Assembly: GCA_950054255.1 (NCBI GenBank) | Contig: CATLOR010000003.1 | Span: forward strand, 121,816-185,815 | Length of the DNA stretch: 64,000 nt | Source: an uncultured Rickettsiales bacterium | GTDB taxonomy: Bacteria > Pseudomonadota > Alphaproteobacteria > Micavibrionales > GCA-2720935 | Reading direction: 5' to 3' | Shown: positions 1-64,000 of the stretch, in pieces | How the letters are laid out: each line of letters begins with the position of its first letter | Position numbering within the stretch: the stretch's first letter is position 1 | The notes under the pieces: model-generated | What the model was told of the DNA's origin: nothing | The model's database searches: none | What the model saw: only the letters and a program-made list of their open reading frames with translations | Translations under genes and position numbers: made by a program

Positions 1-251
1 TTACCAAAGACATGAGCCCATTCTAAAAATTCATCGGCTTCGATCATGGCTTTAAATTCTTCTTCTGTTTTAAAGAAATAATCAACACCTTCTTCTTCGC
101 CAGGGCGCATAGGACGTGTTGTTGCAGAAATCGATAAAGAAATACGAGGATCCTTACTTAAAACACTTCGACATATTGTTGTTTTACCAGCCCCCGATGG
201 AGATGATAAAATAAGCATAAATCCGCGTCTATTAAGTGATTTAAAATCCAT
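1..251 (-). CDS. gmk: Guanylate kinase, N-terminal part (gene runs off the left window edge)
   Basis: Absent from the ORF track because there is no stop in the window. My reverse-complement translation from the ATG at 251-249 gives MDFKSLNRRGFMLILSSPSGAGKTTICRSVL..ISATTRPMRPGEEEGVDYFF..EFLEWAHVFG. This shows a P-loop plus the SATTRxxRxGExxGxDYxF guanylate kinase signature. Confidence 0.85.
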   Translation of the reverse strand, partial: MDFKSLNRRGFMLILSSPSGAGKTTICRSVLSKDPRISLSISATTRPMRPGEEEGVDYFFKTEEEFKAMIEADEFLEWAHVFG

Positions 252-322
252 AAGAAAACCCTCTATATTGTTTCAAATGTTATAAATTTTATTCTTTCAC
301 AAATCAAGAAAAAGCTCTGCAC

Positions 323-562
323 TCATTTTTGTATCAAATGGATAATAATATGATCATGCTCTATGCATTCCAAATAGGTTACATTTTGCTCTGTACATAA
401 CAGAGGAATATCTTTTTTCGTTTTTGGATCTGTTGCCTCAACCGCCAAAACATCACCAACAGCAATTTCATTTAAAGCTTTACGGGCACGAAGTGCGGGT
501 ATAGGACATAAAAAGCCTTTTACATCTATCAAAAGTTTTGGTTTAGAAAAGTTAGATAACAT
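323..562 (-). CDS. TusA/SirA-family sulfur-carrier protein
   Basis: 79 aa. Contains the GFLCPIPALRARKAL motif (CPxP active-site cysteine) typical of the TusA family. Confidence 0.7.
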   Translation of the reverse strand: MLSNFSKPKLLIDVKGFLCPIPALRARKALNEIAVGDVLAVEATDPKTKKDIPLLCTEQNVTYLECIEHDHIIIHLIQK

Positions 563-1514
563 GCTGATCTTTAAATTGAATTTCTAAAGTTTCAACAACT
601 TCATCGACTGATAGCTCTTCCAAGTCATCACGCCTAATATGTTTCGCATGTGCTCCAATTGGTCGTGATTTAATAGGGTCTGAATCAATCGAAAAAAGCG
701 TCAATGTTGGACATCCAGAAAGCGCCAAGACATGTGTTGGCCCCGTATCATTTCCAACAGCAAAGGCTGAATGACGTCCCAATGTTGCCAAATCATAAAA
801 ACTTGTTTGCCCAATCAAATTAATCACCTCAGGAACAGCCTCTTGTAACTTCTCTCCAATAACAAGCTCTGCGGGGCCACCAACTAAAACAGGCGTAATC
901 CCTTTCTTTAACAAATATTTGGCCAAGCCAGCATAATGTTCTGCGGGCCATTTTTTTAAAGGACGTGTTGGCGCACAACCTGGCACCAAAACGGCATAAT
1001 GTTGTGGCAAATCAAAAAGCTCTATCGCACCTTTCATCCAATGAATATCTGGCAAGCCAACATCTTCGATACCTGCTACGCGCAAGATTTTCTTACCACG
1101 TTCATAGGCGTGAATATCTTTTTTGCGCTCATCAGGGGTATAAAAATCGCAAAAGCGCGCAGTCCCTGCCCATTCTGGAACACCCCTTCCTTTAAAAATA
1201 CAAGGGATTGCCCACATCACATAATAATATAGCGCCGTCCTTGTATTAGCTTGTAAATCATAGACACGGTCAAATGCTTGCTCTTTTAAAATATCACGCC
1301 AAGACAACACAGCTTTTAAGTCTTTTAATTTTGGACGTTCATCAATAATGATCGCATCAAAATACCCCGATGTTTCAGCTAAGTCTTTAAAGCTTTTCGT
1401 TGTAATTAAAGTAATATGATCCTCTTTATGGTGCTCTCTGATCGCTTTAAAATAGCCCATAGCCATCATAAAGTCACCAAAAGCACTCAACTTAATAACA
1501 CCAATCTTCTTCAT
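552..1514 (-). CDS. Glycosyltransferase family 9 (heptosyltransferase-like)
   Basis: GT9-like motifs LSAFGDFMMA and GNDTGPTHV. I prefer the start at M14 (MKKIGVIKL), which forms a TAATG stop/start junction with the upstream GT4 gene at 1514. The track ORF extends to 1553. Confidence 0.7.
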   Translation of the reverse strand: MKKIGVIKLSAFGDFMMAMGYFKAIREHHKEDHITLITTKSFKDLAETSGYFDAIIIDERPKLKDLKAVLSWRDILKEQAFDRVYDLQANTRTALYYYVMWAIPCIFKGRGVPEWAGTARFCDFYTPDERKKDIHAYERGKKILRVAGIEDVGLPDIHWMKGAIELFDLPQHYAVLVPGCAPTRPLKKWPAEHYAGLAKYLLKKGITPVLVGGPAELVIGEKLQEAVPEVINLIGQTSFYDLATLGRHSAFAVGNDTGPTHVLALSGCPTLTLFSIDSDPIKSRPIGAHAKHIRRDDLEELSVDEVVETLEIQFKDQHVI

Positions 1515-2650
1515 TACAACAACTCCTGATATGTACTTAAAACAACGTGACACATGTGTTCAACTGTGAAGTTATTGGCAACATGTGACATTGATGCTGT
1601 CGCTAAATAAGCGCGTTCCGCATTTGTCAAAGAAAGCGCTTGTTCAAGAGCCAAAACCAATTCATCAACATTGCCAGCTTCAACCAGCCAGCCAGTTTCA
1701 CCAGGTTTAATTGTTTCACCTGTTGCCCCATGGCTTGTTGCGATTGTTGCACGCCCCATTGCTTGCGCCTCAACAGGAACACGCCCAAAGCCTTCTGGCA
1801 CCATACTCGCACATACAGTCACCGTTGATAGCATATAAGCCGTTGGCATATCCTTACAGTGATTAACAATGCGCACACGCCCTGTCAGACCTTTTTCCTC
1901 AATTGTTTGATAGAGCTCTTCAACATACGCTTTGCGCCCTTGGTCTGAACCAACAAAGACACAAATAACATCTTCTCTTTTTAATTTGGCCATTGCGTCT
2001 ATTAAAAAATGATGTCCTTTAATACGAGATATTCTAGCTGGCATTAAGATAACGCTTGCTCCATCAGGAATACGCCATTCTTGAGCCAAACCAATCATGC
2101 GCTCAGGCGTTACAAGATTGGGATGGAATTTATTTAAATCAATGCCACGAAACGCCAATCGAATACGCGACTCATGAAGGCCGTAATTCTCTTTTAAATA
2201 ACCTGAAATAAAATTCGAGATCGAGATCACACGCTCGCCTTTAGCCATGATAGCGTTATAGCGCTTTTTCCACGCATTATCATACTTATAAGCCGCATGA
2301 CATGTCGTTACAAAAGGAATTCCTTCTGCCTTTGCTGCAAAATAACAACTCCACGCTGGTGCACGAGAGCGTGCATGAATAATATCAACTCGATGATCAC
2401 GAATAATTTTACGCAGACGCGCAACATTACGCCATAACGTCAGTGGATTCTTAGAATGTACCGGCAATGAGATATGATGCGTGCCACGTCGTGTAACTTC
2501 ATGAACACGGTTCCCTCCATTAGAAACCAAAATAGACTGCCAGCCTGCATCAATAATTGCATGAGCGACATCAATACAGCTTTGTTCCGCACCTCCAGCC
2601 CCTAACTCCGGAATAACTTGTAATATGGTTGGGATATTATTTTTTTTCAT
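1514..2650 (-). CDS. Glycosyltransferase family 4 (GT-B, group 1)
   Basis: 378 aa. C-terminal EGFGRVPVEAQAMGR motif (E-x7-E type) typical of group 1 glycosyltransferases. Confidence 0.7.
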   Translation of the reverse strand: MKKNNIPTILQVIPELGAGGAEQSCIDVAHAIIDAGWQSILVSNGGNRVHEVTRRGTHHISLPVHSKNPLTLWRNVARLRKIIRDHRVDIIHARSRAPAWSCYFAAKAEGIPFVTTCHAAYKYDNAWKKRYNAIMAKGERVISISNFISGYLKENYGLHESRIRLAFRGIDLNKFHPNLVTPERMIGLAQEWRIPDGASVILMPARISRIKGHHFLIDAMAKLKREDVICVFVGSDQGRKAYVEELYQTIEEKGLTGRVRIVNHCKDMPTAYMLSTVTVCASMVPEGFGRVPVEAQAMGRATIATSHGATGETIKPGETGWLVEAGNVDELVLALEQALSLTNAERAYLATASMSHVANNFTVEHMCHVVLSTYQELL

Positions 2651-2721
2651 TGACTTAACCTGAGTGACGCCCTAGCTTTTTATAAAGTAACAGTCACAAA
2701 CATAGAAGAAAAGACATCAAA

Positions 2722-3480
2722 ATGCCAGATTTTTTCACAAGTCATGACGGAACAAAACTTGCTTACGAGAAGCTTGAAGCGGTAGAAGGTAATACGCAAC
2801 CAGGCATTATCTTTTTATGCGGTTATCGTTCAGATATGAACGGATCAAAAGCAATGTATTTAAGAGAGCTTGCACATACCCAAGGCCGTGCTTTTATTCG
2901 CTTTGATTACTTCGCACACGGTGATAGCGAAGGTGATTTCTTAAATGGCACAATTTCTCATTGGAAAAAAGATGTCCTTCACATGATTGATCACCTAGCA
3001 GATCCAGATAGGCAACATGTGATTATTGGGTCCTCTATGGGAGGATGGCTTGCCCTGCTCGCAACATTAGAACGCCCTGAGCGCATTCATGGCTTAATCG
3101 GTATCGCCGCGGCACCTGATTTCACAGATAAACTCATGTATGCAAAAATGAATGAGGAACAGAAAAAAACACTTGAAGAGCAAGGCTATATCGAAGAGCC
3201 AACAGAATATAGTGACGAGCCTTATATTATCACAAAAAAATTAATTGAAGATGGCGCAGAGCATCTCTTACTTGATAAAGAATGTGAAATCACAGCTCAA
3301 GTCCACCTATTACAAGGAAAGAATGATCCTGACGTCCCTCATGAATGGGCCGAAAAAATCAAAAAAGCGCTTATAAAAACGGATACACATATCACTTATA
3401 TTGATGATGGTGACCACCGCCTATCACGTCCTCAAGATTTAATTGTCTTGCAAGAACTCATCGCTCATGTAAGTGAATAA
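2722..3480 (+). CDS. Alpha/beta-fold hydrolase
   Basis: 252 aa. Nucleophile elbow GSSMGG, with C-terminal DDGDH supplying a probable acid/His. Confidence 0.6.
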   Translation: MPDFFTSHDGTKLAYEKLEAVEGNTQPGIIFLCGYRSDMNGSKAMYLRELAHTQGRAFIRFDYFAHGDSEGDFLNGTISHWKKDVLHMIDHLADPDRQHVIIGSSMGGWLALLATLERPERIHGLIGIAAAPDFTDKLMYAKMNEEQKKTLEEQGYIEEPTEYSDEPYIITKKLIEDGAEHLLLDKECEITAQVHLLQGKNDPDVPHEWAEKIKKALIKTDTHITYIDDGDHRLSRPQDLIVLQELIAHVSE

Positions 3481-3482
3481 TT

Positions 3483-4346
3483 ATGCTGTGGGGATTATTT
3501 GCATTAGCCGCTGGCCTTACTTATTGTGGACAAGCTGAGATTAATAAACATTACAAATTATGTGGTTTTCAATTAAATACTGTAAGATCTCTATTTGCTT
3601 TTCTTTTTTTGATACCACTTATCCCTTTTATGGAATGGCCCTCTTACTATGAGTATTACATTGCTGTATTATTGGAAGCTTCTATAAGCGTTGTCTGTAT
3701 GATGGCTCAATACAATCTAGCAGCGAAGAGAAATGGTCGCATCGCATGCCTACATCAGCCAATCGCAATTGTGGTTACTTTTATCTTATGGCTTGGCTGG
3801 GATAATAGTCAACTGACTTTTCTGATGAATAACAAAGACAATTTAGGCGCTATATTAATTGGGTTTCTTGTCTTCATTGTAAGCATTCAATTTATGCGCA
3901 AGAATGATGCTGGATGGAGTGCTTTATTAAGCGTACTACCAATTGCTGTTTTATATTCAATTATGTCTGTCATTAGTAAAATAGCCCTAGAGCACGGAGA
4001 ATCATTATTACAAATCTCATTAAATTTTGTCTTTTTGTGCAATTTATTCATGTTTTTACTCTCTTTACCTGTATATCAAAAGAAAAAAGAAGCAATTTTA
4101 AATAAGAAAACCTTATACATAGGTTCTTTTTACATTTCTTTTTTCCACACTGTTTCTTGGATTTTATGTTGTATCGCAATCATATTAACTCCAAACCCCG
4201 CATATGTTGCTGTTATTACAGGTTTAGCACCAATATGGTTTATGATTTACTATAAATTGAAAAACATTCCTGATGATTCAAGTCCAGTCGCTGGCCTCTT
4301 TATGTCGATTGCCGCCATCATCGTGTTATTAGCCACAAACAACTAA
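3483..4346 (+). CDS. Polytopic inner-membrane protein (possibly DMT/EamA-like), function unknown
   Basis: 287 aa, almost entirely hydrophobic segments (about 8-10 TM by eye). Starts 3 nt after the hydrolase gene. Confidence 0.4.
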   Translation: MLWGLFALAAGLTYCGQAEINKHYKLCGFQLNTVRSLFAFLFLIPLIPFMEWPSYYEYYIAVLLEASISVVCMMAQYNLAAKRNGRIACLHQPIAIVVTFILWLGWDNSQLTFLMNNKDNLGAILIGFLVFIVSIQFMRKNDAGWSALLSVLPIAVLYSIMSVISKIALEHGESLLQISLNFVFLCNLFMFLLSLPVYQKKKEAILNKKTLYIGSFYISFFHTVSWILCCIAIILTPNPAYVAVITGLAPIWFMIYYKLKNIPDDSSPVAGLFMSIAAIIVLLATNN

Positions 4347-4348
4347 AC

Positions 4349-5185
4349 TTACAAGTTTTCCGCTAAGATATGAGCATGGCTTGAGATTAGACAATCAGCA
4401 CCCCATTGTTGTAAACGTTTAGCATGAAGCTGTGAATCGCTTGTAATAACAGCCAACGGCTTCTCATAGTCAACGAGCGTATTCGCTGTTTCTTCTGATA
4501 AAAGACGGTCTTCGATAATCAACGCTCCCACATTAATTGATGTGATAACTTCTTCCATATCTTGGAACTTCTGCTCTGCATGAATTTCGGTTAACACATA
4601 AGCTTTTTGAACCGTATTCATGATCTCTGTTGCCGTTGCTAAGACCACAGGTGATGAGCTTGCAACTACCAGTGGCGGACAATCCTCATCCCAAATACGA
4701 GATAGCTCATCCAAGATCGTGCCGACCGTTTCTGTTTCACCATCACTTTCGCTCTCTATACGTATGATAAGTCCCTTATTTGTTTCGAGCACGAAATCAA
4801 GGAAACCTTCAAAAGGTAAACGAGCAGGCATCGCGTCATCTTCCGCATCAGCAATACCTTCATTACCTAAAACCATTTCACCATCAATATCCAGTGAAGC
4901 CGTCACATAACACCATGGAACATCATCAAAATCTTTAAAAGCATTAAACAAAGCAGGACTATGTGCCGGTTCTACGCCGTCAAGGGACGCATCCAGAATA
5001 AATTCTGGTAACTCAATATATTGAGGTTCTGCTGCACCTTCTAGATTTTGCTTTTCATAGTGATAATGAAAAGGATAGTTAATCGATTGATCTTGATTCT
5101 CATGCGAATGGCCATCCTCATGAGAATGGCCACCACCGCAAGAACCATGATCGTGATCCCCAGAATTATCAGAGTGATCTGTCAT
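4349..5185 (-). CDS. Hypothetical acidic protein with His-rich N-terminus
   Basis: 278 aa. N-terminus is MTDHSDNSGDHDHGSCGGGHSHEDGHSHEN, followed by a strongly acidic body. I recognised no family. Confidence 0.3.
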   Translation of the reverse strand: MTDHSDNSGDHDHGSCGGGHSHEDGHSHENQDQSINYPFHYHYEKQNLEGAAEPQYIELPEFILDASLDGVEPAHSPALFNAFKDFDDVPWCYVTASLDIDGEMVLGNEGIADAEDDAMPARLPFEGFLDFVLETNKGLIIRIESESDGETETVGTILDELSRIWDEDCPPLVVASSSPVVLATATEIMNTVQKAYVLTEIHAEQKFQDMEEVITSINVGALIIEDRLLSEETANTLVDYEKPLAVITSDSQLHAKRLQQWGADCLISSHAHILAENL

Positions 5186-5208
5186 TGGTTTATTTCCTTG
5201 TTAATGTT

Positions 5209-7353
5209 TTAAGCAGATTCTTTTTCTGCTTTGTTCTTTTTACGCTCATCTTCCAAGATCTCACCTGTATCTTGGTCAACTAAACGCATTGTTAGTTTGA
5301 ATTTACCACGCTGGTCAACTTCCATAAGAAGAACTTTAACCATATCGCCTTCTTTTAGGTAATCATTCACATCTTGAACACGTTCATTCACAATTTCAGA
5401 AACATGCACAAGACCATCATTTTTACCCATGAAGTTTACAAACGCACCAAAGTCCATAATTTTCACAACTTTACCTTCGTAAACTGTGCCAACTTCTGGA
5501 TCATCAGCAATGCTTTTCACCCAATCAACAGCCGCTTGAACAGCTGCTTTATCAACAGCAGAAACACGAACAGAGCCATCATCTTCGATGTCAATCTTCG
5601 CACCTGTTGTTTCAATGATTTCACGGATAACTTTACCGCCAGTACCAATAACTTCGCGGATTTTATCTGTTGGGATCATCAATTGTTGCATTGTTGGTGC
5701 AAAATCACTTACGCCATCACGCGATGTGTCAATTGCTTTTGCCATCTCACCCAAGATATGAATACGGCCATCTTTCGCTTGATCAAGAGCCACTTCCATA
5801 ATTTCTTTTGTGATTGATGTGATTTTAATGTCCATTTGAAGCGCTGTGATACCTTCTTTTGTACCAGCAACTTTAAAGTCCATATCCCCTAAATGATCTT
5901 CATCACCTAAGATATCTGTTAAAACAGCGAAGTCATCGCCTTCCTTAATAAGACCCATCGCAATACCAGCTACAGGCTTTTTCAAAGGAACACCAGCATC
6001 CATCAAGGCCATTGATGTACCACAGACAGTTGCCATCGAAGAAGAACCATTAGATTCTAAGATCTCAGACACAACACGTAATGTGTATGGGAATTCTTCT
6101 TTTGTTGGTAAGATTGGATGGATCGCACGCCATGCTAATTTACCGTGACCAATTTCACGACGTCCTGGCGAGCCCATACGACCACATTCACCAACTGAGA
6201 ATGGAGGGAAGTTATAATGCAGAAGAAAGTTTTCTTTATACTCACCATCTAAAGCATCAATAATCTGCTCATCTTCACCAGTACCAAGTGTTGTAACAAC
6301 TAAGCCTTGTGTTTCACCACGTGTAAACAAAGCAGAGCCGTGTGTACGTGGTAAAATACCAACTTCAGCTGTAATCTGACGAACTGTTTTTGTATCACGT
6401 GCATCAATACGCTTGCCTGTTTTCAAAATATCGCCACGAACGATGTCCGCTTCAAGACCTTTGAAAATATCAGCAACCATTAATGGGTGGATTTCATCAT
6501 CTTCAGCATAAAGCTCAGCAACAGCTTCTTTAGCCGCTTTCAACGCATTGCTGCGTGCTTGCTTTTCAGTAATTGCATAAGCATCACGAATTGCTTTTTC
6601 AGCTGTCGCAATTACTTTTTCTTTTACTTCCTTGTAACGTGCATGCTCTTCTGGGAGTTCCCATGCATCTTTCGCACAGTCTTCAGCCATATCAATGATT
6701 GCATCAATAACTGGCTGGAACCCTTCCCAACCAAACATAACAGCTTCAAGCATTTTATCTTCAGGAAGCTCTTTAGCTTCTGATTCAACCATCAAAACGC
6801 CTTCTTTCGTACCCGCAACAATTAAGTCTAGACTTGATTCAGTCATCTCTTCTTCTGTTGGGTTTAATACGAATTCACCATCAATATAACCAACACGCGC
6901 CGCACCAACTGGCCCCATAAAAGGCATACCAGAAATTGTCAAAGCCGCAGATGCACCAACAAGCGCAACGATATCAGGGTTATTTGTAAAGTCATGTGTT
7001 AGAACTGTTGTAATCACTTGTACTTCATTTTTAAATTCTTTCGGGAAAAGAGGACGGATTGGACGGTCAATCAAACGTGATGTCAATGTCTCTTTTTCAG
7101 AAGGGCGTGCTTCACGCTTGAAAAAACCACCAGGAATTTTACCTGCTGCATATGTTTTTTCTTGGTAGTGAACACCTAATGGGAAGAAATCTTGGCCTTC
7201 TTTCATGCTTTTCGCACCACAGGCTGTGGCTAGAACCATTGTGTCGCCATATGTTACACGTACCGCACCATCTGCTTGACGTGCCATGTGGCCTGTTTCA
7301 AAAGTAAGCTCTCTACCAGCCCACTCAATTGTTTTTGTCGTAATATTAAACAT
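5209..7353 (-). CDS. pnp: Polyribonucleotide nucleotidyltransferase (PNPase)
   Basis: About 714 aa. Canonical MFNxxxKxxxWxGxxLxxETGxxAxQADGAV N-terminus, two RNase PH-like halves, and KH and S1 regions ([15 protein letters not shown]). The start at 7353 has better AGGA spacing than the one at 7359. Confidence 0.95.
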
Positions 7354-7490
7354 GTACATTTCCTTTCGTTAACATGCCGAAGCCACCGAATTGTAACTTC
7401 TTGTTATTTTCACCTTTTGGTTACGCCTCCCTTTTTACATTTTTTTACCCAGAAGTCAAAGAAAAGCTTGATTCATCTCGTATTTTTTTT

Positions 7491-8066
7491 ATGATAAAAT
7501 CCATGAGAACAGTTACATTAGTTAGACATGGTGAAACGGCGTATAATCGTAGTAAAATCATCACAGGCCAGCACAATCCGTCTTTAAACCAGACAGGTCG
7601 AGAACAAGCCAAAGCCTTATCTCAACATTTTAATGAAAAAGCGATCACTTTTGATTACGTTTACAGTTCAGATCTAAGACGCGCTTATGAAACAGCTTTA
7701 AGCGCCGTTGAACATCAAGACTTTGTTGCTTTTCAAATGAGTAAGCTTCTCCGTGAAAAAACCTGTGGTATTTATGATGGGAAAAGAAAAGCGGATCTTA
7801 TCAGTGCCATCGAATTAGGAAAACATCGTAACACGCCTGAGTATAAGCTTCCTCGTGGAGAATCTTTTTTATGCGTTGTCGAACGTGCAAAGAAATTTAT
7901 AAATGAAGATCTAAAATCATTGGATAGAAATAAAAAGAATATCTTAATTGTTTCTCACGCTGTCACGACAAGAGCGCTCCTTGTTGCCTTAGGTGAAATG
8001 AGTGTTGAAGAAGCCTTAAATCATAGAATTGATAATGCAACCCCTATCACATTAAAGATTGCGTAA
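7491..8066 (+). CDS. Histidine phosphatase family protein (PGAM-like), paralogue 1
   Basis: RHGETAYN catalytic motif and a C-terminal SHAVTTRAL His motif. The N-terminal 39 codons of the track ORF (from 7374) look like a non-coding extension. Confidence 0.7.
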   Translation: MIKSMRTVTLVRHGETAYNRSKIITGQHNPSLNQTGREQAKALSQHFNEKAITFDYVYSSDLRRAYETALSAVEHQDFVAFQMSKLLREKTCGIYDGKRKADLISAIELGKHRNTPEYKLPRGESFLCVVERAKKFINEDLKSLDRNKKNILIVSHAVTTRALLVALGEMSVEEALNHRIDNATPITLKIA

Positions 8067-8632
8067 TGAAAAAAATAACTTTGGCGCGTCATGGACAAAG
8101 CCTTTATAACGCAGAAAAACGCCTTGCTGGGCAAGCTGATATTGCCTTAACCGATATTGGTATTGACCAAGCAAAAAAACTTAATCGATACATAAAAGAC
8201 AAAGACATGGTATTTGACCATGCGTTCTCATCTGCCTTACAGCGCGCAGAACAAACAGCACGCCTAGCCCTAAATGGACTAAATACAAAACTTCGTTGCA
8301 CACCTTTACTCAATGAGCGTTGCGCGGGTCGTTTAACACACGCCCTTCATGCTGATGTTGCTGCTTCAAGTGATGCTCACATCCTAAACACGATCTATCA
8401 CACACCTGATCTCGCCTTCCCTGAGGGAGAATGTTTTTTAGATGTTTTAAACAGAGCCCAAGAATTTGTTGAGCTTTATATTACACCTTTAAAAGATCGT
8501 TGTTCCATTTTTATTGCTTCTCACGCTATTACAACACAAGGTCTACTCGTTGCTTTAAAGCAAAAAACAATCGAAGAAGCCATGGCCTTAAAAATTGAAA
8601 ATGCGACACCAATTATGTTTGAAATTGATTAA
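8066..8632 (+). CDS. Histidine phosphatase family protein (PGAM-like), paralogue 2
   Basis: RHGQSLYN motif and SHAITTQGL motif. The start abuts the stop of paralogue 1. Confidence 0.7.
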   Translation: MKKITLARHGQSLYNAEKRLAGQADIALTDIGIDQAKKLNRYIKDKDMVFDHAFSSALQRAEQTARLALNGLNTKLRCTPLLNERCAGRLTHALHADVAASSDAHILNTIYHTPDLAFPEGECFLDVLNRAQEFVELYITPLKDRCSIFIASHAITTQGLLVALKQKTIEEAMALKIENATPIMFEID

Positions 8633-8649
8633 CACACAAGGAGAAATAC

Positions 8650-9234
8650 ATGACAAATCTTGTATTAACACGCCACGGCGAAAGCGTTTGGAATAAACAA
8701 AATCTATTCACAGGATTTAAAGATGTCGAGTTAACCGAGCAAGGTATTCTTGAAGCAAAGCAAGCAGGCCTTGAAATCAAAGAAAAGAATATTCGCTTTG
8801 ATGCCGTTTTCACCTCAACTCTTAAACGCGCCTACACAACGGCTGAACTCCTTCTTAAAGAATCTGAGATCAACACTGATCTTGTTACAAAAATGATTAA
8901 GCATGATGATCTACGCGAGCGTGACTACGGTGATTTAACTGGCTTAAATAAGGCAGAAACAGCTGAGAAATACGGCAAAGATCAAGTGCACATCTGGCGT
9001 CGCTCGTACGATGTCCCACCTCCTGGTGGAGAATGTTTAAAAGACGTTGTTGAACGTGTTGAGCCTTATTACAGATCTCAAATCGAGCCTTTACTCAAAG
9101 AGGGAAAAACTATTTTAATTGCCGCTCATGGCAACAGTCTGCGTGCTTTGTTAATTATCTTAGGGATTAGAACACCAGAAGATATCAATGAATTCGAACT
9201 TGCAACAGGAAAGCCTCTTTATTTAGATATTTAA
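8650..9234 (+). CDS. gpmA: 2,3-bisphosphoglycerate-dependent phosphoglycerate mutase, short form
   Basis: RHGESVWNKQNLFTGFKDVELTEQG and WRRSYDVPPPGGE closely follow the dPGM consensus. AAHGNSLRAL provides the second catalytic His. Confidence 0.75.
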   Translation: MTNLVLTRHGESVWNKQNLFTGFKDVELTEQGILEAKQAGLEIKEKNIRFDAVFTSTLKRAYTTAELLLKESEINTDLVTKMIKHDDLRERDYGDLTGLNKAETAEKYGKDQVHIWRRSYDVPPPGGECLKDVVERVEPYYRSQIEPLLKEGKTILIAAHGNSLRALLIILGIRTPEDINEFELATGKPLYLDI

Positions 9235-10296
9235 TTTTGAGGCTTCCACCCCTAAAGATATACGTGGCACTGGTTTCTCATATCCTTTTGTAATCAATGA
9301 TTGATCTGAAAAAAGACCTGTATAAACATCATCCATATTTGATGTAACAACCAAATGTTTGCTCGCAACATTATCTAAAATTTCCATGATTTCTGGCTGA
9401 TAAGAGACATCATACCTTTCTGAAAGCTCTCCCATTACTGAGGCTAAAACACAAAGTGAGTTTTTAGTAATTTGCCCATCAGCAACATAGCGTGCTAATT
9501 CTTCTGCTTCCACCCAATCAAAAGAATCCACTTCGTCATAATCTGGAAAAAAAGGCAGATCCTCTTCTTTTTCAATCTCTACTAACGCAATATGATGCAC
9601 TTCATTTGCAACACTTGTTGTATTTAAATTTAACGTTGGGTTTGTTGTTGCATCTGCGTTAAAGCAAAATCGCACCGCTGGCAGTACATGTAAATTATCT
9701 GCATCAAGAGAATCCAGATCAATTTCAGCTTCTTCCATCGCTTCTTTTTTCATGCTCGTCATAACCGATATTGGTTCATGGTTGTCTGAAAATAAATGAG
9801 CCCCACCCCATGTTAAATCATAGAGTTGCTTACCATTTCCACTCGCTTTTTTCGAACGTTTTTGTAATAAAACAGTTTTGGTTTCCTTACAAAAAACCAA
9901 ACCGTAAACAGCATCCGTAGCAACCCCCATATGTCTAGAAAATTCACGCAATGTTCCAACAGACCTGTATTCTGATTTATATTTTTGTTCAGGAAACACT
10001 TTTTGATCAATCATGTAATGCGTAAAACGATCAAGCATCATGCGTCTAGCGTTTGCATTTTCTTTATATGTATCTTTAAAATGAACACTCACGTCATGAC
10101 ATTCAAATGCTTCCTTTCCATTGTGTGAAAAATTAGCATAGAAATCTAAATGCTCTTTAGGAACCCAGCCAACAATCTCGTTTTTTAACATTAACGGCAT
10201 ATGTTCATCCGCTGAAAAGTCGGAAAATCTATCCAATAAAGATTTGAAAATTTTTATTTGTGTTTGATTGATAATATCCATCCCTAAATTATACAT
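9223..10296 (-). CDS. Nudix-like hydrolase with DUF4743-type N-terminal domain (tentative)
   Basis: 357 aa. Degenerate Nudix box WGGAHLFSDNHEPISVMTSMKKEAMEEAEI. The layout before it resembles DUF4743-Nudix proteins. Confidence 0.4.
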   Translation of the reverse strand: MYNLGMDIINQTQIKIFKSLLDRFSDFSADEHMPLMLKNEIVGWVPKEHLDFYANFSHNGKEAFECHDVSVHFKDTYKENANARRMMLDRFTHYMIDQKVFPEQKYKSEYRSVGTLREFSRHMGVATDAVYGLVFCKETKTVLLQKRSKKASGNGKQLYDLTWGGAHLFSDNHEPISVMTSMKKEAMEEAEIDLDSLDADNLHVLPAVRFCFNADATTNPTLNLNTTSVANEVHHIALVEIEKEEDLPFFPDYDEVDSFDWVEAEELARYVADGQITKNSLCVLASVMGELSERYDVSYQPEIMEILDNVASKHLVVTSNMDDVYTGLFSDQSLITKGYEKPVPRISLGVEASKLNI

Positions 10297-10376
10297 AACA
10301 CAAGCACAATGTCAAGACAAGCAAGCAATTATTAAAACCCCTTTACATATTATGAAAAACATATTACTTTATATAA

Positions 10377-11159
10377 ATGATGAATTCTGATGTTATACAC
10401 GCCTTCACAAAAGATGTGCTTTATATCTCGGCGACGGCTATTCCTATTGCTTTGATTTCTGGAGCAACGCCCTTTGCTGTGCCGGCTTTTATTTACGCTG
10501 CCTCTGCACTTTTCTTTTTACAGCAAAAGCACTCTCCAAAATCAGATTTCAATCAAATACATAAAGAAGTGGCACAAATTCATTGCCCAATTTTCAATGA
10601 GTGCGCAAAAGCTATGGAATTAGATCATATTACCCTACATACAACATTCCCAAATGAAAAAGCTGTTGCTTCAGCACGCTTTAGATCTGTTCATATAGAT
10701 GAAAAGAAGATGCTTCTTTTAAACGTATCGGATGCGGAAAAGAGATCTATTTATGCTCATGAATTAAGCCATATCAAAAATGATGATTTAGCAAGAGAGG
10801 GACATATACGTGCAACACGTACAGCCTATAGATCTGCTTATCTAATGGGCGTATTTAGTCTAAATTTTGGTCTTGTTGGTCTTGCCTTAGCTGGATCATT
10901 ATTTGATGTTCTTATTAATCGTAAATATTCAAGATCCGTTGAAAAAAGAGCCGATCGCCATTCATTAGAAGCTACAAGAGATCTTCAACCAGCTATATCT
11001 TGGATGGAAAGATTAATCCCCATATCAAATAAGACAGACAAATCAATTAAAGATATGATGACCACAACGATTCTAAACGCTCTTGAAACACATCCTACAA
11101 AGGAAATACGTGTTCAAAATATTAAGAACCATGCGAAAAAACTAGGCTTAACCCAATAA
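10377..11159 (+). CDS. M48-family membrane metallopeptidase (HtpX-like)
   Basis: HELSH zinc motif, downstream EKRAD (third ligand ExxAD), and flanking hydrophobic segments. Confidence 0.6.
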   Translation: MMNSDVIHAFTKDVLYISATAIPIALISGATPFAVPAFIYAASALFFLQQKHSPKSDFNQIHKEVAQIHCPIFNECAKAMELDHITLHTTFPNEKAVASARFRSVHIDEKKMLLLNVSDAEKRSIYAHELSHIKNDDLAREGHIRATRTAYRSAYLMGVFSLNFGLVGLALAGSLFDVLINRKYSRSVEKRADRHSLEATRDLQPAISWMERLIPISNKTDKSIKDMMTTTILNALETHPTKEIRVQNIKNHAKKLGLTQ

Positions 11160-12413
11160 TTTTGCTTTTAAATCCGATAAAGGAACAAGGTGAGCGTCTT
11201 CACTTGTACGGTTTTTCCATTCGACACTATTTTCTTTTAATGTCTTATGGCTCATAACCAATCTAATCGGCATCCCCATTAAATCGGCATCCCCAAATTT
11301 TTGGCCTGCACGGATATCAAGACGATCATCATAAAAAACCTCAATGCCTGCGGCTGTTAATTCTTGATATAGATCATCCGCATCCTTACGCTCTGCTTCA
11401 TCACGCGCAAGTGTAATCAAATGCACTTTATAAGGCGTGGTCTCTTCTGGCCAAACAAGGCCTTTATCATCACATAAACATTCCGCAACAGCCCCCATAA
11501 CACGGCTCATACCAATACCGTAACATCCCATCAAAATAGAATGTGGCTTCCCATCAGAACCCGAAAAAGAAGCATCAAAGGCATCACTATATTTAGTGCC
11601 TAACTTAAAGATATTGCCAACCTCAATTGACTTGACCTTTTCAAACTCATATTGCATGCCAGATGTATAATTAGGGACAATCTCTTTTAGCGCCTCCTCA
11701 TCATCAATCACTTCTTCGTTGATCGCAATGTCTGTATTAGGAACTTTATAAACAAGATCTTCGCCATATTCTGTAATTGCCTGAAACTCATGTGAATATT
11801 TTGAGAAAACGCCACCTGAAGCAAACGTAACCAACGTCAAATCACCCAAGCCACAACGACGGTAAAAGTTCTTATACGCCTCAATTGAACGATCATAAAA
11901 CGCATCTAAATCCGATTGATCGATGTGAAAAGAATACATATCCTTCATACGAAATTCACGCCCACGCAATAACCCTGATTTCGCACGCGCTTCATTTCTA
12001 AATTTTGTCTGAACCTGATAGGTTGCCGTCGGTAAATCTCTGTATGATTGAACAAAGCTTGTTACAACAGGCGTTACCACCTCTTCATGTGTCGCCCCAA
12101 GTGCCAAGTCACGATCCCCTGCTCCTTTTAATTTGAACAAAACATCAACAGCATCCCAACGTCCTGTCTTGTCCCAAATATCACGCGGCTGAATAGCTGG
12201 CATTAACATTTCTGTCGCGCCTAGAGCATTCATCTCTTCACGAACAATATTTTCAATCTTTGTTAAAACACGCAAGCCAAGAGGCAGATAAGAATAAACC
12301 CCCGCCATTAATTTATGCACATAACCGGCTCTAATCAATAATTGTGCATTCAAGCTGACATCACTATCTTTGGCATCTTTAAGCGTTTTGCTATAAAGTT
12401 GTGAAAATTTCAT
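11148..12413 (-). CDS. proS: Prolyl-tRNA synthetase (short type, no editing insertion)
   Basis: 421 aa. Class II motifs (REFRMKDMYSFH, GCYGIGMSRVMG) and a C-terminal anticodon-binding region. Confidence 0.9.
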   Translation of the reverse strand: MKFSQLYSKTLKDAKDSDVSLNAQLLIRAGYVHKLMAGVYSYLPLGLRVLTKIENIVREEMNALGATEMLMPAIQPRDIWDKTGRWDAVDVLFKLKGAGDRDLALGATHEEVVTPVVTSFVQSYRDLPTATYQVQTKFRNEARAKSGLLRGREFRMKDMYSFHIDQSDLDAFYDRSIEAYKNFYRRCGLGDLTLVTFASGGVFSKYSHEFQAITEYGEDLVYKVPNTDIAINEEVIDDEEALKEIVPNYTSGMQYEFEKVKSIEVGNIFKLGTKYSDAFDASFSGSDGKPHSILMGCYGIGMSRVMGAVAECLCDDKGLVWPEETTPYKVHLITLARDEAERKDADDLYQELTAAGIEVFYDDRLDIRAGQKFGDADLMGMPIRLVMSHKTLKENSVEWKNRTSEDAHLVPLSDLKAKLLG

Positions 12414-12457
12414 GGCTTTTTATGTATCCTTTTTAGCTGTTTGTTTTGACCTTTATA

Positions 12458-12829
12458 CTAACTTGCTGCTAAAAAGGCAAAGAAAAATCCAACGGCAAAG
12501 AGAACCCATGACAGCGCGAGAACCCATTTACTCAAATGACGCATTCTTTGACATGCACGTGCCTTTTGGGGGTCTGCTGGACATGGAGCGTGCCTCATTT
12601 TCCAATGCAAAAACGTCGCGATACTCAACATAAATATAGCGATACCAAACACTTCTTTCTTATGTTCTGACAAAACAATAAGCCAAGGTAAATCGGATAC
12701 AAGTCCAGCTAAAACAGCCCCCATACCTAAGGAAACAAACAACGCGGGTAAAGCGCAACAAATCAAAGTCCCAAAGCTTGTGAACAAACTAAGTGTCGGC
12801 ACAATAATTTGTTTCCACATATCACTCAT
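12458..12829 (-). CDS. MerT/MerC-like heavy-metal transport membrane protein (tentative)
   Basis: First TM carries the CC pair in LICCALPALFVSLG. A second Cys pair is CPADPQKARAC. The preferred start MSDMWKQ forms an ATGAGTGA overlap with the upstream HMA gene. The track ORF extends to 12883. Confidence 0.45.
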   Translation of the reverse strand: MSDMWKQIIVPTLSLFTSFGTLICCALPALFVSLGMGAVLAGLVSDLPWLIVLSEHKKEVFGIAIFMLSIATFLHWKMRHAPCPADPQKARACQRMRHLSKWVLALSWVLFAVGFFFAFLAAS

Positions 12830-13130
12830 TTGACGAGGCCTCAGTATCTCTAATTGCGACGACATTATAGCCTGAATCTTCAATCAATTGCGTGATCTTT
12901 TCATTTTTCAAGCGCATATCATCTTTAAAATTAACTGTAATAACTTTTGTATCTAAATTAACGTTTACATTTTCTACAGCTTCTTCCTCACCAAACACTG
13001 CCTCTAAAGCGCGCGCACAAAAATCACAAACCAAGCCATTTACATCAACATAAGCCGTTTCCACGGCAGAGGCTGGAGCTGAAAAGAATAAAAACCCAAC
13101 CATTCCAAGTGCATATATAATTTTTCTCAT
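12822..13130 (-). CDS. Periplasmic heavy-metal-associated (HMA) domain protein, MerP/CopZ-like
   Basis: Signal peptide followed by the GLVCDFCARALE metal-binding motif (GMxCxxC type). Confidence 0.65.
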   Translation of the reverse strand: MRKIIYALGMVGFLFFSAPASAVETAYVDVNGLVCDFCARALEAVFGEEEAVENVNVNLDTKVITVNFKDDMRLKNEKITQLIEDSGYNVVAIRDTEASSNE

Positions 13131-13146
13131 TTTAAATTCTCCTTTT

Positions 13147-13782
13147 TTAATAACGAATAACCCAATTAAACAGAACTGAGCCTTGATTGTTTATACCGGC
13201 CTCGACTAAGTGGACGTCTTTAAAAAAACGCACCATCGGCATAACCGTAACAGCATGTTGATTTTCAGGTTGATGATCTACTTGTAGCATAAACCATGTG
13301 TGAAGATCTCCATAATCCCCAATATAAGGCGCCACCCCTACTCTTGCAGACTGCATATAAAAATCATCGACATCACTGACCTTCGTATACCTATTCTCAT
13401 AAGAGGTAAAGAAACGGCGATTTTCCCAATCTAAAGCAACACCAGAAAATCCTGCTAAACCATCATTTTCAGTATTGTCCGATATACCTAAGCCTGATTT
13501 TAAATAGATATTAGCTTGATAATCACGTCCATTCCAACGATTAAGCAAATTATTCATTTGTGCCATATGAAGCGTATAATCATCATCTCGCCAATGCTCT
13601 ATCTTATATCCAACAGAATATCGAGCTGTTGGAGAATAATGCGCATGAAATGAATTTGTATCTGGTGTATTCATGATCATTCCAGTCCATCCCCCTGGAT
13701 ATGAAACAGGGCGTGCCATTACTGTTTCAACACACCACAAAAAACCGATACAAAAAAGCGTAATAAAAAAAGCTATACGCAT
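13147..13782 (-). CDS. Putative outer-membrane beta-barrel protein
   Basis: Signal peptide, alternating aromatic/polar pattern, and a C-terminal aromatic residue (..NWVIRY). Confidence 0.4.
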   Translation of the reverse strand: MRIAFFITLFCIGFLWCVETVMARPVSYPGGWTGMIMNTPDTNSFHAHYSPTARYSVGYKIEHWRDDDYTLHMAQMNNLLNRWNGRDYQANIYLKSGLGISDNTENDGLAGFSGVALDWENRRFFTSYENRYTKVSDVDDFYMQSARVGVAPYIGDYGDLHTWFMLQVDHQPENQHAVTVMPMVRFFKDVHLVEAGINNQGSVLFNWVIRY

Positions 13783-13869
13783 ACTATATTCTCTTTTCTT
13801 TTAAGAGCATGTAACCATAGTTAACTATATATACTTCATGCCTTGTTTTTCAACGTTTTTAATACATCC

Positions 13870-13883
13870 TTGATATAGATCAA
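13870..13883. promoter_or_regulatory. FNR/FixK-type box TTGATATAGATCAA
   Basis: Perfect palindrome TTGAT-N4-ATCAA read directly in the sequence, 18 bp upstream of the annotated hemN ATG. Confidence 0.6.
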
Positions 13884-13900
13884 TACACCATAATTCATAA

Positions 13901-15304
13901 ATGTCTATACTTATAGATAAGATGCCCTGTTCAAAGTTAGACCATATACTCGACAACAATCAGGCTGTGCCTCGTTATACGAGTTACCCTACTACACCTC
14001 ATTTTCAACAAATGAGCCCAGAGAGTAATGATCTACATTTAAAATGGTTAAAGTCCCTTTCTTCTGAGAATAAGATTTCCCTCTATATTCATATTCCTTT
14101 TTGTAAAGAAATGTGCTGGTATTGTGGATGTAATACAAAAGCAACCCATTCCTATCGACCCGTTGAAAAATACGTAGAACATTTAATTCAAGAGATAGAG
14201 GTTCTCTCTAAGAACCTCGAAGCGAACCTTGAGATTTATAACCTTCATTTTGGTGGAGGATCACCAGGTTACCTAACAGCTGACGATTTCACAAGAATTG
14301 TAAATGTGATAAAAAAGCATTTTAAACTCTCTTTAATTGCAGAATTTTCAATTGAACTAGACCCCCGTCTTGTTACACAAGATCGAATTGAAGCTTACGC
14401 TAACGCAGGTGTTAATCGCGTGAGTATTGGTGTTCAAGATTTTAATCAAGATGTTTTAAATAGCGTGAATAGAGCGCAGCCCTATGAACTCACCCGTAAA
14501 ACGGTAGAATTATGTCGATGGAATCATATCCCTCATATCAGCTTTGATCTCTTATGTGGGTTACCTCATCAAAAAGTTGAAACAATGTTGGAAACAATTG
14601 ATAAAGCTTGTGATCTTGCTCCTGATAGAATTTCTTTCTTTAGCTATGCACATGTTCCATGGATGAAAAAGCACATGAAACTTATAGAAGAAGAATTCCT
14701 ACCAAATACAGAAGAACGCCTCAACCTATTTGAACAAGGAAAAAACAGATTACACACTCATGGTTATAAAATGATTGGTATTGACCATTTCGCAAAAGAA
14801 CAAGATCGTTTAATAATCGCAAAACAATATGGAACGCTCCGCCGTAACTTTCAAGGCTATACCACAGATCAATATGACACTTTAATAGGGCTTGGAACCT
14901 CTGCTATAAGTCAATTCAAAGAAGGCTATACGCAAAATGCGCATGATATCCCTATATACACAGAATCCCTAGATAAAGACGAATTACCAAGCAAAAAGAT
15001 TTATTCATTTAATAGTACCGATTACTCACATGCTGATATTATCGAAGATCTTATGTGTCACTTTCAAACTGATCTCTCTTTAATTTCAGAAAAATACGCC
15101 CTTCAACAAGATTATTTTATCCCTTATTTAGATGCTTTAGAAGAATATCATGAACAAGGCGTTATTCGACTATCAGGTGCCCCGGAGGCTCCTTTTATTG
15201 AAATTACTGAAAAACCATATATTTTCGCACGATTAGTCGCTTCTGTTTTTGATAAGCACAAAGCCAAGTCAGGCACAGAAAAAAAACATTCAAATGCCAT
15301 TTAA
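13901..15304 (+). CDS. hemN: Oxygen-independent coproporphyrinogen III oxidase (radical SAM)
   Basis: 467 aa. N-terminal PRYTSYPT motif, radical-SAM cluster CKEMCWYCGC, and GGGSPG. Confidence 0.9.
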   Translation: MSILIDKMPCSKLDHILDNNQAVPRYTSYPTTPHFQQMSPESNDLHLKWLKSLSSENKISLYIHIPFCKEMCWYCGCNTKATHSYRPVEKYVEHLIQEIEVLSKNLEANLEIYNLHFGGGSPGYLTADDFTRIVNVIKKHFKLSLIAEFSIELDPRLVTQDRIEAYANAGVNRVSIGVQDFNQDVLNSVNRAQPYELTRKTVELCRWNHIPHISFDLLCGLPHQKVETMLETIDKACDLAPDRISFFSYAHVPWMKKHMKLIEEEFLPNTEERLNLFEQGKNRLHTHGYKMIGIDHFAKEQDRLIIAKQYGTLRRNFQGYTTDQYDTLIGLGTSAISQFKEGYTQNAHDIPIYTESLDKDELPSKKIYSFNSTDYSHADIIEDLMCHFQTDLSLISEKYALQQDYFIPYLDALEEYHEQGVIRLSGAPEAPFIEITEKPYIFARLVASVFDKHKAKSGTEKKHSNAI

Positions 15305-15318
15305 GTTTCTCACTCAAC

Positions 15319-15356
15319 AAAAAAAAAGAGCGGAATTTCTTCCGCTCTTTTTTTTA
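15319..15356. terminator. Bidirectional rho-independent terminator between the convergent hemN and MCP genes
   Basis: A-run, then stem GAGCGGAA (15328-15335), loop TTTC, stem TTCCGCTC (15340-15347), then a T-run. Confidence 0.8.
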
Positions 15357-15376
15357 AGATAAAATCTATTTCATTC

Positions 15377-16897
15377 TTACATATCACGAACACTTTGTAA
15401 GAAAGCATCAACACGTGACTCAAGATCTTCAGAACGCTGAGATAGATCTTTCGCAACTTCTAGAACAGAAGATGATGATTGACCTGTTTCATTTGCAGCT
15501 GTTTGAACACCTAAAATATTTGATGAAACTTCGCTTGTTGCAGACGCTTGTTGTTCAATTGCCGTAGAAATCGATGTAGAAATCTCACTCACTTGTGAAA
15601 TCACATTTGTGATATTATTAATAGCATCGGCTGTTGAGCGCGACACTTCTTGAATATCTTTAATTTGAAGACCGATTTCCTCTGTCGCATTTGCTGTCTC
15701 AGCCGCCAATGATTTAACTTCACTCGCAACAACAGCAAAGCCTTTACCAGCTTCACCAGCGCGTGCTGCTTCAATCGTTGCATTCAATGCAAGTAGGTTT
15801 GTTTGATCCGCAATATCAGAAATAAGCGCTGTAACCTCACCAATCTTAGTCGCCGCTTCAATCAATCCAGCGACAAGTTGCTCTGATTTTTGCGCTTCAA
15901 CAACAGCTTCATTTACAATTTTGCTTGATGTCGTAACTTGTCTTGTAATCTCATCCACTGATGCCGATAGTTCCTCAGCAGCAGCCGCAACAGTATTTGC
16001 TTGAGAACTTGTTTCTTCAGCCGCAGCAGAGAGTGTTTGAGCTGTCGCCTCCATTTCCGTTGAAGAAGATGCAACTGTTTGTACAACAGACTTAACATTC
16101 GCTTCGAAATCATCCGCCAAAGCTCTGTTCTCTTCTTTACGAGGTGTCAAATCAATCGCAAATTTAGTTACTTTAAATGGGTTCCCCTTCATATCAAAGA
16201 TAGGGTTATAAGAAGCTTCAATCCATACTTCTTTGCCATTTTTGCCATAACGCTTATATTGTCCTGATTGGAATTCACCCGTATTAAGGATTGCCCAGAA
16301 ATCTTTATATTCTTGGCTATCCGCATATTCTTTATCAGCAAACATGCTGTGATGTCTTCCTTTAATCTCATCAAGGCTGTAGCCCATCACCGATAAAAAG
16401 TTTTCATTCGCAGAAATAATTGTGCCATCCATATTGAAATGAATAACCGCTTGAGATTTATTCATCGCAGCAACTTGTCCCGCATTATCCAAAATCTCTG
16501 TATCAGACCATTCAACCATTGTTCCAACACGTACGCCATCTGCACTTCTTAATGGCCTTGCTAATAAGCCAAAGACATTTGGCCCAACTTTAATACTTGT
16601 TTTAAATTCAGACGTTAGCTTATCTAACATACCTCTTTGATATTCAGGCTTTTTGTGGAAAATATCGATATTTTGACCAATTAAGTTACTCATATCAAAT
16701 GCAGGAAGTTCTTTTTTCAATTCTGCTTCAAAGCCAGATAGGAATTTAACCAAAGATTTATTCATATAAATAATGTTGTAATCAGCATCTGCAATCATTG
16801 TATTAACTGAACTTTGATCTAAGGCCTGAATCTGCGCTTCTACAGCAGCATTTAAAGCACTATCTTTTCCTAACTTAAATAGTTTTGTAACGGACAT
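15377..16897 (-). CDS. Soluble methyl-accepting chemotaxis protein with PAS domains
   Basis: 506 aa with no obvious TM. PAS-like regions lie in the N-terminal half. The C-terminal MCP signalling hairpin reads [37 protein letters not shown]. Confidence 0.85.
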
Positions 16898-17044
16898 AAC
16901 GAAAAAACCTTCCTAAAAGAGTTGAAACATACACTGGTGATGACCAATGTGAAAAGAATAACAAGACAATATTATCATTTCGTTAAGAAAATAACAGCGT
17001 TTATTTGAAAAAAAGCCCTTTATTTTTCTTATGAAAACAAGCAC

Positions 17045-19795
17045 TTACCCCGGCCCATCCCCCATATGAATCTCTATCTTTGATTCATATAGTTCCAAGC
17101 TTTCAAAATCGATTTCATCAAACTCATTACCAATATCAAGATACAGATTTTGACCGAATACATAGATATTATCTTCATTCACTGTAATGTAGTTTTTTAC
17201 TAATTCAACATTATGAATTTTATCTGCTTTTATTTCATAAAAACCGGGCGGTACAAATTCAAATAAATAATAGCCATCATATCCTGTTTCCGTTGTTTGC
17301 AAAACAACCCCCTCATGGTTCACCAATTCCAATGTCACACCTTCTGCTGGCGATTTTGTATCAAAGCTTCTATATAATGTACCTTCAATTGAGCCTGTCT
17401 CCATAATTGGAAACGACACATCAATCATTTGTCCTCTTGATAAAACAGCACTCACACCTTCTGTTGTTGGTACATAATAAGGATCAACCAGAGATGATCT
17501 ATCAACAGAAATATTAACGACTTCATTTGTTTTCCCTGTCGCCAGAATCAAACCATTGTCATTACTTTCAACCGCAGACCGAGATCCGCCGAAACGCAAT
17601 CTTGCTCCCGGTAAAGGAATATCACCTTCTGAGAAAACAGTATCATAATCCTTATCAACAAAAACTTTTGCTTTTACAGCGCCTGTATTACCACGCGCCC
17701 TTAATGTACTATCAATTTCATACCCCTCATCTTCAGTTTGAGGATGCAATGACGCAGAATATCTAAGCGTGATATTAACACCCGCATCTTTTGTATAACT
17801 TGTTTGGAACGTTCCTAAGAAATAATCAAAATCATACCCCATTTGCGTTCCAAGCGTATAGACACCTGTTTCAAAACTGTTTGATAAATTAACCGCTGCT
17901 TGGAAAGTGTTTTGAGGTTTATAACGCACTTCTGACGAAAATGAGGATAATTTCGAAATTGGATAATATTGATAGTTTAAATTCCCTCTATATTGCCAAT
18001 CACCATTACGGTACGTTGCTGTCATATTTCCAGTCGTTTGTTGTTGATCACCATTACTAATTCTTGTTCTCAAGACATTGGACAATCTCAGACCTGAATA
18101 ACTATAGTTTTGTGCAAAAAGATAATCTGTCGACGTTAAGCCATTTTCTCTCTTCACATAAGTTCCTTTAAAGCGCAGATCCAAAGGAAGTCCAAAAACA
18201 CTCACATTACTATTCAATTCTGTTTCAGCTTCAAATAATTTCTTAGATGTTGATAATCCTGAGATTTCACTTTCAAAATCATCATACCAAGCAAGTCTTG
18301 TATTTTCTCTAATCCCCCAAAAACGACCTAAATGATTCAAGCTCAGCGCTCGTCCACCATCTATTTGCTTATAAAGCTCCGTTTCTACCAAACCAAGTGG
18401 TGTAGACATCGCCGCTCCACCAGAAACATATTTTCGAACCTTATCGGAATTCGCATTTTGCCTATATGAACTAAATAATGTTAATTCCTCATTTATACCA
18501 TATGAGAACATACCATCGACAATTAAACCTTCTGGTGTTGTTGTATTATCATCATTTCCTGGTAATTCAATCAGACGTTCTTCATTCTCTAAAAAAGCAA
18601 ACTCATATTCAAAATCACCGTCTTTTAACATAGATGATCCAGCTGTATAACTTCTACTTTCTTCGCGAACCTCCCCTTGAGGACCAAAAAATAAAATTTT
18701 AATTTCGTTATTACCAAAAGAAAGAGCTATATCCTCGAACAAATAACGTCCATCTTCAGAAACTTCTCCGAAATCAACAAGTTGATCATTATTATACACC
18801 TCAATTTCCCAGCCAACAGGGCCTGTTCCATCTAGAGTAATTCTATCAAATTCACCACGTGAACCGGCTTCACTGCTTGAAATGGAAATACCGCGCCCGA
18901 ATGATGAGCTTGCAACATTATCTTTCTGTCTAATAACAATATCACCCGCCTCAATGCGTTTAAAACCAGGTATAAAACCAAGCTCTGTTCCTTTTTCAGC
19001 CTGTCTTGTGAATTTTAGACGCGCATTATCCGGTGATTTAATATCACTGTCTTCCATTCGAAAATTCAAAGAATAATCTGCAACGACTTTATCAAAACCT
19101 TGTACAGCAGAAACAGAAGAACGCGCATCTAAAGCACTGTCTTCTGTGTCATAGGCTAAAACGCCTTGTAAATCAAAAATCGGTTTTGTCGCTGCTTTAT
19201 ATTTCTGGTCTAAACGCGGCAGGATCTTTTCTTCTAACTCTTTCAACTCACGCCTTTTCTCAATCATATCATAACGATCTCGACGTTCTTTATTTCTCAT
19301 GAAAGAAAGATCTTCTTCTGCTTCAGAAAATATTTTCAAAGAAGCCAATTCCACACGCATACTAATTGGCCATATCTCATTTAAAATCTCTAATTGCACA
19401 TAAATATCATCATCAATTAAGTAATCCGATTTCAAGATGGCATTTGCATCTAATTCTCGACGTTCCCCTTTTACAATAATTTCATTACGAGCACCATCAA
19501 TTGTAAAACTATTTTCTTCTCGTGAAGCATAACCTTGGATATAAGAACTGGATTTATCAATATCCGTAACAGCAAATTCAAACCCTTGAGCTAAAGCTTC
19601 AATAGGTAAATAATACCGTCCTTGGCTTTCATAGGCAAAAAGTCCCGGTGAAATACGCCAACCCGGCAACAAAAACACTTCAAAAATATATTCATTGGGA
19701 ATGGCTTCTTCAGCATAAGAAGGCTTAGAAGGATAGATCAAATAAGAGAATACAAGAGATAAAGCACATAAGACAAATGCAGTTTTTTTTAGCAT
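17045..19795 (-). CDS. Large outer-membrane usher-like protein of the DUF4402 fimbrial cluster (tentative)
   Basis: About 916 aa from MLKKTAFVL, which is a signal peptide. It sits last in an operon after two pilin-like genes and a chaperone. The C-terminus carries a carboxypeptidase-regulatory-like segment (GSIEGTLY..GYDGYYLFEFVPPGFYEI). The usher call rests on gene context only. Confidence 0.4.
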   Translation of the reverse strand: MLKKTAFVLCALSLVFSYLIYPSKPSYAEEAIPNEYIFEVFLLPGWRISPGLFAYESQGRYYLPIEALAQGFEFAVTDIDKSSSYIQGYASREENSFTIDGARNEIIVKGERRELDANAILKSDYLIDDDIYVQLEILNEIWPISMRVELASLKIFSEAEEDLSFMRNKERRDRYDMIEKRRELKELEEKILPRLDQKYKAATKPIFDLQGVLAYDTEDSALDARSSVSAVQGFDKVVADYSLNFRMEDSDIKSPDNARLKFTRQAEKGTELGFIPGFKRIEAGDIVIRQKDNVASSSFGRGISISSSEAGSRGEFDRITLDGTGPVGWEIEVYNNDQLVDFGEVSEDGRYLFEDIALSFGNNEIKILFFGPQGEVREESRSYTAGSSMLKDGDFEYEFAFLENEERLIELPGNDDNTTTPEGLIVDGMFSYGINEELTLFSSYRQNANSDKVRKYVSGGAAMSTPLGLVETELYKQIDGGRALSLNHLGRFWGIRENTRLAWYDDFESEISGLSTSKKLFEAETELNSNVSVFGLPLDLRFKGTYVKRENGLTSTDYLFAQNYSYSGLRLSNVLRTRISNGDQQQTTGNMTATYRNGDWQYRGNLNYQYYPISKLSSFSSEVRYKPQNTFQAAVNLSNSFETGVYTLGTQMGYDFDYFLGTFQTSYTKDAGVNITLRYSASLHPQTEDEGYEIDSTLRARGNTGAVKAKVFVDKDYDTVFSEGDIPLPGARLRFGGSRSAVESNDNGLILATGKTNEVVNISVDRSSLVDPYYVPTTEGVSAVLSRGQMIDVSFPIMETGSIEGTLYRSFDTKSPAEGVTLELVNHEGVVLQTTETGYDGYYLFEFVPPGFYEIKADKIHNVELVKNYITVNEDNIYVFGQNLYLDIGNEFDEIDFESLELYESKIEIHMGDGPG

Positions 19796-19892
19796 GACCC
19801 CTCCTCTCCAAAAGTCTATTATAAACACAGTGGAACGACATGAACCACTCTATATATAATAGGCAAAATATATGCCAATTTATTCTTCGACC

Positions 19893-20729
19893 TTAGAAAG
19901 AGGCAGTTGTTTCTGCCATTACCGCACCTTTTAACTGAGGATCCTCAACATCTGCCTTAAATAGAATTTTTACATTCTGACAGCTATTGATTTCAACAGC
20001 ATCAAAAGGAACTTCGTAATCAAAATTACGCTTATTAATCTCTGTATAAACAGCAAGACCTTTAACTTGCTTCAATACAACATCTTGACCACCATCAACA
20101 CAGACAAGATCTAAATCACCATACAAACTTTTTGTCCCTTCTCTATTCAGAGTAAAAGAAGTATGCATCACACCTTCTTTTGTATAAAGACGTGCATTTG
20201 TAAGGTTAGCTTCCGCTGTTAAATTTCCGTTTCTAACAAAAACAGGAAGTGATAAAGCAGGTTGGATAGAAAGACGAATTGATTGCTGGTCATTATCTTG
20301 TTTTAAAACAAACTGATCAGGCTTCGCTTCAGAAACGATCCATAAGTGAGAACGATACTCAGCTTCTTTCAAATCCGCAGATCTTTTAAATAAAAGACGT
20401 ACTTGCTGAGATCCTCCAGCGGGAATTGATACACGACGTGGTGCAAAACGAACCATATCATCCGCCCATAAAATATCATCAGATGTTTCATCTTCAGCGA
20501 TTGCTTGTAAAGACTTATCCTCATCCATACGATATTTGCGCCAGCCTAAACGATATGTTTGTGGCTTTGCCGTATTATTAATGATGGTTAAAACTTCAAA
20601 ACGCTTATTCCCTTCAAACACAATACGCTTCAAGCTAACACGAACCGCACCAGCTTCGTGTGCTGTTACTAAAACAAACGCACAACTAACAAGCGCAAGT
20701 AAGAAAAACTTTTTAAATCGTGTGATCAT
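19893..20729 (-). CDS. Periplasmic fimbrial chaperone (PapD-like)
   Basis: Signal peptide, then VSLKRIVFEGNKRFEVLTIINNT and FAPRRVSIPAGGSQQVRLLFKR, which match PapD-fold chaperone patterns. Confidence 0.65.
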   Translation of the reverse strand: MITRFKKFFLLALVSCAFVLVTAHEAGAVRVSLKRIVFEGNKRFEVLTIINNTAKPQTYRLGWRKYRMDEDKSLQAIAEDETSDDILWADDMVRFAPRRVSIPAGGSQQVRLLFKRSADLKEAEYRSHLWIVSEAKPDQFVLKQDNDQQSIRLSIQPALSLPVFVRNGNLTAEANLTNARLYTKEGVMHTSFTLNREGTKSLYGDLDLVCVDGGQDVVLKQVKGLAVYTEINKRNFDYEVPFDAVEINSCQNVKILFKADVEDPQLKGAVMAETTASF

Positions 20730-20844
20730 GTATGAAATAACCTAGAATAGATTGATAGAATAAATATATCTTTGGTAATAGTATAAGATATTTTTGCGTT
20801 TGACAAACAAGAAATTCAATCTTTTCAATAAAATATGCATTTTT

Positions 20845-21378
20845 TTACTGAAAATTAGCAAATACACGTACACTTCCCGTATATGTGCCCTCTAATTGAC
20901 CTGGTTTTATGGATAATGATGCTCCCAATGGAATAAAAGAAGTCCTTTCACCTGCTCCTGGGACAATTGTTGCGTATGGTGCGCCACCGCCATCAACCAT
21001 TAAGTTAAAATCGCGGATTGTAATTGAACTCACCCCGTTTGTTAATTGAGCAACAGTTGATTCCAAACTGATATTAAAAGGGAAATCACCGCTGCGAACA
21101 GAAATACGCCCTAATTGAGGTGTACCACTCGCAGGAGAGATCGAGCCGTTTCCTTCAATAATAAGACTATTACGTTCATAATCGAAATAAACATCGCCAT
21201 AGGCATCATCTGTGATAGCGATTGTTCCGAAATCAAGAGAGGCCGCGACGGTTATGTCAACGGCCTTAATGATTCTTACAGAGATGGGGAGTGTTGCTGT
21301 GCTTGCGCCACCAGCTTTTATTCCTCCCAAACTAGCTAATAAGAGTGGTAAGAGGCCCGAGCAAACAAGCTTAACCAT
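20845..21378 (-). CDS. DUF4402/spore-coat-U-like secreted fimbrial subunit
   Basis: Signal peptide from MVKLVCSGLLPLLLA. Contains the LDFGTI motif and a C-terminal GTYTGSVRVFANFQ. The track ORF extends to 21438. Confidence 0.6.
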   Translation of the reverse strand: MVKLVCSGLLPLLLASLGGIKAGGASTATLPISVRIIKAVDITVAASLDFGTIAITDDAYGDVYFDYERNSLIIEGNGSISPASGTPQLGRISVRSGDFPFNISLESTVAQLTNGVSSITIRDFNLMVDGGGAPYATIVPGAGERTSFIPLGASLSIKPGQLEGTYTGSVRVFANFQ

Positions 21379-21565
21379 ACGGTTATCTTTGTTTTTATTT
21401 TGCTCACAACCATCATTATGTACAGACTTAACCGTCATATACGTTCACACTCTCCTTAACTAAAATTTTTGATACAAGCGGGAGCTAGCGTTAAAAGCCA
21501 TACTTAAGCCCCGCCAATCAGATCACATACAAAGTATGCATCTTTTTAAAATTAGTTATATCTTA

Positions 21566-22099
21566 TTACTGATAGTTTGCAGTTACTGTTACTGAACCAG
21601 TATATGTACCAGCAGCCTGACCTGCACCAACTGTCAATGTACCACCGAGGCGGAACCCTGTAACAGTCGCAGCTGTCAACGATGTTGTAAATGCTGTCGC
21701 GTTAATCGTACCGGCATTTCCATCAACTGTAAATGAACCAACCGCCATTGTTGCTGTACCATTTGATAGAGCCACAGTAGCCGGAGCTGTTACGTCAATC
21801 GCACGACCTGTACTTCCTTTAAGAGTGAAACCACCCGCTTGGATTGTACCGCCAATTGATGTTACCGCACCACCTGGTGTTGGTGAATCAGCATTATCAA
21901 CCGCTAATGTACCACCTGCACCTGATTCAGTTAATGAACCGAAGTTTAATGTACGTGTTTGTGTAATTTGAACTGGATCCAAGACAATCGCTTGAATCGG
22001 TACGCCTGTTGTCGCAGCTTCTACACTGTGTCCCGTGGCGCACATAGCTAGAATCGCAGCCGACCCTAGTAGTACTTTTTTAATTGTTTTATTTTCCAT
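21566..22099 (-). CDS. DUF4402/spore-coat-U-like secreted fimbrial subunit (probable major subunit)
   Basis: Signal peptide, LNFGSL motif, Gly/Thr/Ala-rich body, and C-terminal GTYTGSVTVTANYQ. Confidence 0.6.
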   Translation of the reverse strand: MENKTIKKVLLGSAAILAMCATGHSVEAATTGVPIQAIVLDPVQITQTRTLNFGSLTESGAGGTLAVDNADSPTPGGAVTSIGGTIQAGGFTLKGSTGRAIDVTAPATVALSNGTATMAVGSFTVDGNAGTINATAFTTSLTAATVTGFRLGGTLTVGAGQAAGTYTGSVTVTANYQ

Positions 22100-22170
22100 C
22101 TCTGTATCTCCTTACTAAAACAATAAACGAATGTTATCTATTAACTTAAATGGCATCTTCTGAATTACGA

Positions 22171-22200
22171 ATTGTATAAAGACTATTTGTATAAAGACTA
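22171..22200. repeat. Perfect tandem duplication of the 15-mer TTGTATAAAGACTAT
   Basis: Read directly: 22171-22185 and 22186-22200 are identical. The repeat lies 72-101 bp upstream of the fimbrial subunit start at 22099. Confidence 0.9.
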
Positions 22201-22288
22201 TACCACAGTATCTAATAATAGCGCAAGCAGGTAAAAGAAACGTTAACAGCTTATGTCAAAAATAATAAAAATCAATAGATTATGTACT

Positions 22289-23488
22289 TTAAATAATTTT
22301 TACAATCTCTTGATAGTTATTGATTTTATTTAAAACATTCTTTTTTAATTTTTTTATCGTTTCACATGCAATTCCACTCTGTGCCCCCTCGCAGAGGCGA
22401 TCAAAGTGGCGAAAATACAACAGATTTGTCTCTATAATTTTCGACTCGATGTCATATATATAAGCCAAACACCTCTCCTCACTAAGCGTCGAATCCATTT
22501 GTGTGATAACGAATCCCAATATTCGACGCAAAGAGAGCGGCGCCACTTCACTCGGTATAAACAAATGACTTAATGTTGCATTCTTTTTAACATGGTCAAT
22601 ATACATAGCTGGGAAATAGCGTCCTAAATCTCGATAGCCTTCTGGTATCTCACCCAAAGGGACTGCGACATGATGCGCCTTTAAAGAAACCCGACCGACA
22701 TCTCCCAAATCAAACTCCATAGGAACCGAACATAGAAAAGGAGCTTCTTGGTATAAAAACCCATATTGCATCAATAAATCCAGACCATCAAAATAGCCAT
22801 AGTTTGTACAGATCTCATCCATAGGCTCAAAAGAAGGCAACATACGAACCCCCATATGAGCGCCTCCTTTTTTATTGTATAAATTATCATACCCACTGCC
22901 ATAAGCATCATGGTTCAAGAATTCAATAAAAGGAACAATGCATTTAACGGGTTTCGTACCAATACGCCTATTTAATTTACAATCAATCAGGCGGGACATA
23001 AAAAACGTAATCAGCACCATTTCATCATAAAGCTCTTCATCGCCCCAAACTTTTTGAATAAAGGCTTGGTTCTCATAATCGCGCGCTTTCAATAAATGCT
23101 CAACCAACGGTCTATCCGCATCACCTTTCAATTGACACCAGACCATATCCTTTTTATGAGCGGCGATCTTTCCTGTTTCATTATATAAAGACAGTAAAAG
23201 CTCTATGATTTTATAATTTTGATGATCATAATTCCCTTTAAAGTCATCAAGAACTAGATCATCTCCCTGCAAATCAAACGCAATTTCCTTAAACGGCGTT
23301 AGCGCATTATGAGGGATCTTCATCCAAAAAGGCTTCTCAGCCTTCTGCTTTGCTGTCACAGAAAAATTACCACCCTCTTCTTTTAAAACCAAAGACGGAT
23401 CAAAGTAAGCCCCTCTCTCTTTTAAAAGAGAAACCAACTCATTCAATTTTGTTTCTATATATGTATTGTTTGTTTGTATTTCAAACAT
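22289..23488 (-). CDS. Hypothetical protein, possible SET-domain (LSMT-like) methyltransferase
   Basis: 399 aa. IVPFIEFLNHD resembles the SET (L/I)VPxxDxxNH motif. MDEICTNYGYF resembles the SET GEExxxxYG motif. Confidence 0.35.
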   Translation of the reverse strand: MFEIQTNNTYIETKLNELVSLLKERGAYFDPSLVLKEEGGNFSVTAKQKAEKPFWMKIPHNALTPFKEIAFDLQGDDLVLDDFKGNYDHQNYKIIELLLSLYNETGKIAAHKKDMVWCQLKGDADRPLVEHLLKARDYENQAFIQKVWGDEELYDEMVLITFFMSRLIDCKLNRRIGTKPVKCIVPFIEFLNHDAYGSGYDNLYNKKGGAHMGVRMLPSFEPMDEICTNYGYFDGLDLLMQYGFLYQEAPFLCSVPMEFDLGDVGRVSLKAHHVAVPLGEIPEGYRDLGRYFPAMYIDHVKKNATLSHLFIPSEVAPLSLRRILGFVITQMDSTLSEERCLAYIYDIESKIIETNLLYFRHFDRLCEGAQSGIACETIKKLKKNVLNKINNYQEIVKII

Positions 23489-23627
23489 GAAGATCTGTGT
23501 TTTTTGAGCTTATTGATACTGTTATGTGTGATTTTTACATGAAATGATTGATCAATATATAAATTTATATATGATTATAGATCAATATAATACGTCCACA
23601 CCCAACATACAACCTACTTTATATATC

Positions 23628-26030
23628 ATGTCCACATCTCAAGAAACAGAAGTCACCCTCGAAAAAGCTCTTAACATTGCCTCTGTGCATATGAACCAAC
23701 AAAATTATCGTGTCGCAGAGCTCGTGCTGACCGATATTTTAAAAGCATATCCAGATGAAGAAAACGCGCATTACATGCTTGGGCTTGCTTATTATTTCAT
23801 TGGTGACCTCAATAAAGCCTATACACATTTAGCAACCGCGATCAAAAACGGCCAAGAAACGCCTGCTGAATGGTATTGCAATTACGGCATTATCAGCCAT
23901 CAAGCTGGACATCCTTCTGTTTCTATTGATGCTTTTGACCAAGGGATAAAAGCTGATCCAAGCTATGCGAACAGCTATTGGAACAAATCCCACATCCTGT
24001 GGCTAGAAGAACGCTATCAAGAGGCCGAAGAAGCGGCACGCCAAGGGATCAAAGTCGATGACAGTGTGCCGGAGGCTTGGATCAATTTAGGAACAGCCCT
24101 TGTTAAACAAGATGATCGCAATCAAGAAGCCTTAGAGGCCTGGGAAAAAGCCTTAACTCTTGCTCCTGATATGCCAGAGATTTGGAATAATATGGGGAAT
24201 TTATTACGTGATATGGGGCAATTAGAAGCCGCTATTGAAAAATGTCGCAAAGCACTCGACTTAAACCCTAATTACGCAGAAGCTTTAAGTAACCTTGCCA
24301 ATGCTATGTTTGACCTTGGGGATACTGACGAAGCTGAAGCCACCTATAAACGCGCTATTGACTTAAAGCCCGACTATGTCGAAGCCCACAACAACTTGGC
24401 TATTTGCCACATTTACCAAAGTCGCTTTGATGAAGGGATTAAAGAAGCACGTATTGCTCTTTCATACAACCCAAATCACAGCCAAGCACTTTTAAACTTA
24501 AGTATCTGCTATCGTTCTCTTGGTCAAATTGAAGAAGCCGAGAAAGCTGTGGCTAAAGCTGCCTTAGTCACCCCTGATTCACCAGAAATCCATATTGAAC
24601 TTGCTGACACACTCTTCATGCAAGATCGATACGCCGAAGCTGAGGTGGAATTAGAAAAAGCAAAAGAACTCAAACCAGACTCTCCTCGTGTTTACATTCG
24701 CCTCGCCAACACATATGAGCGCGGCAATAAAATTGAACAAGCCTTAGAGGCCATTGACAAAGCGGTTGAACTTAACCCTGAAATGATGGAGGCCTATTTA
24801 AGAAAAGGCTCTATCTGTCACATTTCCAACAGAATCCCTGAAGCTAAAGAGCATTTTGCAAAAGCACTCGAGAGAAAACCAGACTCTCTCCCTGCCCTTA
24901 TGGCGTTAGCCGACCTTCATCTATCAATTGGTGAGATCGAAGAAGCGAAAGACTATATCGAGAAAGTTAGACAAGTTCCTAACCATGAAACACCTGCGCT
25001 CTTCTATATTATTGGTAAAACAAAAAAATACACATCCATTGATGATCCTGATTTCCAAAAAATGCTTGAGATGGAAGCCCATATTGAACGCAGCGGTATC
25101 GATCAAGCAAGTGTCTTGCACTATGCTCTTTTCGATGCTTACGAAAATATCGGAGATAACGCTAAAGCCTTTGAACATCTCGCCAAAGGAAATGAATATA
25201 AAAGACGCTCAGTCCCTTATGATGCGGAACAGCAAAGTAAAAACTTTGCCAATATCAGAAAAAAATACACAACATCTGTCATCGATAGCTTTAAAGACAA
25301 AGGATGCCAATCCAAAACGCCTATCTTTATCGTTGGAATGCCACGTTCAGGAACAACTTTAACAGAGCAAATCATTTCATCGCATCCTCAAATTCATGGA
25401 GCCGGTGAATTAATGGAACTCAGCATGCTTGATTTCCAATTTGGCCCTATCAATGATCAAAATGCAAAAGACCAAGGCCAATGGTATGTGGACCGCGTTG
25501 AAAAACTCGCCAAAAGCACACCAAACGCTCTTCATGTCAGTGACAAAATGCCTGGAAACTTTTCTCATCTTGGTAAGATTTTATCTATTTTACCAAATGC
25601 AAAAATCATCCATTGTCGCAGAAATCCTATTGATACGTGCCTTTCTTGCTTTAAACAAAATTTCGCCCGCGGACAATATTGGTCTTACAACCTCGAAGAA
25701 CTTGCCGATTACTACAATATGTATCTAGAAATGATGGAGTATTGGCGCGAACAAATTGGTGACCGTTTCATAGAGGTTGATTACGAAGAAACCGTATCAG
25801 ACCTTGAAACTCAAGCGCGTCGGATGATTGATTTTATCGGCTTAGAGTGGGATGAGGCTTGCTTAACACCTCACAAACAAAAACGAGCTATTCTAACAGC
25901 CTCTAAAATGCAGGTTATTAAGCCCGTTTACAAAAGCTCTGTGAAATCATGGCAAAAATATGAGAGCGAATTATCACCTCTCATTGACGGCTTAAGCAAA
26001 GGAAAAGCCAAAGATTTGCTCGATTTATAA
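23628..26030 (+). CDS. TPR-repeat protein with C-terminal sulfotransferase domain
   Basis: A long array of 34-aa TPR units (..AWxNLGxxxxxxGxxxEAxxxxxKALxLxPxxxEA..). The C-terminus has the PAPS-binding loop IVGMPRSGTTLTEQI. I prefer the start at MSTSQ (23628). Confidence 0.75.
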   Translation: MSTSQETEVTLEKALNIASVHMNQQNYRVAELVLTDILKAYPDEENAHYMLGLAYYFIGDLNKAYTHLATAIKNGQETPAEWYCNYGIISHQAGHPSVSIDAFDQGIKADPSYANSYWNKSHILWLEERYQEAEEAARQGIKVDDSVPEAWINLGTALVKQDDRNQEALEAWEKALTLAPDMPEIWNNMGNLLRDMGQLEAAIEKCRKALDLNPNYAEALSNLANAMFDLGDTDEAEATYKRAIDLKPDYVEAHNNLAICHIYQSRFDEGIKEARIALSYNPNHSQALLNLSICYRSLGQIEEAEKAVAKAALVTPDSPEIHIELADTLFMQDRYAEAEVELEKAKELKPDSPRVYIRLANTYERGNKIEQALEAIDKAVELNPEMMEAYLRKGSICHISNRIPEAKEHFAKALERKPDSLPALMALADLHLSIGEIEEAKDYIEKVRQVPNHETPALFYIIGKTKKYTSIDDPDFQKMLEMEAHIERSGIDQASVLHYALFDAYENIGDNAKAFEHLAKGNEYKRRSVPYDAEQQSKNFANIRKKYTTSVIDSFKDKGCQSKTPIFIVGMPRSGTTLTEQIISSHPQIHGAGELMELSMLDFQFGPINDQNAKDQGQWYVDRVEKLAKSTPNALHVSDKMPGNFSHLGKILSILPNAKIIHCRRNPIDTCLSCFKQNFARGQYWSYNLEELADYYNMYLEMMEYWREQIGDRFIEVDYEETVSDLETQARRMIDFIGLEWDEACLTPHKQKRAILTASKMQVIKPVYKSSVKSWQKYESELSPLIDGLSKGKAKDLLDL

Positions 26031-26252
26031 GAAAAGTCGCCTTATTACAAAAATTTAATGCTTCATTTGATCTCCAAATAAAGTTATCAAGAAGGTTATC
26101 CACAAGTGATTTCCTCCTACTCTTATGGCATATCCTTGAGGTTGTTGCGCTTTTCCCCAAATTAAAATGAGATTATTTATTGCCAGAATCACAAAACCCT
26201 GTTTAATATAGAGTTGGGTATTTGTACAAATTCTTTTGATTCGTTAGTTCTA

Positions 26253-27059
26253 ATGAAACTTTATAAATTTTTATCTCTTTTTGCGCCGTTGTTAGTGCTT
26301 GCACTGACCTTGTCCGCCTGTGCCCAAACAGAAATGGATAAAGAGCTCTCTGCCCAGAGCGACCAAATGGTCTCAATGAAGACCCTAATCACCCGAAATG
26401 AAACGAAAATCAAAATCCTAAATGAACGCCTAACCGAGGTGAATGACCGCGTTGTCGCTATGCAGCAACAGCTTGGAAGCCTCAGTAAAGTGCTCTCAAA
26501 AAGAACCACAACGAAGAAATGGAACAAACCCGTATCCACCCCACAACCAACCCCTCAACCAGAAAAGGAGAACATACCATCCACACCACCAAAACCAGCT
26601 GAAGACGCTGCCGCTGCACCTGTTGAGGCCGTTACTAAAGCCCCTATGGCCAAAGAAGATGAGCCGAAACCAACTCCTCAACCTCCTGAAACAGATCAAA
26701 AGACATATACCCCCGGACTTAACGTCGTTCAGGAAATGAGAATAGGACAACATGATGAAAAAACACGTCTTGTGCTCGATTTATCAAAAGGAAGTAATTT
26801 ACTTTATAGCGCTTACGCAGAAACAGATGAGCTCATGATCTTAGAGCTGCCCAAAACTGCATGGGATGCCAAAACGGAGATTACCCTTAAAGATAACCCT
26901 CTTATAAAACGCCTTGAGGCGCACACAGATAAGGAAACAACCTATTTAAATATTTATACAGCAGGTATTGAGATGGGTGTTTGGGTCTTTGACATCCCCG
27001 AAAAAGGACCAAAGAACCCGCGGATTGTTTTGGATTTTTCATTAGCTGACGATGAGTAA
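26253..27059 (+). CDS. Lipoprotein with coiled-coil, Pro-rich linker and C-terminal AMIN-like domain
   Basis: Lipobox LTLSAC after the signal peptide. PQPTPQP-rich linker. MRIGQHDEKTRLVLDLSKG resembles the start of an AMIN domain. Confidence 0.45.
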   Translation: MKLYKFLSLFAPLLVLALTLSACAQTEMDKELSAQSDQMVSMKTLITRNETKIKILNERLTEVNDRVVAMQQQLGSLSKVLSKRTTTKKWNKPVSTPQPTPQPEKENIPSTPPKPAEDAAAAPVEAVTKAPMAKEDEPKPTPQPPETDQKTYTPGLNVVQEMRIGQHDEKTRLVLDLSKGSNLLYSAYAETDELMILELPKTAWDAKTEITLKDNPLIKRLEAHTDKETTYLNIYTAGIEMGVWVFDIPEKGPKNPRIVLDFSLADDE

Positions 27060-27100
27060 TAAAGATAATCAAGATACCCCCCCTTTAATACACATCATTT

Positions 27101-27115
27101 GTTCACTTTTTGTTC
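27101..27115. promoter_or_regulatory. Alphaproteobacterial-type LexA (SOS) box GTTCACTTTTTGTTC
   Basis: GTTC-N7-GTTC direct repeat read in the sequence, 36 bp upstream of the Y-family polymerase ATG. Confidence 0.6.
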
Positions 27116-27150
27116 TTTATTTTTGAGAGGATTTGTGACATATTGCTCTC

Positions 27151-28425
27151 ATGTCACAAATATTTCAACCAGAACCAACTGTAAGATGGCTCTATTTAGA
27201 TTTAAATAGTTTCTTCGCCAGTGTTGAACAACAAGAAAATCCAGCCTACAGAGGCAAGCCACTTGCTGTGCTCCCTTCTTTAACAGACAGGACTTGCGCC
27301 ATTGCCACAAGCTATGAAGCCAAAGCTTACGGCATACACACAGGCACAAAAATTTTTGATGCAAAAAAACTATGCTCAGACCTCATTTGTGTTCCTGCGC
27401 GCCATAACCTCTATGTCGATTACCATCATCGTATTTTTGATGAAATAGAAAACCATATTCATATTGATAAAATATGCTCTATTGATGAGATTGCTTGCCG
27501 TCTAGACAAACCAAAGACAAATGAAATCACTGCTTATGAGTTCGCCCATCATTTAAAATCCATCATTCGTGAAAAAATTGGCGCCTCGTTAACCTGCTCC
27601 ATCGGTATTGCTCAGACACCTCTTTTGGCAAAAATAGCCGCCGAAATGAACAAACCTGATGGGTTGACGCTTTTCTCACCAAAAACATATACAAAACAGT
27701 TATTTGAATTAGACCTTCCTGACCTTCCAGGCATTAATATCAATATGAAACGACGCCTATTCAAGGCGCGCATTTATACCGTCGAACAGCTTTACAACAT
27801 AGCCCCTAAACATGCTCGCCGTATATGGAATAACGTTGCAGGAGAACGCTATTGGTATTCTTTACATGGCTACACAGTTCCAGACACACAAACTCAGAAA
27901 AGCGTCATAGGACACAGCCGTGTCCTTGCCCCTAATCTACGCACACCAGAAAAAGCTTATCTCATAACACGCCAATTGCTCACGAAAGCCGCTAGCCGCT
28001 TAAGACGATATGACCTCTATACAAAACGATTATCTCTCTCAGTCAGACACCCACGAACATATCATTCAAAATGGAAAACAGAATGCTCATTCCCCGCAAC
28101 TGATGATAATTTCGTATTATTAGCCCATCTCGACAATATGTGGAAAAATATGATCCAGCATTTTACGCCTGACACACTCATAAAAGTATCTATTTCTTTA
28201 TCAGACCTATATAGAAAGGAACACATAACATATGATTTATTTGAACAAGCCACCCCAGAAAAACACCTAAAAACAACGACTTTATCTCCCCTTTTAGATG
28301 CTCTAAATGCCCGTTATGGACGCGGTACAATTAGCATTGGGACAACCACACAAACACAAACAGGTTTTGTCGGTACAAAAATTGCCTTTAGTCGTGTCCC
28401 TGAAAGAGAAGAATTCCAAGAATAA
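27151..28425 (+). CDS. Y-family translesion DNA polymerase (UmuC/DinB-like)
   Basis: 424 aa. LDLNSFFASVEQQENPAYRGKPLAV N-terminus and the catalytic SIDE motif (CSIDEIA). Confidence 0.8.
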   Translation: MSQIFQPEPTVRWLYLDLNSFFASVEQQENPAYRGKPLAVLPSLTDRTCAIATSYEAKAYGIHTGTKIFDAKKLCSDLICVPARHNLYVDYHHRIFDEIENHIHIDKICSIDEIACRLDKPKTNEITAYEFAHHLKSIIREKIGASLTCSIGIAQTPLLAKIAAEMNKPDGLTLFSPKTYTKQLFELDLPDLPGININMKRRLFKARIYTVEQLYNIAPKHARRIWNNVAGERYWYSLHGYTVPDTQTQKSVIGHSRVLAPNLRTPEKAYLITRQLLTKAASRLRRYDLYTKRLSLSVRHPRTYHSKWKTECSFPATDDNFVLLAHLDNMWKNMIQHFTPDTLIKVSISLSDLYRKEHITYDLFEQATPEKHLKTTTLSPLLDALNARYGRGTISIGTTTQTQTGFVGTKIAFSRVPEREEFQE

Positions 28426-28574
28426 CCTGCACTCTTCTTTGTTAAAAAAGCTTTTTTATTTTCACTTTGGCTTAAAAATTGCTATAGTGAGAAAGTGTAT
28501 CTTTACACGCAACTCATTAAGTGCTCTCTCTTTCAAGAAATTCACGCACTTAACGTCCTAAAATGATTTAAAAT

Positions 28575-29885
28575 ATGAAGTTTTTTGTTTTTATATGCGC
28601 ATTCACCCTGATGGTTCAGGCTTACACATTTTCTTTTGCAGAAAATGGTACTTTAACATTACAAGAAGCTATTAGGATTGCGCTTGAAAATAACCCTAAT
28701 TACAGCCAAACACTCAACCAAGAAAAGGCATCTGATGCCCGCGTCACACAAGCAAAATCATTTTACCTTCCTTCTGTAAGCCTACAAGCATCGAGTGGCT
28801 ACTCAAATGTTGATACCCCCTTAATCGAAGAAGAAACAACAGACAGTCAAAATATTGCTGTCACAATGACACAAAGACTTTTTGATGGCTTTGAATCAAG
28901 CAATCTAATAGATGAACAAAAAGCGTTAAACACCTCATCAGAAAGACAAGTTGAAAATGTTCAAGAAACGCTTGGTGTCGAGGTTGCTTTTAACTATATC
29001 AATATTTTGCGTTTTAAAGATTTCATGGAGAAGGTAAATGAAAATGTTAAAGTTCATTATGATATCTATGAGAAAATCAAACGCAATGTAGATGCTGGCG
29101 CTCTTACAAAAGCTGATCTGTACCAAGTTGAGGCGCGTTTAAGTCGCGCTAAATCAACGCGAGAAAATATCCGCCGTGATTTAATTGATGCTCAAGCAAC
29201 CTTTAAACGACTAGCTGGGTTTGACGCACAGGGTGTCTTAGAAAAACCTGAATTAGCTGCCTCCATCTTAACTGAAGATTTGAATACATTTATTGATGAC
29301 TCTGTTCAAAACAACCCAAATATTAAAAGCCTTATGGCTGATCGCGATGCGTCTAAATTTTCAATGGATGCTTCATCAGGAAAGTATTATCCGACTGTCG
29401 ATCTTCAACTTCAACGCAGTCAAGGCAAGAACCTAAATGGTATTGAAGGCAGTGAGAAAAGAGATTCAGCGCTCATAACAATGAATTGGGATCTTTATAC
29501 TGGTGGCTCAGATACCGCGCGTGTAAAAGAGAAAACATATCAATATTACGAAGCGCAAGATCGCCTAGAAGCTGGAGTACGTGCTTTAGAAAATGATATC
29601 CGCAGCACATGGGCAACACGTGTAAGTGCAGGATACAGAGCCGAAGAACTCCTTGCTCAAATCGATGCCAATGACAAGGTCGTACAGGCTTATCAAGATC
29701 AATTCAAATTATCAAGACGAACACTCATTGATGTTTTAGACGCACAAAACGAGCTTTTTGTTTCCAAAATCAATTACGTAGATGCTGTCTATTCTGCACT
29801 CTTCTCATCTTTAAGATTATTACAGTTTCGTGGCTCTTTGCTACATGACATAGGGGTTTATGATGCCAATCGATCAGGAGAATAA
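28575..29885 (+). CDS. TolC-family outer-membrane efflux/secretion protein
   Basis: 436 aa. Signal peptide and two repeated coiled-coil/beta halves. First gene of the T1SS operon, overlapping the ABC gene by 26 nt. Confidence 0.8.
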   Translation: MKFFVFICAFTLMVQAYTFSFAENGTLTLQEAIRIALENNPNYSQTLNQEKASDARVTQAKSFYLPSVSLQASSGYSNVDTPLIEEETTDSQNIAVTMTQRLFDGFESSNLIDEQKALNTSSERQVENVQETLGVEVAFNYINILRFKDFMEKVNENVKVHYDIYEKIKRNVDAGALTKADLYQVEARLSRAKSTRENIRRDLIDAQATFKRLAGFDAQGVLEKPELAASILTEDLNTFIDDSVQNNPNIKSLMADRDASKFSMDASSGKYYPTVDLQLQRSQGKNLNGIEGSEKRDSALITMNWDLYTGGSDTARVKEKTYQYYEAQDRLEAGVRALENDIRSTWATRVSAGYRAEELLAQIDANDKVVQAYQDQFKLSRRTLIDVLDAQNELFVSKINYVDAVYSALFSSLRLLQFRGSLLHDIGVYDANRSGE

Positions 29886-32061
29886 TATAAAGATATCCAT
29901 TAAGGACGTATCTGATCTTGAGCGACAAAAACTCGCTATGAAAGATCCTCTTATAGAATGCTTAATTTTGCTTGCACAAGAGCAAGGACGCACCATCTCA
30001 ACATCAGCCCTGCTTGCAGGTTTCCCTCTTCCTCAAGATGGATCAATTGGTCCTGATCTTTTTATGCGCGCCGCGCAAAGATTAAACTTATCAGCGCGTA
30101 TTATAAAAAGACCGCTTAATACACTTGCTCGATCCCCTGCTCTCCCTTGTATTCTGGTGTTAAAAGATCAACAAGCTTGTATTTTAAAATCTTGTAAAAA
30201 TGGTGTCTTGGAAACAGTTTTCCCTGAAACACCGAACGCGCCTACAAACATGACTGTAGAGGAACTCGAAAAACTCTATATTGGTTACAGCTTTTTTGTA
30301 AAAGGTCAAATGGAGCTTGATAAAAGAACAGGCCCACCGCCTATTTTAGAGAAACAAAACTGGTTTTGGGGTGCTATAAAAAAACATAAACGCATCTATT
30401 ATGATGTTTTTATCGCTGCTTTTATTACGAATATCCTTGCCTTAGCAAACCCGATCTTCATCATGAATGTTTATGATCGTGTTCTTCCCAATAATGCTTT
30501 TGATACACTTTGGGGGTTATCGATTGGTGTTTTTGTCGCTTTCTTTTTTGATTTCTTACTCAAAAATCTGAAATCTCATTTCTTGGATGTCGCAGGGCGT
30601 AAAGCTGATATTCAAATTTCATCCTCTATTTTTGAGCGTATCTTGGGAATGAAAATGATTGCACGCCCCCCAAGTGCAGGGGCACTTGCTTCTCATGTTC
30701 GAGAATTTGAAACGCTACGTGATTTCTTTACCTCTGCAACACTTGTGAGCATCATTGACTTCCCTTTTATTCTACTTTTCATTGCTATTATTTGGATCAT
30801 CGGTGGTTCTCTTGCTTTTGTTCCTTTGGTAATTGTGGCTCTCGTTATCTTAGCAGGCTATCTATTACAAAAGCCGTTATCAAAAGTTATTCATGAAAAT
30901 ATTTATGAGAATTCATACAAAAACAGCCTCTTCATTGAAGCTGTGAGTGGCTTGGAAACAATCAAAGCACAAGCTGCAGAAGGTCACAAACAACGTAAAT
31001 GGGAAGAAGCTGTTGAACAAACGTCTTTAACAGGTATTAAAGCTCGTGCTATTTCCGCCTTAAGCGTCAATCTATCAACCTTCGCAGCCAACATCTCTTC
31101 TGTTGGGATTGTTATTCTAGGTGCTTATCTTATTGCTGATGGATCGTTATCAACAGGTGCTTTAATTGCTTGTATTATTCTCTCCAGCCGTATTATGGGG
31201 CCTTTAACCCAGATTGCAGCTCTTTTAACTAAATATAATCAATCAAAAACAGCCTTGGAACAATTAGAAGAGCTGATGTCTGCGCCCGTTGAGAAAGAAG
31301 TGGGTGAAACCCTGATTTCAAAAATGGTATTCAAAGGAGATATTTCTTTTAGAAATGTGTCTTTCCGCTACCCTGAACAACAATCTGACCTGTTAAAAAA
31401 TGTTTCTTTTTCGATCAAAGCTGGAGAAAGTATTGCCGTGATTGGGGCTGTTGGCTCAGGAAAAACCACCTTGCAACGCTTGCTTTTAAACATCTATCAG
31501 CCAAGTGATGGCTCTGTTGAAATTGATGGCCTTGATGTACGCCAAATCGAATATGCCGACTTAAGACGCAATATTGGTGTGACACAACAAGATTCTTATT
31601 TCTTTTATGGATCGGTTAAAGACAATATTAAATTTGGCTATGAATTCGTTTCTGATGAAGCTGTCTTAAGAGCCGCGGCCTTGTCTGGTGTGATGGATTT
31701 TATGAAACATTCACCTCACGGATTAGACACTCAAATCGGAGAACGTGCTGAACGCCTATCAGGAGGGCAAAAGCAAGCGATCTCAATTGCACGTGCACTT
31801 TTATATGATCCACCTATTATGATTTTAGATGAACCAACAACCGCGATGGATCCTGGTTCTGAGCGTCGCTTGATTACACGTTTAAAATCTATTTTAAAAA
31901 CAAAAACGACGATTTTAATTACTCATAAAGGCACATTACTTGATCTTGTTGATAAAGTCCTCCTTCTAGATCAAGGACATGTCATTGCTTTTGGGGATAA
32001 AGATGACGTCATAAAAAAGCTACAAGGACAACAATTTAAATCCAAAGAGAAAAAAGAATGA
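29860..32061 (+). CDS. Type I secretion ABC transporter permease/ATPase with N-terminal C39-like domain (LssB type)
   Basis: 733 aa. N-terminal DPLIECLILLAQEQGRTISTSALLAGFPL, a six-TM domain, Walker A GAVGSGKTT, signature LSGGQKQ, and Walker B ILDEPT. Confidence 0.85.
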   Translation: MMPIDQENNIKISIKDVSDLERQKLAMKDPLIECLILLAQEQGRTISTSALLAGFPLPQDGSIGPDLFMRAAQRLNLSARIIKRPLNTLARSPALPCILVLKDQQACILKSCKNGVLETVFPETPNAPTNMTVEELEKLYIGYSFFVKGQMELDKRTGPPPILEKQNWFWGAIKKHKRIYYDVFIAAFITNILALANPIFIMNVYDRVLPNNAFDTLWGLSIGVFVAFFFDFLLKNLKSHFLDVAGRKADIQISSSIFERILGMKMIARPPSAGALASHVREFETLRDFFTSATLVSIIDFPFILLFIAIIWIIGGSLAFVPLVIVALVILAGYLLQKPLSKVIHENIYENSYKNSLFIEAVSGLETIKAQAAEGHKQRKWEEAVEQTSLTGIKARAISALSVNLSTFAANISSVGIVILGAYLIADGSLSTGALIACIILSSRIMGPLTQIAALLTKYNQSKTALEQLEELMSAPVEKEVGETLISKMVFKGDISFRNVSFRYPEQQSDLLKNVSFSIKAGESIAVIGAVGSGKTTLQRLLLNIYQPSDGSVEIDGLDVRQIEYADLRRNIGVTQQDSYFFYGSVKDNIKFGYEFVSDEAVLRAAALSGVMDFMKHSPHGLDTQIGERAERLSGGQKQAISIARALLYDPPIMILDEPTTAMDPGSERRLITRLKSILKTKTTILITHKGTLLDLVDKVLLLDQGHVIAFGDKDDVIKKLQGQQFKSKEKKE

Positions 32062-33401
32062 TCAAATTTGATTGGCGTAATTTTAATCTAGGAACCCTAG
32101 ATTTAACACGGAAGAATGATGAAGAAATCATTCATGATGGTCATGCGCGCTGGACTGATCGTCTTCTCTTATACACATCTGGTGTTGTTCTCCTCTTCTT
32201 TATTATTTGGGCTAATTTCACAACGGTTGACGAACTCATTAGAGGAGAGGGTCAAGTCATCCCTTCTTCTGAAATTCAAATTGTTCAAAACCTTGAAGGT
32301 GGGATCGTAGAAGAATTTCTGGTCAATGAAAATGACGTTGTTGAACAAAATCAATTGCTTTTAAAAATGAGCAACATTCAATATAGCGCTGAATACCAGT
32401 CACAGCTCTCTCTGTATTTAAACCTTCAGGCAAAATTAGTACGTTTAAAAGCAGAAGCAGAGAGAAAAGAACCGCTCTTCCCAGAAGATCTATTGCGTCT
32501 TGCCCCTGATATCGTTCAACGTGAAATTGAGGCATTCAAATCAAATGTCGCCAGTTTTATAGGACGAAAAACTGTTCTAGAAAAACAACTTGAGCAAAAA
32601 CAACAGCAAGTTAAAGAAGTCGACGAACGTTTAAGAGGATTAACAAAACTGTTGGCGCTCAGCAAAGAAGAGCTTGCAATGATGCAGCCTCTCTTTGAAA
32701 CGGGTTCTGTTTCAAGACGCGATTTAATTGCCTTAGAAGGTAAAGTAACAGAGCATCAAACATCTTATAATAACCTTAAAATTGAAAAAGAAAGAACAAA
32801 AGCAGCGGTTCATGAGGCTCAACAAAAGCTTTTCGAATTAACCAACTCTTACACGGCGCAAACACGAGAAGAATTAAACAGTGTTTCAAGCGAGGTTGAA
32901 AGCCTTAAAAAAGCACTTACCGCTTATCGTGACAGAGAAAGAAGAACTGAAGTCAGATCCCCTGTTCATGGTATTGTAAAAGACATTAAAATCAAAACCA
33001 TTGGTGGCGTCGTCCAGCCTGGTGAGCCTTTGATAGAAGTCGTTCCTTTAGAAGATCAACTCATTGTTGAAGCCTCTGTGTCCCCTTCTGATATCGCCTT
33101 CTTAAAGCCTAACATGACCGCCAAAATAAAGCTCACAGCCTATGATTATACAATTTATGGAAGCCTCGATGGCGAAGTCATCGAAATCAGCGCTGATACA
33201 TTGAAAAATCATGATGGAGCTTCCTTCTATCGCGTCAAAGTCAAAAGTAATGAACAAGCTCTCACTTACGAAGGCAAACGCCTAGAAATCATCCCTGGTA
33301 TGGTTGCGCAAATTGATATCTTAACAGGTAAGAAAACCATTATGAGCTACTTATTAAAGCCATTTAAAAAGACATTTGATAACGCTTTCCACGAAAGATA
33401 A
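32058..33401 (+). CDS. HlyD-family type I secretion membrane fusion protein
   Basis: 447 aa. Single N-terminal TM, long coiled-coil and C-terminal beta-barrel region. Overlaps the ABC gene by 4 nt. Confidence 0.85.
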   Translation: MIKFDWRNFNLGTLDLTRKNDEEIIHDGHARWTDRLLLYTSGVVLLFFIIWANFTTVDELIRGEGQVIPSSEIQIVQNLEGGIVEEFLVNENDVVEQNQLLLKMSNIQYSAEYQSQLSLYLNLQAKLVRLKAEAERKEPLFPEDLLRLAPDIVQREIEAFKSNVASFIGRKTVLEKQLEQKQQQVKEVDERLRGLTKLLALSKEELAMMQPLFETGSVSRRDLIALEGKVTEHQTSYNNLKIEKERTKAAVHEAQQKLFELTNSYTAQTREELNSVSSEVESLKKALTAYRDRERRTEVRSPVHGIVKDIKIKTIGGVVQPGEPLIEVVPLEDQLIVEASVSPSDIAFLKPNMTAKIKLTAYDYTIYGSLDGEVIEISADTLKNHDGASFYRVKVKSNEQALTYEGKRLEIIPGMVAQIDILTGKKTIMSYLLKPFKKTFDNAFHER

Positions 33402-33501
33402 GAGCATTTCTTTTCATTTATTATTTTGATAAAGTATTATTTAAATCTAAAGTAAATGATGTTATGATGAAAATAATCAACCTTTTAAGGCAGACGTTAT
33501 T

Positions 33502-33975
33502 TTGTTTAAAAACAAATTAAAAACACTCTTATTCGCACTCACCTTAACACTTTCGACAACAGTGTTGAGCGTGCAGTCTATGGCGCAAAACTTAAACTGC
33601 GTCCAGCCGCTCCTTTTTGGAGAGATTGCCCGCTGTGGCAGTACAGGAACGGTAACGATCCACCCTGATGGGACATACACATCCTCGTGTGTTGATGTTG
33701 TTTTCCCACCAACAGAGGCCTTATGTGTCGTAACACAGTTTTTAGGGTTGCAAAATATCGTGATAAGCGTTGATACAACGAGCGTTTCTATTTCAAATGG
33801 CTCTGACAATATGACTGTGGATGATTTTAATATTGTTTCAAACGGCAACGGCCCAACTTTTGTGACAAATTCAACAAATACAGAAGTGCCAATTGGTGCA
33901 ACGGTTACACTTTCCTCATCTCAAGGTGCAGGTAACTATTCTGGGACTTTTACCATATCCGCCAACTACGAATAA
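33502..33975 (+). CDS. DUF4402/spore-coat-U-like secreted protein, third paralogue
   Basis: TTG start, signal peptide MFKNKLKTLLFALTLTLSTTVLSVQSMA, LLFGEI motif, and C-terminal GNYSGTFTISANYE. Confidence 0.55.
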   Translation: MFKNKLKTLLFALTLTLSTTVLSVQSMAQNLNCVQPLLFGEIARCGSTGTVTIHPDGTYTSSCVDVVFPPTEALCVVTQFLGLQNIVISVDTTSVSISNGSDNMTVDDFNIVSNGNGPTFVTNSTNTEVPIGATVTLSSSQGAGNYSGTFTISANYE

Positions 33976-33978
33976 TAT

Positions 33979-33992
33979 TTGACAAAAGTCAA
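33979..33992. promoter_or_regulatory. FixK/FNR-like palindrome TTGACAAAAGTCAA
   Basis: TTGA-N6-TCAA read in the sequence, centred about 113 bp upstream of the RTX-like gene ATG. Confidence 0.35.
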
Positions 33993-34098
33993 AAATATTA
34001 ATTCTAACTTAACCTGAATATAGTATTATCTATTATATGTAGAAGTGTATCTACATACACCCGAATTGCGGGAGAATACAGAGGAAAGATTATAAATA

Positions 34099-37000
34099 AT
34101 GGCAGGAGCTTTTCATTTGTCATTTGCGGCGTTAGCAGATGTCAATGGGTCCAACCCAATCAGTCTTGAAGTTGTAGTCAACGGTGTCGTCTTGGCAACC
34201 GTATCCCCTCTTGATGGTTCTAACAATTTCGAACTTCTTTTAGATTATTCAGGTCTTCAGCCCTCATCTGTTTCTTTCCGATTTGCCTCTGGATCAGGAA
34301 ATAGCGGTGATAGCGTTACATTTACCGATGTTGAGATCAATCGAAATGACCTAAATACGAGCACTGAACTAAGCTCTTCTTCTATCTCTGTTGGACAAAG
34401 CGCCCTTTTAACACTCACATCTTCTGATTTTTATTCTACGCCTCCCACATTAGGGGCTGCGACTATTTCAGGAACAGCAAGTGATGATGAAACCCTCAAT
34501 GGGGGTAAACTCGCCGATATTATTGATGGGATGGCTGGTGATGACCGCATTCGTGGACGCGCTGGCTCAGATGAAATCACTGGCGGTGATGGAAATGATT
34601 TAATTTTCGGAGAAGATGGCGATGACACCATTCTTGGTGGTGATGGGAATGATACGCTGTTTGGTAATAATAACGATGATATCCTCTATGGTGAAGACGG
34701 GAATGACAACCTCATTGGAGGTGATGGTGATGATATTCTGGTCGGTGGGAATGGCACAGATTTTATCCTAGGGAATGCTGGAAATGACATTCTATTTGGT
34801 GATGAAGGCAATGATATGCTCATTGGAGATACAGGCGACGATATTTTAATCGGTGGTATTGGTGATGATCTTCTTATTGGTGGTTCAGGTGATGATGCTA
34901 TTTCAGGTGGTGATGGCAATGATCAAGTATTGGGCGATGATGGCAATGACTTAATTGACACTGGTGCGGGCGATGACCAAATTCTTGGCGGCGCTGGAAA
35001 TGACACAATTGCTTCTGGTACTGGGGAAGATATCATCTTTGCTGGAAGCGGTAATGATGAAATCTATTCTGGCGATGATGACGATACCGTTTATGGCGAA
35101 GATGGCAATGATGTCATTTATGGCGAAGATGGCGTTGATATCATTCATGGTGGCGGCGGATCAGACACAATTTATGGCGGTGAAGGCAATGATATTATAC
35201 ATGGTCACGGATTAGACTATGACGGCATTTTCTCTCTTCTCGCGGCTAATCCTAATGTTTCTTATTCTCTCGAAACAGGCAGTTTTTATCAATATGTGAA
35301 TACAGGTGGCTTTATAACACATGACGCCGCACAGACTGCTGCTGAGAGTGCGACATTAAATGGTATGAATGGACATTTAACCGTAATCACGTCGCAGTCA
35401 GAACAAGACTTCCTTGACGGCATATGGGATAATGCAAATGCTTGGATTGCTGGATCAGATAGCGCAATCGAAGGCACATGGGCTTGGGACACAGGGATTG
35501 AAACAGGAATCTATTTCAGTAACAGCTCGGGCAGCTCTCTTTTCAATATGTATGAAAACTGGCAATCAGGTCAGCCTGATGGCGGTGCTTCAGAAAATCA
35601 AATTTATATGCTTAATAGTGGCGGTTCTGTTTGGGCTGATCGCGGAGCAAGTGCTTCAGGCGTAACAGGCTATTTCATTGAATGGGAAGCTGGGGCTATG
35701 TCTGATGATTTAGGGGCAGACGTGATCGATGGCGGTAATGGAAATGACATTATATATAGTTATGGCGGCAATGACACAATAACGGGCGGCGCTGGTGATG
35801 ACTTTATTAGTGCGGGTGATGGCAATAACGATATCGATGGTGGCTTTGGTGTAAGCGTTATCTCAGCTGGTGATGGTAATAACACGATCGTCACAAGTAC
35901 CCAAGCCGATTTTATTTATGTAGGGACAGGGACAAATACAATTGATGCTAATTCTGGTAACAATGTTATTTATTCTGGTGATGGCGCAGACACAATCGAT
36001 ACTGGCAATGGTGATGATTATATAAGTGCAGGTGGCGGTAATAACATCATTGATGCGAGCACTGGAAATAATACAATTTATACAGGTACTGGGAGCAGTA
36101 CAATTACTACAGGAAACGGTATTGATTATATTGAGGCTGGTGACGGGAATAATAATATCAATGCCGGAGATGGTGACAACACAATTTACTCGGGTAATGG
36201 AGATAGCACTATTACTACAGGCACTGGTATAGATTATATAGATGTTGGTGACGGTGACCACACAATTAATGCCGGCACGGGGAATAATACAATTTACGCA
36301 GGAACAGGTATCAACGACATTACGACCGGTGATGGTATTGATTATATCGAAGCTGCAGATGGAACAAATACAATTGATGCTGGAAATGGCAATAATGACA
36401 TCTATTCAGGCTCTGGCGATGATACAATTGATGCTGGCACAGGTGATGACTATATCGAGGCTGGTGATGGCGACAACACCATTAATGCGAGCAGCGGTCA
36501 AAATGAAATCTATAGCGGTTCAGGACATGATAACATCACAGCCGGTAATGGAAGTGACTATATCGAAGCTGGCGATGGGAATAACACAATTAATGCAGGC
36601 ACTGGCGAAAATGAAATTTACAGTGGCGAAGGTAATGACCTCATCACGACTGGTGACTCAAATGATTATATTGAAGCTGGAAACGGAAACAACACGATTA
36701 CCGCTGGGGCTGGAGAAAATGAGATTTACTCAGGTTCAGGCTTAGACATTATCACAACAGGAAACAGCAATGATATTATCGACGCTGGCGATGGCGACAA
36801 CGAGATTGAAGCTGGAGCTGGCACAAATATAATTACAACAGGCTCAGGCAATGATGACATTGATACGGGTGATGGCAATGACACCATCAATGCCGGTGAT
36901 GGAAATAATACAATCATCGCTGGAGCTGGCACGAACTTTATCTATTCGGGTGTTGGCAATGACAATATCTACACTGAAGACAATAATGACTATATCGAAG

Positions 37001-39111
37001 CTGGTGATGGTGACAATGATATTAGTGCTGGTGGTGGTACAAACGAGATTTATTCTGGTGCTGGTAATGACACGATTGATACAGGAAACAATAATGACAC
37101 GATTGATGCTGGGAACGGGAATAACACAATTAATGCTGGTGATGGACTAAATGATATTACATCAGGCTCAGGTAATGACATTATTAATACCGGGTCAGGT
37201 AATGATACGATTGAGGCTGGTGATGGTGATAATCAAATAAATGCCGGTGCGGGTCAAAACGAGATTTATTCCGGTTCTGGAAGTGACACAATCGATACAG
37301 GTGATGGGAATGATTACATTGAATCTGGCAATGGTGGTGACACTATTAATGCAGGCAATGGACAGAACCAAATCTATACAGGAAGCGGATCAGACACAAT
37401 TACAAGTGGCTTAGGAAACGATACGATTGAAACTGGTGATGGTGATGATTTTGTCGATGCTGGCTTTGGCAATGATACCGTTGCTGCGGGAGCAGGAAAT
37501 GACACAATCACCTATGAAAATGCAAGCTCTGCGGTAACTGTCGATTTAAATGTCACAACGATGCAAAACACAGGTGGGTATGGACAAGACACCATTAGTG
37601 GCTTCGAAAATATTATTGGCTCAATTTATAATGACATTTTAACTGGAACAGCCGTTGCTAATATTATCTATGGACTTGACGGTGACGATACAATTAATGC
37701 GGGCAATGGAAATAATACAATTTATGGTGGATCAGGGACAAATAATGTGATTTCTGGTACAGGAGATGACTTTATTAATACTGGAAATAATTCAGATACC
37801 ATTAATGCTGGTGATGGTGATAACACAATCGAAGCTGGCAATGGCACAAATAATATAACATCTGGCTCAGGCAATGATAACATCACTTCTGGAAGTGGTG
37901 GTGATACAATCGTCGCGGGGGATGGAAATAATACAATCGAAGCGGGCTCTGGCGCGAATAACATTACTTCTGGCTCTGGCAATGATGACATCACTTCTGG
38001 TAATGCAAATGATATTATCGACGCAGGTGATGGAAATAACACAATCGCTGCAGGTAACGGCACGAATAACATTACATCAGGTAGCGGTAATGACGACATT
38101 ACCACTGGAAACGGAAATGATACAATCACAGCCGGTGATGGAGATAACACAATCGTTGCTGGAAACGGAACAAATATCATCACAACAGGATCTGGCACAG
38201 ATATTATAACATCTGGTAGTGGCAATGATACAATTGTTACAGGAAATGGCGATGATACGATCACCAGTGGGGCTGGCAATGATACAATTACCGTTGGTAC
38301 ACAAACAGTACCTGTTGTAAACGCAACAACATTTACAGAAGATTTCGGTTTCTTCCAAGGTGGTAACGGAACCATTATTGAATTAGGAGATGATATCGGG
38401 ATCACGATTGATGGGAACTTATGGACGAGATCTCTTTTTGATTACACAATCACCGCGAATACTGTCATTGAGTTTGATTTTAGAAGCACCCTTCAATCTG
38501 AAATCTCCGCAATTGGGTTTGCCGATGATGATGGCAACAATTATGGGCAAATGTTTAATATATATGGTACTGAGGACAGAGCCTATGCCGATGAGTTTGC
38601 CTATGACGGCTCTGGGAATTGGACTCATTACGAAATCAATGTAGGTGCATATTACACAGGCACATATTCTAGATTATTTATCGTCAATGATGATGATGGC
38701 ATTTTTAGCACAGATGGTAACAGCTCATGGAAAAATATTATAATTCATGAAGGTGATTCAGGTGATAGCATTATCAATGCGGGTACTGGCCTAGATACAA
38801 TCTATGCTGATGGTGGTATGGATACTTTTATCTTCGACAATATAAATAATACAGATGTCATTCATAATTATAATGCCCAAGATGGCGATGTCCTTGATAT
38901 CTCTGATATTCTTATCGGATATACAGGATCTTCGGATATCAATGACTTTGTGAATTTCACAAATTCTGGCAATGAACATACAATTATGTCTGTTGATGTC
39001 GATGGAACAGTTGGCGGTGCTAACTTTGTTAATATCGCAGAACTACGTGGACAGGCAGACATGCTGGATGAAACAACCCTTCTTGCAAATGGCAATATTG
39101 TTGTCTTTTAA
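34099..39111 (+). CDS. Giant secreted RTX-like repeat protein with embedded C-type-lectin-like domain and T1SS C-terminal target domain
   Basis: 1670 aa. Classical GGxGxDxUx repeats occupy about 34500-35210. A CTLD-like segment at 35281-35690 contains WIAGSD..EGTWAWDTG..WQSGQPDG..VWAD. About 90 variant nonapeptides occupy about 35710-38295. The C-terminal GDVLDISDIL..VDVDG..LLANGNIVVF resembles the VC_A0849-class T1SS signal. Confidence 0.85.
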   Translation: MAGAFHLSFAALADVNGSNPISLEVVVNGVVLATVSPLDGSNNFELLLDYSGLQPSSVSFRFASGSGNSGDSVTFTDVEINRNDLNTSTELSSSSISVGQSALLTLTSSDFYSTPPTLGAATISGTASDDETLNGGKLADIIDGMAGDDRIRGRAGSDEITGGDGNDLIFGEDGDDTILGGDGNDTLFGNNNDDILYGEDGNDNLIGGDGDDILVGGNGTDFILGNAGNDILFGDEGNDMLIGDTGDDILIGGIGDDLLIGGSGDDAISGGDGNDQVLGDDGNDLIDTGAGDDQILGGAGNDTIASGTGEDIIFAGSGNDEIYSGDDDDTVYGEDGNDVIYGEDGVDIIHGGGGSDTIYGGEGNDIIHGHGLDYDGIFSLLAANPNVSYSLETGSFYQYVNTGGFITHDAAQTAAESATLNGMNGHLTVITSQSEQDFLDGIWDNANAWIAGSDSAIEGTWAWDTGIETGIYFSNSSGSSLFNMYENWQSGQPDGGASENQIYMLNSGGSVWADRGASASGVTGYFIEWEAGAMSDDLGADVIDGGNGNDIIYSYGGNDTITGGAGDDFISAGDGNNDIDGGFGVSVISAGDGNNTIVTSTQADFIYVGTGTNTIDANSGNNVIYSGDGADTIDTGNGDDYISAGGGNNIIDASTGNNTIYTGTGSSTITTGNGIDYIEAGDGNNNINAGDGDNTIYSGNGDSTITTGTGIDYIDVGDGDHTINAGTGNNTIYAGTGINDITTGDGIDYIEAADGTNTIDAGNGNNDIYSGSGDDTIDAGTGDDYIEAGDGDNTINASSGQNEIYSGSGHDNITAGNGSDYIEAGDGNNTINAGTGENEIYSGEGNDLITTGDSNDYIEAGNGNNTITAGAGENEIYSGSGLDIITTGNSNDIIDAGDGDNEIEAGAGTNIITTGSGNDDIDTGDGNDTINAGDGNNTIIAGAGTNFIYSGVGNDNIYTEDNNDYIEAGDGDNDISAGGGTNEIYSGAGNDTIDTGNNNDTIDAGNGNNTINAGDGLNDITSGSGNDIINTGSGNDTIEAGDGDNQINAGAGQNEIYSGSGSDTIDTGDGNDYIESGNGGDTINAGNGQNQIYTGSGSDTITSGLGNDTIETGDGDDFVDAGFGNDTVAAGAGNDTITYENASSAVTVDLNVTTMQNTGGYGQDTISGFENIIGSIYNDILTGTAVANIIYGLDGDDTINAGNGNNTIYGGSGTNNVISGTGDDFINTGNNSDTINAGDGDNTIEAGNGTNNITSGSGNDNITSGSGGDTIVAGDGNNTIEAGSGANNITSGSGNDDITSGNANDIIDAGDGNNTIAAGNGTNNITSGSGNDDITTGNGNDTITAGDGDNTIVAGNGTNIITTGSGTDIITSGSGNDTIVTGNGDDTITSGAGNDTITVGTQTVPVVNATTFTEDFGFFQGGNGTIIELGDDIGITIDGNLWTRSLFDYTITANTVIEFDFRSTLQSEISAIGFADDDGNNYGQMFNIYGTEDRAYADEFAYDGSGNWTHYEINVGAYYTGTYSRLFIVNDDDGIFSTDGNSSWKNIIIHEGDSGDSIINAGTGLDTIYADGGMDTFIFDNINNTDVIHNYNAQDGDVLDISDILIGYTGSSDINDFVNFTNSGNEHTIMSVDVDGTVGGANFVNIAELRGQADMLDETTLLANGNIVVF
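35710..38295 (+). repeat. Intragenic array of 27-nt (nonapeptide) repeats, consensus I-x-(A/S/T)-G-x-G-x-(N/D)-x
   Basis: Visible 9-aa periodicity in the translation (IDAGNGNNDIYSGSGDDTIDAGTGDDYIEAGDGDNT...). It is interrupted at about 37500-37690. Confidence 0.85.
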
Positions 39112-39135
39112 AATAAGCCTATCCCGATACAAAGG

Positions 39136-39588
39136 TTAACTTGTTAAGCGACGCAGCCTCTCAATTTCTTCTTCTTTCTTTTCAAGCTCACGGATCAAAT
39201 CATCACGATCTTTCAAGTAATTATAAACACTCTCTAAAGCTTCGATACGTAATACATAGCGCCATGTATAAAAATTTAATCCCGCTAAAAACACCATATA
39301 CAGCCTCCATGCAGGCCAAATTGATTCAAGAATAACCCACAAGTAACCACAACACGCACAGAAGATAAAGATCCATTTCAAATCATTAAGCGCTTGCTTT
39401 GCCTGACTTTCAGGTGCAGAGGCTGCCGCCTTGTACCAGCGATAAGCAATGATTAAATAGCCAGTAAAAACGCCCAGACACAATAAAATAGCAATCGTTA
39501 TACTCACCAAGTCATGATCCATACAATGAATCAAGTTATGATAGTTATAATGTTCGCCACCTGTAAACCATTTAAAAAAACTATCCAT
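39136..39588 (-). CDS. Hypothetical membrane protein with C-terminal coiled-coil
   Basis: 150 aa. About 3 TM segments, then DDLIRELEKKEEEIERLRRL. Confidence 0.35.
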   Translation of the reverse strand: MDSFFKWFTGGEHYNYHNLIHCMDHDLVSITIAILLCLGVFTGYLIIAYRWYKAAASAPESQAKQALNDLKWIFIFCACCGYLWVILESIWPAWRLYMVFLAGLNFYTWRYVLRIEALESVYNYLKDRDDLIRELEKKEEEIERLRRLTS

Positions 39589-39692
39589 CTTTTACTTACC
39601 TTTTATACTTTTATTGATACAATTAACTCTTTAAATAATAATTACTGATTAATTATTAGCACAACGAAACAAGGTAAGCTATAAATTTGACT

Positions 39693-41327
39693 ATGATAGA
39701 AGATAAAAATACAGATAGCTTCCGCTGGCTTTGGATTGCCGTCGGTTGCTTTTTATTAAGCGCTATTTTTCTAGCCTACTACATTGATAAGGAACAAAAT
39801 ATATGGCTTTCAAAACTTTTCCAAACTCAAACTCAAAATTTTCTTGATAATAGTCTTACAAACAAAAATCTGAAGGCTCTTACAAATTTAATCACAAATC
39901 ATTCATATCATGATCTTCATATCAGCCTTTATAAAGGAGAGTCTCTTACTCCAGACACATTGATCGTTTCAAATATAAATAATGAGATTGCGACAGAGTT
40001 CTCTAATTATCCGACAAACTTGTCTTACATCAAAACTTTCACGTCAAAAAACAATGAAGTAAAAACAATAGCCTTAAAACCAGGGCTAACTTTTTTAAAA
40101 GAACAAAATAGAGCGTTACCAATTTTTATAATTATTGGGGGATTTGTCTTATCTATTTTTAGCTTTTTAAATCTTATCATCTTACGCAGGTCAAAGGTCA
40201 ATGCTGAATTAATCGCTTTTGAAAAGACAGCAGGCCTCTTAAGAAGTGAAGCCTATTTTAGAACCGCTATGGAAGCCTCCAGCATTGGTATGGCGATTGT
40301 TGGAACGGATGGAAGCTGGCTTAAAGTCAATTCTGCTCTTTGTCGCATATTAAAATACTCACCTAAAGAATTATTGAATATGGACTTCCAAACAATCACA
40401 CACCCAGATGACATTGATAAAGATTTGCAATTGGTGAATAAATTACTCAATGGCGATATGGATACGTATCAAATGGAAAAACGCTATTTTCGCAAAGATA
40501 AAAAAATTATATGGGCGTTATTATCTGTTGCAATTATACGTAATGATGATGGGACGCCTCGCCATTTCATCTCACAAATTCACGACATTACCACGGTTAA
40601 AAAAACACAAGAGAAATTACAAACAGCTAATGCGGAATTAGAAGAATTTTCTTACAGGACATCTCATGATTTAAGATCCCCTCTTGTGTCATCAATCACG
40701 CTTCTAGATATTGCTAAAAAATCTTTAGAGACCAATAAAATAGAAAAAACTCTTAAAAGTATTAATCTAACCCAAAATTCTTTAGTTAAACTAGAGGCTC
40801 TCGTGCAAGATATTCTTCTTTTAACACAGACAAAGAATATGCAAGAAGACCGAAAAGAAATTGATGTTTCTAATTTCATAGAAGAATCTCTGAAAAAGTT
40901 CTCTCATATGACAGATTTTGATCGTCTAGACATTCAAAAGAACCTACAATTCACAGACCCATTAAATGTTAAAGTAAGTCGCTTTAGGTTAATTATCGAG
41001 AACTTAATATCAAATGCCATAAAGTATCAAGACACTGAAAAAGAGCATTCTTTTATCAAAATCACCACACATGACGATAACCAATTTTTTATTCTAAGCA
41101 TTGAAGATAATGGATTAGGTATTCCCGAAAAACATCACAAACAACTTTTTTCTATGTTCAAACGGTTCCACACGAAAGTCGCATTTGGCTCTGGGCTAGG
41201 CTTATATATGGTGAAAAAAAGTGCAGATATTATTGATGCTGAATTAACATTTAAAGACTCAGGAAATGGGTGTATATTCGAATTAAAGTTACCTTTAAAC
41301 AGGAGGAAAGTAACGCATGAACATTAA
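39693..41327 (+). CDS. Sensor histidine kinase with PAS domain
   Basis: Two TM segments flanking a periplasmic region, a PAS domain (SIGMAIVGTDGSWLKVN), the H-box TSHDLRSPL, and HATPase motifs DNGLGIP and GSGLGL. Confidence 0.85.
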   Translation: MIEDKNTDSFRWLWIAVGCFLLSAIFLAYYIDKEQNIWLSKLFQTQTQNFLDNSLTNKNLKALTNLITNHSYHDLHISLYKGESLTPDTLIVSNINNEIATEFSNYPTNLSYIKTFTSKNNEVKTIALKPGLTFLKEQNRALPIFIIIGGFVLSIFSFLNLIILRRSKVNAELIAFEKTAGLLRSEAYFRTAMEASSIGMAIVGTDGSWLKVNSALCRILKYSPKELLNMDFQTITHPDDIDKDLQLVNKLLNGDMDTYQMEKRYFRKDKKIIWALLSVAIIRNDDGTPRHFISQIHDITTVKKTQEKLQTANAELEEFSYRTSHDLRSPLVSSITLLDIAKKSLETNKIEKTLKSINLTQNSLVKLEALVQDILLLTQTKNMQEDRKEIDVSNFIEESLKKFSHMTDFDRLDIQKNLQFTDPLNVKVSRFRLIIENLISNAIKYQDTEKEHSFIKITTHDDNQFFILSIEDNGLGIPEKHHKQLFSMFKRFHTKVAFGSGLGLYMVKKSADIIDAELTFKDSGNGCIFELKLPLNRRKVTHEH

Positions 41328-41700
41328 ACAAGTTTTAATCATTGATGATTCTGATGCTGATCAATTTATGGCCGCAGAAGCGATTGAAGAATTCGACCTT
41401 CAAATAGAAATTCTCCAAGCTTTTGACGGACAGGAGGCCTTGGAATTGTTAGACACGCTCGAAAAACAGCCCGATCTCATATTCCTAGATATCAATATGC
41501 CTCGTTTAAATGGTTTTGAATTTCTTGCTGAATATAGCACGAAAGAAGATCGCACATCGATCGTTGTCATGCTCACCTCTTCAAACCAAGAAAAGGATAA
41601 AGAAACAGCACGCTCCTATGGATGTGTAAAAGGCTATATAGAAAAACCCCTCATCATTCAAAAAATAGAAGAGATAACAAAAGCTCTCGAAACCCTCTAA
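41317..41700 (+). CDS. Single-domain response regulator (CheY-like receiver)
   Basis: 127 aa. Acidic DDSDAD pocket, phospho-acceptor in LIFLDINMP, and a conserved T/K (MLTSS..EKP). Overlaps the kinase gene by 11 nt. Confidence 0.85.
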   Translation: MNIKQVLIIDDSDADQFMAAEAIEEFDLQIEILQAFDGQEALELLDTLEKQPDLIFLDINMPRLNGFEFLAEYSTKEDRTSIVVMLTSSNQEKDKETARSYGCVKGYIEKPLIIQKIEEITKALETL

Positions 41701-41843
41701 GCTTGTAACCAACCTTAAAACTATACAAAAACACTTAAAAAAATTGGTTGTGTATGTGTGATATTTTCCCTGCCAAAAAAATGATGCATACCTCTATTTC
41801 ATAGCGTCAAAATAAAGAGGTCAAAAGAGAAAAAATTTTCTCT

Positions 41844-42431
41844 CTATTCGTCCGCAACAAACTCCATCTTTTCAGGATAAAGATCCTTGGATGGCAGCAT
41901 ATACATCCGCGTTTTAACACTGAAAAAATTTGGCCCCGAACAATATGTACCGCTAATCTCACGTGCGATGGTTGTCAGGGTTCTATATTTGCGCCTGCTG
42001 TACTCGTAATATCCTTGACGGCAATAAACCACATATACCTCTCCATGATATTCCCGCTCAAGAACGGTTCCAGGGATAAGTTTTGTAATCGCGCCTCTCG
42101 AGCTATTTTTTAATGCATCACTATTAAAGTCGATAGGATGGATGTGTCGCGGCAAATGCATATCAGGATTAATCGGCTTCTTCGATTCCTCATGATATTT
42201 TTCCATGATTTTCATCACGATTTGGTCAAAGGTAAAGTTGATGGAACAATCCTCACCGAATTCCATTTTATAATCATGGCGCACCTGTTTCATGCTGGAC
42301 AATCTCAGTCGCGCATATTGCTTGATCAGATACAAATCATCTTCATCTTGACCTTCCGAGCGTGGTTCTTGAAACCCTTGAAGCGTTTCCAGCCATTGGC
42401 TCAAATTAAATCTTAATCTGTCGTTACTCAT
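41844..42431 (-). CDS. DUF2924-like protein, paralogue 2
   Basis: The C-terminus GTVLEREYHGEVYVVYCRQGYYEYSRRKYRTLTTIAREISGTYCSGPNFFSVK matches the DUF2924 pattern (G-T-x-L-x-R-x-(Y/W)-x-G..Y-x-S-L-(S/T)-x-I-A-x-x-I-(S/T)-G-x-x-x-(N/S)-G-x-x-F-F). The preferred start MSNDRL forms an ATGAGTAA overlap with the upstream paralogue. The track ORF extends to 42617. Confidence 0.55.
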   Translation of the reverse strand: MSNDRLRFNLSQWLETLQGFQEPRSEGQDEDDLYLIKQYARLRLSSMKQVRHDYKMEFGEDCSINFTFDQIVMKIMEKYHEESKKPINPDMHLPRHIHPIDFNSDALKNSSRGAITKLIPGTVLEREYHGEVYVVYCRQGYYEYSRRKYRTLTTIAREISGTYCSGPNFFSVKTRMYMLPSKDLYPEKMEFVADE

Positions 42432-42972
42432 CAGCGCCTCCATACGTAATGGTGGTCTTTGATTTGAAAAACCGGACGCCAGAACAATTCGTTTGAGAAA
42501 TATGCCGCGCCACGGCAGTGATATTCTTGAACTTGATATTCCTGTAAGAAAACCCACCGTTGATACATTCAATGATGTGATCCTCGCCTTTGTATCTTTT
42601 CGTGATGATCGTGCCATCTGGGAACTTTGTGTTTGAGCCTTGGGATGCCTTTTCCAAAGGATTGTTTGGTTCGCCCTTGGTATAATGATCCATTAATCGG
42701 CTGATTATGGCTTCTCGGTAAATATTGTGCGGACAGGACTTCTTAAAGATGTGCTTATATTCTGCGCGCAGCAAATCCACATCGCACAGACGCAGCCGCG
42801 CATATTGCCGTACCAGATACAAATCCAAGCTCTGCGGCTGGCTATCAGCCAGTAAATGCGATAAAAATTGCCATGTTTGATCTTCTTTCATAAAACTACC
42901 TCCTGAAGGCATACACGCTTCAGAACCGTTCTTTATCAAGTTGTTTTCTCTGTATTTCTTCTCTTTCGACAT
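42424..42972 (-). CDS. DUF2924-like protein, paralogue 1
   Basis: GTIITKRYKGEDHIIECINGGFSYRNIKFKNITAVARHISQTNCSGVRFFKSK, plus a shared LYL(V/I)(R/K)QYARLRL motif. The preferred start MSKEKK has an AGGAA RBS. Confidence 0.55.
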   Translation of the reverse strand: MSKEKKYRENNLIKNGSEACMPSGGSFMKEDQTWQFLSHLLADSQPQSLDLYLVRQYARLRLCDVDLLRAEYKHIFKKSCPHNIYREAIISRLMDHYTKGEPNNPLEKASQGSNTKFPDGTIITKRYKGEDHIIECINGGFSYRNIKFKNITAVARHISQTNCSGVRFFKSKTTITYGGADE

Positions 42973-43344
42973 TTCATAATTTCCTTTCGGTTTTGCCTGT
43001 ATTGAATAGGTCTGCAAACCTCTCCAAAAACGACGACGTAAATTGCAACTTTCTTGTCGTTATTTTTCTGGTACGGGGTTTGCTCGCAAAAAACCGATGG
43101 AATGTGAAAAAATTTGATTTTGTTTAAAATGAACCAGATTTAGGTAGTATTAGTCCCCTTAGAGCGACCAAAATAAACAGAAAGCGCCCCCGAAGAGGAC
43201 GCTTTTTGTATCTGACATTTAATTGGTTTGGCTGTTGTTCTAGTCTTCTGCCTTATTAAATGTATCTATGTATCTGATTATGTGTGTAAGCGATACCCCG
43301 AAACGAACTCTTGAACTATTGCCCTTCGCGAACAGAAATATGAC

Positions 43345-43707
43345 CTAACGAATATCGAGATTTTCGTCAATTTCTGGATCAGGATCATCCCACGATCCAG
43401 TGCATTGTTCGTAATAATCAACATGCTTTTGGAAGCGCGGATCTTCACCTTGAATGAAATAAGTATAAAGACGATTTACTATTTTCTTCATTAGAGACTT
43501 CATCTCAGGGTTTGTAATTCTAAAGGCTTCGTTCCAAGGAATCTCGTTCCCTTCGGCGTCAATGATTTTAACATCTGAATAATCACCAACTTTTGTCACA
43601 GGTGTTGTGCCAGCATGAATATTTTCAAGTTCAGTATGACGTACACACATCGCTGTTAGCGTTTTAGCAAATCTACCTGCCATTTTTTGTTCTGTTTTTG
43701 AATTCAT
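43345..43707 (-). CDS. Hypothetical 120-aa protein, last gene of the minus-strand trio
   Basis: ORF with a 3-nt gap to the upstream AlbA_2 gene. I recognised no family. Confidence 0.35.
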   Translation of the reverse strand: MNSKTEQKMAGRFAKTLTAMCVRHTELENIHAGTTPVTKVGDYSDVKIIDAEGNEIPWNEAFRITNPEMKSLMKKIVNRLYTYFIQGEDPRFQKHVDYYEQCTGSWDDPDPEIDENLDIR

Positions 43708-43710
43708 AGC

Positions 43711-44328
43711 TTACTCATCGTCTGTTTTAAAATTATTGTACTCTTTTGTTGTGAGAGATCTTGTGGCGTTTCCATCCCTAATATAAAAATCGCCCCTCTG
43801 GTTTGTGAATACATGCTTTGCTGATTTCTCAATCTCAATTCTTAGGACTTCTTTATCATCCACCCGCTCAAACTTTATGCGGTACAGTCGATCAACTGCG
43901 CCATCTATATTGCTTCGGATTGCGCTCCTTAGGGCTAACTCAAACTTATCTTTGTTACGCTCACGTTTAATTAGGGTCTCTATTCCAACTACAGTGGAGT
44001 TATCGGCAACTCCCAATATAATTTCACCGCCGTCAGAGTTTGCAAAAGCGACAATGGTCTTAACCAGACCATCGTAAGGGGATTTTCTTTTGCTGTCCTC
44101 ACTAAGCGTTTCTTTAAATTCTAATCGGCCATGCTCCTTCTCGTTTAGAAGTTCTTGAATGTCACGCCATGGCTTTTCTCCTTTTGGGAATTGTTTGTCA
44201 CCGATTAAATAGCCAGCTCCAGCTGCTAGTAATGCCGGTACCCATCCACCTAAAGGCAGTGCTACCAATGCCAGCCCTGCCGATATGCTGCCGACTTTAA
44301 TTTTTCTATCCATATTACGTTGCTCCAT
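43711..44328 (-). CDS. Membrane-anchored AlbA_2 (Schlafen-like, divergent-AAA) domain protein
   Basis: N-terminal hydrophobic segments (GSISAGLALVALPLGGWVPALLAAGAGYLIG), then LEFKETLS..IVAFANSDGGEIILGV, which is typical of AlbA_2. Confidence 0.6.
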   Translation of the reverse strand: MEQRNMDRKIKVGSISAGLALVALPLGGWVPALLAAGAGYLIGDKQFPKGEKPWRDIQELLNEKEHGRLEFKETLSEDSKRKSPYDGLVKTIVAFANSDGGEIILGVADNSTVVGIETLIKRERNKDKFELALRSAIRSNIDGAVDRLYRIKFERVDDKEVLRIEIEKSAKHVFTNQRGDFYIRDGNATRSLTTKEYNNFKTDDE

Positions 44329-45802
44329 ATTTTCTTAGTACATCCAATAGTAAAACCATCGCATAAGTATCCTGCTTACAATATTCGATAAGGTTGTCCC
44401 ATAAGGCTGGTTGTTCAGTTTCTGGCAAGATTCCATTTATGAACGCATTGTATTGCAGCATAGCATCACCACCGTGAGATATTTCTAGATCATCATAGCT
44501 GAGATCAGTAAAAGCAGGTAATACGGCTTTAATCGATGCTGAGCTTTTTTGGTTTGGATTATAGAGCCAGCGTTTTCTAAATGGCTCGAGCAAATCAATT
44601 ACCCTAGAATTAATGGCGTTTAAGGCAGGTGCATATTCAGGAAAATCACTGGCCAGATCATTGTTGCGGGCAATCTCAAAAGACTGGTTATAAACTATGA
44701 CGTGACCGTCCACGCCACATAGCTCGATAAGTTTCTCAGCAAAAAGTCGGCGCGGGTCGGTCTGCTCTTTATGCAAATATTCATGATGCACCAATTCTGC
44801 GTCTGGACTTTCTTGTATATGAACGGAGAATTGAAACGGTATCTGTTGATATGGCCTCGTTCCATCAAAAAGAGGAATGGCTGGATTAATCGTCTCATAA
44901 TCCAAAAAATACAGCGGATATTGTAGATGGTCTAGAAAGCCTTTTACGTTGGCGCGATCAATGATGGTCTCCCCGCTTAAATAGCTTTCGACATCCAAAC
45001 TCTTTACACCGCCCGGGCGAATATGATCAGGTAGTTTTTCAATAGCTACACCGTGCTGACGCGACAGATCTTCGGCTTTCTTCTTTTGAAAGACATCATA
45101 CACAGAATAATCCGGTACATGCTTCCAGCAATGATCACGGTAATCACACTCAAACGGTGCGAAACACCGCGCACCGATTGATACGTCTGGCTCTTTTTTG
45201 CGCTCGAGAACATAGCCAAGCTGTCCAGCGACAGCCTCAACTTCAGCTTGCCTAGAAAAGACGTCACCAGATATATCTTCAAGTTTAAACAAAAGCTTTG
45301 GATCAATATCCCCAGCGCGGATATAGCTATTATCCAACACCATCATAAAGCACTTGCGGATTTTGTACCCAGCGCCGTTAAAGACATGATATTGAAACGC
45401 CATGTCATCGAGGTGATAATCTTTGACACTGGTAGAGCTTTTAACCTCGATCAAATCCCATTCATTACTCCCGCTGACGCGCTTTAAAATGTCAATGCGG
45501 GAATAGCCACCATCAATCGGGTGCATTGCTGTAGCTTCAAAAATAATATCATGACCGTCTTTGATAAATTGCTGTGTAGATTCAATCGCGCCTTTCACAT
45601 CCCAATAGGCATTTTTGACCTCAGCCCCACCGTCAAAATAGGACATAGCCAGCGCACCAATCTCATTCCCCGCATCAAACCGCGCTTGCGTCTGCGCATC
45701 AATCTCTGGGGCAAGGTCTTTACGATGGCGATACAACCACAAAGCCTTCGGGCATTGAAGACCCTTTACGTACTGAGATTTTGAGATTGTATGCTTATCC
45801 AT
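44315..45802 (-). CDS. DUF2779-like protein: Cas4/RecB-type nuclease with Cys cluster plus DnaQ-like exonuclease region
   Basis: N-terminal ISKSQYVKGLQCPKALWLY, a Cys triad CFAPFECDYRDHCW, then YFLDYETINPAIP (DxE) and CKQDTYAMV (late Asp). Confidence 0.55.
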   Translation of the reverse strand: MDKHTISKSQYVKGLQCPKALWLYRHRKDLAPEIDAQTQARFDAGNEIGALAMSYFDGGAEVKNAYWDVKGAIESTQQFIKDGHDIIFEATAMHPIDGGYSRIDILKRVSGSNEWDLIEVKSSTSVKDYHLDDMAFQYHVFNGAGYKIRKCFMMVLDNSYIRAGDIDPKLLFKLEDISGDVFSRQAEVEAVAGQLGYVLERKKEPDVSIGARCFAPFECDYRDHCWKHVPDYSVYDVFQKKKAEDLSRQHGVAIEKLPDHIRPGGVKSLDVESYLSGETIIDRANVKGFLDHLQYPLYFLDYETINPAIPLFDGTRPYQQIPFQFSVHIQESPDAELVHHEYLHKEQTDPRRLFAEKLIELCGVDGHVIVYNQSFEIARNNDLASDFPEYAPALNAINSRVIDLLEPFRKRWLYNPNQKSSASIKAVLPAFTDLSYDDLEISHGGDAMLQYNAFINGILPETEQPALWDNLIEYCKQDTYAMVLLLDVLRKYGAT

Positions 45803-45883
45803 GAATAGAAAGTTACTTGATTATTCTTAAATTTTCCACTATTTTCTCATTACTACCCATTTACACCAAAGATCAGGAAAGTC

Positions 45884-46075
45884 ATGGATAACGACATAAT
45901 GACAATGAAAGAGGTCGCTGAGTACCTCAAATTAAATGAAAAGACAGCCTATCGTTTAACCTCAGACGGTAAGCTTCCAGCATTTAAAGTTGGCGGTAGC
46001 TGGCGTTTTCGTAAATCAGAGATTGACGAATGGACAAAAAAGCAAAGCAATATGCAGAACCAGCAGGATAAATAG
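45884..46075 (+). CDS. Excisionase/MerR-type helix-turn-helix DNA-binding protein
   Basis: 63 aa. MTMKEVAEYLKLNEKTAYRLTSDGKLPAFKVGGSWRFRKSEIDEW fits the HTH_17 pattern. Confidence 0.7.
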   Translation: MDNDIMTMKEVAEYLKLNEKTAYRLTSDGKLPAFKVGGSWRFRKSEIDEWTKKQSNMQNQQDK

Positions 46076-46078
46076 ACC

Positions 46079-48745
46079 ATGAGAATAGCGCAGATCGAAA
46101 AAAATCTTTCAGAACTGGTGAAAAGCATTTCACCAGATGAATTTGTTTACGATCTCTTGCTGGCTTACGGCACGCCAAAAACGACTGTCACGTTGCTTAA
46201 AAAGGGTAATCGAAACCTTTCCAAAAAAGACGGACAAATCATCCTTAAGCGCAAATTATTCTTTCAAGAAACACAAGAGCAAGATCTGCACGGTCTGATT
46301 GACAGCTTAAAAAATGATGATGCCACCCACCGCCATGACCCACGCTTTATTGTGGTAACGGATTATAAAACCTTACTAGCCATTGATACAAAAACGGATG
46401 ACACGCTCGATATAAAAGTTAACGAGATTAACAAACACCCGTTCTTTTTCGGGCCGTGGGCAAAAATTGAGAAAAACACCCATTACAACGAGCAAGAAGC
46501 CGATGTTAAAGCCGCCGAGAAGATGGCGAAGATCTATGATGAGATTTTAAAAGATAACGCATTTGAAACAAAAGAAGATCTACATGGCCTTAATATTTTC
46601 CTCTCGCGCCTGTTATTCTGTTTCTTTGCTGAAGATACAGGTATTTTTAGAGGCGAGAATGTTTTCACAAACTATGTCAGCACTTCTCAAGAAGACGGTA
46701 GCGATCTTGATGATTACTTGAACAAACTGTTCGAGGTCTTAAACACTGCCGATCATTCCGCTTATCCCGATTACCTCTCAAAATTCCCGTACGTAAATGG
46801 CGGATTATTTGGTGATCGATATTTCGCACCAAAATTCTCGCGTAAAGCACGCCGCATGATTATCGAATGTGGTGAGCTGGACTGGGCAACCATCAACCCT
46901 GATATTTTCGGGTCAATGTTCCAAGCTGTGGTTCATACAGACCAGCGCAGTAGCATGGGGCAGCATTACACCTCCGTACCGAATATCATGAAAGTGATTG
47001 AGCCACTTTTCCTAAACGAGCTGCGTGAAGAGTTTGATAAATATTACGAGAATCAGAAAAAACTGGAACAGCTTCTTGCTCGCCTTGAAAAACTCCGCAT
47101 CTTTGACCCGGCTTGTGGATCGGGTAATTTTCTAATTATTGCCTATAAGGAAATCCGCGAACTGGAGATGGAGATATTCCAGCGCATTCAGGAGGTAACA
47201 ACCAACCCATCACTGCCGTTCTCCCGTATTCAGCTTTCACAATTTTACGGGATTGAGCTGGATGATTTCGCGCATGAAGTTGCCATTCTTTCCTTGTGGC
47301 TAACCGAACACCAAATGAATGTGAAATTTGAGGAAGTCTTTGGTCAGACAAACCCAACGTTGCCATTGAAAGAAGGTGGAAACATCGTTTGTGACAACGC
47401 TACCCGCATTTCATGGGAAGACGTATGTCCAAAAGATAAAAATGCTGAAATTTATATCTTAGGCAATCCGCCTTACCAAGGAGCAAGAAGGCAAGATGAG
47501 CAGCAAAAGGCTGATTTGTCGCATGTGTTTTCAGAGTTTAAAACATACAAAAACCTTGATTATATATCCTGCTGGTTTTGGCTTGGTGCGGAGTACATTC
47601 AAGGAAATAACAGTAAAATCGGCTTAGTAAGTACCAACTCAATATGTCAGGGGGAACAGGTTTCTTTGTTGTGGCCTTTTATATTTAATAAAGAGGTTGA
47701 AATTGGGTTTTGTCACCAATCTTTTAAGTGGACAAATAACGCAAGAAACAACGCAGGAGTAACTTGCGTGATCGTTGGTTTGCAAAGCCAAAAAGAGAAA
47801 CTGAAGGAAATATATTCCGATGGTATTTGCAAAAAAGTTAAATCAATCAATGCTTACCTCACAGAAGGAAACCAGACTATTGTTGGAAGACGCAACAAGC
47901 CATTGTCTAGCAACCTAAATCATATGCCAAAAGGTAATATGCCGTACGATGGTGGGCATTTAATTTTAGATGAAACAGAAAAAAATGATCTAATATCCAA
48001 CTATCCTACTGCTAAAAAGTTTATAAAAAAGTTGGTTGGGGCAAAAGAATTTATACATTCATTAAAACGTTACTGTCTTTGGATTGAAGATAATTCTTTA
48101 AATGAAGCACTTGCAATAAGCCCCATAAAAGAACGTATTGAGAAAGTTAAAAAAATGCGTTTGGATAGTTCTGATACTGCTGCAAACAGATTGGCAGAAA
48201 GAGCGCATCAATTTAGAGAGATAAATCAGACAAAAACAAGCTCTATTGTAGTTCCATCTGCAACATCGGAGCGTAGAAAATATATCCCGATGGGCTTTGT
48301 GAATGATGATACTATCGTTAGTAATCTTGCCTTTGTTATTTATGATGCTGAACCGTATTTGTTTGGTATTCTTTCATCAAAAATTCACCTTGCGTGGGTT
48401 AAAAGCGTTTCAGGGCAGCTAGAAACTCGAATCAGATATTCGTCTGCCCTATGTTACAACACATTCCCTGTGCCAGATCTCACAGAAAAGCAAAAAGAAA
48501 CGATTACCACGCATGTTTACAATGTGCTGGAAGAGCGTGAAAAACATTCCGAAAAAACAATGGCGGAGCTGTATGACCCCGACAAAATGCCGGACGGGTT
48601 AAGAGAGGCACACCACCACCTCGACCTCGCCGTTGAGCGTTGCTATCGCTCAAAACCATTCACCAGCGATGAAGAACGCCTTGAATACCTTTTCAAACTC
48701 TACGAAGACATGACCGCCAAAGAAAAATCAGGAGGTCTGCTTTGA
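46079..48745 (+). CDS. MmeI-family (type IIL/IIG-like, YeeA-like) N6-adenine DNA methyltransferase
   Basis: 888 aa. SAM motif DPACGSGNF (47105-47131) and catalytic NPPY (47465-47476). LDYISCWFW..VSTNSICQGEQVSLLW is typical of MmeI/YeeA-like enzymes. N-terminal D95-x7-D103-T-K105 may be a PD-(D/E)XK motif. Confidence 0.8.
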   Translation: MRIAQIEKNLSELVKSISPDEFVYDLLLAYGTPKTTVTLLKKGNRNLSKKDGQIILKRKLFFQETQEQDLHGLIDSLKNDDATHRHDPRFIVVTDYKTLLAIDTKTDDTLDIKVNEINKHPFFFGPWAKIEKNTHYNEQEADVKAAEKMAKIYDEILKDNAFETKEDLHGLNIFLSRLLFCFFAEDTGIFRGENVFTNYVSTSQEDGSDLDDYLNKLFEVLNTADHSAYPDYLSKFPYVNGGLFGDRYFAPKFSRKARRMIIECGELDWATINPDIFGSMFQAVVHTDQRSSMGQHYTSVPNIMKVIEPLFLNELREEFDKYYENQKKLEQLLARLEKLRIFDPACGSGNFLIIAYKEIRELEMEIFQRIQEVTTNPSLPFSRIQLSQFYGIELDDFAHEVAILSLWLTEHQMNVKFEEVFGQTNPTLPLKEGGNIVCDNATRISWEDVCPKDKNAEIYILGNPPYQGARRQDEQQKADLSHVFSEFKTYKNLDYISCWFWLGAEYIQGNNSKIGLVSTNSICQGEQVSLLWPFIFNKEVEIGFCHQSFKWTNNARNNAGVTCVIVGLQSQKEKLKEIYSDGICKKVKSINAYLTEGNQTIVGRRNKPLSSNLNHMPKGNMPYDGGHLILDETEKNDLISNYPTAKKFIKKLVGAKEFIHSLKRYCLWIEDNSLNEALAISPIKERIEKVKKMRLDSSDTAANRLAERAHQFREINQTKTSSIVVPSATSERRKYIPMGFVNDDTIVSNLAFVIYDAEPYLFGILSSKIHLAWVKSVSGQLETRIRYSSALCYNTFPVPDLTEKQKETITTHVYNVLEEREKHSEKTMAELYDPDKMPDGLREAHHHLDLAVERCYRSKPFTSDEERLEYLFKLYEDMTAKEKSGGLL

Positions 48746-49773
48746 GTGACCTGCTTGATTTAACCGTTGATACAAAGTCTTTGCGAGTTAGTAATCGCGA
48801 AGGTGATCGAAGAGAGTTCAAAGCTCTATTCGACAACAATGCTCTCTGGAAGTACGCAAAAACTATGGTTTCATTCGCAAACAGGGATGGCGGGGTGATA
48901 TTTTTTGGCGTAAAGGATCGCCCCAGAGAATTGGTAGGATTAACGGGCAATAACCCCGATGAGCTTGTTTTTGCTCATTTTTTAAAAGAATATTTTGAAC
49001 CAGAGATACGCTTCACTCTCGATACGCTTAAAATAGCGGGAAAAGACCTTCTTTATGTTCTAATCGAGGCTTCTCCAAATAAACCAGTCATTTGTAAAAA
49101 ACGAAAAGTATCCAAAAATAAAGAATCTGGGAAAACGGATAAGGAGCTACTTCGCGAAGGCGCTATTTATTATCGTTATTCATCTTCAACAGAAGAAATT
49201 AAATATCCGGAGCTTACAAAAATTTTAGAGGAGAAAGTGCAGAAAGTCTTTCATTCTATGGTCGATAACATAACCCTTCTCAATAAAGTTGGCTATGATC
49301 GTGCCGCTGTTGTAGATGCCAGCGAGTTGAGTGGAAACGATAAAAGCACATCCGTCTATATAACAACAGAAACAGCAAAAAATATTAATTGGATTCAAAA
49401 AGGGCGTTTTTCTGAAACAGAAGACCAGTCAGAAAAAGCATATTATGTGACTCGTGAAATTGAAGTTAGGCATGGCGTTGAAATTTCCAACCCAGTGCCC
49501 ACAGACCCAGGTTTAACGCATACCCTTACACAGACAGCATTAAGACAAGCTATTTCTTTATCAGGAAATCATCTTGATGCAGTTTTATGGAAGTTGGGGC
49601 TGTTAAATAACCCGAAATATCATTTGTCTGGCCAGCATGGAAAAAACAAATGGCATAAATTCACTGAAGCTACAAAAGACAAAGTTTTAGAAGCCTACCC
49701 TTTAGACCTTACTGGTAGACTTAATAAGGTCAAAGATGTGGTGAATGAATATCTACAAAGCCAAAGGAAATAA
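48742..49773 (+). CDS. AlbA_2 (Schlafen-like) domain protein
   Basis: TTG start preceded by AGGAGG, with a 4-nt overlap with the MTase stop. REFKALFDNNALWKYAKTMVSFANRDGGVIFFGVKD is the AlbA_2 pattern. Confidence 0.6.
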   Translation: MSDLLDLTVDTKSLRVSNREGDRREFKALFDNNALWKYAKTMVSFANRDGGVIFFGVKDRPRELVGLTGNNPDELVFAHFLKEYFEPEIRFTLDTLKIAGKDLLYVLIEASPNKPVICKKRKVSKNKESGKTDKELLREGAIYYRYSSSTEEIKYPELTKILEEKVQKVFHSMVDNITLLNKVGYDRAAVVDASELSGNDKSTSVYITTETAKNINWIQKGRFSETEDQSEKAYYVTREIEVRHGVEISNPVPTDPGLTHTLTQTALRQAISLSGNHLDAVLWKLGLLNNPKYHLSGQHGKNKWHKFTEATKDKVLEAYPLDLTGRLNKVKDVVNEYLQSQRK

Positions 49774-49784
49774 AGGAATAAATA

Positions 49785-51704
49785 ATGCCAAATATAGTAG
49801 ACGTCACATATGCCCAAACAGGGGAAAGCACCAAAACCAACTCAATGGGTATGCGTGAAATGCAAGAGCGTGCTTACTCTGCACGTGACGCTCAATATCT
49901 TCTTCTGAAAGCACCTCCTGCTTCAGGTAAATCTCGTGCGTTGATGTTTATTGCCTTGGATAAGCTGATTAACCAAGGCTTGAAAAAAGTGATTGTGGCC
50001 GTCCCTGAAAAATCTATCGGTGGTTCATTTGGAAATACTGATCTTAAAGAATACGGCTTCTATGCAAACTGGGAACCTAATGAGAAATACAACCTCTGCA
50101 CTCCGGGAGGCGATAAAAGCAAAGTGGATGCCTTTATGCGCTTTATGGAAGGTGACGAAAAAATTCTAATTTGTACGCATGCAACATTACGCTTTGCCTT
50201 TGAGCAGATCGATGAGAGCAAGTTTGATAATTGCCTACTTGCGATTGATGAATTTCACCATGTATCCGCAGATAAAGAAAACAGTCGCTTGGGTGGATTG
50301 CTACATTCGATAATGACTAAATCCAGCGCTCACGTGGTAGCGATGACAGGTTCATATTTCCGTGGCGATGGCGTTCCAGTACTTACACCAGAAGACGAAA
50401 AGAAATTTATACCAGTTACCTATAATTACTATGAGCAGTTGAATGGCTATACGCACCTGAAATCCTTGGGGATTGGATATCACTTTTATCAAGGTCGCTA
50501 CACTACAGCAATTGCCGAGGTTCTAGATACTGATAAAAAAACAATTCTACATATTCCCAGCGTGAATTCAGGTGAGTCAACAAAAGAGAAATATGACGAA
50601 GTTGACACAGTATTAGGCATTCTTGGCGAGGTTGATTATCAGGATGCTGAAACAGGTATTATATACCTAAAACGTCATACAGATGGGAAAACACTAAAAA
50701 TTGCAAACTTGGTAGAGGAATATCAAAGAGATCGCGTGCAGGAATACCTGCGTAATATTAAATCAGCTGATGATATTGATTTAATTATCGCTCTTGGCAT
50801 GGCAAAGGAAGGCTTTGACTGGCCGTATTGTGAGCATGCCTTAACGGTCGGTTACAGAGGGTCTTTGACTGAGGTTATTCAAATTATAGGGCGTTGTACG
50901 CGTGATAGCGATAACAAAACCCACGCGCAATTTACTAATCTGATTGCGCAACCCGATGCGGAAGATGGCTTAGTTACATTATCCGTTAATAATATGCTCA
51001 AGGCCATTACATGCTCACTTCTGATGGAGCAAGTGTTAGCACCTAATTTCAAATTCAAAACAAAGCTCTCAGATGACGATGAAGCAAAACCCGGAGAATT
51101 CAAAATTCGTGGTTTCAAAGAGCCTTCATCGAAAAGAGTAAAAGAGATTGTTGAATCTGATTTAAATGATCTAAAGGCAAGAATTCTTCAGGATGATAAA
51201 ATGATTAAGGCGCTGCCGGGTAATGTTGATCCAGAAGTGATTAACAAGGTGATGATTCCGAAGATTATCAAGATCAAATATCCAGAGCTATCAGATGCAG
51301 AAGTGGAAGAAGTACGCCAACATGTGGTCGTTGATTCCGTCATCAAGAATGGAGAAATCAAGGAAACTGGTGATAAACGCTTTATTCGGATGGCAGGTAA
51401 ATTTGTCAATATTGATGACCTGCACGTCGATCTGATTGATAGCGTTAATCCGTTCCAAGCCGCCTTTGAAATCCTATCTAAATCTGTAACAGCACAGGTC
51501 TTCCGAGTAATTCAGGAGGCAATTGAAGCCACCCGTATTCAAATGACGGATGAAGAAGCCATGCTGCTATGGCCAAAGATTAAGAGCTTTGTTCAAAACA
51601 ATAATGGTCAGCAACCAAATATCAATGCCGTTGACCCATTGGAACAACGATTAGCTGAGGCTCTGATATATATTCAAAACCAGCGCAGACAACAAAATTT
51701 ATAA
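49785..51704 (+). CDS. SF2 DExH-box helicase (YeeB-like / type III res-like)
   Basis: Motif I APPASGKSRA, motif II DEFHH, motif III MTGS, and motif VI QIIGRCTRD. Confidence 0.8.
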   Translation: MPNIVDVTYAQTGESTKTNSMGMREMQERAYSARDAQYLLLKAPPASGKSRALMFIALDKLINQGLKKVIVAVPEKSIGGSFGNTDLKEYGFYANWEPNEKYNLCTPGGDKSKVDAFMRFMEGDEKILICTHATLRFAFEQIDESKFDNCLLAIDEFHHVSADKENSRLGGLLHSIMTKSSAHVVAMTGSYFRGDGVPVLTPEDEKKFIPVTYNYYEQLNGYTHLKSLGIGYHFYQGRYTTAIAEVLDTDKKTILHIPSVNSGESTKEKYDEVDTVLGILGEVDYQDAETGIIYLKRHTDGKTLKIANLVEEYQRDRVQEYLRNIKSADDIDLIIALGMAKEGFDWPYCEHALTVGYRGSLTEVIQIIGRCTRDSDNKTHAQFTNLIAQPDAEDGLVTLSVNNMLKAITCSLLMEQVLAPNFKFKTKLSDDDEAKPGEFKIRGFKEPSSKRVKEIVESDLNDLKARILQDDKMIKALPGNVDPEVINKVMIPKIIKIKYPELSDAEVEEVRQHVVVDSVIKNGEIKETGDKRFIRMAGKFVNIDDLHVDLIDSVNPFQAAFEILSKSVTAQVFRVIQEAIEATRIQMTDEEAMLLWPKIKSFVQNNNGQQPNINAVDPLEQRLAEALIYIQNQRRQQNL

Positions 51705-51715
51705 GGTGTGATTGA

Positions 51716-52870
51716 GTGGATAAGGACGATTTATTAAAACTGATAAACGATGATGATTTAGGGCTATTAAATGTTAAGCCTAAGCAATCTGCTATTGTCA
51801 CTGCAGATGAGCGCCTTATTGCATCCTTTACTCAAATCAATCAGTTTGTTGCAGACAATGGACGAGAACCTGAAAGTGGTAAAGGCATTCAGGAACACCA
51901 ACTCTATGCTCGTCTTAACGGTATTCGTGAGAGTGCTGAGAAGATGGAAGCGCTTGCAAGCCTTGATGGACATGGCTTACTCAATGTCCAACGCACAGAA
52001 ATAAGCTCTATTGAAGATATTTTTGACGATGATGATTTGGGTATTTTGGGTAACGAAGCGGAGAGCATCTTTACGCTGAAGCACATCTCAAAAGAAACAA
52101 CGATGCCTGATTATGTTGCCAGTCGTAAGCCGTGTAAAGATTTTGAAATATTCGAGGCTAAATTCACTCAATGCCAGGCAGACCTGACAGCTGGAAAAAG
52201 AAAGCTATGGCCGTTTAAGAACGAACAACAAATCCAAAAGGGTTATTTCTTTGTTCTTAAAGGTGTTCTACTTTATGTGGCTGATGTTGGTGAAGTTGAG
52301 AAAAGTAACGGTAAAAAGAATGCTAGGTTACGCTGTATTTTTGAGAATGGAACAGAATCCGACATGTTGTTACGTTCATTGGCAGCCGAGCTTTATAAGG
52401 ATGGCCGTCGCGTAACTGAGCACGAAGATCAGTTGCTGGATGGCTTTAGCAATATTAACGAAGAAGACGAAGCAACAGGTTATATCTACGTCTTGCGCTC
52501 GTTAAGCACAAAGACTGATATTCAGGAACTTAACAACCTCTATAAAATTGGTTTCTCAACTGTTCCTGTAGAACAACGCATTAAGAATGCGGAAAACGAA
52601 CCAACATATTTAATGGCACCGGTTCATATTGTGGAGGCTTACCAGTGCTACAATATGAACCCACAAAAATTGGAACAGTTGCTTCACACATTCTTTGGGT
52701 CATCCTGTTTGAATATTGATATTTTCGATGGTAATGGCCAACGCCACACACCTCGTGAATGGTTCATTGCACCATTAGATATAATTGAACAAACGATACA
52801 TTTCGTGCTGAACGGCGACATTGTGAATTATCGTTATGATTCAGATAAACAAGAAATTGTGGGGAGGTAA
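51716..52870 (+). CDS. T5orf172 / GIY-YIG-superfamily (Mug113-like) protein, YeeC-like
   Basis: GTG start. The C-terminal half reads GYIYVLRS..LYKIGFSTVPVEQRIKN..EQLLHTFF..REWFIAPLDIIEQTI, which is the T5orf172 pattern. Confidence 0.65.
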   Translation: MDKDDLLKLINDDDLGLLNVKPKQSAIVTADERLIASFTQINQFVADNGREPESGKGIQEHQLYARLNGIRESAEKMEALASLDGHGLLNVQRTEISSIEDIFDDDDLGILGNEAESIFTLKHISKETTMPDYVASRKPCKDFEIFEAKFTQCQADLTAGKRKLWPFKNEQQIQKGYFFVLKGVLLYVADVGEVEKSNGKKNARLRCIFENGTESDMLLRSLAAELYKDGRRVTEHEDQLLDGFSNINEEDEATGYIYVLRSLSTKTDIQELNNLYKIGFSTVPVEQRIKNAENEPTYLMAPVHIVEAYQCYNMNPQKLEQLLHTFFGSSCLNIDIFDGNGQRHTPREWFIAPLDIIEQTIHFVLNGDIVNYRYDSDKQEIVGR

Positions 52871-52873
52871 AGA

Positions 52874-54256
52874 ATGCTTGATCAATCCTTCTCTGCTGAA
52901 AATTTCCGTAAAATTTTTGACTACGAAAACAGGAAAGGTAATTATCTTGCCGGGAGTTTCTTTCCAGACGCGAATGAAAAATCAAGAAAAATCAAACGAT
53001 GTAATGATGAGTTAAAGGAGCTCAAGAAACCCTCTGATGAAGATAAAGTTGATGCATATACTCAAAAGAAACAGGAGTTGGTTGAAAAGAAGACAAATTT
53101 AGAGCAGGAAAAAGAACAAATACTCGAAGATGCTTTTAAGAAGGTTAGCGATACAGCAACTCAAAAAAACTTTTCTTTAGATCTCGAAGATAGAGATATC
53201 AACGGCAAGAAAGTTTATGTTGCAGCGAATTCATCTGGAGACTATTCGGGGCTCGCTAAAGAGAAACGACTAAATTTAGCAGCCCAATTTTTTGCATTAA
53301 AACAGACACAGAAAAATATCAGTAAATTATATAAAGTTAAGCAAGCGGATCGTTATAATATAGTTTGCCAATTGAGAGAGGCTCTAAGAGGTCGTTTTCC
53401 TAAATATATTATTAGAACCGATATTTCGAGCTTTTATGAGAGCATTCCAAGGGTTGAATTAATAAAAAAAATCAATGAGGACAATCTTCTAACTTATAAT
53501 TCTAAGAAAACAATAAAACAGATCCTATATAAATATGGAACACTCCCTGGGGGGAGTTTCAAGGGCATCCCAAGAGGTGTTGGAATAAGCGCGTACCTCT
53601 CAGAATTACACATGCGCGAATTGGATGAAGAGATGCGAAACGCACCAAATGTTTTATATTACGCAAGGTATGTCGACGACATAATAATCATATACACTAA
53701 CGCCAACCCTAGCGTGAAATCATTGCGAGCATTCTGTAGAAACATTATTGAAAAGGGGCTGAAAAGAAACCGTCAAAAAACCTCTCTTATAAAGGCGAAT
53801 GGAAGTACACCGCACACCATTGATTATCTAGGCTATAGTTTTAGATTCGGCACCGGTGACGTTAAAGTAAACATAACAAAATCCAAAGTTGATCGGTATA
53901 AAAGTAAGATTGATCTATCTTTTTATGATTATGAAAAAAAATTAAAATATAATGAGAAAAAAGCTCGACGACTGCTAATAAAGCGAATTAAGTTTCTAAC
54001 TGGAAATACACGCTTAATTGGCAATAAGAAAAATATTCGAGTGGGGATATACTTTTCTAATAAGATTCTCACCGATCATTCTTATTTAAAGGGGATGGAC
54101 TGTTATCTAACTCACAAAGTATCTTCATTGCAAAATGAGCGAGCAAAAAACAGACTTAGTAAGCTGTCCTTTCAAAAAGGGTTCGTCGAGAAAACCTTTT
54201 ATAAATTTTCAAAGGCAGATTTAGAAAACATTATGGAGGCTTGGAAATATGCCTAA
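52874..54256 (+). CDS. Reverse transcriptase 1 (UG3/Drt3a-like, tentative class)
   Basis: 460 aa. RT motifs DISSFYESI, GIPRGVGISAYLSELHM, YARYVDDIIIIY (YVDD at 53669-53680), RNRQKTS and IDYLGYSF. There is an N-terminal charged coiled-coil and a GGGAGG RBS. Confidence 0.8.
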   Translation: MLDQSFSAENFRKIFDYENRKGNYLAGSFFPDANEKSRKIKRCNDELKELKKPSDEDKVDAYTQKKQELVEKKTNLEQEKEQILEDAFKKVSDTATQKNFSLDLEDRDINGKKVYVAANSSGDYSGLAKEKRLNLAAQFFALKQTQKNISKLYKVKQADRYNIVCQLREALRGRFPKYIIRTDISSFYESIPRVELIKKINEDNLLTYNSKKTIKQILYKYGTLPGGSFKGIPRGVGISAYLSELHMRELDEEMRNAPNVLYYARYVDDIIIIYTNANPSVKSLRAFCRNIIEKGLKRNRQKTSLIKANGSTPHTIDYLGYSFRFGTGDVKVNITKSKVDRYKSKIDLSFYDYEKKLKYNEKKARRLLIKRIKFLTGNTRLIGNKKNIRVGIYFSNKILTDHSYLKGMDCYLTHKVSSLQNERAKNRLSKLSFQKGFVEKTFYKFSKADLENIMEAWKYA

Positions 54257-56375
54257 GCGTCTTAAAATCAGATATAAAAAAGAGCGTGCCATCTTAGCGG
54301 ATGTCTTACCTTATGAAACCCCAGTGACTTTTACGAATCGTCATGTTTATGACTTTATAGAAAAGTTTAAGGTTACCATTAGTGATGACACGCTATCATG
54401 GAAGTCAAATAACAATGATGCATTAGATAAAATCATTCATATCTTATTTGCATTGCCAGAGAACCCAAGTCGTCTGTCCACCCAAAATGGCGGCATTAAG
54501 TCTTATGATTTCAATAACGGTGGCCAACCTAGGCCAGAGTACCCATTAATACCATTTGGCTATAAAATAAGTCACAAGCAAAAGGAGTTTCGTGAACTCA
54601 ATGTTCCTCATACCCGTAGTCAGCTACTCGTAGCCAACTTTTATGAACAGTATAAAGAAAGCATTATCTATTATTGTTCGCAAAGCTCTTTTTCAATACG
54701 CGCACCTCGAAAAATAGCCACACATAAGTTCTACAAGGACAATTTGCACAAATCAAAATTATCTGATGATGCTTCAATCATTGAAGAAAATGATAAGGAG
54801 TACAAGAACCAGAAATCTTTCTTTTCATACAAAGACTACAGCAATATCCATAAATTCTATGAGTCTCCACGATACCACCGTTGCGAGAAAAAATATAACA
54901 AACTCCTGAAGCTAGATATCTCCAAATGCTTTGATAGCATCTACACACATTCAATTGCATGGGCTCTTCTCGGAAAGCAAGAGGTCAAAGAAAACCTTAA
55001 AACCGTGGATAATACTTTTGCAGGCCAATTTGATAGGTTAATGCAGAATATTAACTATGGGGAAACGAATGGCATCATAATAGGTCCAGAACTATCCAGA
55101 ATCTTTGCTGAGATTATTTTGCAGGCTGCAGACAAAAAGGTCGAATTTCTTCTGAAAACAGAGCATGGCCTTAAAAACAAAGTAGATTTCGAGATGCTTC
55201 GTTATGTGGATGATTATTTTATCTTTTACAATGAGGAAGATGATAAAAGTACAATTGTAGAAACCGCCCAGCATGTTCTTAAAGAGTATAAGTTACACCT
55301 TAATTCGGCCAAAGAAGTTGAATATGAGAAGCCTCTCATAACAGAAATGTCTATCGCCAAAGAACGAATATCCAAACTCTTAGAAAACGAACTAAAATAT
55401 AGATTAGAGACAGTAGAGGAGGAAAGCGACGAAGGGCCTATTGAATACGAAAAGGGCAGCATCTACGTTAACAGCAAGAAGCTAATTATAGACTTCAAGA
55501 CTATTATCAAGGAGTGCCAGGTCGAATACAAAGATATGCTTAATTACTCCTTTTCAATTATTGAAAGGAAGTGTCATCAAATCATCAATGATTTCACAAA
55601 AGCCCACCCAGATCATCGATCAGAAGAAGGTTTTATAAAAGCGATCGTTGCCCTTCTGCAGTTTATATTTTTTATTTATTCAGTATCCCCAAGGGTCAAT
55701 ACCACAATAAAGCTTTGTATAATCTTAAAGACATTCCTGTCCTATTTGAAGGGCTCAAAATTCTGTCCTGAGAAAAATACACAAACTTCTAATATCAAGA
55801 ATTCTGAGAACAAGCACAGAGTTTTTAAATGCATCTACGACAATATTACTCTTGTTATGAAGAAGAATAAATGTAGCGATGCAACGCAAGTTGAAACTTT
55901 ATATTTGTTGATTGCACTGGCAGAGTTAGGAAAAGAATATTGGTTGGATGAAGATATTTTAGCGGAATACTTTGGTATAGAGGACTTGGAGAGTGAAAAT
56001 CCAAGAAAGAATAGCTGCCTAAATTATTTCTCCTTAACGGTACTTTTATATTATATGAGAGAAAAAGCCAAATACCGTAATTTGCGGAATTTAGTTGAAA
56101 AAATGGTGATTGAAAAGTTTCAGTGTGATGAAAAGATTCGAAGAAAGAGCTCCGAGCATACGATGTTGTTTTTTGATATGCTTTCGTGCCCTTTTATAAA
56201 AACTGAGACTAAGAAAAAAATTCTGCAGGCATATAATATAAACGATGCAAATCTGCAGAATGACCTGATTAATTTTCAAGTGGCTAACACTCCCAAACAA
56301 TTATGGTTCACAACTTGGGAAGGCTTCAATTTTAGTAAAGAGCTTGACGCAAAGCGTAGCCAAGAAGTATATTAA
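54249..56375 (+). CDS. Reverse transcriptase 2 (UG8/Drt3b-like, tentative class) with long C-terminal extension
   Basis: 708 aa. RT motifs LDISKCFDSIYTHSI, GIIIGPELSRIFAEI, LRYVDDYFIFY (YVDD at 55203-55214) and LNSAKE. Overlaps RT1 by 8 nt (ATGCCTAA). Confidence 0.8.
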   Translation: MPKRLKIRYKKERAILADVLPYETPVTFTNRHVYDFIEKFKVTISDDTLSWKSNNNDALDKIIHILFALPENPSRLSTQNGGIKSYDFNNGGQPRPEYPLIPFGYKISHKQKEFRELNVPHTRSQLLVANFYEQYKESIIYYCSQSSFSIRAPRKIATHKFYKDNLHKSKLSDDASIIEENDKEYKNQKSFFSYKDYSNIHKFYESPRYHRCEKKYNKLLKLDISKCFDSIYTHSIAWALLGKQEVKENLKTVDNTFAGQFDRLMQNINYGETNGIIIGPELSRIFAEIILQAADKKVEFLLKTEHGLKNKVDFEMLRYVDDYFIFYNEEDDKSTIVETAQHVLKEYKLHLNSAKEVEYEKPLITEMSIAKERISKLLENELKYRLETVEEESDEGPIEYEKGSIYVNSKKLIIDFKTIIKECQVEYKDMLNYSFSIIERKCHQIINDFTKAHPDHRSEEGFIKAIVALLQFIFFIYSVSPRVNTTIKLCIILKTFLSYLKGSKFCPEKNTQTSNIKNSENKHRVFKCIYDNITLVMKKNKCSDATQVETLYLLIALAELGKEYWLDEDILAEYFGIEDLESENPRKNSCLNYFSLTVLLYYMREKAKYRNLRNLVEKMVIEKFQCDEKIRRKSSEHTMLFFDMLSCPFIKTETKKKILQAYNINDANLQNDLINFQVANTPKQLWFTTWEGFNFSKELDAKRSQEVY

Positions 56376-56470
56376 ATATGCGCTTCACTCAAATTATTAA
56401 CACACACATGCGCACGTTAGTCTTTCTGAAAAAGTTAGTATAACATTGGCACCACTGGAGAGTGGTGCCT
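56376..56470 (+). ncRNA. Candidate RT-associated structured non-coding RNA (hypothesis)
   Basis: The non-coding tail directly after RT2 has a TGCGC (56379-56383)/GCGCA (56410-56414) stem. This stem encloses a loop with ACACACACA (56400-56408). A perfect 9-bp hairpin follows at 56448-56469. There are no expression data. Confidence 0.3.
56448..56469. terminator. GC-rich hairpin GGCACCACT-GGAG-AGTGGTGCC between the convergent RT2 and lysozyme genes
   Basis: Perfect 9-bp inverted repeat read in the sequence. No adjacent U-run on the plus strand, so it may be structural rather than an intrinsic terminator. Confidence 0.45.
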
Positions 56471-56523
56471 AAATGTTTCCGATCTTCTTCTCTATTTTTT
56501 AAGGCATAATCTAAAAATACTAC

Positions 56524-56958
56524 TTATAAAGTGTAAACCTTAGTCTCTGCCTCCCTGCGCCTTACAAGCCCTCTTAACTTACGGCCACCAGCCCAGACCC
56601 AGCGCATAAGCTGAGCCGGAACATTCTGGTGGTTCTTACGATTAATGACGCGGCGTAGGGTTGAGCGTTGTAGTGCGCCTGATCCTAAATTGTAGGTAAA
56701 TGACACCAGTGCATCAAACTGCCCGTCCGTTAATGGCACTGTAATTAAGCGCAGGACGGCACGTTCTGCTATTTGAGCATCTAAGCGCAGTAACTCTTCA
56801 GCCTCACCTTGAGTGATCCCGCCAGAGAAATCCTCACCCTTTTTAACGACGTGGCCGTAGCCGATTGTTGGGTATCCTGCAGGGCAAAAATAAACGGTTG
56901 GAGAGAAGCCCTCGAACCGTTTGATTAAATCTATACCTTCTTGTGTAATATGACGCAT
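56524..56958 (-). CDS. Phage endolysin, GH24 lysozyme
   Basis: 144 aa. LIKRFEGFSPTVYFCPAGYPTIGYGH contains the catalytic Glu and the T4/lambda-R-like motif. Confidence 0.85.
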   Translation of the reverse strand: MRHITQEGIDLIKRFEGFSPTVYFCPAGYPTIGYGHVVKKGEDFSGGITQGEAEELLRLDAQIAERAVLRLITVPLTDGQFDALVSFTYNLGSGALQRSTLRRVINRKNHQNVPAQLMRWVWAGGRKLRGLVRRREAETKVYTL

Positions 56959-56976
56959 ATTAGCCTCCGTTAAATA

Positions 56977-57267
56977 TTAATGTTTCTCCAGCGTTGCAAT
57001 GACCGTTAGTTTTTTATCGCCGCTCGTAAATACGCCCCAAAATTGCTCTTGGTCTAAGACCATTTTGCGGTCAATTTTCAGCTTAAATTTATCGACCTTA
57101 TATTTTAGGGCTAAGGGGAAGTCGGCCAGATCATAAAATGCTGTTCTGGCCAATCCAACTTGCTTCACCACCGCTTGATAATGATCCAGCAAACATTCAA
57201 TTTCACGATCCGAACATTGATCGCTCGTCATGTCCTCAATCATGGCTTTGTAGTAAATTTTTGACAT
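56977..57267 (-). CDS. Hypothetical phage protein
   Basis: 96-aa ORF between the holin and the endolysin. No family recognised. Confidence 0.3.
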   Translation of the reverse strand: MSKIYYKAMIEDMTSDQCSDREIECLLDHYQAVVKQVGLARTAFYDLADFPLALKYKVDKFKLKIDRKMVLDQEQFWGVFTSGDKKLTVIATLEKH

Positions 57268-57340
57268 TGTTCATCCTTTCTTTTGTTCTATCAGTAACGC
57301 TTCGTTTCGGAACTTAATCAACTGAATAAGATGTTATTAT

Positions 57341-57799
57341 TCAGCTATTTGAACGAAACTTTGAAAGCGCTCTCTGACCAAACCAAAACGACATAACCGC
57401 AGCAAAAAGAGCCTGTGTTTCAATATCCCAAATGGCAATTAAGCTGTCGGTGATGGGTGCGCCACTATCGAGTAGATTGAGCAATGCTGATATTTTGACG
57501 GTCGCAAATAAAGCGAAGAATGCGTATGTCAAAATCGGGCGGACAGATGCTCTTAAGGCTTCAACCCAGCGCACACCACTAGGCTGGCTTGCGTGTTTGT
57601 AAAGAGCTTGGCTTTCTGAAATATCAGCCTGCACATGGATTTCTTCCGAGCGTTGATTATGCCCTTGCTTTTGTGCCTCCATCTGCCGATCAAGAATGGC
57701 AAGCTCATGTTTTTTGTCGCTGCGATCCTGCCAAATATTCAGAAAGTCTGGGAACGCAGATGAAATAAAGCCGATCAGGCTTCCAAGTAATGTAAGCAT
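57341..57799 (-). CDS. Putative 3-TM holin (GTA_holin_3TM/DUF3154-like)
   Basis: 152 aa. One N-terminal TM, a charged central region, two C-terminal TMs and an ending FGQRALSKF. It lies just upstream of the endolysin. Confidence 0.5.
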   Translation of the reverse strand: MLTLLGSLIGFISSAFPDFLNIWQDRSDKKHELAILDRQMEAQKQGHNQRSEEIHVQADISESQALYKHASQPSGVRWVEALRASVRPILTYAFFALFATVKISALLNLLDSGAPITDSLIAIWDIETQALFAAVMSFWFGQRALSKFRSNS

Positions 57800-57832
57800 A
57801 GTATTTTCTCCTTTTTGAGTTGTTGAAATTGA

Positions 57833-58093
57833 TTATTTAGGGGTACGTAAAAATTTGAGATCGTCGCGGATATCAATGATCTGCACTTTTATGGCGGCAA
57901 GATCTTCGCGCATTTCACCGACAACTTTGCGTCCCGTGATATCGTTATTGACGAGGGTTTCGACGGTGTTTAGACGAGCATTTAAAATGGCTAGGCGTGA
58001 GCTGATCCATGAGGTCAGCTTTACGAGCGCAACAAGTATGGCCAAACTGTGAGCGATAATGCCCACAGCCAAGCCCCATTCTGCAGGGGTCAT
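57833..58093 (-). CDS. Small membrane protein with coiled-coil (lysis-cassette accessory?)
   Basis: 86 aa. One TM (GLAVGIIAHSLAILVALV), then a helical region. Confidence 0.3.
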   Translation of the reverse strand: MTPAEWGLAVGIIAHSLAILVALVKLTSWISSRLAILNARLNTVETLVNNDITGRKVVGEMREDLAAIKVQIIDIRDDLKFLRTPK

Positions 58094-58121
58094 GCTTTTT
58101 CTCCTTAGTTAGTTTTGTTTT

Positions 58122-60377
58122 TTAGATATCGGCGGTATGCACCAGCGGATTTTCAACGACAGAGGCAATCTCAATAAGATCGCCACGTGGCTTGATGGCT
58201 GTGACACGCGCCAGCACAGCCCAATCCTCTCCAATACCAAAGGAAAAGTGCGTGCGTTCTTCTGCACTGCCTGTGTAGGGCGCAAAATCAATTTCATCGA
58301 GCAGTTCGACTTGCGTTTCCCTTCCAGTAGTGACGACTTCCCACGGACCACTGATCGAACCATCACGCTTGCGCAAGGCGATGTAATGGCTATTGCCATC
58401 TTTAAATGTCACTGGCTCAGACAAAATCAGGATAGGATGCTCATACGCGACCACGTCGCCAGCTTCACCCCAGCGCGGCATATCATGAGAGATGGCGATC
58501 AGATCACCATAGGTCGGGATCAAGCCCTCCAGCTCTGTTCTAAAATTAACCATGCGCCGACGATAACGATTAGCCGCCGCCATATACAGACCTTCACGCA
58601 TAGCATGATCTTTATTCGTACAGCCGAAAAGCGAAACAGTGGCTGGTTGCTCTGCATTGCTATCTGGAAGGCTGGCGGTCACTTCATCTGGCTTCCATGT
58701 CTTTTGATTAAAAAACTCAACGGTGACGCTATCTGCCGTATCTTCGCCTGGCATCACATAGTCGATTTTAAAACTGCTCTTTACGATATTGCGCGGGGAG
58801 AACAAGGCAACAGGTAGCGTCTTCGGCTCATCCCGCACAAATCGAACCAGTCCACCTTGTAAAAACGGAATAGCGCGACCACACCGCGCCACTTGCGTTA
58901 AAGCGTCCCAGACTGTGCGCTTACTATCAAAAACACCGTTAAATGTATCGCCGCGCGTTTGCCAAATCATATCCAGCGCCACCAGCGCCTGCAGATCAAT
59001 CCGGCTATCTTCTAAATCCGCGCCATAGCTTGCCTTTAAAATATCAGCCATCGCCCACGCGATAGATTGTGTGACTTGAACACTGCTCCAGCCATTTTGA
59101 TCATCCCAAATTGATAATTTGCGCGTTACGATACAATTCACCATCCGCGATGAGCGCTGAGATAAATTATCCGTTGCCCGCATTTTCATGGCCAGCAATG
59201 TTACATTCCCAAAATTAGGGGTATGAATTAAATGGGCTTTCAGCGCGTTCCAATTTAAATCATTGCCAGCTCTGGCAGAATTATCTTTGGCATTGGTGCG
59301 GATCGCTTGAACCTCATACCGCCCCGCCGCCACAGAATATTTATAGGTATTGCGAATGGCTGTATTGGTGTTTGCCGTATGTGTTTCTGTTCCCAGCGTG
59401 ATCCATGAGCCTAAAGCCGCGCCATCATCATCGATAAGGCGTGCTTGCACTTCCCATGTAACCGTTCGATTGTTTAAAGAGCCGCTGTCATTCGCGTAAT
59501 ACAGCCCCTTGGGCATAATAATATCAAGGCTGATCAGATCCGTTGTTGTCTCAGCAGGGTTTACAACAAACGGTCCAATCCAATCCCCACCATCGGCAAT
59601 ATTTAGAAGCTCTTGCCCTGCAACCTCTGGCGCAGTGACGACATCCGTATCAAACAAGCTGACTGCGCCATTGGGCTGAATGACTTCATACACAATCTCC
59701 TCAAAGGAGCTGATCGGCGTATCCTCGATGCGGATTTGCTCAATATCATATTCACCTTGACCAATCACATGGAGCTGGAAAAGGAATTGATCATTGCCCT
59801 CAAATTCTGCATAAGGCGTTGCACCAAAATCGGGATACACAACGTGCCGACCGTACACAACAGGTATTGGCTCACCAAGGCGGGCTTGGTTGCCTTGCGC
59901 CTGCAGGGAATATGTTGGACTGGGGCTAGTGGCGTTATAATTACTGATCGCAGAGCTTGGCATTGGCGGCGGAATAAGCGCATTAACCAGCGCTGAGCCA
60001 GCCAAAGCAATCCCAGCGGTAATAAGCGATGTACCAATAGCGCTCGTTACGCCCAGCGTGCCTGCAAGCGCCGCACCCGCATAAGGCGCAGCCACCATGA
60101 CGGCAATGGTTAAAACCGTCCGCAGGATTTTACCGCCACCACCGCCGCCTTGAGGAAGCGTGATGAAACTGATCACCGTATCTTTGGCAATAACCACCAG
60201 TGCCCAGTTTTTTTTAAGCACAGGTTCACCATCAACAAGACACAATGTTGGCTTTGTGAATTCTACGATGCCGCGTTCATCAAGCCAGCCACGTATTGTT
60301 TGCCCGAGTTTCGGGGTGAACAAATCAACGTTTAGATGCAGATGAAATGGGTTATGATGAATGGCAATTTGAGCCAT
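58122..60377 (-). CDS. Phage host-specificity / tail-tip protein (lambda J-like, Phage-tail_3-like)
   Basis: 751 aa. Follows an NlpC/P60 gene as in L-K-I-J-type modules. Has an N-terminal Gly-rich hydrophobic region (GGGGGGKILRTVLTIAVMVAAPYAGAALAG). Confidence 0.6.
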   Translation of the reverse strand: MAQIAIHHNPFHLHLNVDLFTPKLGQTIRGWLDERGIVEFTKPTLCLVDGEPVLKKNWALVVIAKDTVISFITLPQGGGGGGKILRTVLTIAVMVAAPYAGAALAGTLGVTSAIGTSLITAGIALAGSALVNALIPPPMPSSAISNYNATSPSPTYSLQAQGNQARLGEPIPVVYGRHVVYPDFGATPYAEFEGNDQFLFQLHVIGQGEYDIEQIRIEDTPISSFEEIVYEVIQPNGAVSLFDTDVVTAPEVAGQELLNIADGGDWIGPFVVNPAETTTDLISLDIIMPKGLYYANDSGSLNNRTVTWEVQARLIDDDGAALGSWITLGTETHTANTNTAIRNTYKYSVAAGRYEVQAIRTNAKDNSARAGNDLNWNALKAHLIHTPNFGNVTLLAMKMRATDNLSQRSSRMVNCIVTRKLSIWDDQNGWSSVQVTQSIAWAMADILKASYGADLEDSRIDLQALVALDMIWQTRGDTFNGVFDSKRTVWDALTQVARCGRAIPFLQGGLVRFVRDEPKTLPVALFSPRNIVKSSFKIDYVMPGEDTADSVTVEFFNQKTWKPDEVTASLPDSNAEQPATVSLFGCTNKDHAMREGLYMAAANRYRRRMVNFRTELEGLIPTYGDLIAISHDMPRWGEAGDVVAYEHPILILSEPVTFKDGNSHYIALRKRDGSISGPWEVVTTGRETQVELLDEIDFAPYTGSAEERTHFSFGIGEDWAVLARVTAIKPRGDLIEIASVVENPLVHTADI

Positions 60378-60786
60378 CGCTCATTTCTCCTTTGTAACGA
60401 TAATAATTTTCAATTTTCCAACCTGTTAGGCTGAGGCTTTGGAGGTTTTGAAACACCACGCCAGCGCCTTGCATGCAGTGAAGTAGCCCACCGCCATCAA
60501 CATCGAGCCACACGCCAACGTGAATGGGATGTCGGCTTTGACGCATGAGGGCAATATCACCCTCTATCGGATTTTTAACAGTATCCCAGTTTTGCTTTTC
60601 AGGATGCGCATCAAAGGTTTTGATCAGCTGACGCAGATTGCTTTCCTCAACGGGGATAATCTCAAGCTCAAGGCCATAAAATCGGCGATGAATATCAACA
60701 ACCAGTCCCCAGCAATCAAAGTCTTCAGGACCATCTGATGCCACCTTCCAAGGCTTGCCAATATAATCTGTTGCCCAATGTGTCAT
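60352..60786 (-). CDS. Phage NlpC/P60 (C40) peptidase, lambda K-like
   Basis: 144 aa. Catalytic Cys context FDCWGLV and a downstream His (HPIHVGVWL). Confidence 0.7.
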   Translation of the reverse strand: MTHWATDYIGKPWKVASDGPEDFDCWGLVVDIHRRFYGLELEIIPVEESNLRQLIKTFDAHPEKQNWDTVKNPIEGDIALMRQSRHPIHVGVWLDVDGGGLLHCMQGAGVVFQNLQSLSLTGWKIENYYRYKGEMSDGSNCHSS

Positions 60787-60795
60787 CTCGCCTCC

Positions 60796-61365
60796 TTATC
60801 TTGTTAAGCCCGCAAAACGTAATGCATTGTAAGTTTCTGACGGAAAGGCTTTATTCCCGACATCAAGCATGCGGGCTTTGCCGGTCACGCGTGATGCATC
60901 CGCGCTGACTTCCGTTAATACCAGCGTAAATGGTGGGTCCATTTGAGGCCCTTCAAAATCATCTGATAAATATGGGCGATAGGTGATCTCAATTTTATCC
61001 TGACTTTCAGCAGCGCGATCCAGATGCGTGACAATCTCACGGCTAACATTATCCAGCGTAATGCTGATTTCAGGCACAGGCGCAGTATCAACAGGCGGTA
61101 ATTCCAAATCAAAACCCATCGCGATAAAATCAACCATCGCACCGCCATCTAAAGGCGCAGAAGATTCAAGCCGTGCTGTTAGCTCTTGGTTATCGCGCAC
61201 CACCCGAATGGCAATGGATTTCCCATCATCATCGATAAAAGATGGATGGCGTAATTCTAGCGTGTGCAAAATAACAACATCACTCGGCGCAGAAGCATAG
61301 GCTTCCCGCAGGGCTTCTGATAATGCGTTATTCGGCATCTTTGGCATCCTCCCACGCTTTGTCAT
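60796..61365 (-). CDS. Phage minor tail protein (DUF1833-like, tentative)
   Basis: 189 aa. The call rests on its position upstream of the K-like and J-like genes and on ALREAYASAPSDVVILHTLELRHP. Confidence 0.4.
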   Translation of the reverse strand: MTKRGRMPKMPNNALSEALREAYASAPSDVVILHTLELRHPSFIDDDGKSIAIRVVRDNQELTARLESSAPLDGGAMVDFIAMGFDLELPPVDTAPVPEISITLDNVSREIVTHLDRAAESQDKIEITYRPYLSDDFEGPQMDPPFTLVLTEVSADASRVTGKARMLDVGNKAFPSETYNALRFAGLTR

Positions 61366-61786
61366 TCAGATAATCTAGCGCCACACCATCAATGAATGAA
61401 TTTTCAATCTCATCAGAACGCTTGCGGATCTCTTTCACACGAGCAAGCAGGTCTTGGGCTTCGATAAGGTCTTGTTTTTCATCATCGCCTAGATCATCTC
61501 TGCCATCCAAAAGATACAAATCTGCCAGCGCATTTTGTTGTTTCCATGAAGGTGCAACGGCATTAATACGGCGACCAGCTTCTTCCTTGATTTGCTGAAT
61601 AAGCAGGCTGGATTTAATAACGTCTTCCAGCTCACTGTCTTCAACATTCTTGCTACCTTTGGCGGGCTTCACCCCTTTAGCAAAAGCGTAATAGTGCCGA
61701 TCATCTAAATCACCTAAGTGAATAGGCGCGACTTCGCTTTCAGCAAAGCTGGGTGCTTTGCTGATTAAATATGATTTAATTTTCAT
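61328..61786 (-). CDS. Putative tail-fibre assembly/chaperone-like protein (DUF4376-like, tentative)
   Basis: 152 aa, directly downstream of the fibre gene. Contains the APSWKQQNALADL motif. Confidence 0.3.
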   Translation of the reverse strand: MKIKSYLISKAPSFAESEVAPIHLGDLDDRHYYAFAKGVKPAKGSKNVEDSELEDVIKSSLLIQQIKEEAGRRINAVAPSWKQQNALADLYLLDGRDDLGDDEKQDLIEAQDLLARVKEIRKRSDEIENSFIDGVALDYLNDKAWEDAKDAE

Positions 61787-61796
61787 GATTTTCTCC

Positions 61797-63458
61797 TTAA
61801 AAGATTACATTTTTGAGGGTTTTAACGTCGTGCAAATTGCCCGTTTGTGTACCGGTTTCTCCGTAGGAGTTATTATCTCCAGAGGCATCGACGCGTCCAT
61901 CGTCATATAAAACACCCAACCCCCAAGAGGCTGTGCCATGCCCATAACAATTCCAATCTTCGATAACACCTGATTGACCTAACACACATTTGAACGTGTT
62001 ATTCGTGCCTGCTGTTGAGTCTATGCCAAGATTGCCATTGCCTGAATAACCAGCGGCCCACAGTTCATCACCAGATTGGATAATGCACCCGTCATAACTG
62101 GCCCCGCCGCCTATACGCACGCGGGAAACATTGCCTTGAAAAGAGCCGTTAGGTTTAAAGGGTGAGAGCTGGTTCGTCGTATTGCCGGTGCCAAGCTGCC
62201 CATAGCCATTATTACCCCATAGGTAGACTTCATCCTGATCAGTAATTCCACCTGATACGGGATAGCGACCATCACCTGCAAAAATGTCAATAAAGCTCTC
62301 GCTATGGCTTATTTGTGAAAAGCTCGTGCGGTTGGTGGTATCGCCATGCCCCAGTTGGCCATAGCCATTATACCCAGCGCTCCATATTGAACCGTCGGAA
62401 AGAAGAACTAAGCCATGCCCAGTTGGGCCAGCTCCTGCCGTGTTGTAGCCACATGATGCGACAGCTTTCACAGCAGTATTAATGGATGAGTGTAAAATAG
62501 GTGTTTGACGATTGGTGGTATCACCAAGTCCTAATTGACCTTGAGCATTATATCCCCAGACCCATAATGCGCCATTATCTTGAATGGCATAAACCGTATG
62601 GGGAAGCCCAGAGACTGAAACATCAACAATATCAATTAAAGACCCACATCGCACAGGTGTGTATTGATTGGCTGATGTACCGTTGCCCAAGTTACCGTTT
62701 GAATTTATACCGCAAGCATAAACCTTTCCGTCGGTCGTTAAGAAATACGCACACGCATGATCATAATAATTAGGACGACCCGGGATAATCTTTGCAATCT
62801 GAATATTATTTTGAACAAAAAATTCTATCCGTTTGGCAACAGCGCGATTGGCAGTATCACCATGACCGAGCTGGCCATAATTATTATATCCCCATGACCA
62901 GACCTCACCATTAGCGGTTAAACCGTAATGCTGCATCCCGCCTGAAAACACATCGACAAAACGCACATCAGGATCTTCCGTCGCCACGCGATTTGGCAGA
63001 TAAATATGCGATCCATTAGGATCACCATTTGAATAGTTGCCGCCATATCCGCAAGCCTTAATCGTACCATCGGCCATGAGGTAAACACGTGTGTACCAAC
63101 CGCCCATGCCATTGACTTTGGCGATTTTCCAAACACGGCGTGACGGATTTAAAGATTGATCGCGCCATGCCGGTTGATTGCCAACCATCTGCAAAACTTG
63201 TGCATTGCTACCTCTAGCTAACCGCGCAGGAATAGCACCATCATGAATCAATAAATCACCTTCTTGGCTTAGCTGATCCGTGCCAGCGGCAAGAACTCCC
63301 CAGTCGTTTCCTTCAACGGGAATTGAATTCAAAACTTCCTGTAACGCTATAAAGCTCGAGCCTTGATAAGATACGGCATCGTCTTTGACGTAGGTTGTGC
63401 CTGCATCATACGCACCGCGCCAATTAATACGAATATTTCCAAGATCAATAACAGCCAT
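61797..63458 (-). CDS. Phage tail fibre/receptor-binding protein with seven RCC1-like repeats
   Basis: 553 aa. Repeats are GYNNYGQLGHGDTANR, GINSNGNLGNGTSANQ, GYNAQGQLGLGDTTNR, GYNGYGQLGHGDTTNR and GNNGYGQLGTGNTTNQ, plus two degenerate copies. The N-terminus NWRGAYDAGTTYVKDDAVSYQGSSFIAL resembles a fibre N-terminal motif. Confidence 0.7.
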   Translation of the reverse strand: MAVIDLGNIRINWRGAYDAGTTYVKDDAVSYQGSSFIALQEVLNSIPVEGNDWGVLAAGTDQLSQEGDLLIHDGAIPARLARGSNAQVLQMVGNQPAWRDQSLNPSRRVWKIAKVNGMGGWYTRVYLMADGTIKACGYGGNYSNGDPNGSHIYLPNRVATEDPDVRFVDVFSGGMQHYGLTANGEVWSWGYNNYGQLGHGDTANRAVAKRIEFFVQNNIQIAKIIPGRPNYYDHACAYFLTTDGKVYACGINSNGNLGNGTSANQYTPVRCGSLIDIVDVSVSGLPHTVYAIQDNGALWVWGYNAQGQLGLGDTTNRQTPILHSSINTAVKAVASCGYNTAGAGPTGHGLVLLSDGSIWSAGYNGYGQLGHGDTTNRTSFSQISHSESFIDIFAGDGRYPVSGGITDQDEVYLWGNNGYGQLGTGNTTNQLSPFKPNGSFQGNVSRVRIGGGASYDGCIIQSGDELWAAGYSGNGNLGIDSTAGTNNTFKCVLGQSGVIEDWNCYGHGTASWGLGVLYDDGRVDASGDNNSYGETGTQTGNLHDVKTLKNVIF

Positions 63459-63470
63459 AATGTTCTCCTT

Positions 63471-63995
63471 TTAAATGTTAATAAGTAAATGGCCGTTTTC
63501 GTTAACGGCGTAATTCATTCCGGGTAATCCAATCATCCATACTGGGAATTCACTGGCATCAAATGTGCCTTCACCAGATACGGCGATCAGCTTCGCACCA
63601 TCTTTTCTCAAGCCGTAAAACACGGCCTTAGACTCAATCGGCTCATAACCATCTTCTGTTTCGTTAATGGCTAATAATTGGCCTGCACGGCCATTTAAAT
63701 CCGTGGGAAGGTTTAAGCTATTTGCTACAGTTTGCGCTGTTTGCGCATGTGTTTCAGCTTCATCGGCTTTTTGCGAAACGGTATCGACGGCATCTGCCAG
63801 TTGATCCGCCGTCGCTTCAAGGTCTGTTAAACCTGCTTGAATGGTAGCTTCAATATCTTTGATGGCTTTGGCAGGCGTTTTAACATTGCCACCCTCGGTA
63901 GGCACTTCTGTTTGGTCATCACCGTGAATAATATTATGCAGAATTTGACTGTCACTCTCCACGCGTGCAACAGCATCCTGCAGATCAGTCTGCAA
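63471..63995 (-). CDS. Phage fibrous/coiled-coil structural protein (may continue beyond the window)
   Basis: 174 aa from the first Met in the window. The N-terminal half is helical and Ala/Gln/Asp-rich. The open frame reaches the right edge. Confidence 0.35.
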   Translation of the reverse strand: MQTDLQDAVARVESDSQILHNIIHGDDQTEVPTEGGNVKTPAKAIKDIEATIQAGLTDLEATADQLADAVDTVSQKADEAETHAQTAQTVANSLNLPTDLNGRAGQLLAINETEDGYEPIESKAVFYGLRKDGAKLIAVSGEGTFDASEFPVWMIGLPGMNYAVNENGHLLINI

Positions 63996-64000
63996 GGTCA

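Follow-up and report, generated by a model that had tools for sequence, protein, structure and literature searches.

The question raised by this locus is what kind of system is formed by two dissimilar, overlapping reverse transcriptase (RT) genes of an uncultured marine alphaproteobacterium, found where a defence island occupies one end of a prophage-like element. The initial annotation had called the pair DRT3 (UG3 plus UG8) by its architecture, and all tests (NCBIfam, PADLOC, PDB and the downstream non-coding RNA) are concordant with that call. [quoted passage not shown] The first inventory was correct for both RT genes and overlooked the third component, the ncRNA. The two open reading frames, and the intact YVDD in each, lie exactly where they had been described:

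52874-54256, + strand: drt3a, UG3-type class 2 RT, 460 aa (ORF; NCBIfam, PADLOC and PDB matches)
53420-53422, + strand: Drt3a motif-A aspartate, D183 (translation)
53669-53680, + strand: Drt3a catalytic YVDD, Y266, V267, D268 and D269, in ARYVDDIII (translation)
54233-54237, + strand: Shine-Dalgarno sequence GGAGG (sequence)
54249-54256, + strand: 8-nt overlap ATGCCTAA, the drt3b start lying within the drt3a stop (read from sequence)
54249-56375, + strand: drt3b, UG8-type class 1 RT, 708 aa (ORF; NCBIfam, PADLOC and PDB matches)
54315-54317, + strand: codon of E23, equivalent to EcoDRT3b E22, the dATP gate (HMMER alignment to 26cz; E in 78 of 78 relatives)
54591-54593, + strand: codon of R115, equivalent to EcoDRT3b R71, which stacks on the incoming base (alignment; R in 78 of 78)
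55098-55100, + strand: codon of R284, equivalent to EcoDRT3b R241, for dC recognition and the alternation switch (alignment; R in 78 of 78)
55203-55214, + strand: Drt3b catalytic YVDD, Y319 to D322, in LRYVDDYFI (translation)
56370-56372, + strand: codon of Y708, the last residue, equivalent to the priming Y666 of EcoDRT3b (Y in 77 of 78 relatives)

When the proteins were compared with UG3- and UG8-type HMMs, the Drt3a and Drt3b models were the top matches, above their curated cut-offs. The first protein matches the NCBIfam Drt3a equivalog NF041747 with 368.5 bits (cut-off 200; residues 1-457 against profile positions 1-412) and the PADLOC Drt3a model with E 4.7e-116 (387 bits against 110 for the next family model, the second-best match being RT_UG17). 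It also matches Drt3a in the PDB (9z6y_A, E 2.9e-29) and Pfam RVT_1 (63.7 bits, cut-off 29.6). Conservation of D183, V267, D268 and D269 reaches at least 95% among 74 relatives, and we predict that Drt3a is an RNA-templated polymerase that copies a template in the ncRNA. The N-terminal stretch of about 170 aa was at first described as an extension, but it is no peculiarity of this protein: residues 1-140 are found in all 74 aligned relatives, and residues 1-20 have a mean identity to the window of 76%. Only an insert of about 14 residues (121-135) is confined to a minority of relatives (gap fraction 0.71).

The second protein matches the Drt3b equivalog NF041748 with 752.3 bits (cut-off 350; residues 13-708), the PADLOC Drt3b model with E 2.1e-203 (676 bits against 157 for the next model, Drt6) and Pfam RVT_1 with 49.2 bits (cut-off 29.6). 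Its best solved relatives are PDB 26cz_A (E 1.8e-78) and 9z6y_H (E 2.7e-71). The C-terminal part (about 350 aa), which had been left unassigned, is homologous throughout to solved Drt3b (query 100-707 with 9z6y_H 68-649); in EcoDRT3b this part comprises an alpha-solenoid oligomerisation domain and a tail with the priming tyrosine (PMC13174585). Conservation in 78 of 78 relatives extends to D223 and F228 of motif A, which lie 5' of the YVDD, and to Y319, D321 and D322; the C-terminal tail, ending KRSQEVY, is invariant (alignment A1). All the residues known from E. coli to act in priming and ‘templating’ are present (E23, R115, R284 and Y708); the roles of their counterparts E22, R71, R241 and Y666 in poly(dC-dA) synthesis have been established for EcoDRT3b (PMC13174585). 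The 26cz numbering carries a 108-residue tag offset, which was verified on D182, F187 and R241. We predict that Drt3b is a protein-primed, protein-‘templated’ poly(dC-dA) polymerase in which an RT-like domain is followed by an alpha-repeat domain and a C-terminal tail.

Drt3b is 31% and Drt3a 30% identical to the annotated E. coli DRT3 proteins (E24377A). The fallback of a divergent or new UG/Abi subgroup is unneeded, as the pair belongs to a Drt3 clade with plenty of members (2936 relatives at E<=1e-10), many of which NCBI already names Drt3b. In 82 of 85 relatives drt3a lies immediately 5' of drt3b, mostly with an overlap; overlaps between stop and start of 4, 8 or 11 nt rank as the three most frequent layouts, together accounting for 44 of the 78 relatives listed.

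The third component was located with a covariance model (R1) trained on 48 other DRT3 loci, the window being left out. Across both strands of the window the model makes a single match (39.1 bits, E 1.1e-6, model positions 1-120 of 120), at the 3' end of drt3b:

56344-56373, + strand: promoter-like site, -35 TTGACG (56344-56349), 18-nt spacer, -10 TATATT (56368-56373) (consensus scan, 10 of 12)
56375-56476, + strand: DRT3 ncRNA, about 100 nt, a short form without the template-adjacent hairpin (covariance model R1)
56379-56414, + strand: P1 stem, UGCGC (56379-56383) pairing with GCGCA (56410-56414) and closing a 26-nt loop (fold)
56400-56407, + strand: template ACACACAC, (AC)4, unpaired in the P1 loop (fold; sole occurrence in the window)
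56416-56444, + strand: P3 hairpin, weak in the window, with internal loops (fold)
56448-56469, + strand: P4 hairpin GGCACCACU-GGAG-AGUGGUGCC, then a U-rich tract (fold)

The isolated ncRNA folds with -29.5 kcal/mol (z -3.68); an Rfam search of 52000-57500 gave no family for a DRT3 ncRNA. The four-helix model reaches 88.9% pairing across the family; its covariation score is 0.651, and sliding the partners gives 0.223 at most. P1 is 94.6% paired and shows both-side changes at all five pairs (70 ncRNAs), P3 is 73.8% paired, and P4 is 97.1% paired, with compensatory changes in the closest relatives L083 (CACUGC/GCGGUG) and L086. P4 probably doubles as a terminator. ACACAC, which is invariant in the family alignment, is found 31-57 nt past the end of drt3b in nearly all of 80 related loci. 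A downstream ncRNA with an exposed ACACAC/CACACA motif is a trait of DRT3 (PMC9226505, PMC13174585), and in EcoDRT3 the motif has been demonstrated to be the template, its mutation abolishing defence (PMC13174585). The ncRNA of the E. coli E24377A system goes undetected by R1, so the link to the published ncRNA rests on position, on ACACAC in a loop, and on the group-specific nature of these structures described by Mestre et al. In about three quarters of relatives a hairpin, P2, abuts the template; the window ncRNA has none, and control of the template boundary may therefore differ from that in P2-bearing relatives.

The -10 box of the promoter-like site is formed by the Val-Tyr-stop codons of drt3b. 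This hexamer reads TATAYT across 71 loci, GTA encodes the penultimate valine in 52 of 64 loci (26% among other valine codons), and the first base of P1 lies 7-8 nt past the hexamer in 40 of 64. We suggest the site as a candidate promoter for the ncRNA. Between the preceding gene and drt3a, which begins 3 nt past the end of that gene, a consensus scan found no promoter-like site, and expression of drt3a may thus depend on the upstream operon.

This arrangement bears on the alternative that survives best, namely that DRT3 is not autonomous and forms the 3' half of an operon (HTH, MmeI-type restriction-modification (RM) enzyme, AlbA_2, helicase, T5orf172 nuclease, Drt3a, Drt3b) with a DUF2779 Cas4-like nuclease nearby. 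The neighbours, which we treat as context, are:

44315-45802, - strand: DUF2779 protein with a weak Cas4-model match in its N-terminal half and an RNase_H_2 fold (Pfam, PADLOC)
45884-52870, + strand: HTH_17, MmeI-family type IIG RM enzyme, SLFN/AlbA_2, DEAD/ResIII helicase and T5orf172 (MUG113), outside the DRT3 core (ORFs, Pfam, PADLOC)

Seven genes run on the same strand from 45884 to 56375, no gap or overlap between them exceeding 11 nt, and the lack of a promoter-like site just 5' of drt3a fits with such a unit. Helicase, T5orf172, drt3a and drt3b follow one another in the same way in 8 of 85 other DRT3 loci (Alphaproteobacteria, Gammaproteobacteria and Bacteroidota), and these composite loci are scattered over at least five places in the Drt3b tree. 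In three of the loci (L154, L155 and L156) every gene between the MmeI-type enzyme and drt3b, these two included, abuts or overlaps the next, with overlaps of 8-11 nt at the last three junctions, and two of the three (L155 and L156) carry HTH_17 and DUF2779/RNase_H_2 positioned as in the window. DUF2779 homologues lie beside DRT3 in 16 of 85 loci, in most cases 30-70 nt past the ncRNA, and occur in 0 of 50 cassette-only viral loci; the gene is a possible accessory to DRT3. However, about 90% of DRT3 loci, including those of the window's closest relatives (L083-L087), are without the MmeI/helicase/T5orf172 cassette, T5orf172 is present and DRT3 missing in 47 of the 50 cassette loci from viral contigs, and in E. 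coli DRT3 provides defence with just its two genes and the ncRNA (PMC13174585). Moreover, defence islands routinely juxtapose unrelated systems, related loci are not independent samples, and our literature search found no published link of DRT3 with DUF2779, T5orf172 or MmeI. We consider the larger unit unlikely, and it is compatible with our main explanation as far as the RT chemistry is concerned. If it were true, the restriction module would act first, with DRT3 as a backup when phages block end-processing nucleases, and the DUF2779 protein could be a nuclease of the system itself, keeping the poly(GT/AC) DNA in check or making use of it. As close relatives adjoin unrelated genes, we suggest that DRT3 with its ncRNA is self-sufficient.

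The locus might instead be a decaying or inactive remnant, in which the RT genes are intact and a minimal ncRNA no longer supports synthesis by Drt3a. At 39 bits the window ncRNA is near the bottom of a family in which most members score 55-105, and its P3 is weak and its P2 absent. Yet P2 is also missing from roughly one in four ncRNAs of the family, both full-length ORFs retain all key residues, and many metagenome contigs (49 index blocks) encode the identical protein. The short form is, moreover, retained by relatives whose Drt3b is 80-85% identical, with compensatory changes in P4, and a more distant relative (64% Drt3b identity) keeps P1, P4 and the UGGAG loop. Decay is therefore very improbable. 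We give even less weight to the idea that the element 3' of drt3b is merely a transcription terminator or 3' UTR with no functional template RNA. P4 is indeed a hairpin rich in GC, with a U-rich tract behind it, and lies between convergent genes, but a terminator would leave unexplained both the invariant ACACAC in the loop of a covarying stem across phyla and the single significant structure-model match, and mutation of ACACAC abolishes defence in E. coli (PMC13174585).

That the RTs belong to another class can be set aside, as the cross-matches are the weak ones expected of any RT: TIGR04416, the model for group II intron RTs, gives 68 and 53 bits (cut-off 300), retron St85 gives 50 (cut-off 235), NCBIfam Drt4 gives 113 (cut-off 450), and the PADLOC models that touch the Drt3b RT core, with Drt6 at 157, AbiP2 at 125, Drt4 at 123 and AbiK at 89 bits, fall far below Drt3b at 676. 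At 460 and 708 aa, the proteins are also larger than a retron RT, which has roughly 300-350 aa. Rfam has no intron and no retron RNA match in 52000-57500, no cas genes are adjacent, and a search of 51000-58000 for repeats of at least 25 nt gave one chance 25-nt pair and no template/variable repeat pair of a diversity-generating retroelement. Neither placement with these classes or CRISPR-associated RTs nor loss of a catalytic residue, the outcomes named at the outset as contradicting DRT3, was found.

Like E. coli DRT3 (Gao et al. 2020; Wang et al. 2026, PMC13174585; PDB 26cz, 9z6y and 9z6z), the window system has overlapping genes in a-then-b order, both YVDD motifs, a C-terminal priming tyrosine and the E/R/R nucleotide-selecting residues in Drt3b, an ncRNA 3' of drt3b with an unpaired ACACAC template, and a location in a mobile element or defence island. 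It differs in about 43 extra Drt3b residues between positions 43 and 99, in a longer Drt3a (460 aa against 412-426), in its marine alphaproteobacterial host, and in a three-helix, short-form ncRNA that begins about 4 nt past the stop codon, whereas in E24377A a different scaffold carries ACACAC, about 150 nt downstream. Closer to the window is the NCBI ‘antiviral reverse transcriptase Drt3b’ clade of Proteobacteria and Bacteroidota (for example Thalassospira, Roseobacter, SAR92 and Asticcacaulis), with full-length Drt3b 45-55% identical, a tail ending DAKRSQEVY and the same ncRNA family (P1 around the template loop, then P3 and P4), although most members have P2 immediately 5' of the template and the window-type P4 loop is UGGAG, not GGGACGRG. 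DRT10/UG17 and DRT9/UG28 are class 2 UG RTs that use an ncRNA template to make tandem-repeat or poly-dA DNA, with telomerase as an analogy; Drt3a may likewise copy a short ncRNA-loop template reiteratively. However, those systems have a single RT (with a SLATT effector in DRT10) and neither a second, template-free polymerase nor a double-stranded product. With AbiK, DRT4 and DRT6, which are protein-primed, template-independent, hexameric class 1 UG/Abi RTs, Drt3b shares its fold, domain order (RT-like plus alpha-repeat) and predicted tyrosine priming, and it cross-matches AbiK and UG15 chains in the PDB (7r06/7z0z). Those enzymes act alone and make random or untemplated ssDNA, whereas Drt3b would make a defined alternating dinucleotide and would require Drt3a and the ncRNA for defence.

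For EcoDRT3 the elements of the mechanism (template, Y666, E22, R241, R71, RecBCD and Gam) and the need for both RT active sites in defence are known (PMC13174585), and a 6:6:6 complex with constitutive poly(GT/AC) is described in PMC13314766, which cites Deng et al. 2026. Going by their homology to the solved chains, the window proteins may likewise join the ncRNA in a hexameric Drt3a:Drt3b:ncRNA assembly. By analogy, the ncRNA (about 56379-56470), from its own promoter or by processing of the operon transcript, would bind Drt3a, which would copy the unpaired ACACAC repeatedly into poly(dT-dG). Drt3b would prime DNA on the hydroxyl of its C-terminal Y708 and, using no nucleic-acid template, add dC and dA alternately, as chosen by E23, R115 and R284, to give poly(dC-dA); the two products would then form dsDNA. 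In the uninfected cell a host exonuclease acting on dsDNA ends (RecBCD in E. coli; in this host presumably AddAB or RecBCD) would hold this DNA low. A phage that blocks the nuclease would let the DNA build up, the cell would arrest and the infection would be aborted. Many alphaproteobacteria use AddAB rather than RecBCD, and the trigger in this host may therefore differ from that in E. coli. The window DRT3 is a new, divergent member of a known anti-phage system and as such a largely ordinary find.

Two adjacent reverse transcriptase genes lie on the + strand of the window, and we conclude that their locus is a known system, DRT3, of which it is a new and divergent member with all three components complete.

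The two reverse transcriptase genes
52874-54256, + strand: drt3a (ORF1, product RT1), 460 aa
53669-53680, + strand: YVDD of ORF1, ARYVDDIII (translation)
54249-54256, + strand: overlap of ORF1 and ORF2, 8 nt (sequence)
54249-56375, + strand: drt3b (ORF2, product RT2), 708 aa
55203-55214, + strand: YVDD of ORF2, LRYVDDYFI (translation)

The initial annotation had described two overlapping genes here, each encoding a YVDD motif, and ORF calls, the junction sequence and translation confirm all of this. The ATG of ORF2 lies within the final codons of ORF1 (...aaa tAT GCC TAA gcg...), GGAGG is found 11 nt 5' of the ORF2 start, and both products match Pfam RVT_1 above the gathering score. The proposed identity as DRT3 (UG3 plus UG8) is borne out by PADLOC, the NCBI equivalog models, solved DRT3 chains and the ncRNA described below. 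PADLOC assigns RT1 to Drt3a (E 4.7e-116, 387 bits; next RT_UG17, 110 bits) and RT2 to Drt3b (E 2.1e-203, 676 bits; next Drt6, 157 bits). The curated NCBI equivalog for Drt3a scores 368.5 bits against a cut-off of 200 over residues 1-457 of RT1, and that for Drt3b 752.3 bits against 350 over residues 13-708 of RT2; that scan also places the models for group II introns, retrons, Drt2, Drt4 and Drt5 far under their cut-offs for the pair. The best solved structure for RT2 is 26cz_A (E 1.8e-78), followed here by 9z6y_H, 'Drt3b reverse transcriptase protein' (E 2.7e-71, query 100-707), and that for RT1 is 9z6y_A, 'Drt3a' (E 2.9e-29). A database search returned 2936 relatives at E<=1e-10, several of which, at 49-55% identity, already carry the NCBI name 'antiviral reverse transcriptase Drt3b'. 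Both genes would be expected to receive their correct names from the NCBI annotation pipeline and are not new as a discovery; what goes beyond the accessible literature is the variant ncRNA, the embedded promoter signal, the linkage to a restriction-modification-like cassette and the linkage to DUF2779. One detail of the initial annotation did not hold: the supposed N-terminal extension of RT1 is, for its first 140 residues, a feature of the Drt3a family (74 sequences aligned), with residues 121-135 an insert common to only a minority of these relatives.

In the experimentally studied E. coli system (EcoDRT3), Drt3a copies 5'-ACACAC-3' in a loop of the ncRNA, which is encoded 3' of drt3b, into poly(dT-dG); the hexameric Drt3b uses Y666 as its primer and alternates dC and dA without a nucleic-acid template by means of E22 and R241, with R71; and the product strands form dsDNA (Wang et al., PMC13174585). 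The system is lethal without RecBCD, and Lambda Gam triggers abortive infection by it (PMC13174585). According to a review (PMC13314766), Deng et al. 2026 found a 6:6:6 Drt3a:Drt3b:ncRNA complex and constitutive, kilobase-scale synthesis of poly(GT/AC). In an HMMER alignment of the window Drt3b to 26cz, whose 108-residue tag offset was checked on D182, F187 and R241, E22, R71, D182, F187 and R241 of the E. coli protein correspond to E23, R115, D223, F228 and R284. No variation occurs in these residues, in the YVDD or in the terminal ...DAKRSQEVY among 21 database homologues. Among 78 sequences from related loci, E23, R115, D223, F228, R284, Y319, D321 and D322 are each found in 78/78 and the terminal Y708 in 77/78, and conservation across 74 Drt3a sequences is 95% or higher for D183, V267, D268, D269 and the residues of motif B. 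Judged by alignment, the window DRT3 carries every experimentally defined functional residue. From the E. coli work we infer with good confidence that its mechanism would be that of EcoDRT3, in which case its products and its trigger are predicted to be the same.

The initial annotation, which was correct on the two + strand reverse transcriptases, overlooked the third component, an ncRNA that we detected with a covariance model. The UG3-UG8-ncRNA architecture had been seen earlier by Mestre et al. 2022 (PMC9226505), who described a 'CACACA'-like motif that is exposed and whose distance from the RT varies, as well as RNA structures specific to each group. We collected 80 Drt3b loci (39-55% identity) from reference genomes of Alpha- and Gammaproteobacteria, Bacteroidota, Acidobacteriota and others, and in nearly all of them ACACAC occurs 31-57 nt past the end of drt3b. 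Anchoring the comparison on this motif reveals a common layout: the strands of P1 flank a loop whose end is the template, most loci have a hairpin (P2) adjoining the template on its 5' side, P3 is a variable hairpin, and P4 is a terminal hairpin followed by U's. We note that two loci, from Schmidhempelia (L047) and Gilliamella (L049), lack ACACAC within 300 nt 3' of drt3b and have only CUCACACAUCAGCGC about 80 nt past the stop, possibly a shorter template variant.

Forty-eight sequences, the window being left out, were aligned with MAFFT for the covariance model (R1). RNAalifold recovered P1 and P4 only, with compensatory changes; P2 and P3 were placed manually and verified by counting pairs, and with them included 83.6% of cells in this alignment pair, against 38.6-50% with slid partners. 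In the structure-aware alignment the paired fractions are 94.6% (P1), 99.1% (P2), 73.8% (P3) and 97.1% (P4), the covariation score reaches 0.651 where slid controls give no more than 0.223, and P2 is absent from about one in four family members (15-19 gaps in 70). Model R1 also detects 69 related loci and has a single match on both strands of the 64-kb window, covering model positions 1-120. The match falls in the 148-nt gap that separates drt3b from the phage lysozyme gene convergent with it; this gap contains ...UUAACACACACAUGCGC...

The ncRNA and the end of drt3b
56344-56373, + strand: promoter-like site, TTGACG at 56344-56349 and a hexamer from the Val-Tyr-stop codons
56375-56476, + strand: DRT3 ncRNA (model R1, 39.1 bits, E 1.1e-6)
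56379-56383 with 56410-56414, + strand: P1 stem (fold)
56400-56407, + strand: template ACACACAC, unpaired in the P1 loop (fold)
56416-56444, + strand: P3 hairpin (fold)
56448-56456 with 56461-56469, + strand: P4 hairpin (fold)

Folded in isolation, the RNA at 56378-56472 forms three helices (-29.5 kcal/mol, z -3.68, 62% of the ensemble). The ends of the ncRNA are predicted at 56379-56381 (5') and near 56470-56480 (3'). It is a short, low-scoring form of the family without the P2 hairpin beside the template, and its P4 loop is UGGAG. The closest relatives, taken from metagenome contigs, have Drt3b proteins 80-85% (L083-L085) or 64% (L086) identical to that of the window, and their ncRNAs have the same short form. 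P4 has changed from CACCAC/GUGGUG to CACUGC/GCGGUG among them, and in L086 the sequences of both P1 and P4 have changed with pairing kept. Since the short form persists through compensatory changes, we consider the window ncRNA to be under selection and not decaying. Its P3 region contains a direct repeat, GUUAGU twice (56416-56440, cGUUAGUcuuucugaaaaaGUUAGUa), that is kept in L083-L085. Folding the whole intergenic stretch (56370-56530) gave a misleading long-range structure; the RNA as delimited by the model gave the three-helix form instead. The sole small ORF in the gap (56378-56443, 21 aa) was rejected as a peptide gene, since relatives conserve neither its start nor its frame. An Rfam search of 52000-57500 at E<=10 returned only chance matches to eukaryotic snoRNAs and miRNAs, and Rfam holds no DRT3 ncRNA family.

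The annotated DRT3 of E. coli E24377A (L088) differs considerably. Its proteins are 31% and 30% identical to those of the window, it has D at the position of E22, and its ACACAC sits about 150 nt past the drt3b stop in another scaffold, behind a TTGACA promoter-like site (L088 5907-6110). Model R1 has no match at this locus and therefore covers one subgroup only, and the difference in scaffold agrees with the group-specific structures of Mestre et al. The locus of EcoDRT3 itself (PDB 26cz type) was not found by tblastn of plasmids and phages, so the window ncRNA is equated with the published one by position, motif and loop context. In viral contigs DRT3 is rare (15 IMG/VR loci, two of them at about 40% identity); blastn of the window DRT3 DNA against 50,697 phage genomes gave no match, and no true Drt3b was seen in the isolate phage collection, where the best match is 28% identical.

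The last codons of drt3b may serve a second function. In 71 loci they read G-T-[A in 57]-T-A-[T/C]-T-[A/G]-[A/G], resulting in a TATAYT hexamer that ends on the first base of the stop codon, and the Leu-Asp codons give TNGACG 18 nt upstream of the hexamer. The Val codon is GTA in 52/64 genes, compared with 25.8% among all their other Val codons, and, in loci with GC above 0.5, in 19/19 genes against 17.9% elsewhere (binomial p ~2e-20 for the excess, which is overstated as the sequences are related). The first base of P1 is 7-8 nt past the hexamer in 40/64 loci. Alternatively, TATAYT could be conserved because the RNA itself, or translation termination, constrains these bases. To us, the drt3b tail looks like a putative sigma-70 promoter for the ncRNA, set within the codons of the priming tyrosine.

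The system lies in a mobile element. Window 1-41700 is chromosomal, with genes for PNPase, for a two-component system and for type I secretion together with an RTX protein. Named matches of the PNPase (Alphaproteobacteria, Rhodospirillales or Rhodospirillaceae) share 69-72% identity with it, and it is present in exact form in marine metagenome assemblies. The mobile element starts at about 41800 with two DUF2924 genes, an AlbA_2 gene and a DUF2779 gene (- strand). A + strand block follows (HTH_17, MmeI-family type IIG enzyme, AlbA_2, DEAD/ResIII helicase, T5orf172, drt3a, drt3b) in which neighbouring genes are separated or overlap by no more than 11 nt, and 3' of it lie phage genes for lysis and tail in convergent orientation (lysozyme, GpJ-like, NlpC/P60, tape measure). 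The exact window Drt3b occurs on many ENA metagenome contigs in the same neighbourhood. The DUF2924 genes are two tandem, divergent paralogues (41844-43017, - strand) at the boundary of chromosome and mobile element. DUF2924 is usually found with a large serine recombinase; the window has no recombinase gene, and L085 has both DUF2924 and a recombinase near its DRT3. A 553-aa protein of the prophage tail region (61797-63458, - strand) contains RCC1/WD40_RLD beta-propeller repeats, which are unusual for a tail fibre or receptor-binding protein.

Genes upstream of drt3a
44315-45802, - strand: DUF2779 gene, weak Cas4-model match (N-terminal half) and RNase_H_2 fold
46079-52870, + strand: MmeI-type/helicase/T5orf172 (MUG113) cassette, by synteny with loci L089-L138
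48742-49773, + strand: extra SLFN/AlbA_2 gene of the window, inserted 3' of the MmeI-type gene and 5' of the helicase

Of the cassette, PADLOC identifies the MmeI-type gene alone. In 50 IMG/VR viral contigs with the helicase, T5orf172 is just downstream in 47 and the MmeI-type gene just upstream in 40, and the three genes are a conserved syntenic cassette; none of these 50 contigs has DRT3, and none of these cassette-only loci has a DUF2779 homologue beside it. The order and strand of helicase, T5orf172, drt3a and drt3b in the window (49785-56375) recur in 8/85 other DRT3 loci, from three phyla (the cassette-DRT3 loci listed are L006, L007, L008, L016, L021, L036, L070, L076 and L154-L156). 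In L154 (Parvibaculaceae) and L155 and L156 (Spongiibacteraceae), the stretch from the MmeI-type enzyme to drt3b has only abutting or overlapping genes, with overlaps of 8-11 nt at the last three junctions, and L155 and L156 further match the window in the placing of HTH_17 and of a DUF2779/RNase_H_2 gene. DUF2779 homologues flank DRT3 in 16/85 loci (among L003-L082), mostly 30-70 nt past the ncRNA on the same strand. No link of DUF2779, T5orf172 or MmeI to UG3/UG8 is made in the papers mentioning DUF2779 or in the main text of Mestre et al. Both associations of DRT3, with the cassette and with DUF2779, are suggestive, being raw counts over related loci and defence islands. A single ancestral composite island is a doubtful source of the cassette linkage: composite loci are scattered over at least five positions of a neighbour-joining tree of Drt3b, and the cassette genes have not diverged in step with the DRT3 genes. 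In the closest relatives of the window, DRT3 stands beside quite different genes. We regard it as rather unlikely that DRT3 is, in several lineages including this one, the distal part of a conserved operon running from the MmeI-type gene to the ncRNA, with a DUF2779 nuclease alongside, instead of a free-standing pair of genes. DUF2779 might act as the system's own nuclease, limiting or processing poly(GT/AC) DNA; if true, the RecBCD control in E. coli would have a counterpart built into the system. We present the embedded promoter and the cassette and DUF2779 linkages as leads, not as established findings.

To our knowledge, DRT3 has been studied in E. coli variants only. It is a system in which one polymerase is templated by RNA and amino-acid side chains stand in for the template of the other, and the window contains a complete, divergent natural variant of it from an uncultured marine alphaproteobacterium. 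We suggest that this variant may serve as a comparison point for what the ncRNA scaffold needs, how the template boundary is set, and whether control by a host end nuclease also applies outside RecBCD hosts.

What the first reader, a model, noticed from the sequence alone, without database searches (positions are those of the whole stretch)
56376..56470. Structured non-coding tail after RT2 with an ACACACACA tract presented in a GC-clamped loop
The sequence right after the RT2 stop shows three elements. First, TGCGC (56379-56383) can pair with GCGCA (56410-56414). Second, the enclosed 26-nt loop contains AACACACACAUG, with ACACACACA at 56400-56408. Third, a perfect 9-bp GC-rich hairpin GGCACCACU/AGUGGUGCC lies at 56448-56469 without a U-tract.

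DRT systems use cognate ncRNAs as templates. From memory and unverified, DRT3 has an ncRNA next to the RT genes, and recent work links it to synthesis of dinucleotide-repeat DNA. An (AC)n template would give poly(GT) cDNA. The tract is short and could be chance, so this is a hypothesis.
Basis: partly seen in the sequence, partly recalled or inferred. Interest (0 to 1): 0.72.

Follow-up and report, generated by a model that had tools for sequence, protein, structure and literature searches.

The report
DRT3 template RNA with (AC)n loop

Summary

- **Genes:** ORFs 52874-54256 and 54249-56375 are Drt3a and Drt3b.
- **Family model:** A covariance model built from 50 homologous loci, without the window's own clade, gives one hit in the 64 kb window. 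It lies at 56377-56474 (+), 40.7 bits, E about 5e-7.
- **Tract conservation:** A (CA)n tract lies 27-78 nt after the drt3b stop in 79 of 80 distant DRT3 loci.
- **Literature:** Published work (Mestre 2022; Wang/Sternberg 2026; Deng/Gao 2026) shows that the ACACAC loop templates poly(dTdG) synthesis by Drt3a. Drt3b makes poly(dCdA) without a nucleic-acid template.

Three things go beyond the finding:

1. A strongly covarying pseudoknot joins the box just 3' of the P1 5' arm to the P4 loop. No text I could read mentions it. In the window it would compete with the top 4 bp of the 9-bp hairpin.
2. The window's clade lacks the stem-loop that abuts the template 5' side in 57 of 80 relatives.
3. A sigma-70-like promoter sits inside the last drt3b codons and is kept at synonymous sites.

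This architecture differs from the experimentally studied E. coli DRT3 RNA. Verdict: a new, distant member of a known kind, of modest interest.

The parts
52874..54256 (+). drt3a (UG3, Class 2 reverse transcriptase). This is the enzyme expected to bind the ncRNA and copy the AC tract.
   Evidence: PADLOC Drt3a E = 4.7e-116. Matches PDB 9z6y chain A 'Drt3a reverse transcriptase protein' at 2.9e-29. 33% identical to E. coli Y5 Drt3a, with the YVDD motif and C-terminal WKY intact.
54249..56375 (+). drt3b (UG8, Class 1 reverse transcriptase). It overlaps drt3a by 8 nt, and its stop codon TAA is at 56373-56375.
   Evidence: PADLOC Drt3b E = 2.1e-203. Matches PDB 9z6y chain H Drt3b at 2.7e-71. 29% identical to EcoDRT3b, with YVDD, E26 (window E23) and R253 (window R284) conserved.
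56344..56373 (+). Candidate sigma-70 promoter for the ncRNA, inside the last 11 codons of drt3b. TTGACG is at 56344-56349, an 18-nt spacer follows, and TATATT is at 56368-56373. The predicted start is about 56379-56382, at the foot of P1.
   Evidence: Best promoter-like match in 52500-57200, 10 of 12 positions. Synonymous-site bias over 88 loci supports it. The penultimate Val codon is GTA in 63 of 79 against a 26% background. The Asp codon at -9 is GAC in 50 of 64 against 34%. TATAYT is present in 63 of 88, and TKGACR lies 18 nt upstream. This part is inferred, not shown.
56379..56383 (+). P1 5' arm (UGCGC).
   Evidence: Pairs with 56410-56414. P1 covaries in the family: 94.5% of cells are paired and all 5 pairs show double changes, for example GC 32, AU 29, CG 15 at one pair.
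56385..56390 (+). Pseudoknot 5' strand ('box', UCACUC), 1-2 nt after the P1 5' arm.
   Evidence: A 6-bp duplex with 56460-56465, -7.8 kcal/mol. In the family the helix is 87.6-92% paired, and 6 of 7 pairs show double changes on alignments not fitted to it. Own box against own loop averages -9.62 versus -6.27 +/- 0.26 kcal/mol when permuted, 0 of 10000.
56391..56399 (+). A/U-rich single-stranded linker (AAAUUAUUA). It takes the place of the P2 stem-loop that abuts the template 5' side in most relatives.
   Evidence: P2 is deleted in the model alignment of the window. The P2 region is present in 57 of 80 family members.
56400..56408 (+). Template tract ACACACACA.
   Evidence: ACACAC is invariant in 60 of 60 aligned homologues. 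Tract forms in 80 relatives: CACACACA 44, ACACACACA 17, CACACACACA 8. The template role was shown experimentally for EcoDRT3 (PMC13174585).
56410..56414 (+). P1 3' arm (GCGCA), 1 nt after the tract.
56416..56444 (+). P3 hairpin. In the window it is weak: GUUA/UAAC, then CU/AG, then CU/AG, with two 2x2 internal loops.
   Evidence: Folding. The inter-helix region forms a single hairpin in 80 of 80 relatives with median z -3.14. The window gives -5.7 kcal/mol, z -2.25.
56448..56469 (+). P4 terminal hairpin (GGCACCACU-GGAG-AGUGGUGCC). Positions 56460-56465 (GAGUGG) double as the pseudoknot 3' strand, so forming the pseudoknot needs the top 4 bp (56453-56456 with 56461-56464) to open.
   Evidence: P4 covaries: 93.9% paired, 7 of 7 pairs with double changes. 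Relative L089 (65% protein identity) has a 7-bp P4 with a 10-nt loop holding a 7-bp pseudoknot strand GAGCGAG. The window's loop is shorter.
56470..56480 (+). 3' tail UAAAUGUUUCC, a degenerate U-run. The likely 3' end lies around 56474-56480.
   Evidence: Relatives have UAAAUUUUU, AAAAUUUUU or a direct U-run after P4. Identity to close relatives falls sharply after 56474. The covariance-model hit ends at 56474.

Best explanation
Bases about 56379 to 56475-56480 (+) encode the cis ncRNA of a DRT3 (Drt3a/UG3 + Drt3b/UG8) anti-phage system carried at the edge of a phage or prophage lysis/tail module.

**Structure.** The RNA folds into three helices. P1 closes a 26-nt loop, followed by the P3 hairpin and the GC-rich terminal hairpin P4. 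ACACACACA sits single-stranded on the 3' side of the P1 loop, 1 nt from the P1 helix.

**Mechanism, by homology to the E. coli system.** Drt3a binds this RNA and copies the AC tract repeatedly, with slippage and template resetting, into poly(dTdG). Drt3b synthesises poly(dCdA) using active-site residues instead of a template. The two strands anneal into poly(GT/AC) duplex DNA, whose accumulation underlies abortive infection.

**Additional features.** In the wider family the box just 3' of the P1 5' arm pairs with the P4 loop. This pseudoknot ties the 3' hairpin back to the template loop. In the window that pairing (56385-56390 with 56460-56465) is possible but competes with the top of the 9-bp hairpin. 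The RNA is probably made from its own promoter embedded in the last codons of drt3b.

**Shown here:** gene identity, position, sequence and structure conservation, and covariation. **Taken from the literature for a 29%-identical system:** the templating chemistry. **Inferred:** the promoter, the pseudoknot in this clade, and the RNA ends.
For: **Genes**
- Drt3a and Drt3b assignments and matches to PDB 9z6y chains.
- YVDD motifs are intact in both, and Drt3b E26 and R253 equivalents are conserved.

**Family membership of the RNA**
- Model R1 was built without the window clade. It finds one hit in the window, 56377-56474 (+), 40.7 bits, E = 5.4e-7, full length. It also finds 80 hits in 91 DRT3 loci.
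- The tract is present in 79 of 80 loci.

**Covariation**
- MAFFT alignment A3: 86.2% of cells paired versus 72.0% shuffled (0 of 500) and 36-45% slid; 23 of 25 pairs show double changes.
- A4: 91.0% paired.
- A5: 92.3% paired versus 73.7% shuffled.

**Pseudoknot**
- 87.6-92% paired with 6 of 7 pairs showing double changes. It was not part of the model.
- Permutation test gave 0 of 10000.

**Local conservation**
- The ncRNA is 99% identical to viral contig L094, against 83.8% for the coding flank and 73-75% for the downstream flanks.

**Promoter**
-.

**Mechanism from the literature**
- PMC13174585, PMC13314766 and PMC13213688, PMC9226505, and the DRT10 structure preprint on shared Class 2 template logic.
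Against: - There are no expression, RNA-end or product data for this locus or organism.
- The system is only 29% (Drt3b) identical to the experimentally studied EcoDRT3. That system's ncRNA has a different architecture and is not detected by the family model. Transfer of mechanism therefore rests on the shared AC tract and the protein family, not on RNA homology.
- The window lacks the 5' template-flanking stem-loop that Class 2 systems are reported to use as a boundary anchor.
- P3 is weak, and P4 has no canonical U-tract.
- In the window clade the pseudoknot is only partly supported. It is compensated in L087, L088, L089 and L090. It is weakened in L083 (A.C mismatch) and L085, where the hairpin arms covary instead.
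Confidence: 0.88

Rival explanations
1. The RNA is a DRT3 ncRNA, but the CACACA motif is a protein recognition or attachment site and scaffold element rather than a copied template. This was the 2022 speculation.
For: Mestre et al. 2022 proposed a recognition or attachment role for the exposed motif. Sequence invariance of the tract fits a binding site as well as a template. The ncRNA is also described as a scaffold of the 6:6:6 complex.
Against: For EcoDRT3, products are poly(dTdG), depend on the ncRNA and on dGTP plus dTTP, and are lost when the motif is mutated. A DRT10 scaffold carrying the DRT3 motif makes poly(dTdG). The tract varies only in the number and phase of CA units, as expected for a repeat template.
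Confidence: 0.06
2. The region is only the 3' UTR and transcription terminator of the drt3ab operon, possibly a bidirectional terminator shared with the convergent lysozyme gene. On this view the AC tract is a chance low-complexity run.
For: The 9-mer is not rare by itself: 29 of 100 shuffles contain one. P4 is a GC-rich hairpin at the end of an operon, facing a convergent gene that ends at 56524. Most relatives have a U-run after P4, so P4 probably does terminate transcription.
Against: The tract and its position are conserved in 79 of 80 loci with unrelated downstream genes. P1, P3 and the pseudoknot covary, which a terminator does not need. The window's hairpin lacks a U-tract. The stretch is more conserved than the coding flank.
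Confidence: 0.03
3. The stretch encodes a small protein (21-aa ORF 56378-56443, MRFTQIINTHMRTLVFLKKLV) or is a recombination (att-like) site of the mobile element.
For: An ATG-initiated 21-codon ORF exists. The locus lies at a phage module boundary.
Against: The ATG is lost in L085 and in most relatives, and the conservation pattern is that of paired helices, not codons. The element travels with drt3b in many genomic contexts rather than with the phage genes.
Confidence: 0.01

Closest known systems
EcoDRT3 ncRNA (E. coli DRT3; Wang et al. 2026 preprint PMC13174585; Deng et al. Science 2026; PDB 9z6y/9z6z)
   Same: Both are encoded in cis just downstream of drt3b in a drt3a-drt3b operon. Both have an exposed, invariant ACACAC tract next to a helix. 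The partner proteins belong to the same families, with catalytic and base-gating residues conserved.
   Different: - Protein identity is only 29% (Drt3b).
- In the locus identical to the crystallised or cryo-EM protein (L082), the tract lies 143 nt after the stop, behind a multibranch domain closed by AUUGCU/AGCAAU.
- The family model that detects the window does not detect that RNA.
- The window RNA is about 100 nt, with the tract 25 nt after the stop, inside a P1-closed loop, and with a candidate pseudoknot.
UG8-downstream ncRNA groups 1-17 with the 'CACACA'-like motif (Mestre et al. 2022, PMC9226505)
   Same: Same genomic position, same exposed motif, and group-specific structures with a variable distance to the RT stop. 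The window's RNA belongs to this set. It shares P1, P3 and P4 with 80 loci from Proteobacteria, Bacteroidota, Acidobacteriota and others.
   Different: That paper treated the motif as a possible binding site. The text I could read does not mention the pseudoknot or an embedded promoter. I could not see its supplementary structure drawings.
DRT10 (UG17) and DRT9 ncRNAs; the Class 2 'template window framed by two anchored stem-loops' logic (bioRxiv 10.64898/2026.06.29.735271)
   Same: A short internal template is reused by slippage to give tandem-repeat DNA. Drt3a is phylogenetically close to UG17. In most family members the P2 hairpin (5') and the P1 helix (3') frame the tract as described.
   Different: The window's clade has no 5' flanking stem-loop. 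A 9-nt A/U linker separates the tract from the nearest 5' helix, which is either the pseudoknot or P1. DRT3 also needs a second, untemplated RT.
Telomerase RNA template/pseudoknot core
   Same: It works alike: a short single-stranded template, a boundary helix, a pseudoknot that closes the template-containing loop, and repeat addition by template resetting. The resemblance of the mechanism is stated in the DRT10 papers. The pseudoknot is from my covariation analysis.
   Different: No sequence or structural homology was tested or claimed. The RNA is about 100 nt, the product is a dinucleotide repeat, and the complementary strand is made by a separate protein-templated RT.

Membership tests
DRT3 (UG3+UG8) cis ncRNA | Lies directly downstream of drt3b in a drt3a-drt3b gene pair, on the same strand. 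| tested here: met
   Drt3a 52874-54256 and Drt3b 54249-56375. The RNA begins 4 nt after the stop codon.
DRT3 (UG3+UG8) cis ncRNA | A conserved ACACAC/CACACA motif exposed in a loop. | tested here: met
   ACACACACA 56400-56408 is unpaired in the MFE and centroid structures. The motif is invariant in 60 of 60 homologues and present in 79 of 80 loci.
DRT3 (UG3+UG8) cis ncRNA | A conserved secondary structure supported by covariation, recognisable by a family covariance model. | tested here: met
   Model R1, built without the window clade, hits 56377-56474 at 40.7 bits, E = 5.4e-7. This is the only hit in 64 kb.
DRT3 (UG3+UG8) cis ncRNA | Same architecture as the experimentally characterised EcoDRT3 ncRNA (the published covariance model of 41 systems). 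| tested here: not met
   The published model is not available. My family model does not detect the EcoDRT3 locus L082. The fold of that region is a multibranch domain followed by the tract.
DRT3 (UG3+UG8) cis ncRNA | A stem-loop abutting the 5' side of the template (boundary anchor). | tested here: not met
   P2 is deleted in the window alignment and replaced by AAAUUAUUA 56391-56399. P2 is present in 57 of 80 relatives.
DRT3 (UG3+UG8) cis ncRNA | Both RTs are catalytically competent, and Drt3b keeps the base-selecting residues. | tested here: met
   YVDD is present in both proteins. EcoDRT3b E26 and R253 align to window E23 and R284. The residue roles are taken from PMC13213688.
DRT3 (UG3+UG8) cis ncRNA | A stable RNA bound by the RTs that templates poly(dTdG) and is required for defence. 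| not testable with these tools
   Needs RNA-seq or RIP-seq, in vitro reverse transcription and phage assays. This is shown only for EcoDRT3.
Rfam-curated RNA families | A match to any Rfam 15 model. | tested here: not met
   No match in 52000-58000 at E <= 1 apart from a chance snoRNA hit at 52022-52112.
Intrinsic (rho-independent) terminator | A GC-rich hairpin followed directly by a U-run. | tested here: inconclusive
   The hairpin is present, but the tail is UAAAUGUUUCC and the scan reports no site here. Close relatives have UAAAUUUUU, and most of the family has a direct U-run.

The most novel reading that the evidence does not exclude
The widespread class of DRT3 ncRNAs to which this one belongs has a telomerase-RNA-like core. 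An H-type pseudoknot between the nucleotides just 3' of the P1 5' arm and the loop of the terminal hairpin closes the template loop. This feature is not mentioned in any text I could read, and the experimentally studied E. coli RNA is built differently.

In the window's clade the local 5' boundary stem-loop has been lost. The pseudoknot 3' strand has also slid into the stem of an extended 9-bp hairpin. As a result, hairpin and pseudoknot are mutually exclusive conformers, and the pseudoknot, or a switch between the two, sets the 5' template boundary or gates templating.
Probability: 0.25. Interest if true: 0.55.

Novelty: new member of a known kind. Interest (0 to 1): 0.33.

Why it matters
**For annotation.** The result turns an unannotated 100-nt intergenic stretch next to two 'reverse transcriptase' ORFs into a complete, probably functional DRT3 defence cassette carried by a phage or prophage.

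**For the DRT3 field.** It adds comparative material that the E. coli work does not cover:
- a short, widely distributed RNA architecture, with 80 hits in 91 loci from many phyla;
- a strongly covarying pseudoknot;
- natural variants without the 5' template-flanking stem-loop;
- an ncRNA promoter written into the last codons of drt3b.

These give concrete mutational tests of how the template boundary and template resetting are defined. None of this changes the known mechanism.

Tried and rejected
- **Rfam scan of 52000-58000.** Nothing relevant was found.
- **Megablast of the region against complete E. coli genomes.** No match, so the window is not the studied system.
- **RNAalifold on the raw MAFFT alignment.** It recovered only P4. 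P1, P2 and the pseudoknot had to be specified by hand and then tested with shuffles and slid controls.
- **P3 in a fixed column register.** It could not be scored because of length variation, so it was tested by folding each sequence on its own.
- **Deng et al. (Science 2026).** The paper is not held. I therefore cannot say whether a pseudoknot or its equivalent is seen in the cryo-EM RNA.
- **Metagenome and viral scans for more close relatives.** They gave only one useful locus, L094.
- **Chance occurrence of the 9-mer.** It is not excluded by composition alone and is excluded only by comparison.
- **Small-ORF reading.** Rejected.
- **Retron msr/msd.** Considered and dropped without a formal test, because the RTs are UG3 and UG8 rather than retron-type and the RNA lies 3' of the RT genes.

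Full report
**1. The observation**

The sequence is as described. TGCGC 56379-56383 pairs with GCGCA 56410-56414 around a 26-nt loop. That loop ends in AACACACACAU, with ACACACACA at 56400-56408. GGCACCACU and AGUGGUGCC form a perfect 9-bp hairpin at 56448-56469 with a GGAG loop, followed by UAAAUGUUUCC rather than a U-tract.

RNAfold of 56379-56480 returns exactly these helices plus a weak middle hairpin. The MFE is -29.4 kcal/mol and z = -3.33. A longer piece gave z = -2.94.

On composition alone the 9-mer is unremarkable. It occurs once in the window, but 29 of 100 shuffles contain one. The case therefore rests on context and comparison.

**2. Context**

- ORF 52874-54256 is Drt3a (PADLOC E = 4.7e-116). 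ORF 54249-56375 is Drt3b (E = 2.1e-203).
- Both match the chains of PDB 9z6y/9z6z.
- Both keep YVDD. The Drt3b residues reported to select bases in E. coli, E26 and R253, align to E23 and R284.
- A DEAD/ResIII helicase and a T5orf172 protein lie upstream on the same strand. A phage lysozyme and a gpJ-like tail protein lie downstream on the other strand.
- The same layout occurs on an ENA contig and on an IMG/VR viral contig. The cassette therefore sits in a phage or prophage.
- The window is not E. coli. Its Drt3b is 29% identical to the studied EcoDRT3b and 40% identical to a second E. coli DRT3.

**3. Comparison**

I collected 80 loci with Drt3b homologues at 41-55% identity from GTDB species representatives, together with closer relatives from metagenomes.

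- In 79 of 80 loci a (CA)n>=3 tract lies 27-78 nt after the drt3b stop.
- In a plain MAFFT alignment of 60 such regions ACACAC is invariant.
- Between the window and viral contig L094, bases 56376-56474 are 99% identical. The last 798 nt of drt3b are 83.8% identical (third positions 69.5%), and the DNA beyond 56474 is 73-75% identical. L083 and L085 show the same contrast.

This delimits a constrained element of about 99 nt.

**4. Structure**

By inspection of the alignments the family has five elements:

- **P1:**
- **Box:** a conserved sequence directly 3' of the P1 5' arm.
- **P2:** a small hairpin that abuts the 5' end of the tract in most members.
- **P3:** a hairpin after the tract and the P1 3' arm.
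- **P4:** a terminal GC-rich hairpin with a conserved 8-10-nt loop and usually a U-run.

I counted the specified pairs on three alignments.

| Alignment | Cells paired | Shuffled control | Slid control | Pairs with double changes |
|---|---|---|---|---|
| A3 (MAFFT, 60 sequences) | 86.2% | 72.0% (0 of 500) | 36-45% | 23 of 25 |
| A4 (50 sequences, no window clade) | 91.0% | 76.3% (0 of 500) | 34-48% | 22 of 24 |
| A5 (model-based, 80 sequences) | 92.3% | 73.7% | 34-50% | 23 of 24 |

P3 could not be put in one register, but it folds as a single hairpin in 80 of 80 sequences with median z -3.14. The window's P3 is weak at -5.7 kcal/mol.

A covariance model built from A4 contains neither the window's clade nor the pseudoknot. 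It gives one hit in the window, at 56377-56474 (+), 40.7 bits, E = 5.4e-7, full length with P2 deleted. It hits 80 regions in 91 sources, always just after drt3b.

**5. The pseudoknot**

The box pairs with the P4 loop. Typical pairings are:

- UUCGUCA with UGGCGAG;
- CCGUCU with AGGACGG;
- CAGUCC with GGACUG;
- UCAGGC with GCCUGA in E. coli Y5;
- CUGCUC with GAGCAG.

This helix was not in the model. Even so, it is 87.6-92% paired, and 6 of 7 pairs show double changes. One pair reads CG 31 and UA 29; another reads UA 25, CG 24 and UG 18.

I also ran a register-free test. The duplex energy of each box with its own loop averages -9.62 kcal/mol, against -6.27 +/- 0.26 when loops are permuted among sequences (0 of 10000).

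In the window the best pairing is U56385-C56390 with G56460-G56465 (-7.8 kcal/mol). It uses GAGUG, which is also the top of the 3' arm of the 9-bp hairpin. The two structures therefore exclude each other over 4 bp.

Evidence within the clade is mixed:

- L089 (65% protein identity) has a 7-bp P4 with a 10-nt loop and a clean 7-bp pseudoknot (UUCGCUC with GAGCGAG).
- L087 and L088 change box, 5' arm and 3' arm together (U, U, A).
- L090 has CUCCUC with GAGGGG.
- L083 and L085 keep the hairpin while weakening the pseudoknot.

I regard the pseudoknot as established for the family and as plausible but unproven for this RNA. The word 'pseudoknot' does not occur in the Wang preprint, in the two DRT3 reviews, in Mestre 2022 or in the DRT10 structure preprint.

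**6. Two further features**

*Loss of P2.* P2 abuts the template in 57 of 80 relatives, and Wang et al. implicate the adjacent stem-loop in read-through termination. The DRT10 structure preprint states that Class 2 templates, including DRT3, are framed by two RT-anchored stem-loops. It adds that DRT3a Y419 contacts the 5' stem-loop. The window's clade and several Bacteroidota lineages lack P2 and have a 9-13-nt A/U linker instead. The window's Drt3a nevertheless keeps the C-terminal WKY motif.

*Embedded promoter.* The best sigma-70-like match in the region lies inside the last codons of drt3b: TTGACG, an 18-nt spacer, then TATATT, at 56344-56373. Across 88 loci the penultimate Val codon is GTA in 63 of 79, against 26% elsewhere in the same genes. 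The Asp codon that forms the -35-like element is GAC in 50 of 64, against 34%. This suggests a dedicated ncRNA promoter whose start falls at the foot of P1. It is an inference from synonymous-site conservation, not a measurement.

**7. Comparison with what is known**

- Gao 2020 and Mestre 2022 established an essential ncRNA 3' of UG3+UG8. They also described a globally conserved, exposed 'CACACA'-like motif in group-specific structures.
- In 2026 two groups showed that the motif templates poly(dTdG) synthesis by Drt3a.
- They also showed that Drt3b makes poly(dCdA) by protein templating.
- The strands anneal to duplex DNA. The E. coli complex is a 6:6:6 RNP.

The locus identical to the structurally studied system (L082) has a differently organised RNA. 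Its tract lies 143 nt after the stop, behind a multibranch domain, and my family model does not detect it. The window's RNA is therefore a member of the DRT3 ncRNA class in the broad sense of Mestre's groups. It is not a member of the EcoDRT3 structural subgroup.

**8. Rivals**

- **Pure terminator or 3' UTR:** excluded by conservation of the tract and by covariation of helices a terminator does not need.
- **Binding-site-only role for the motif:** contradicted by the published mutational and product data, though it cannot be excluded for this locus computationally.
- **21-codon ORF:** not conserved.

**9. Verdict**

This is a new, distant member of a known kind, in a P2-less variant form.

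Interest is modest (0.33). The additions worth passing on are the covarying pseudoknot, its conflict with the 9-bp hairpin in this clade, the missing 5' boundary stem-loop, and the codon-embedded promoter.

Noticed in passing
window 49785-52870 (+): A DEAD/ResIII/Helicase_C protein (639 aa) and a T5orf172/MUG113 protein (384 aa) lie head-to-tail directly upstream of drt3a, with gaps of 11 and 3 nt. Helicase genes also flank DRT3 in L081, L085, L086 and L091. This could be an accessory module or a neighbouring defence system.
   Followed up: partly
window 56344-56373 (+), inside drt3b codons -11 to stop: A sigma-70-like promoter (TTGACG, 18 nt, TATATT) is embedded in the conserved C-terminus ..LDAKRSQEVY*. 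Synonymous codons are biased towards the promoter consensus across 88 loci: GTA 63 of 79 against 26% background, and GAC 50 of 64 against 34%.
   Followed up: yes
L082 4928-5095 (E. coli GF3-3; Drt3a identical to PDB 9z6y): The experimentally studied EcoDRT3 sits in a P4-like satellite (psu to integrase). Its ncRNA has a different fold, with the CACACAC tract 143 nt after the stop behind a multibranch domain. The family model that finds the window's RNA does not detect it.
   Followed up: partly
window 56524-60377 (-); L094, L095: A phage lysozyme (144 aa) and a gpJ-like tail protein (751 aa) converge on the DRT3 cassette. The same arrangement occurs on an IMG/VR viral contig and an ENA contig, so the DRT3 system is phage- or prophage-borne.
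   Followed up: partly
window 56376-56474 versus L094 996-1094: The ncRNA stretch is 99% identical between two phage-like contigs. The drt3b 3' portions of those contigs are 83.8% identical, and their downstream DNA is 73-75% identical. Identity drops right after 56474.
   Followed up: yes
window 56416-56421 and 56434-56439: GTTAGT occurs twice as a direct repeat within P3, where relatives such as L087 have a clean inverted repeat (CGUCAGUC with GGCUGGCG). P3 in the window is correspondingly weak. L090 shows a similar direct repeat (GGCGTCA twice) around P4.
   Followed up: no
L052, L054 (Schmidhempelia, Gilliamella); L041: Two Orbaceae loci carry the CACACA tract 78 nt after the stop and score poorly or not at all with the family model, which suggests a third architecture. 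L041 shows no tract; only 150 nt downstream of its drt3b were available, and its protein match stops at query residue 695.
   Followed up: no
window 54249-56375 / 52874-54256: drt3a and drt3b overlap by 8 nt (54249-56), which suggests translational coupling. The Drt3a C-terminal WKY motif is kept, and Y419 of EcoDRT3a is reported to contact the 5' stem-loop. Yet the window's RNA lacks that stem-loop.
   Followed up: no
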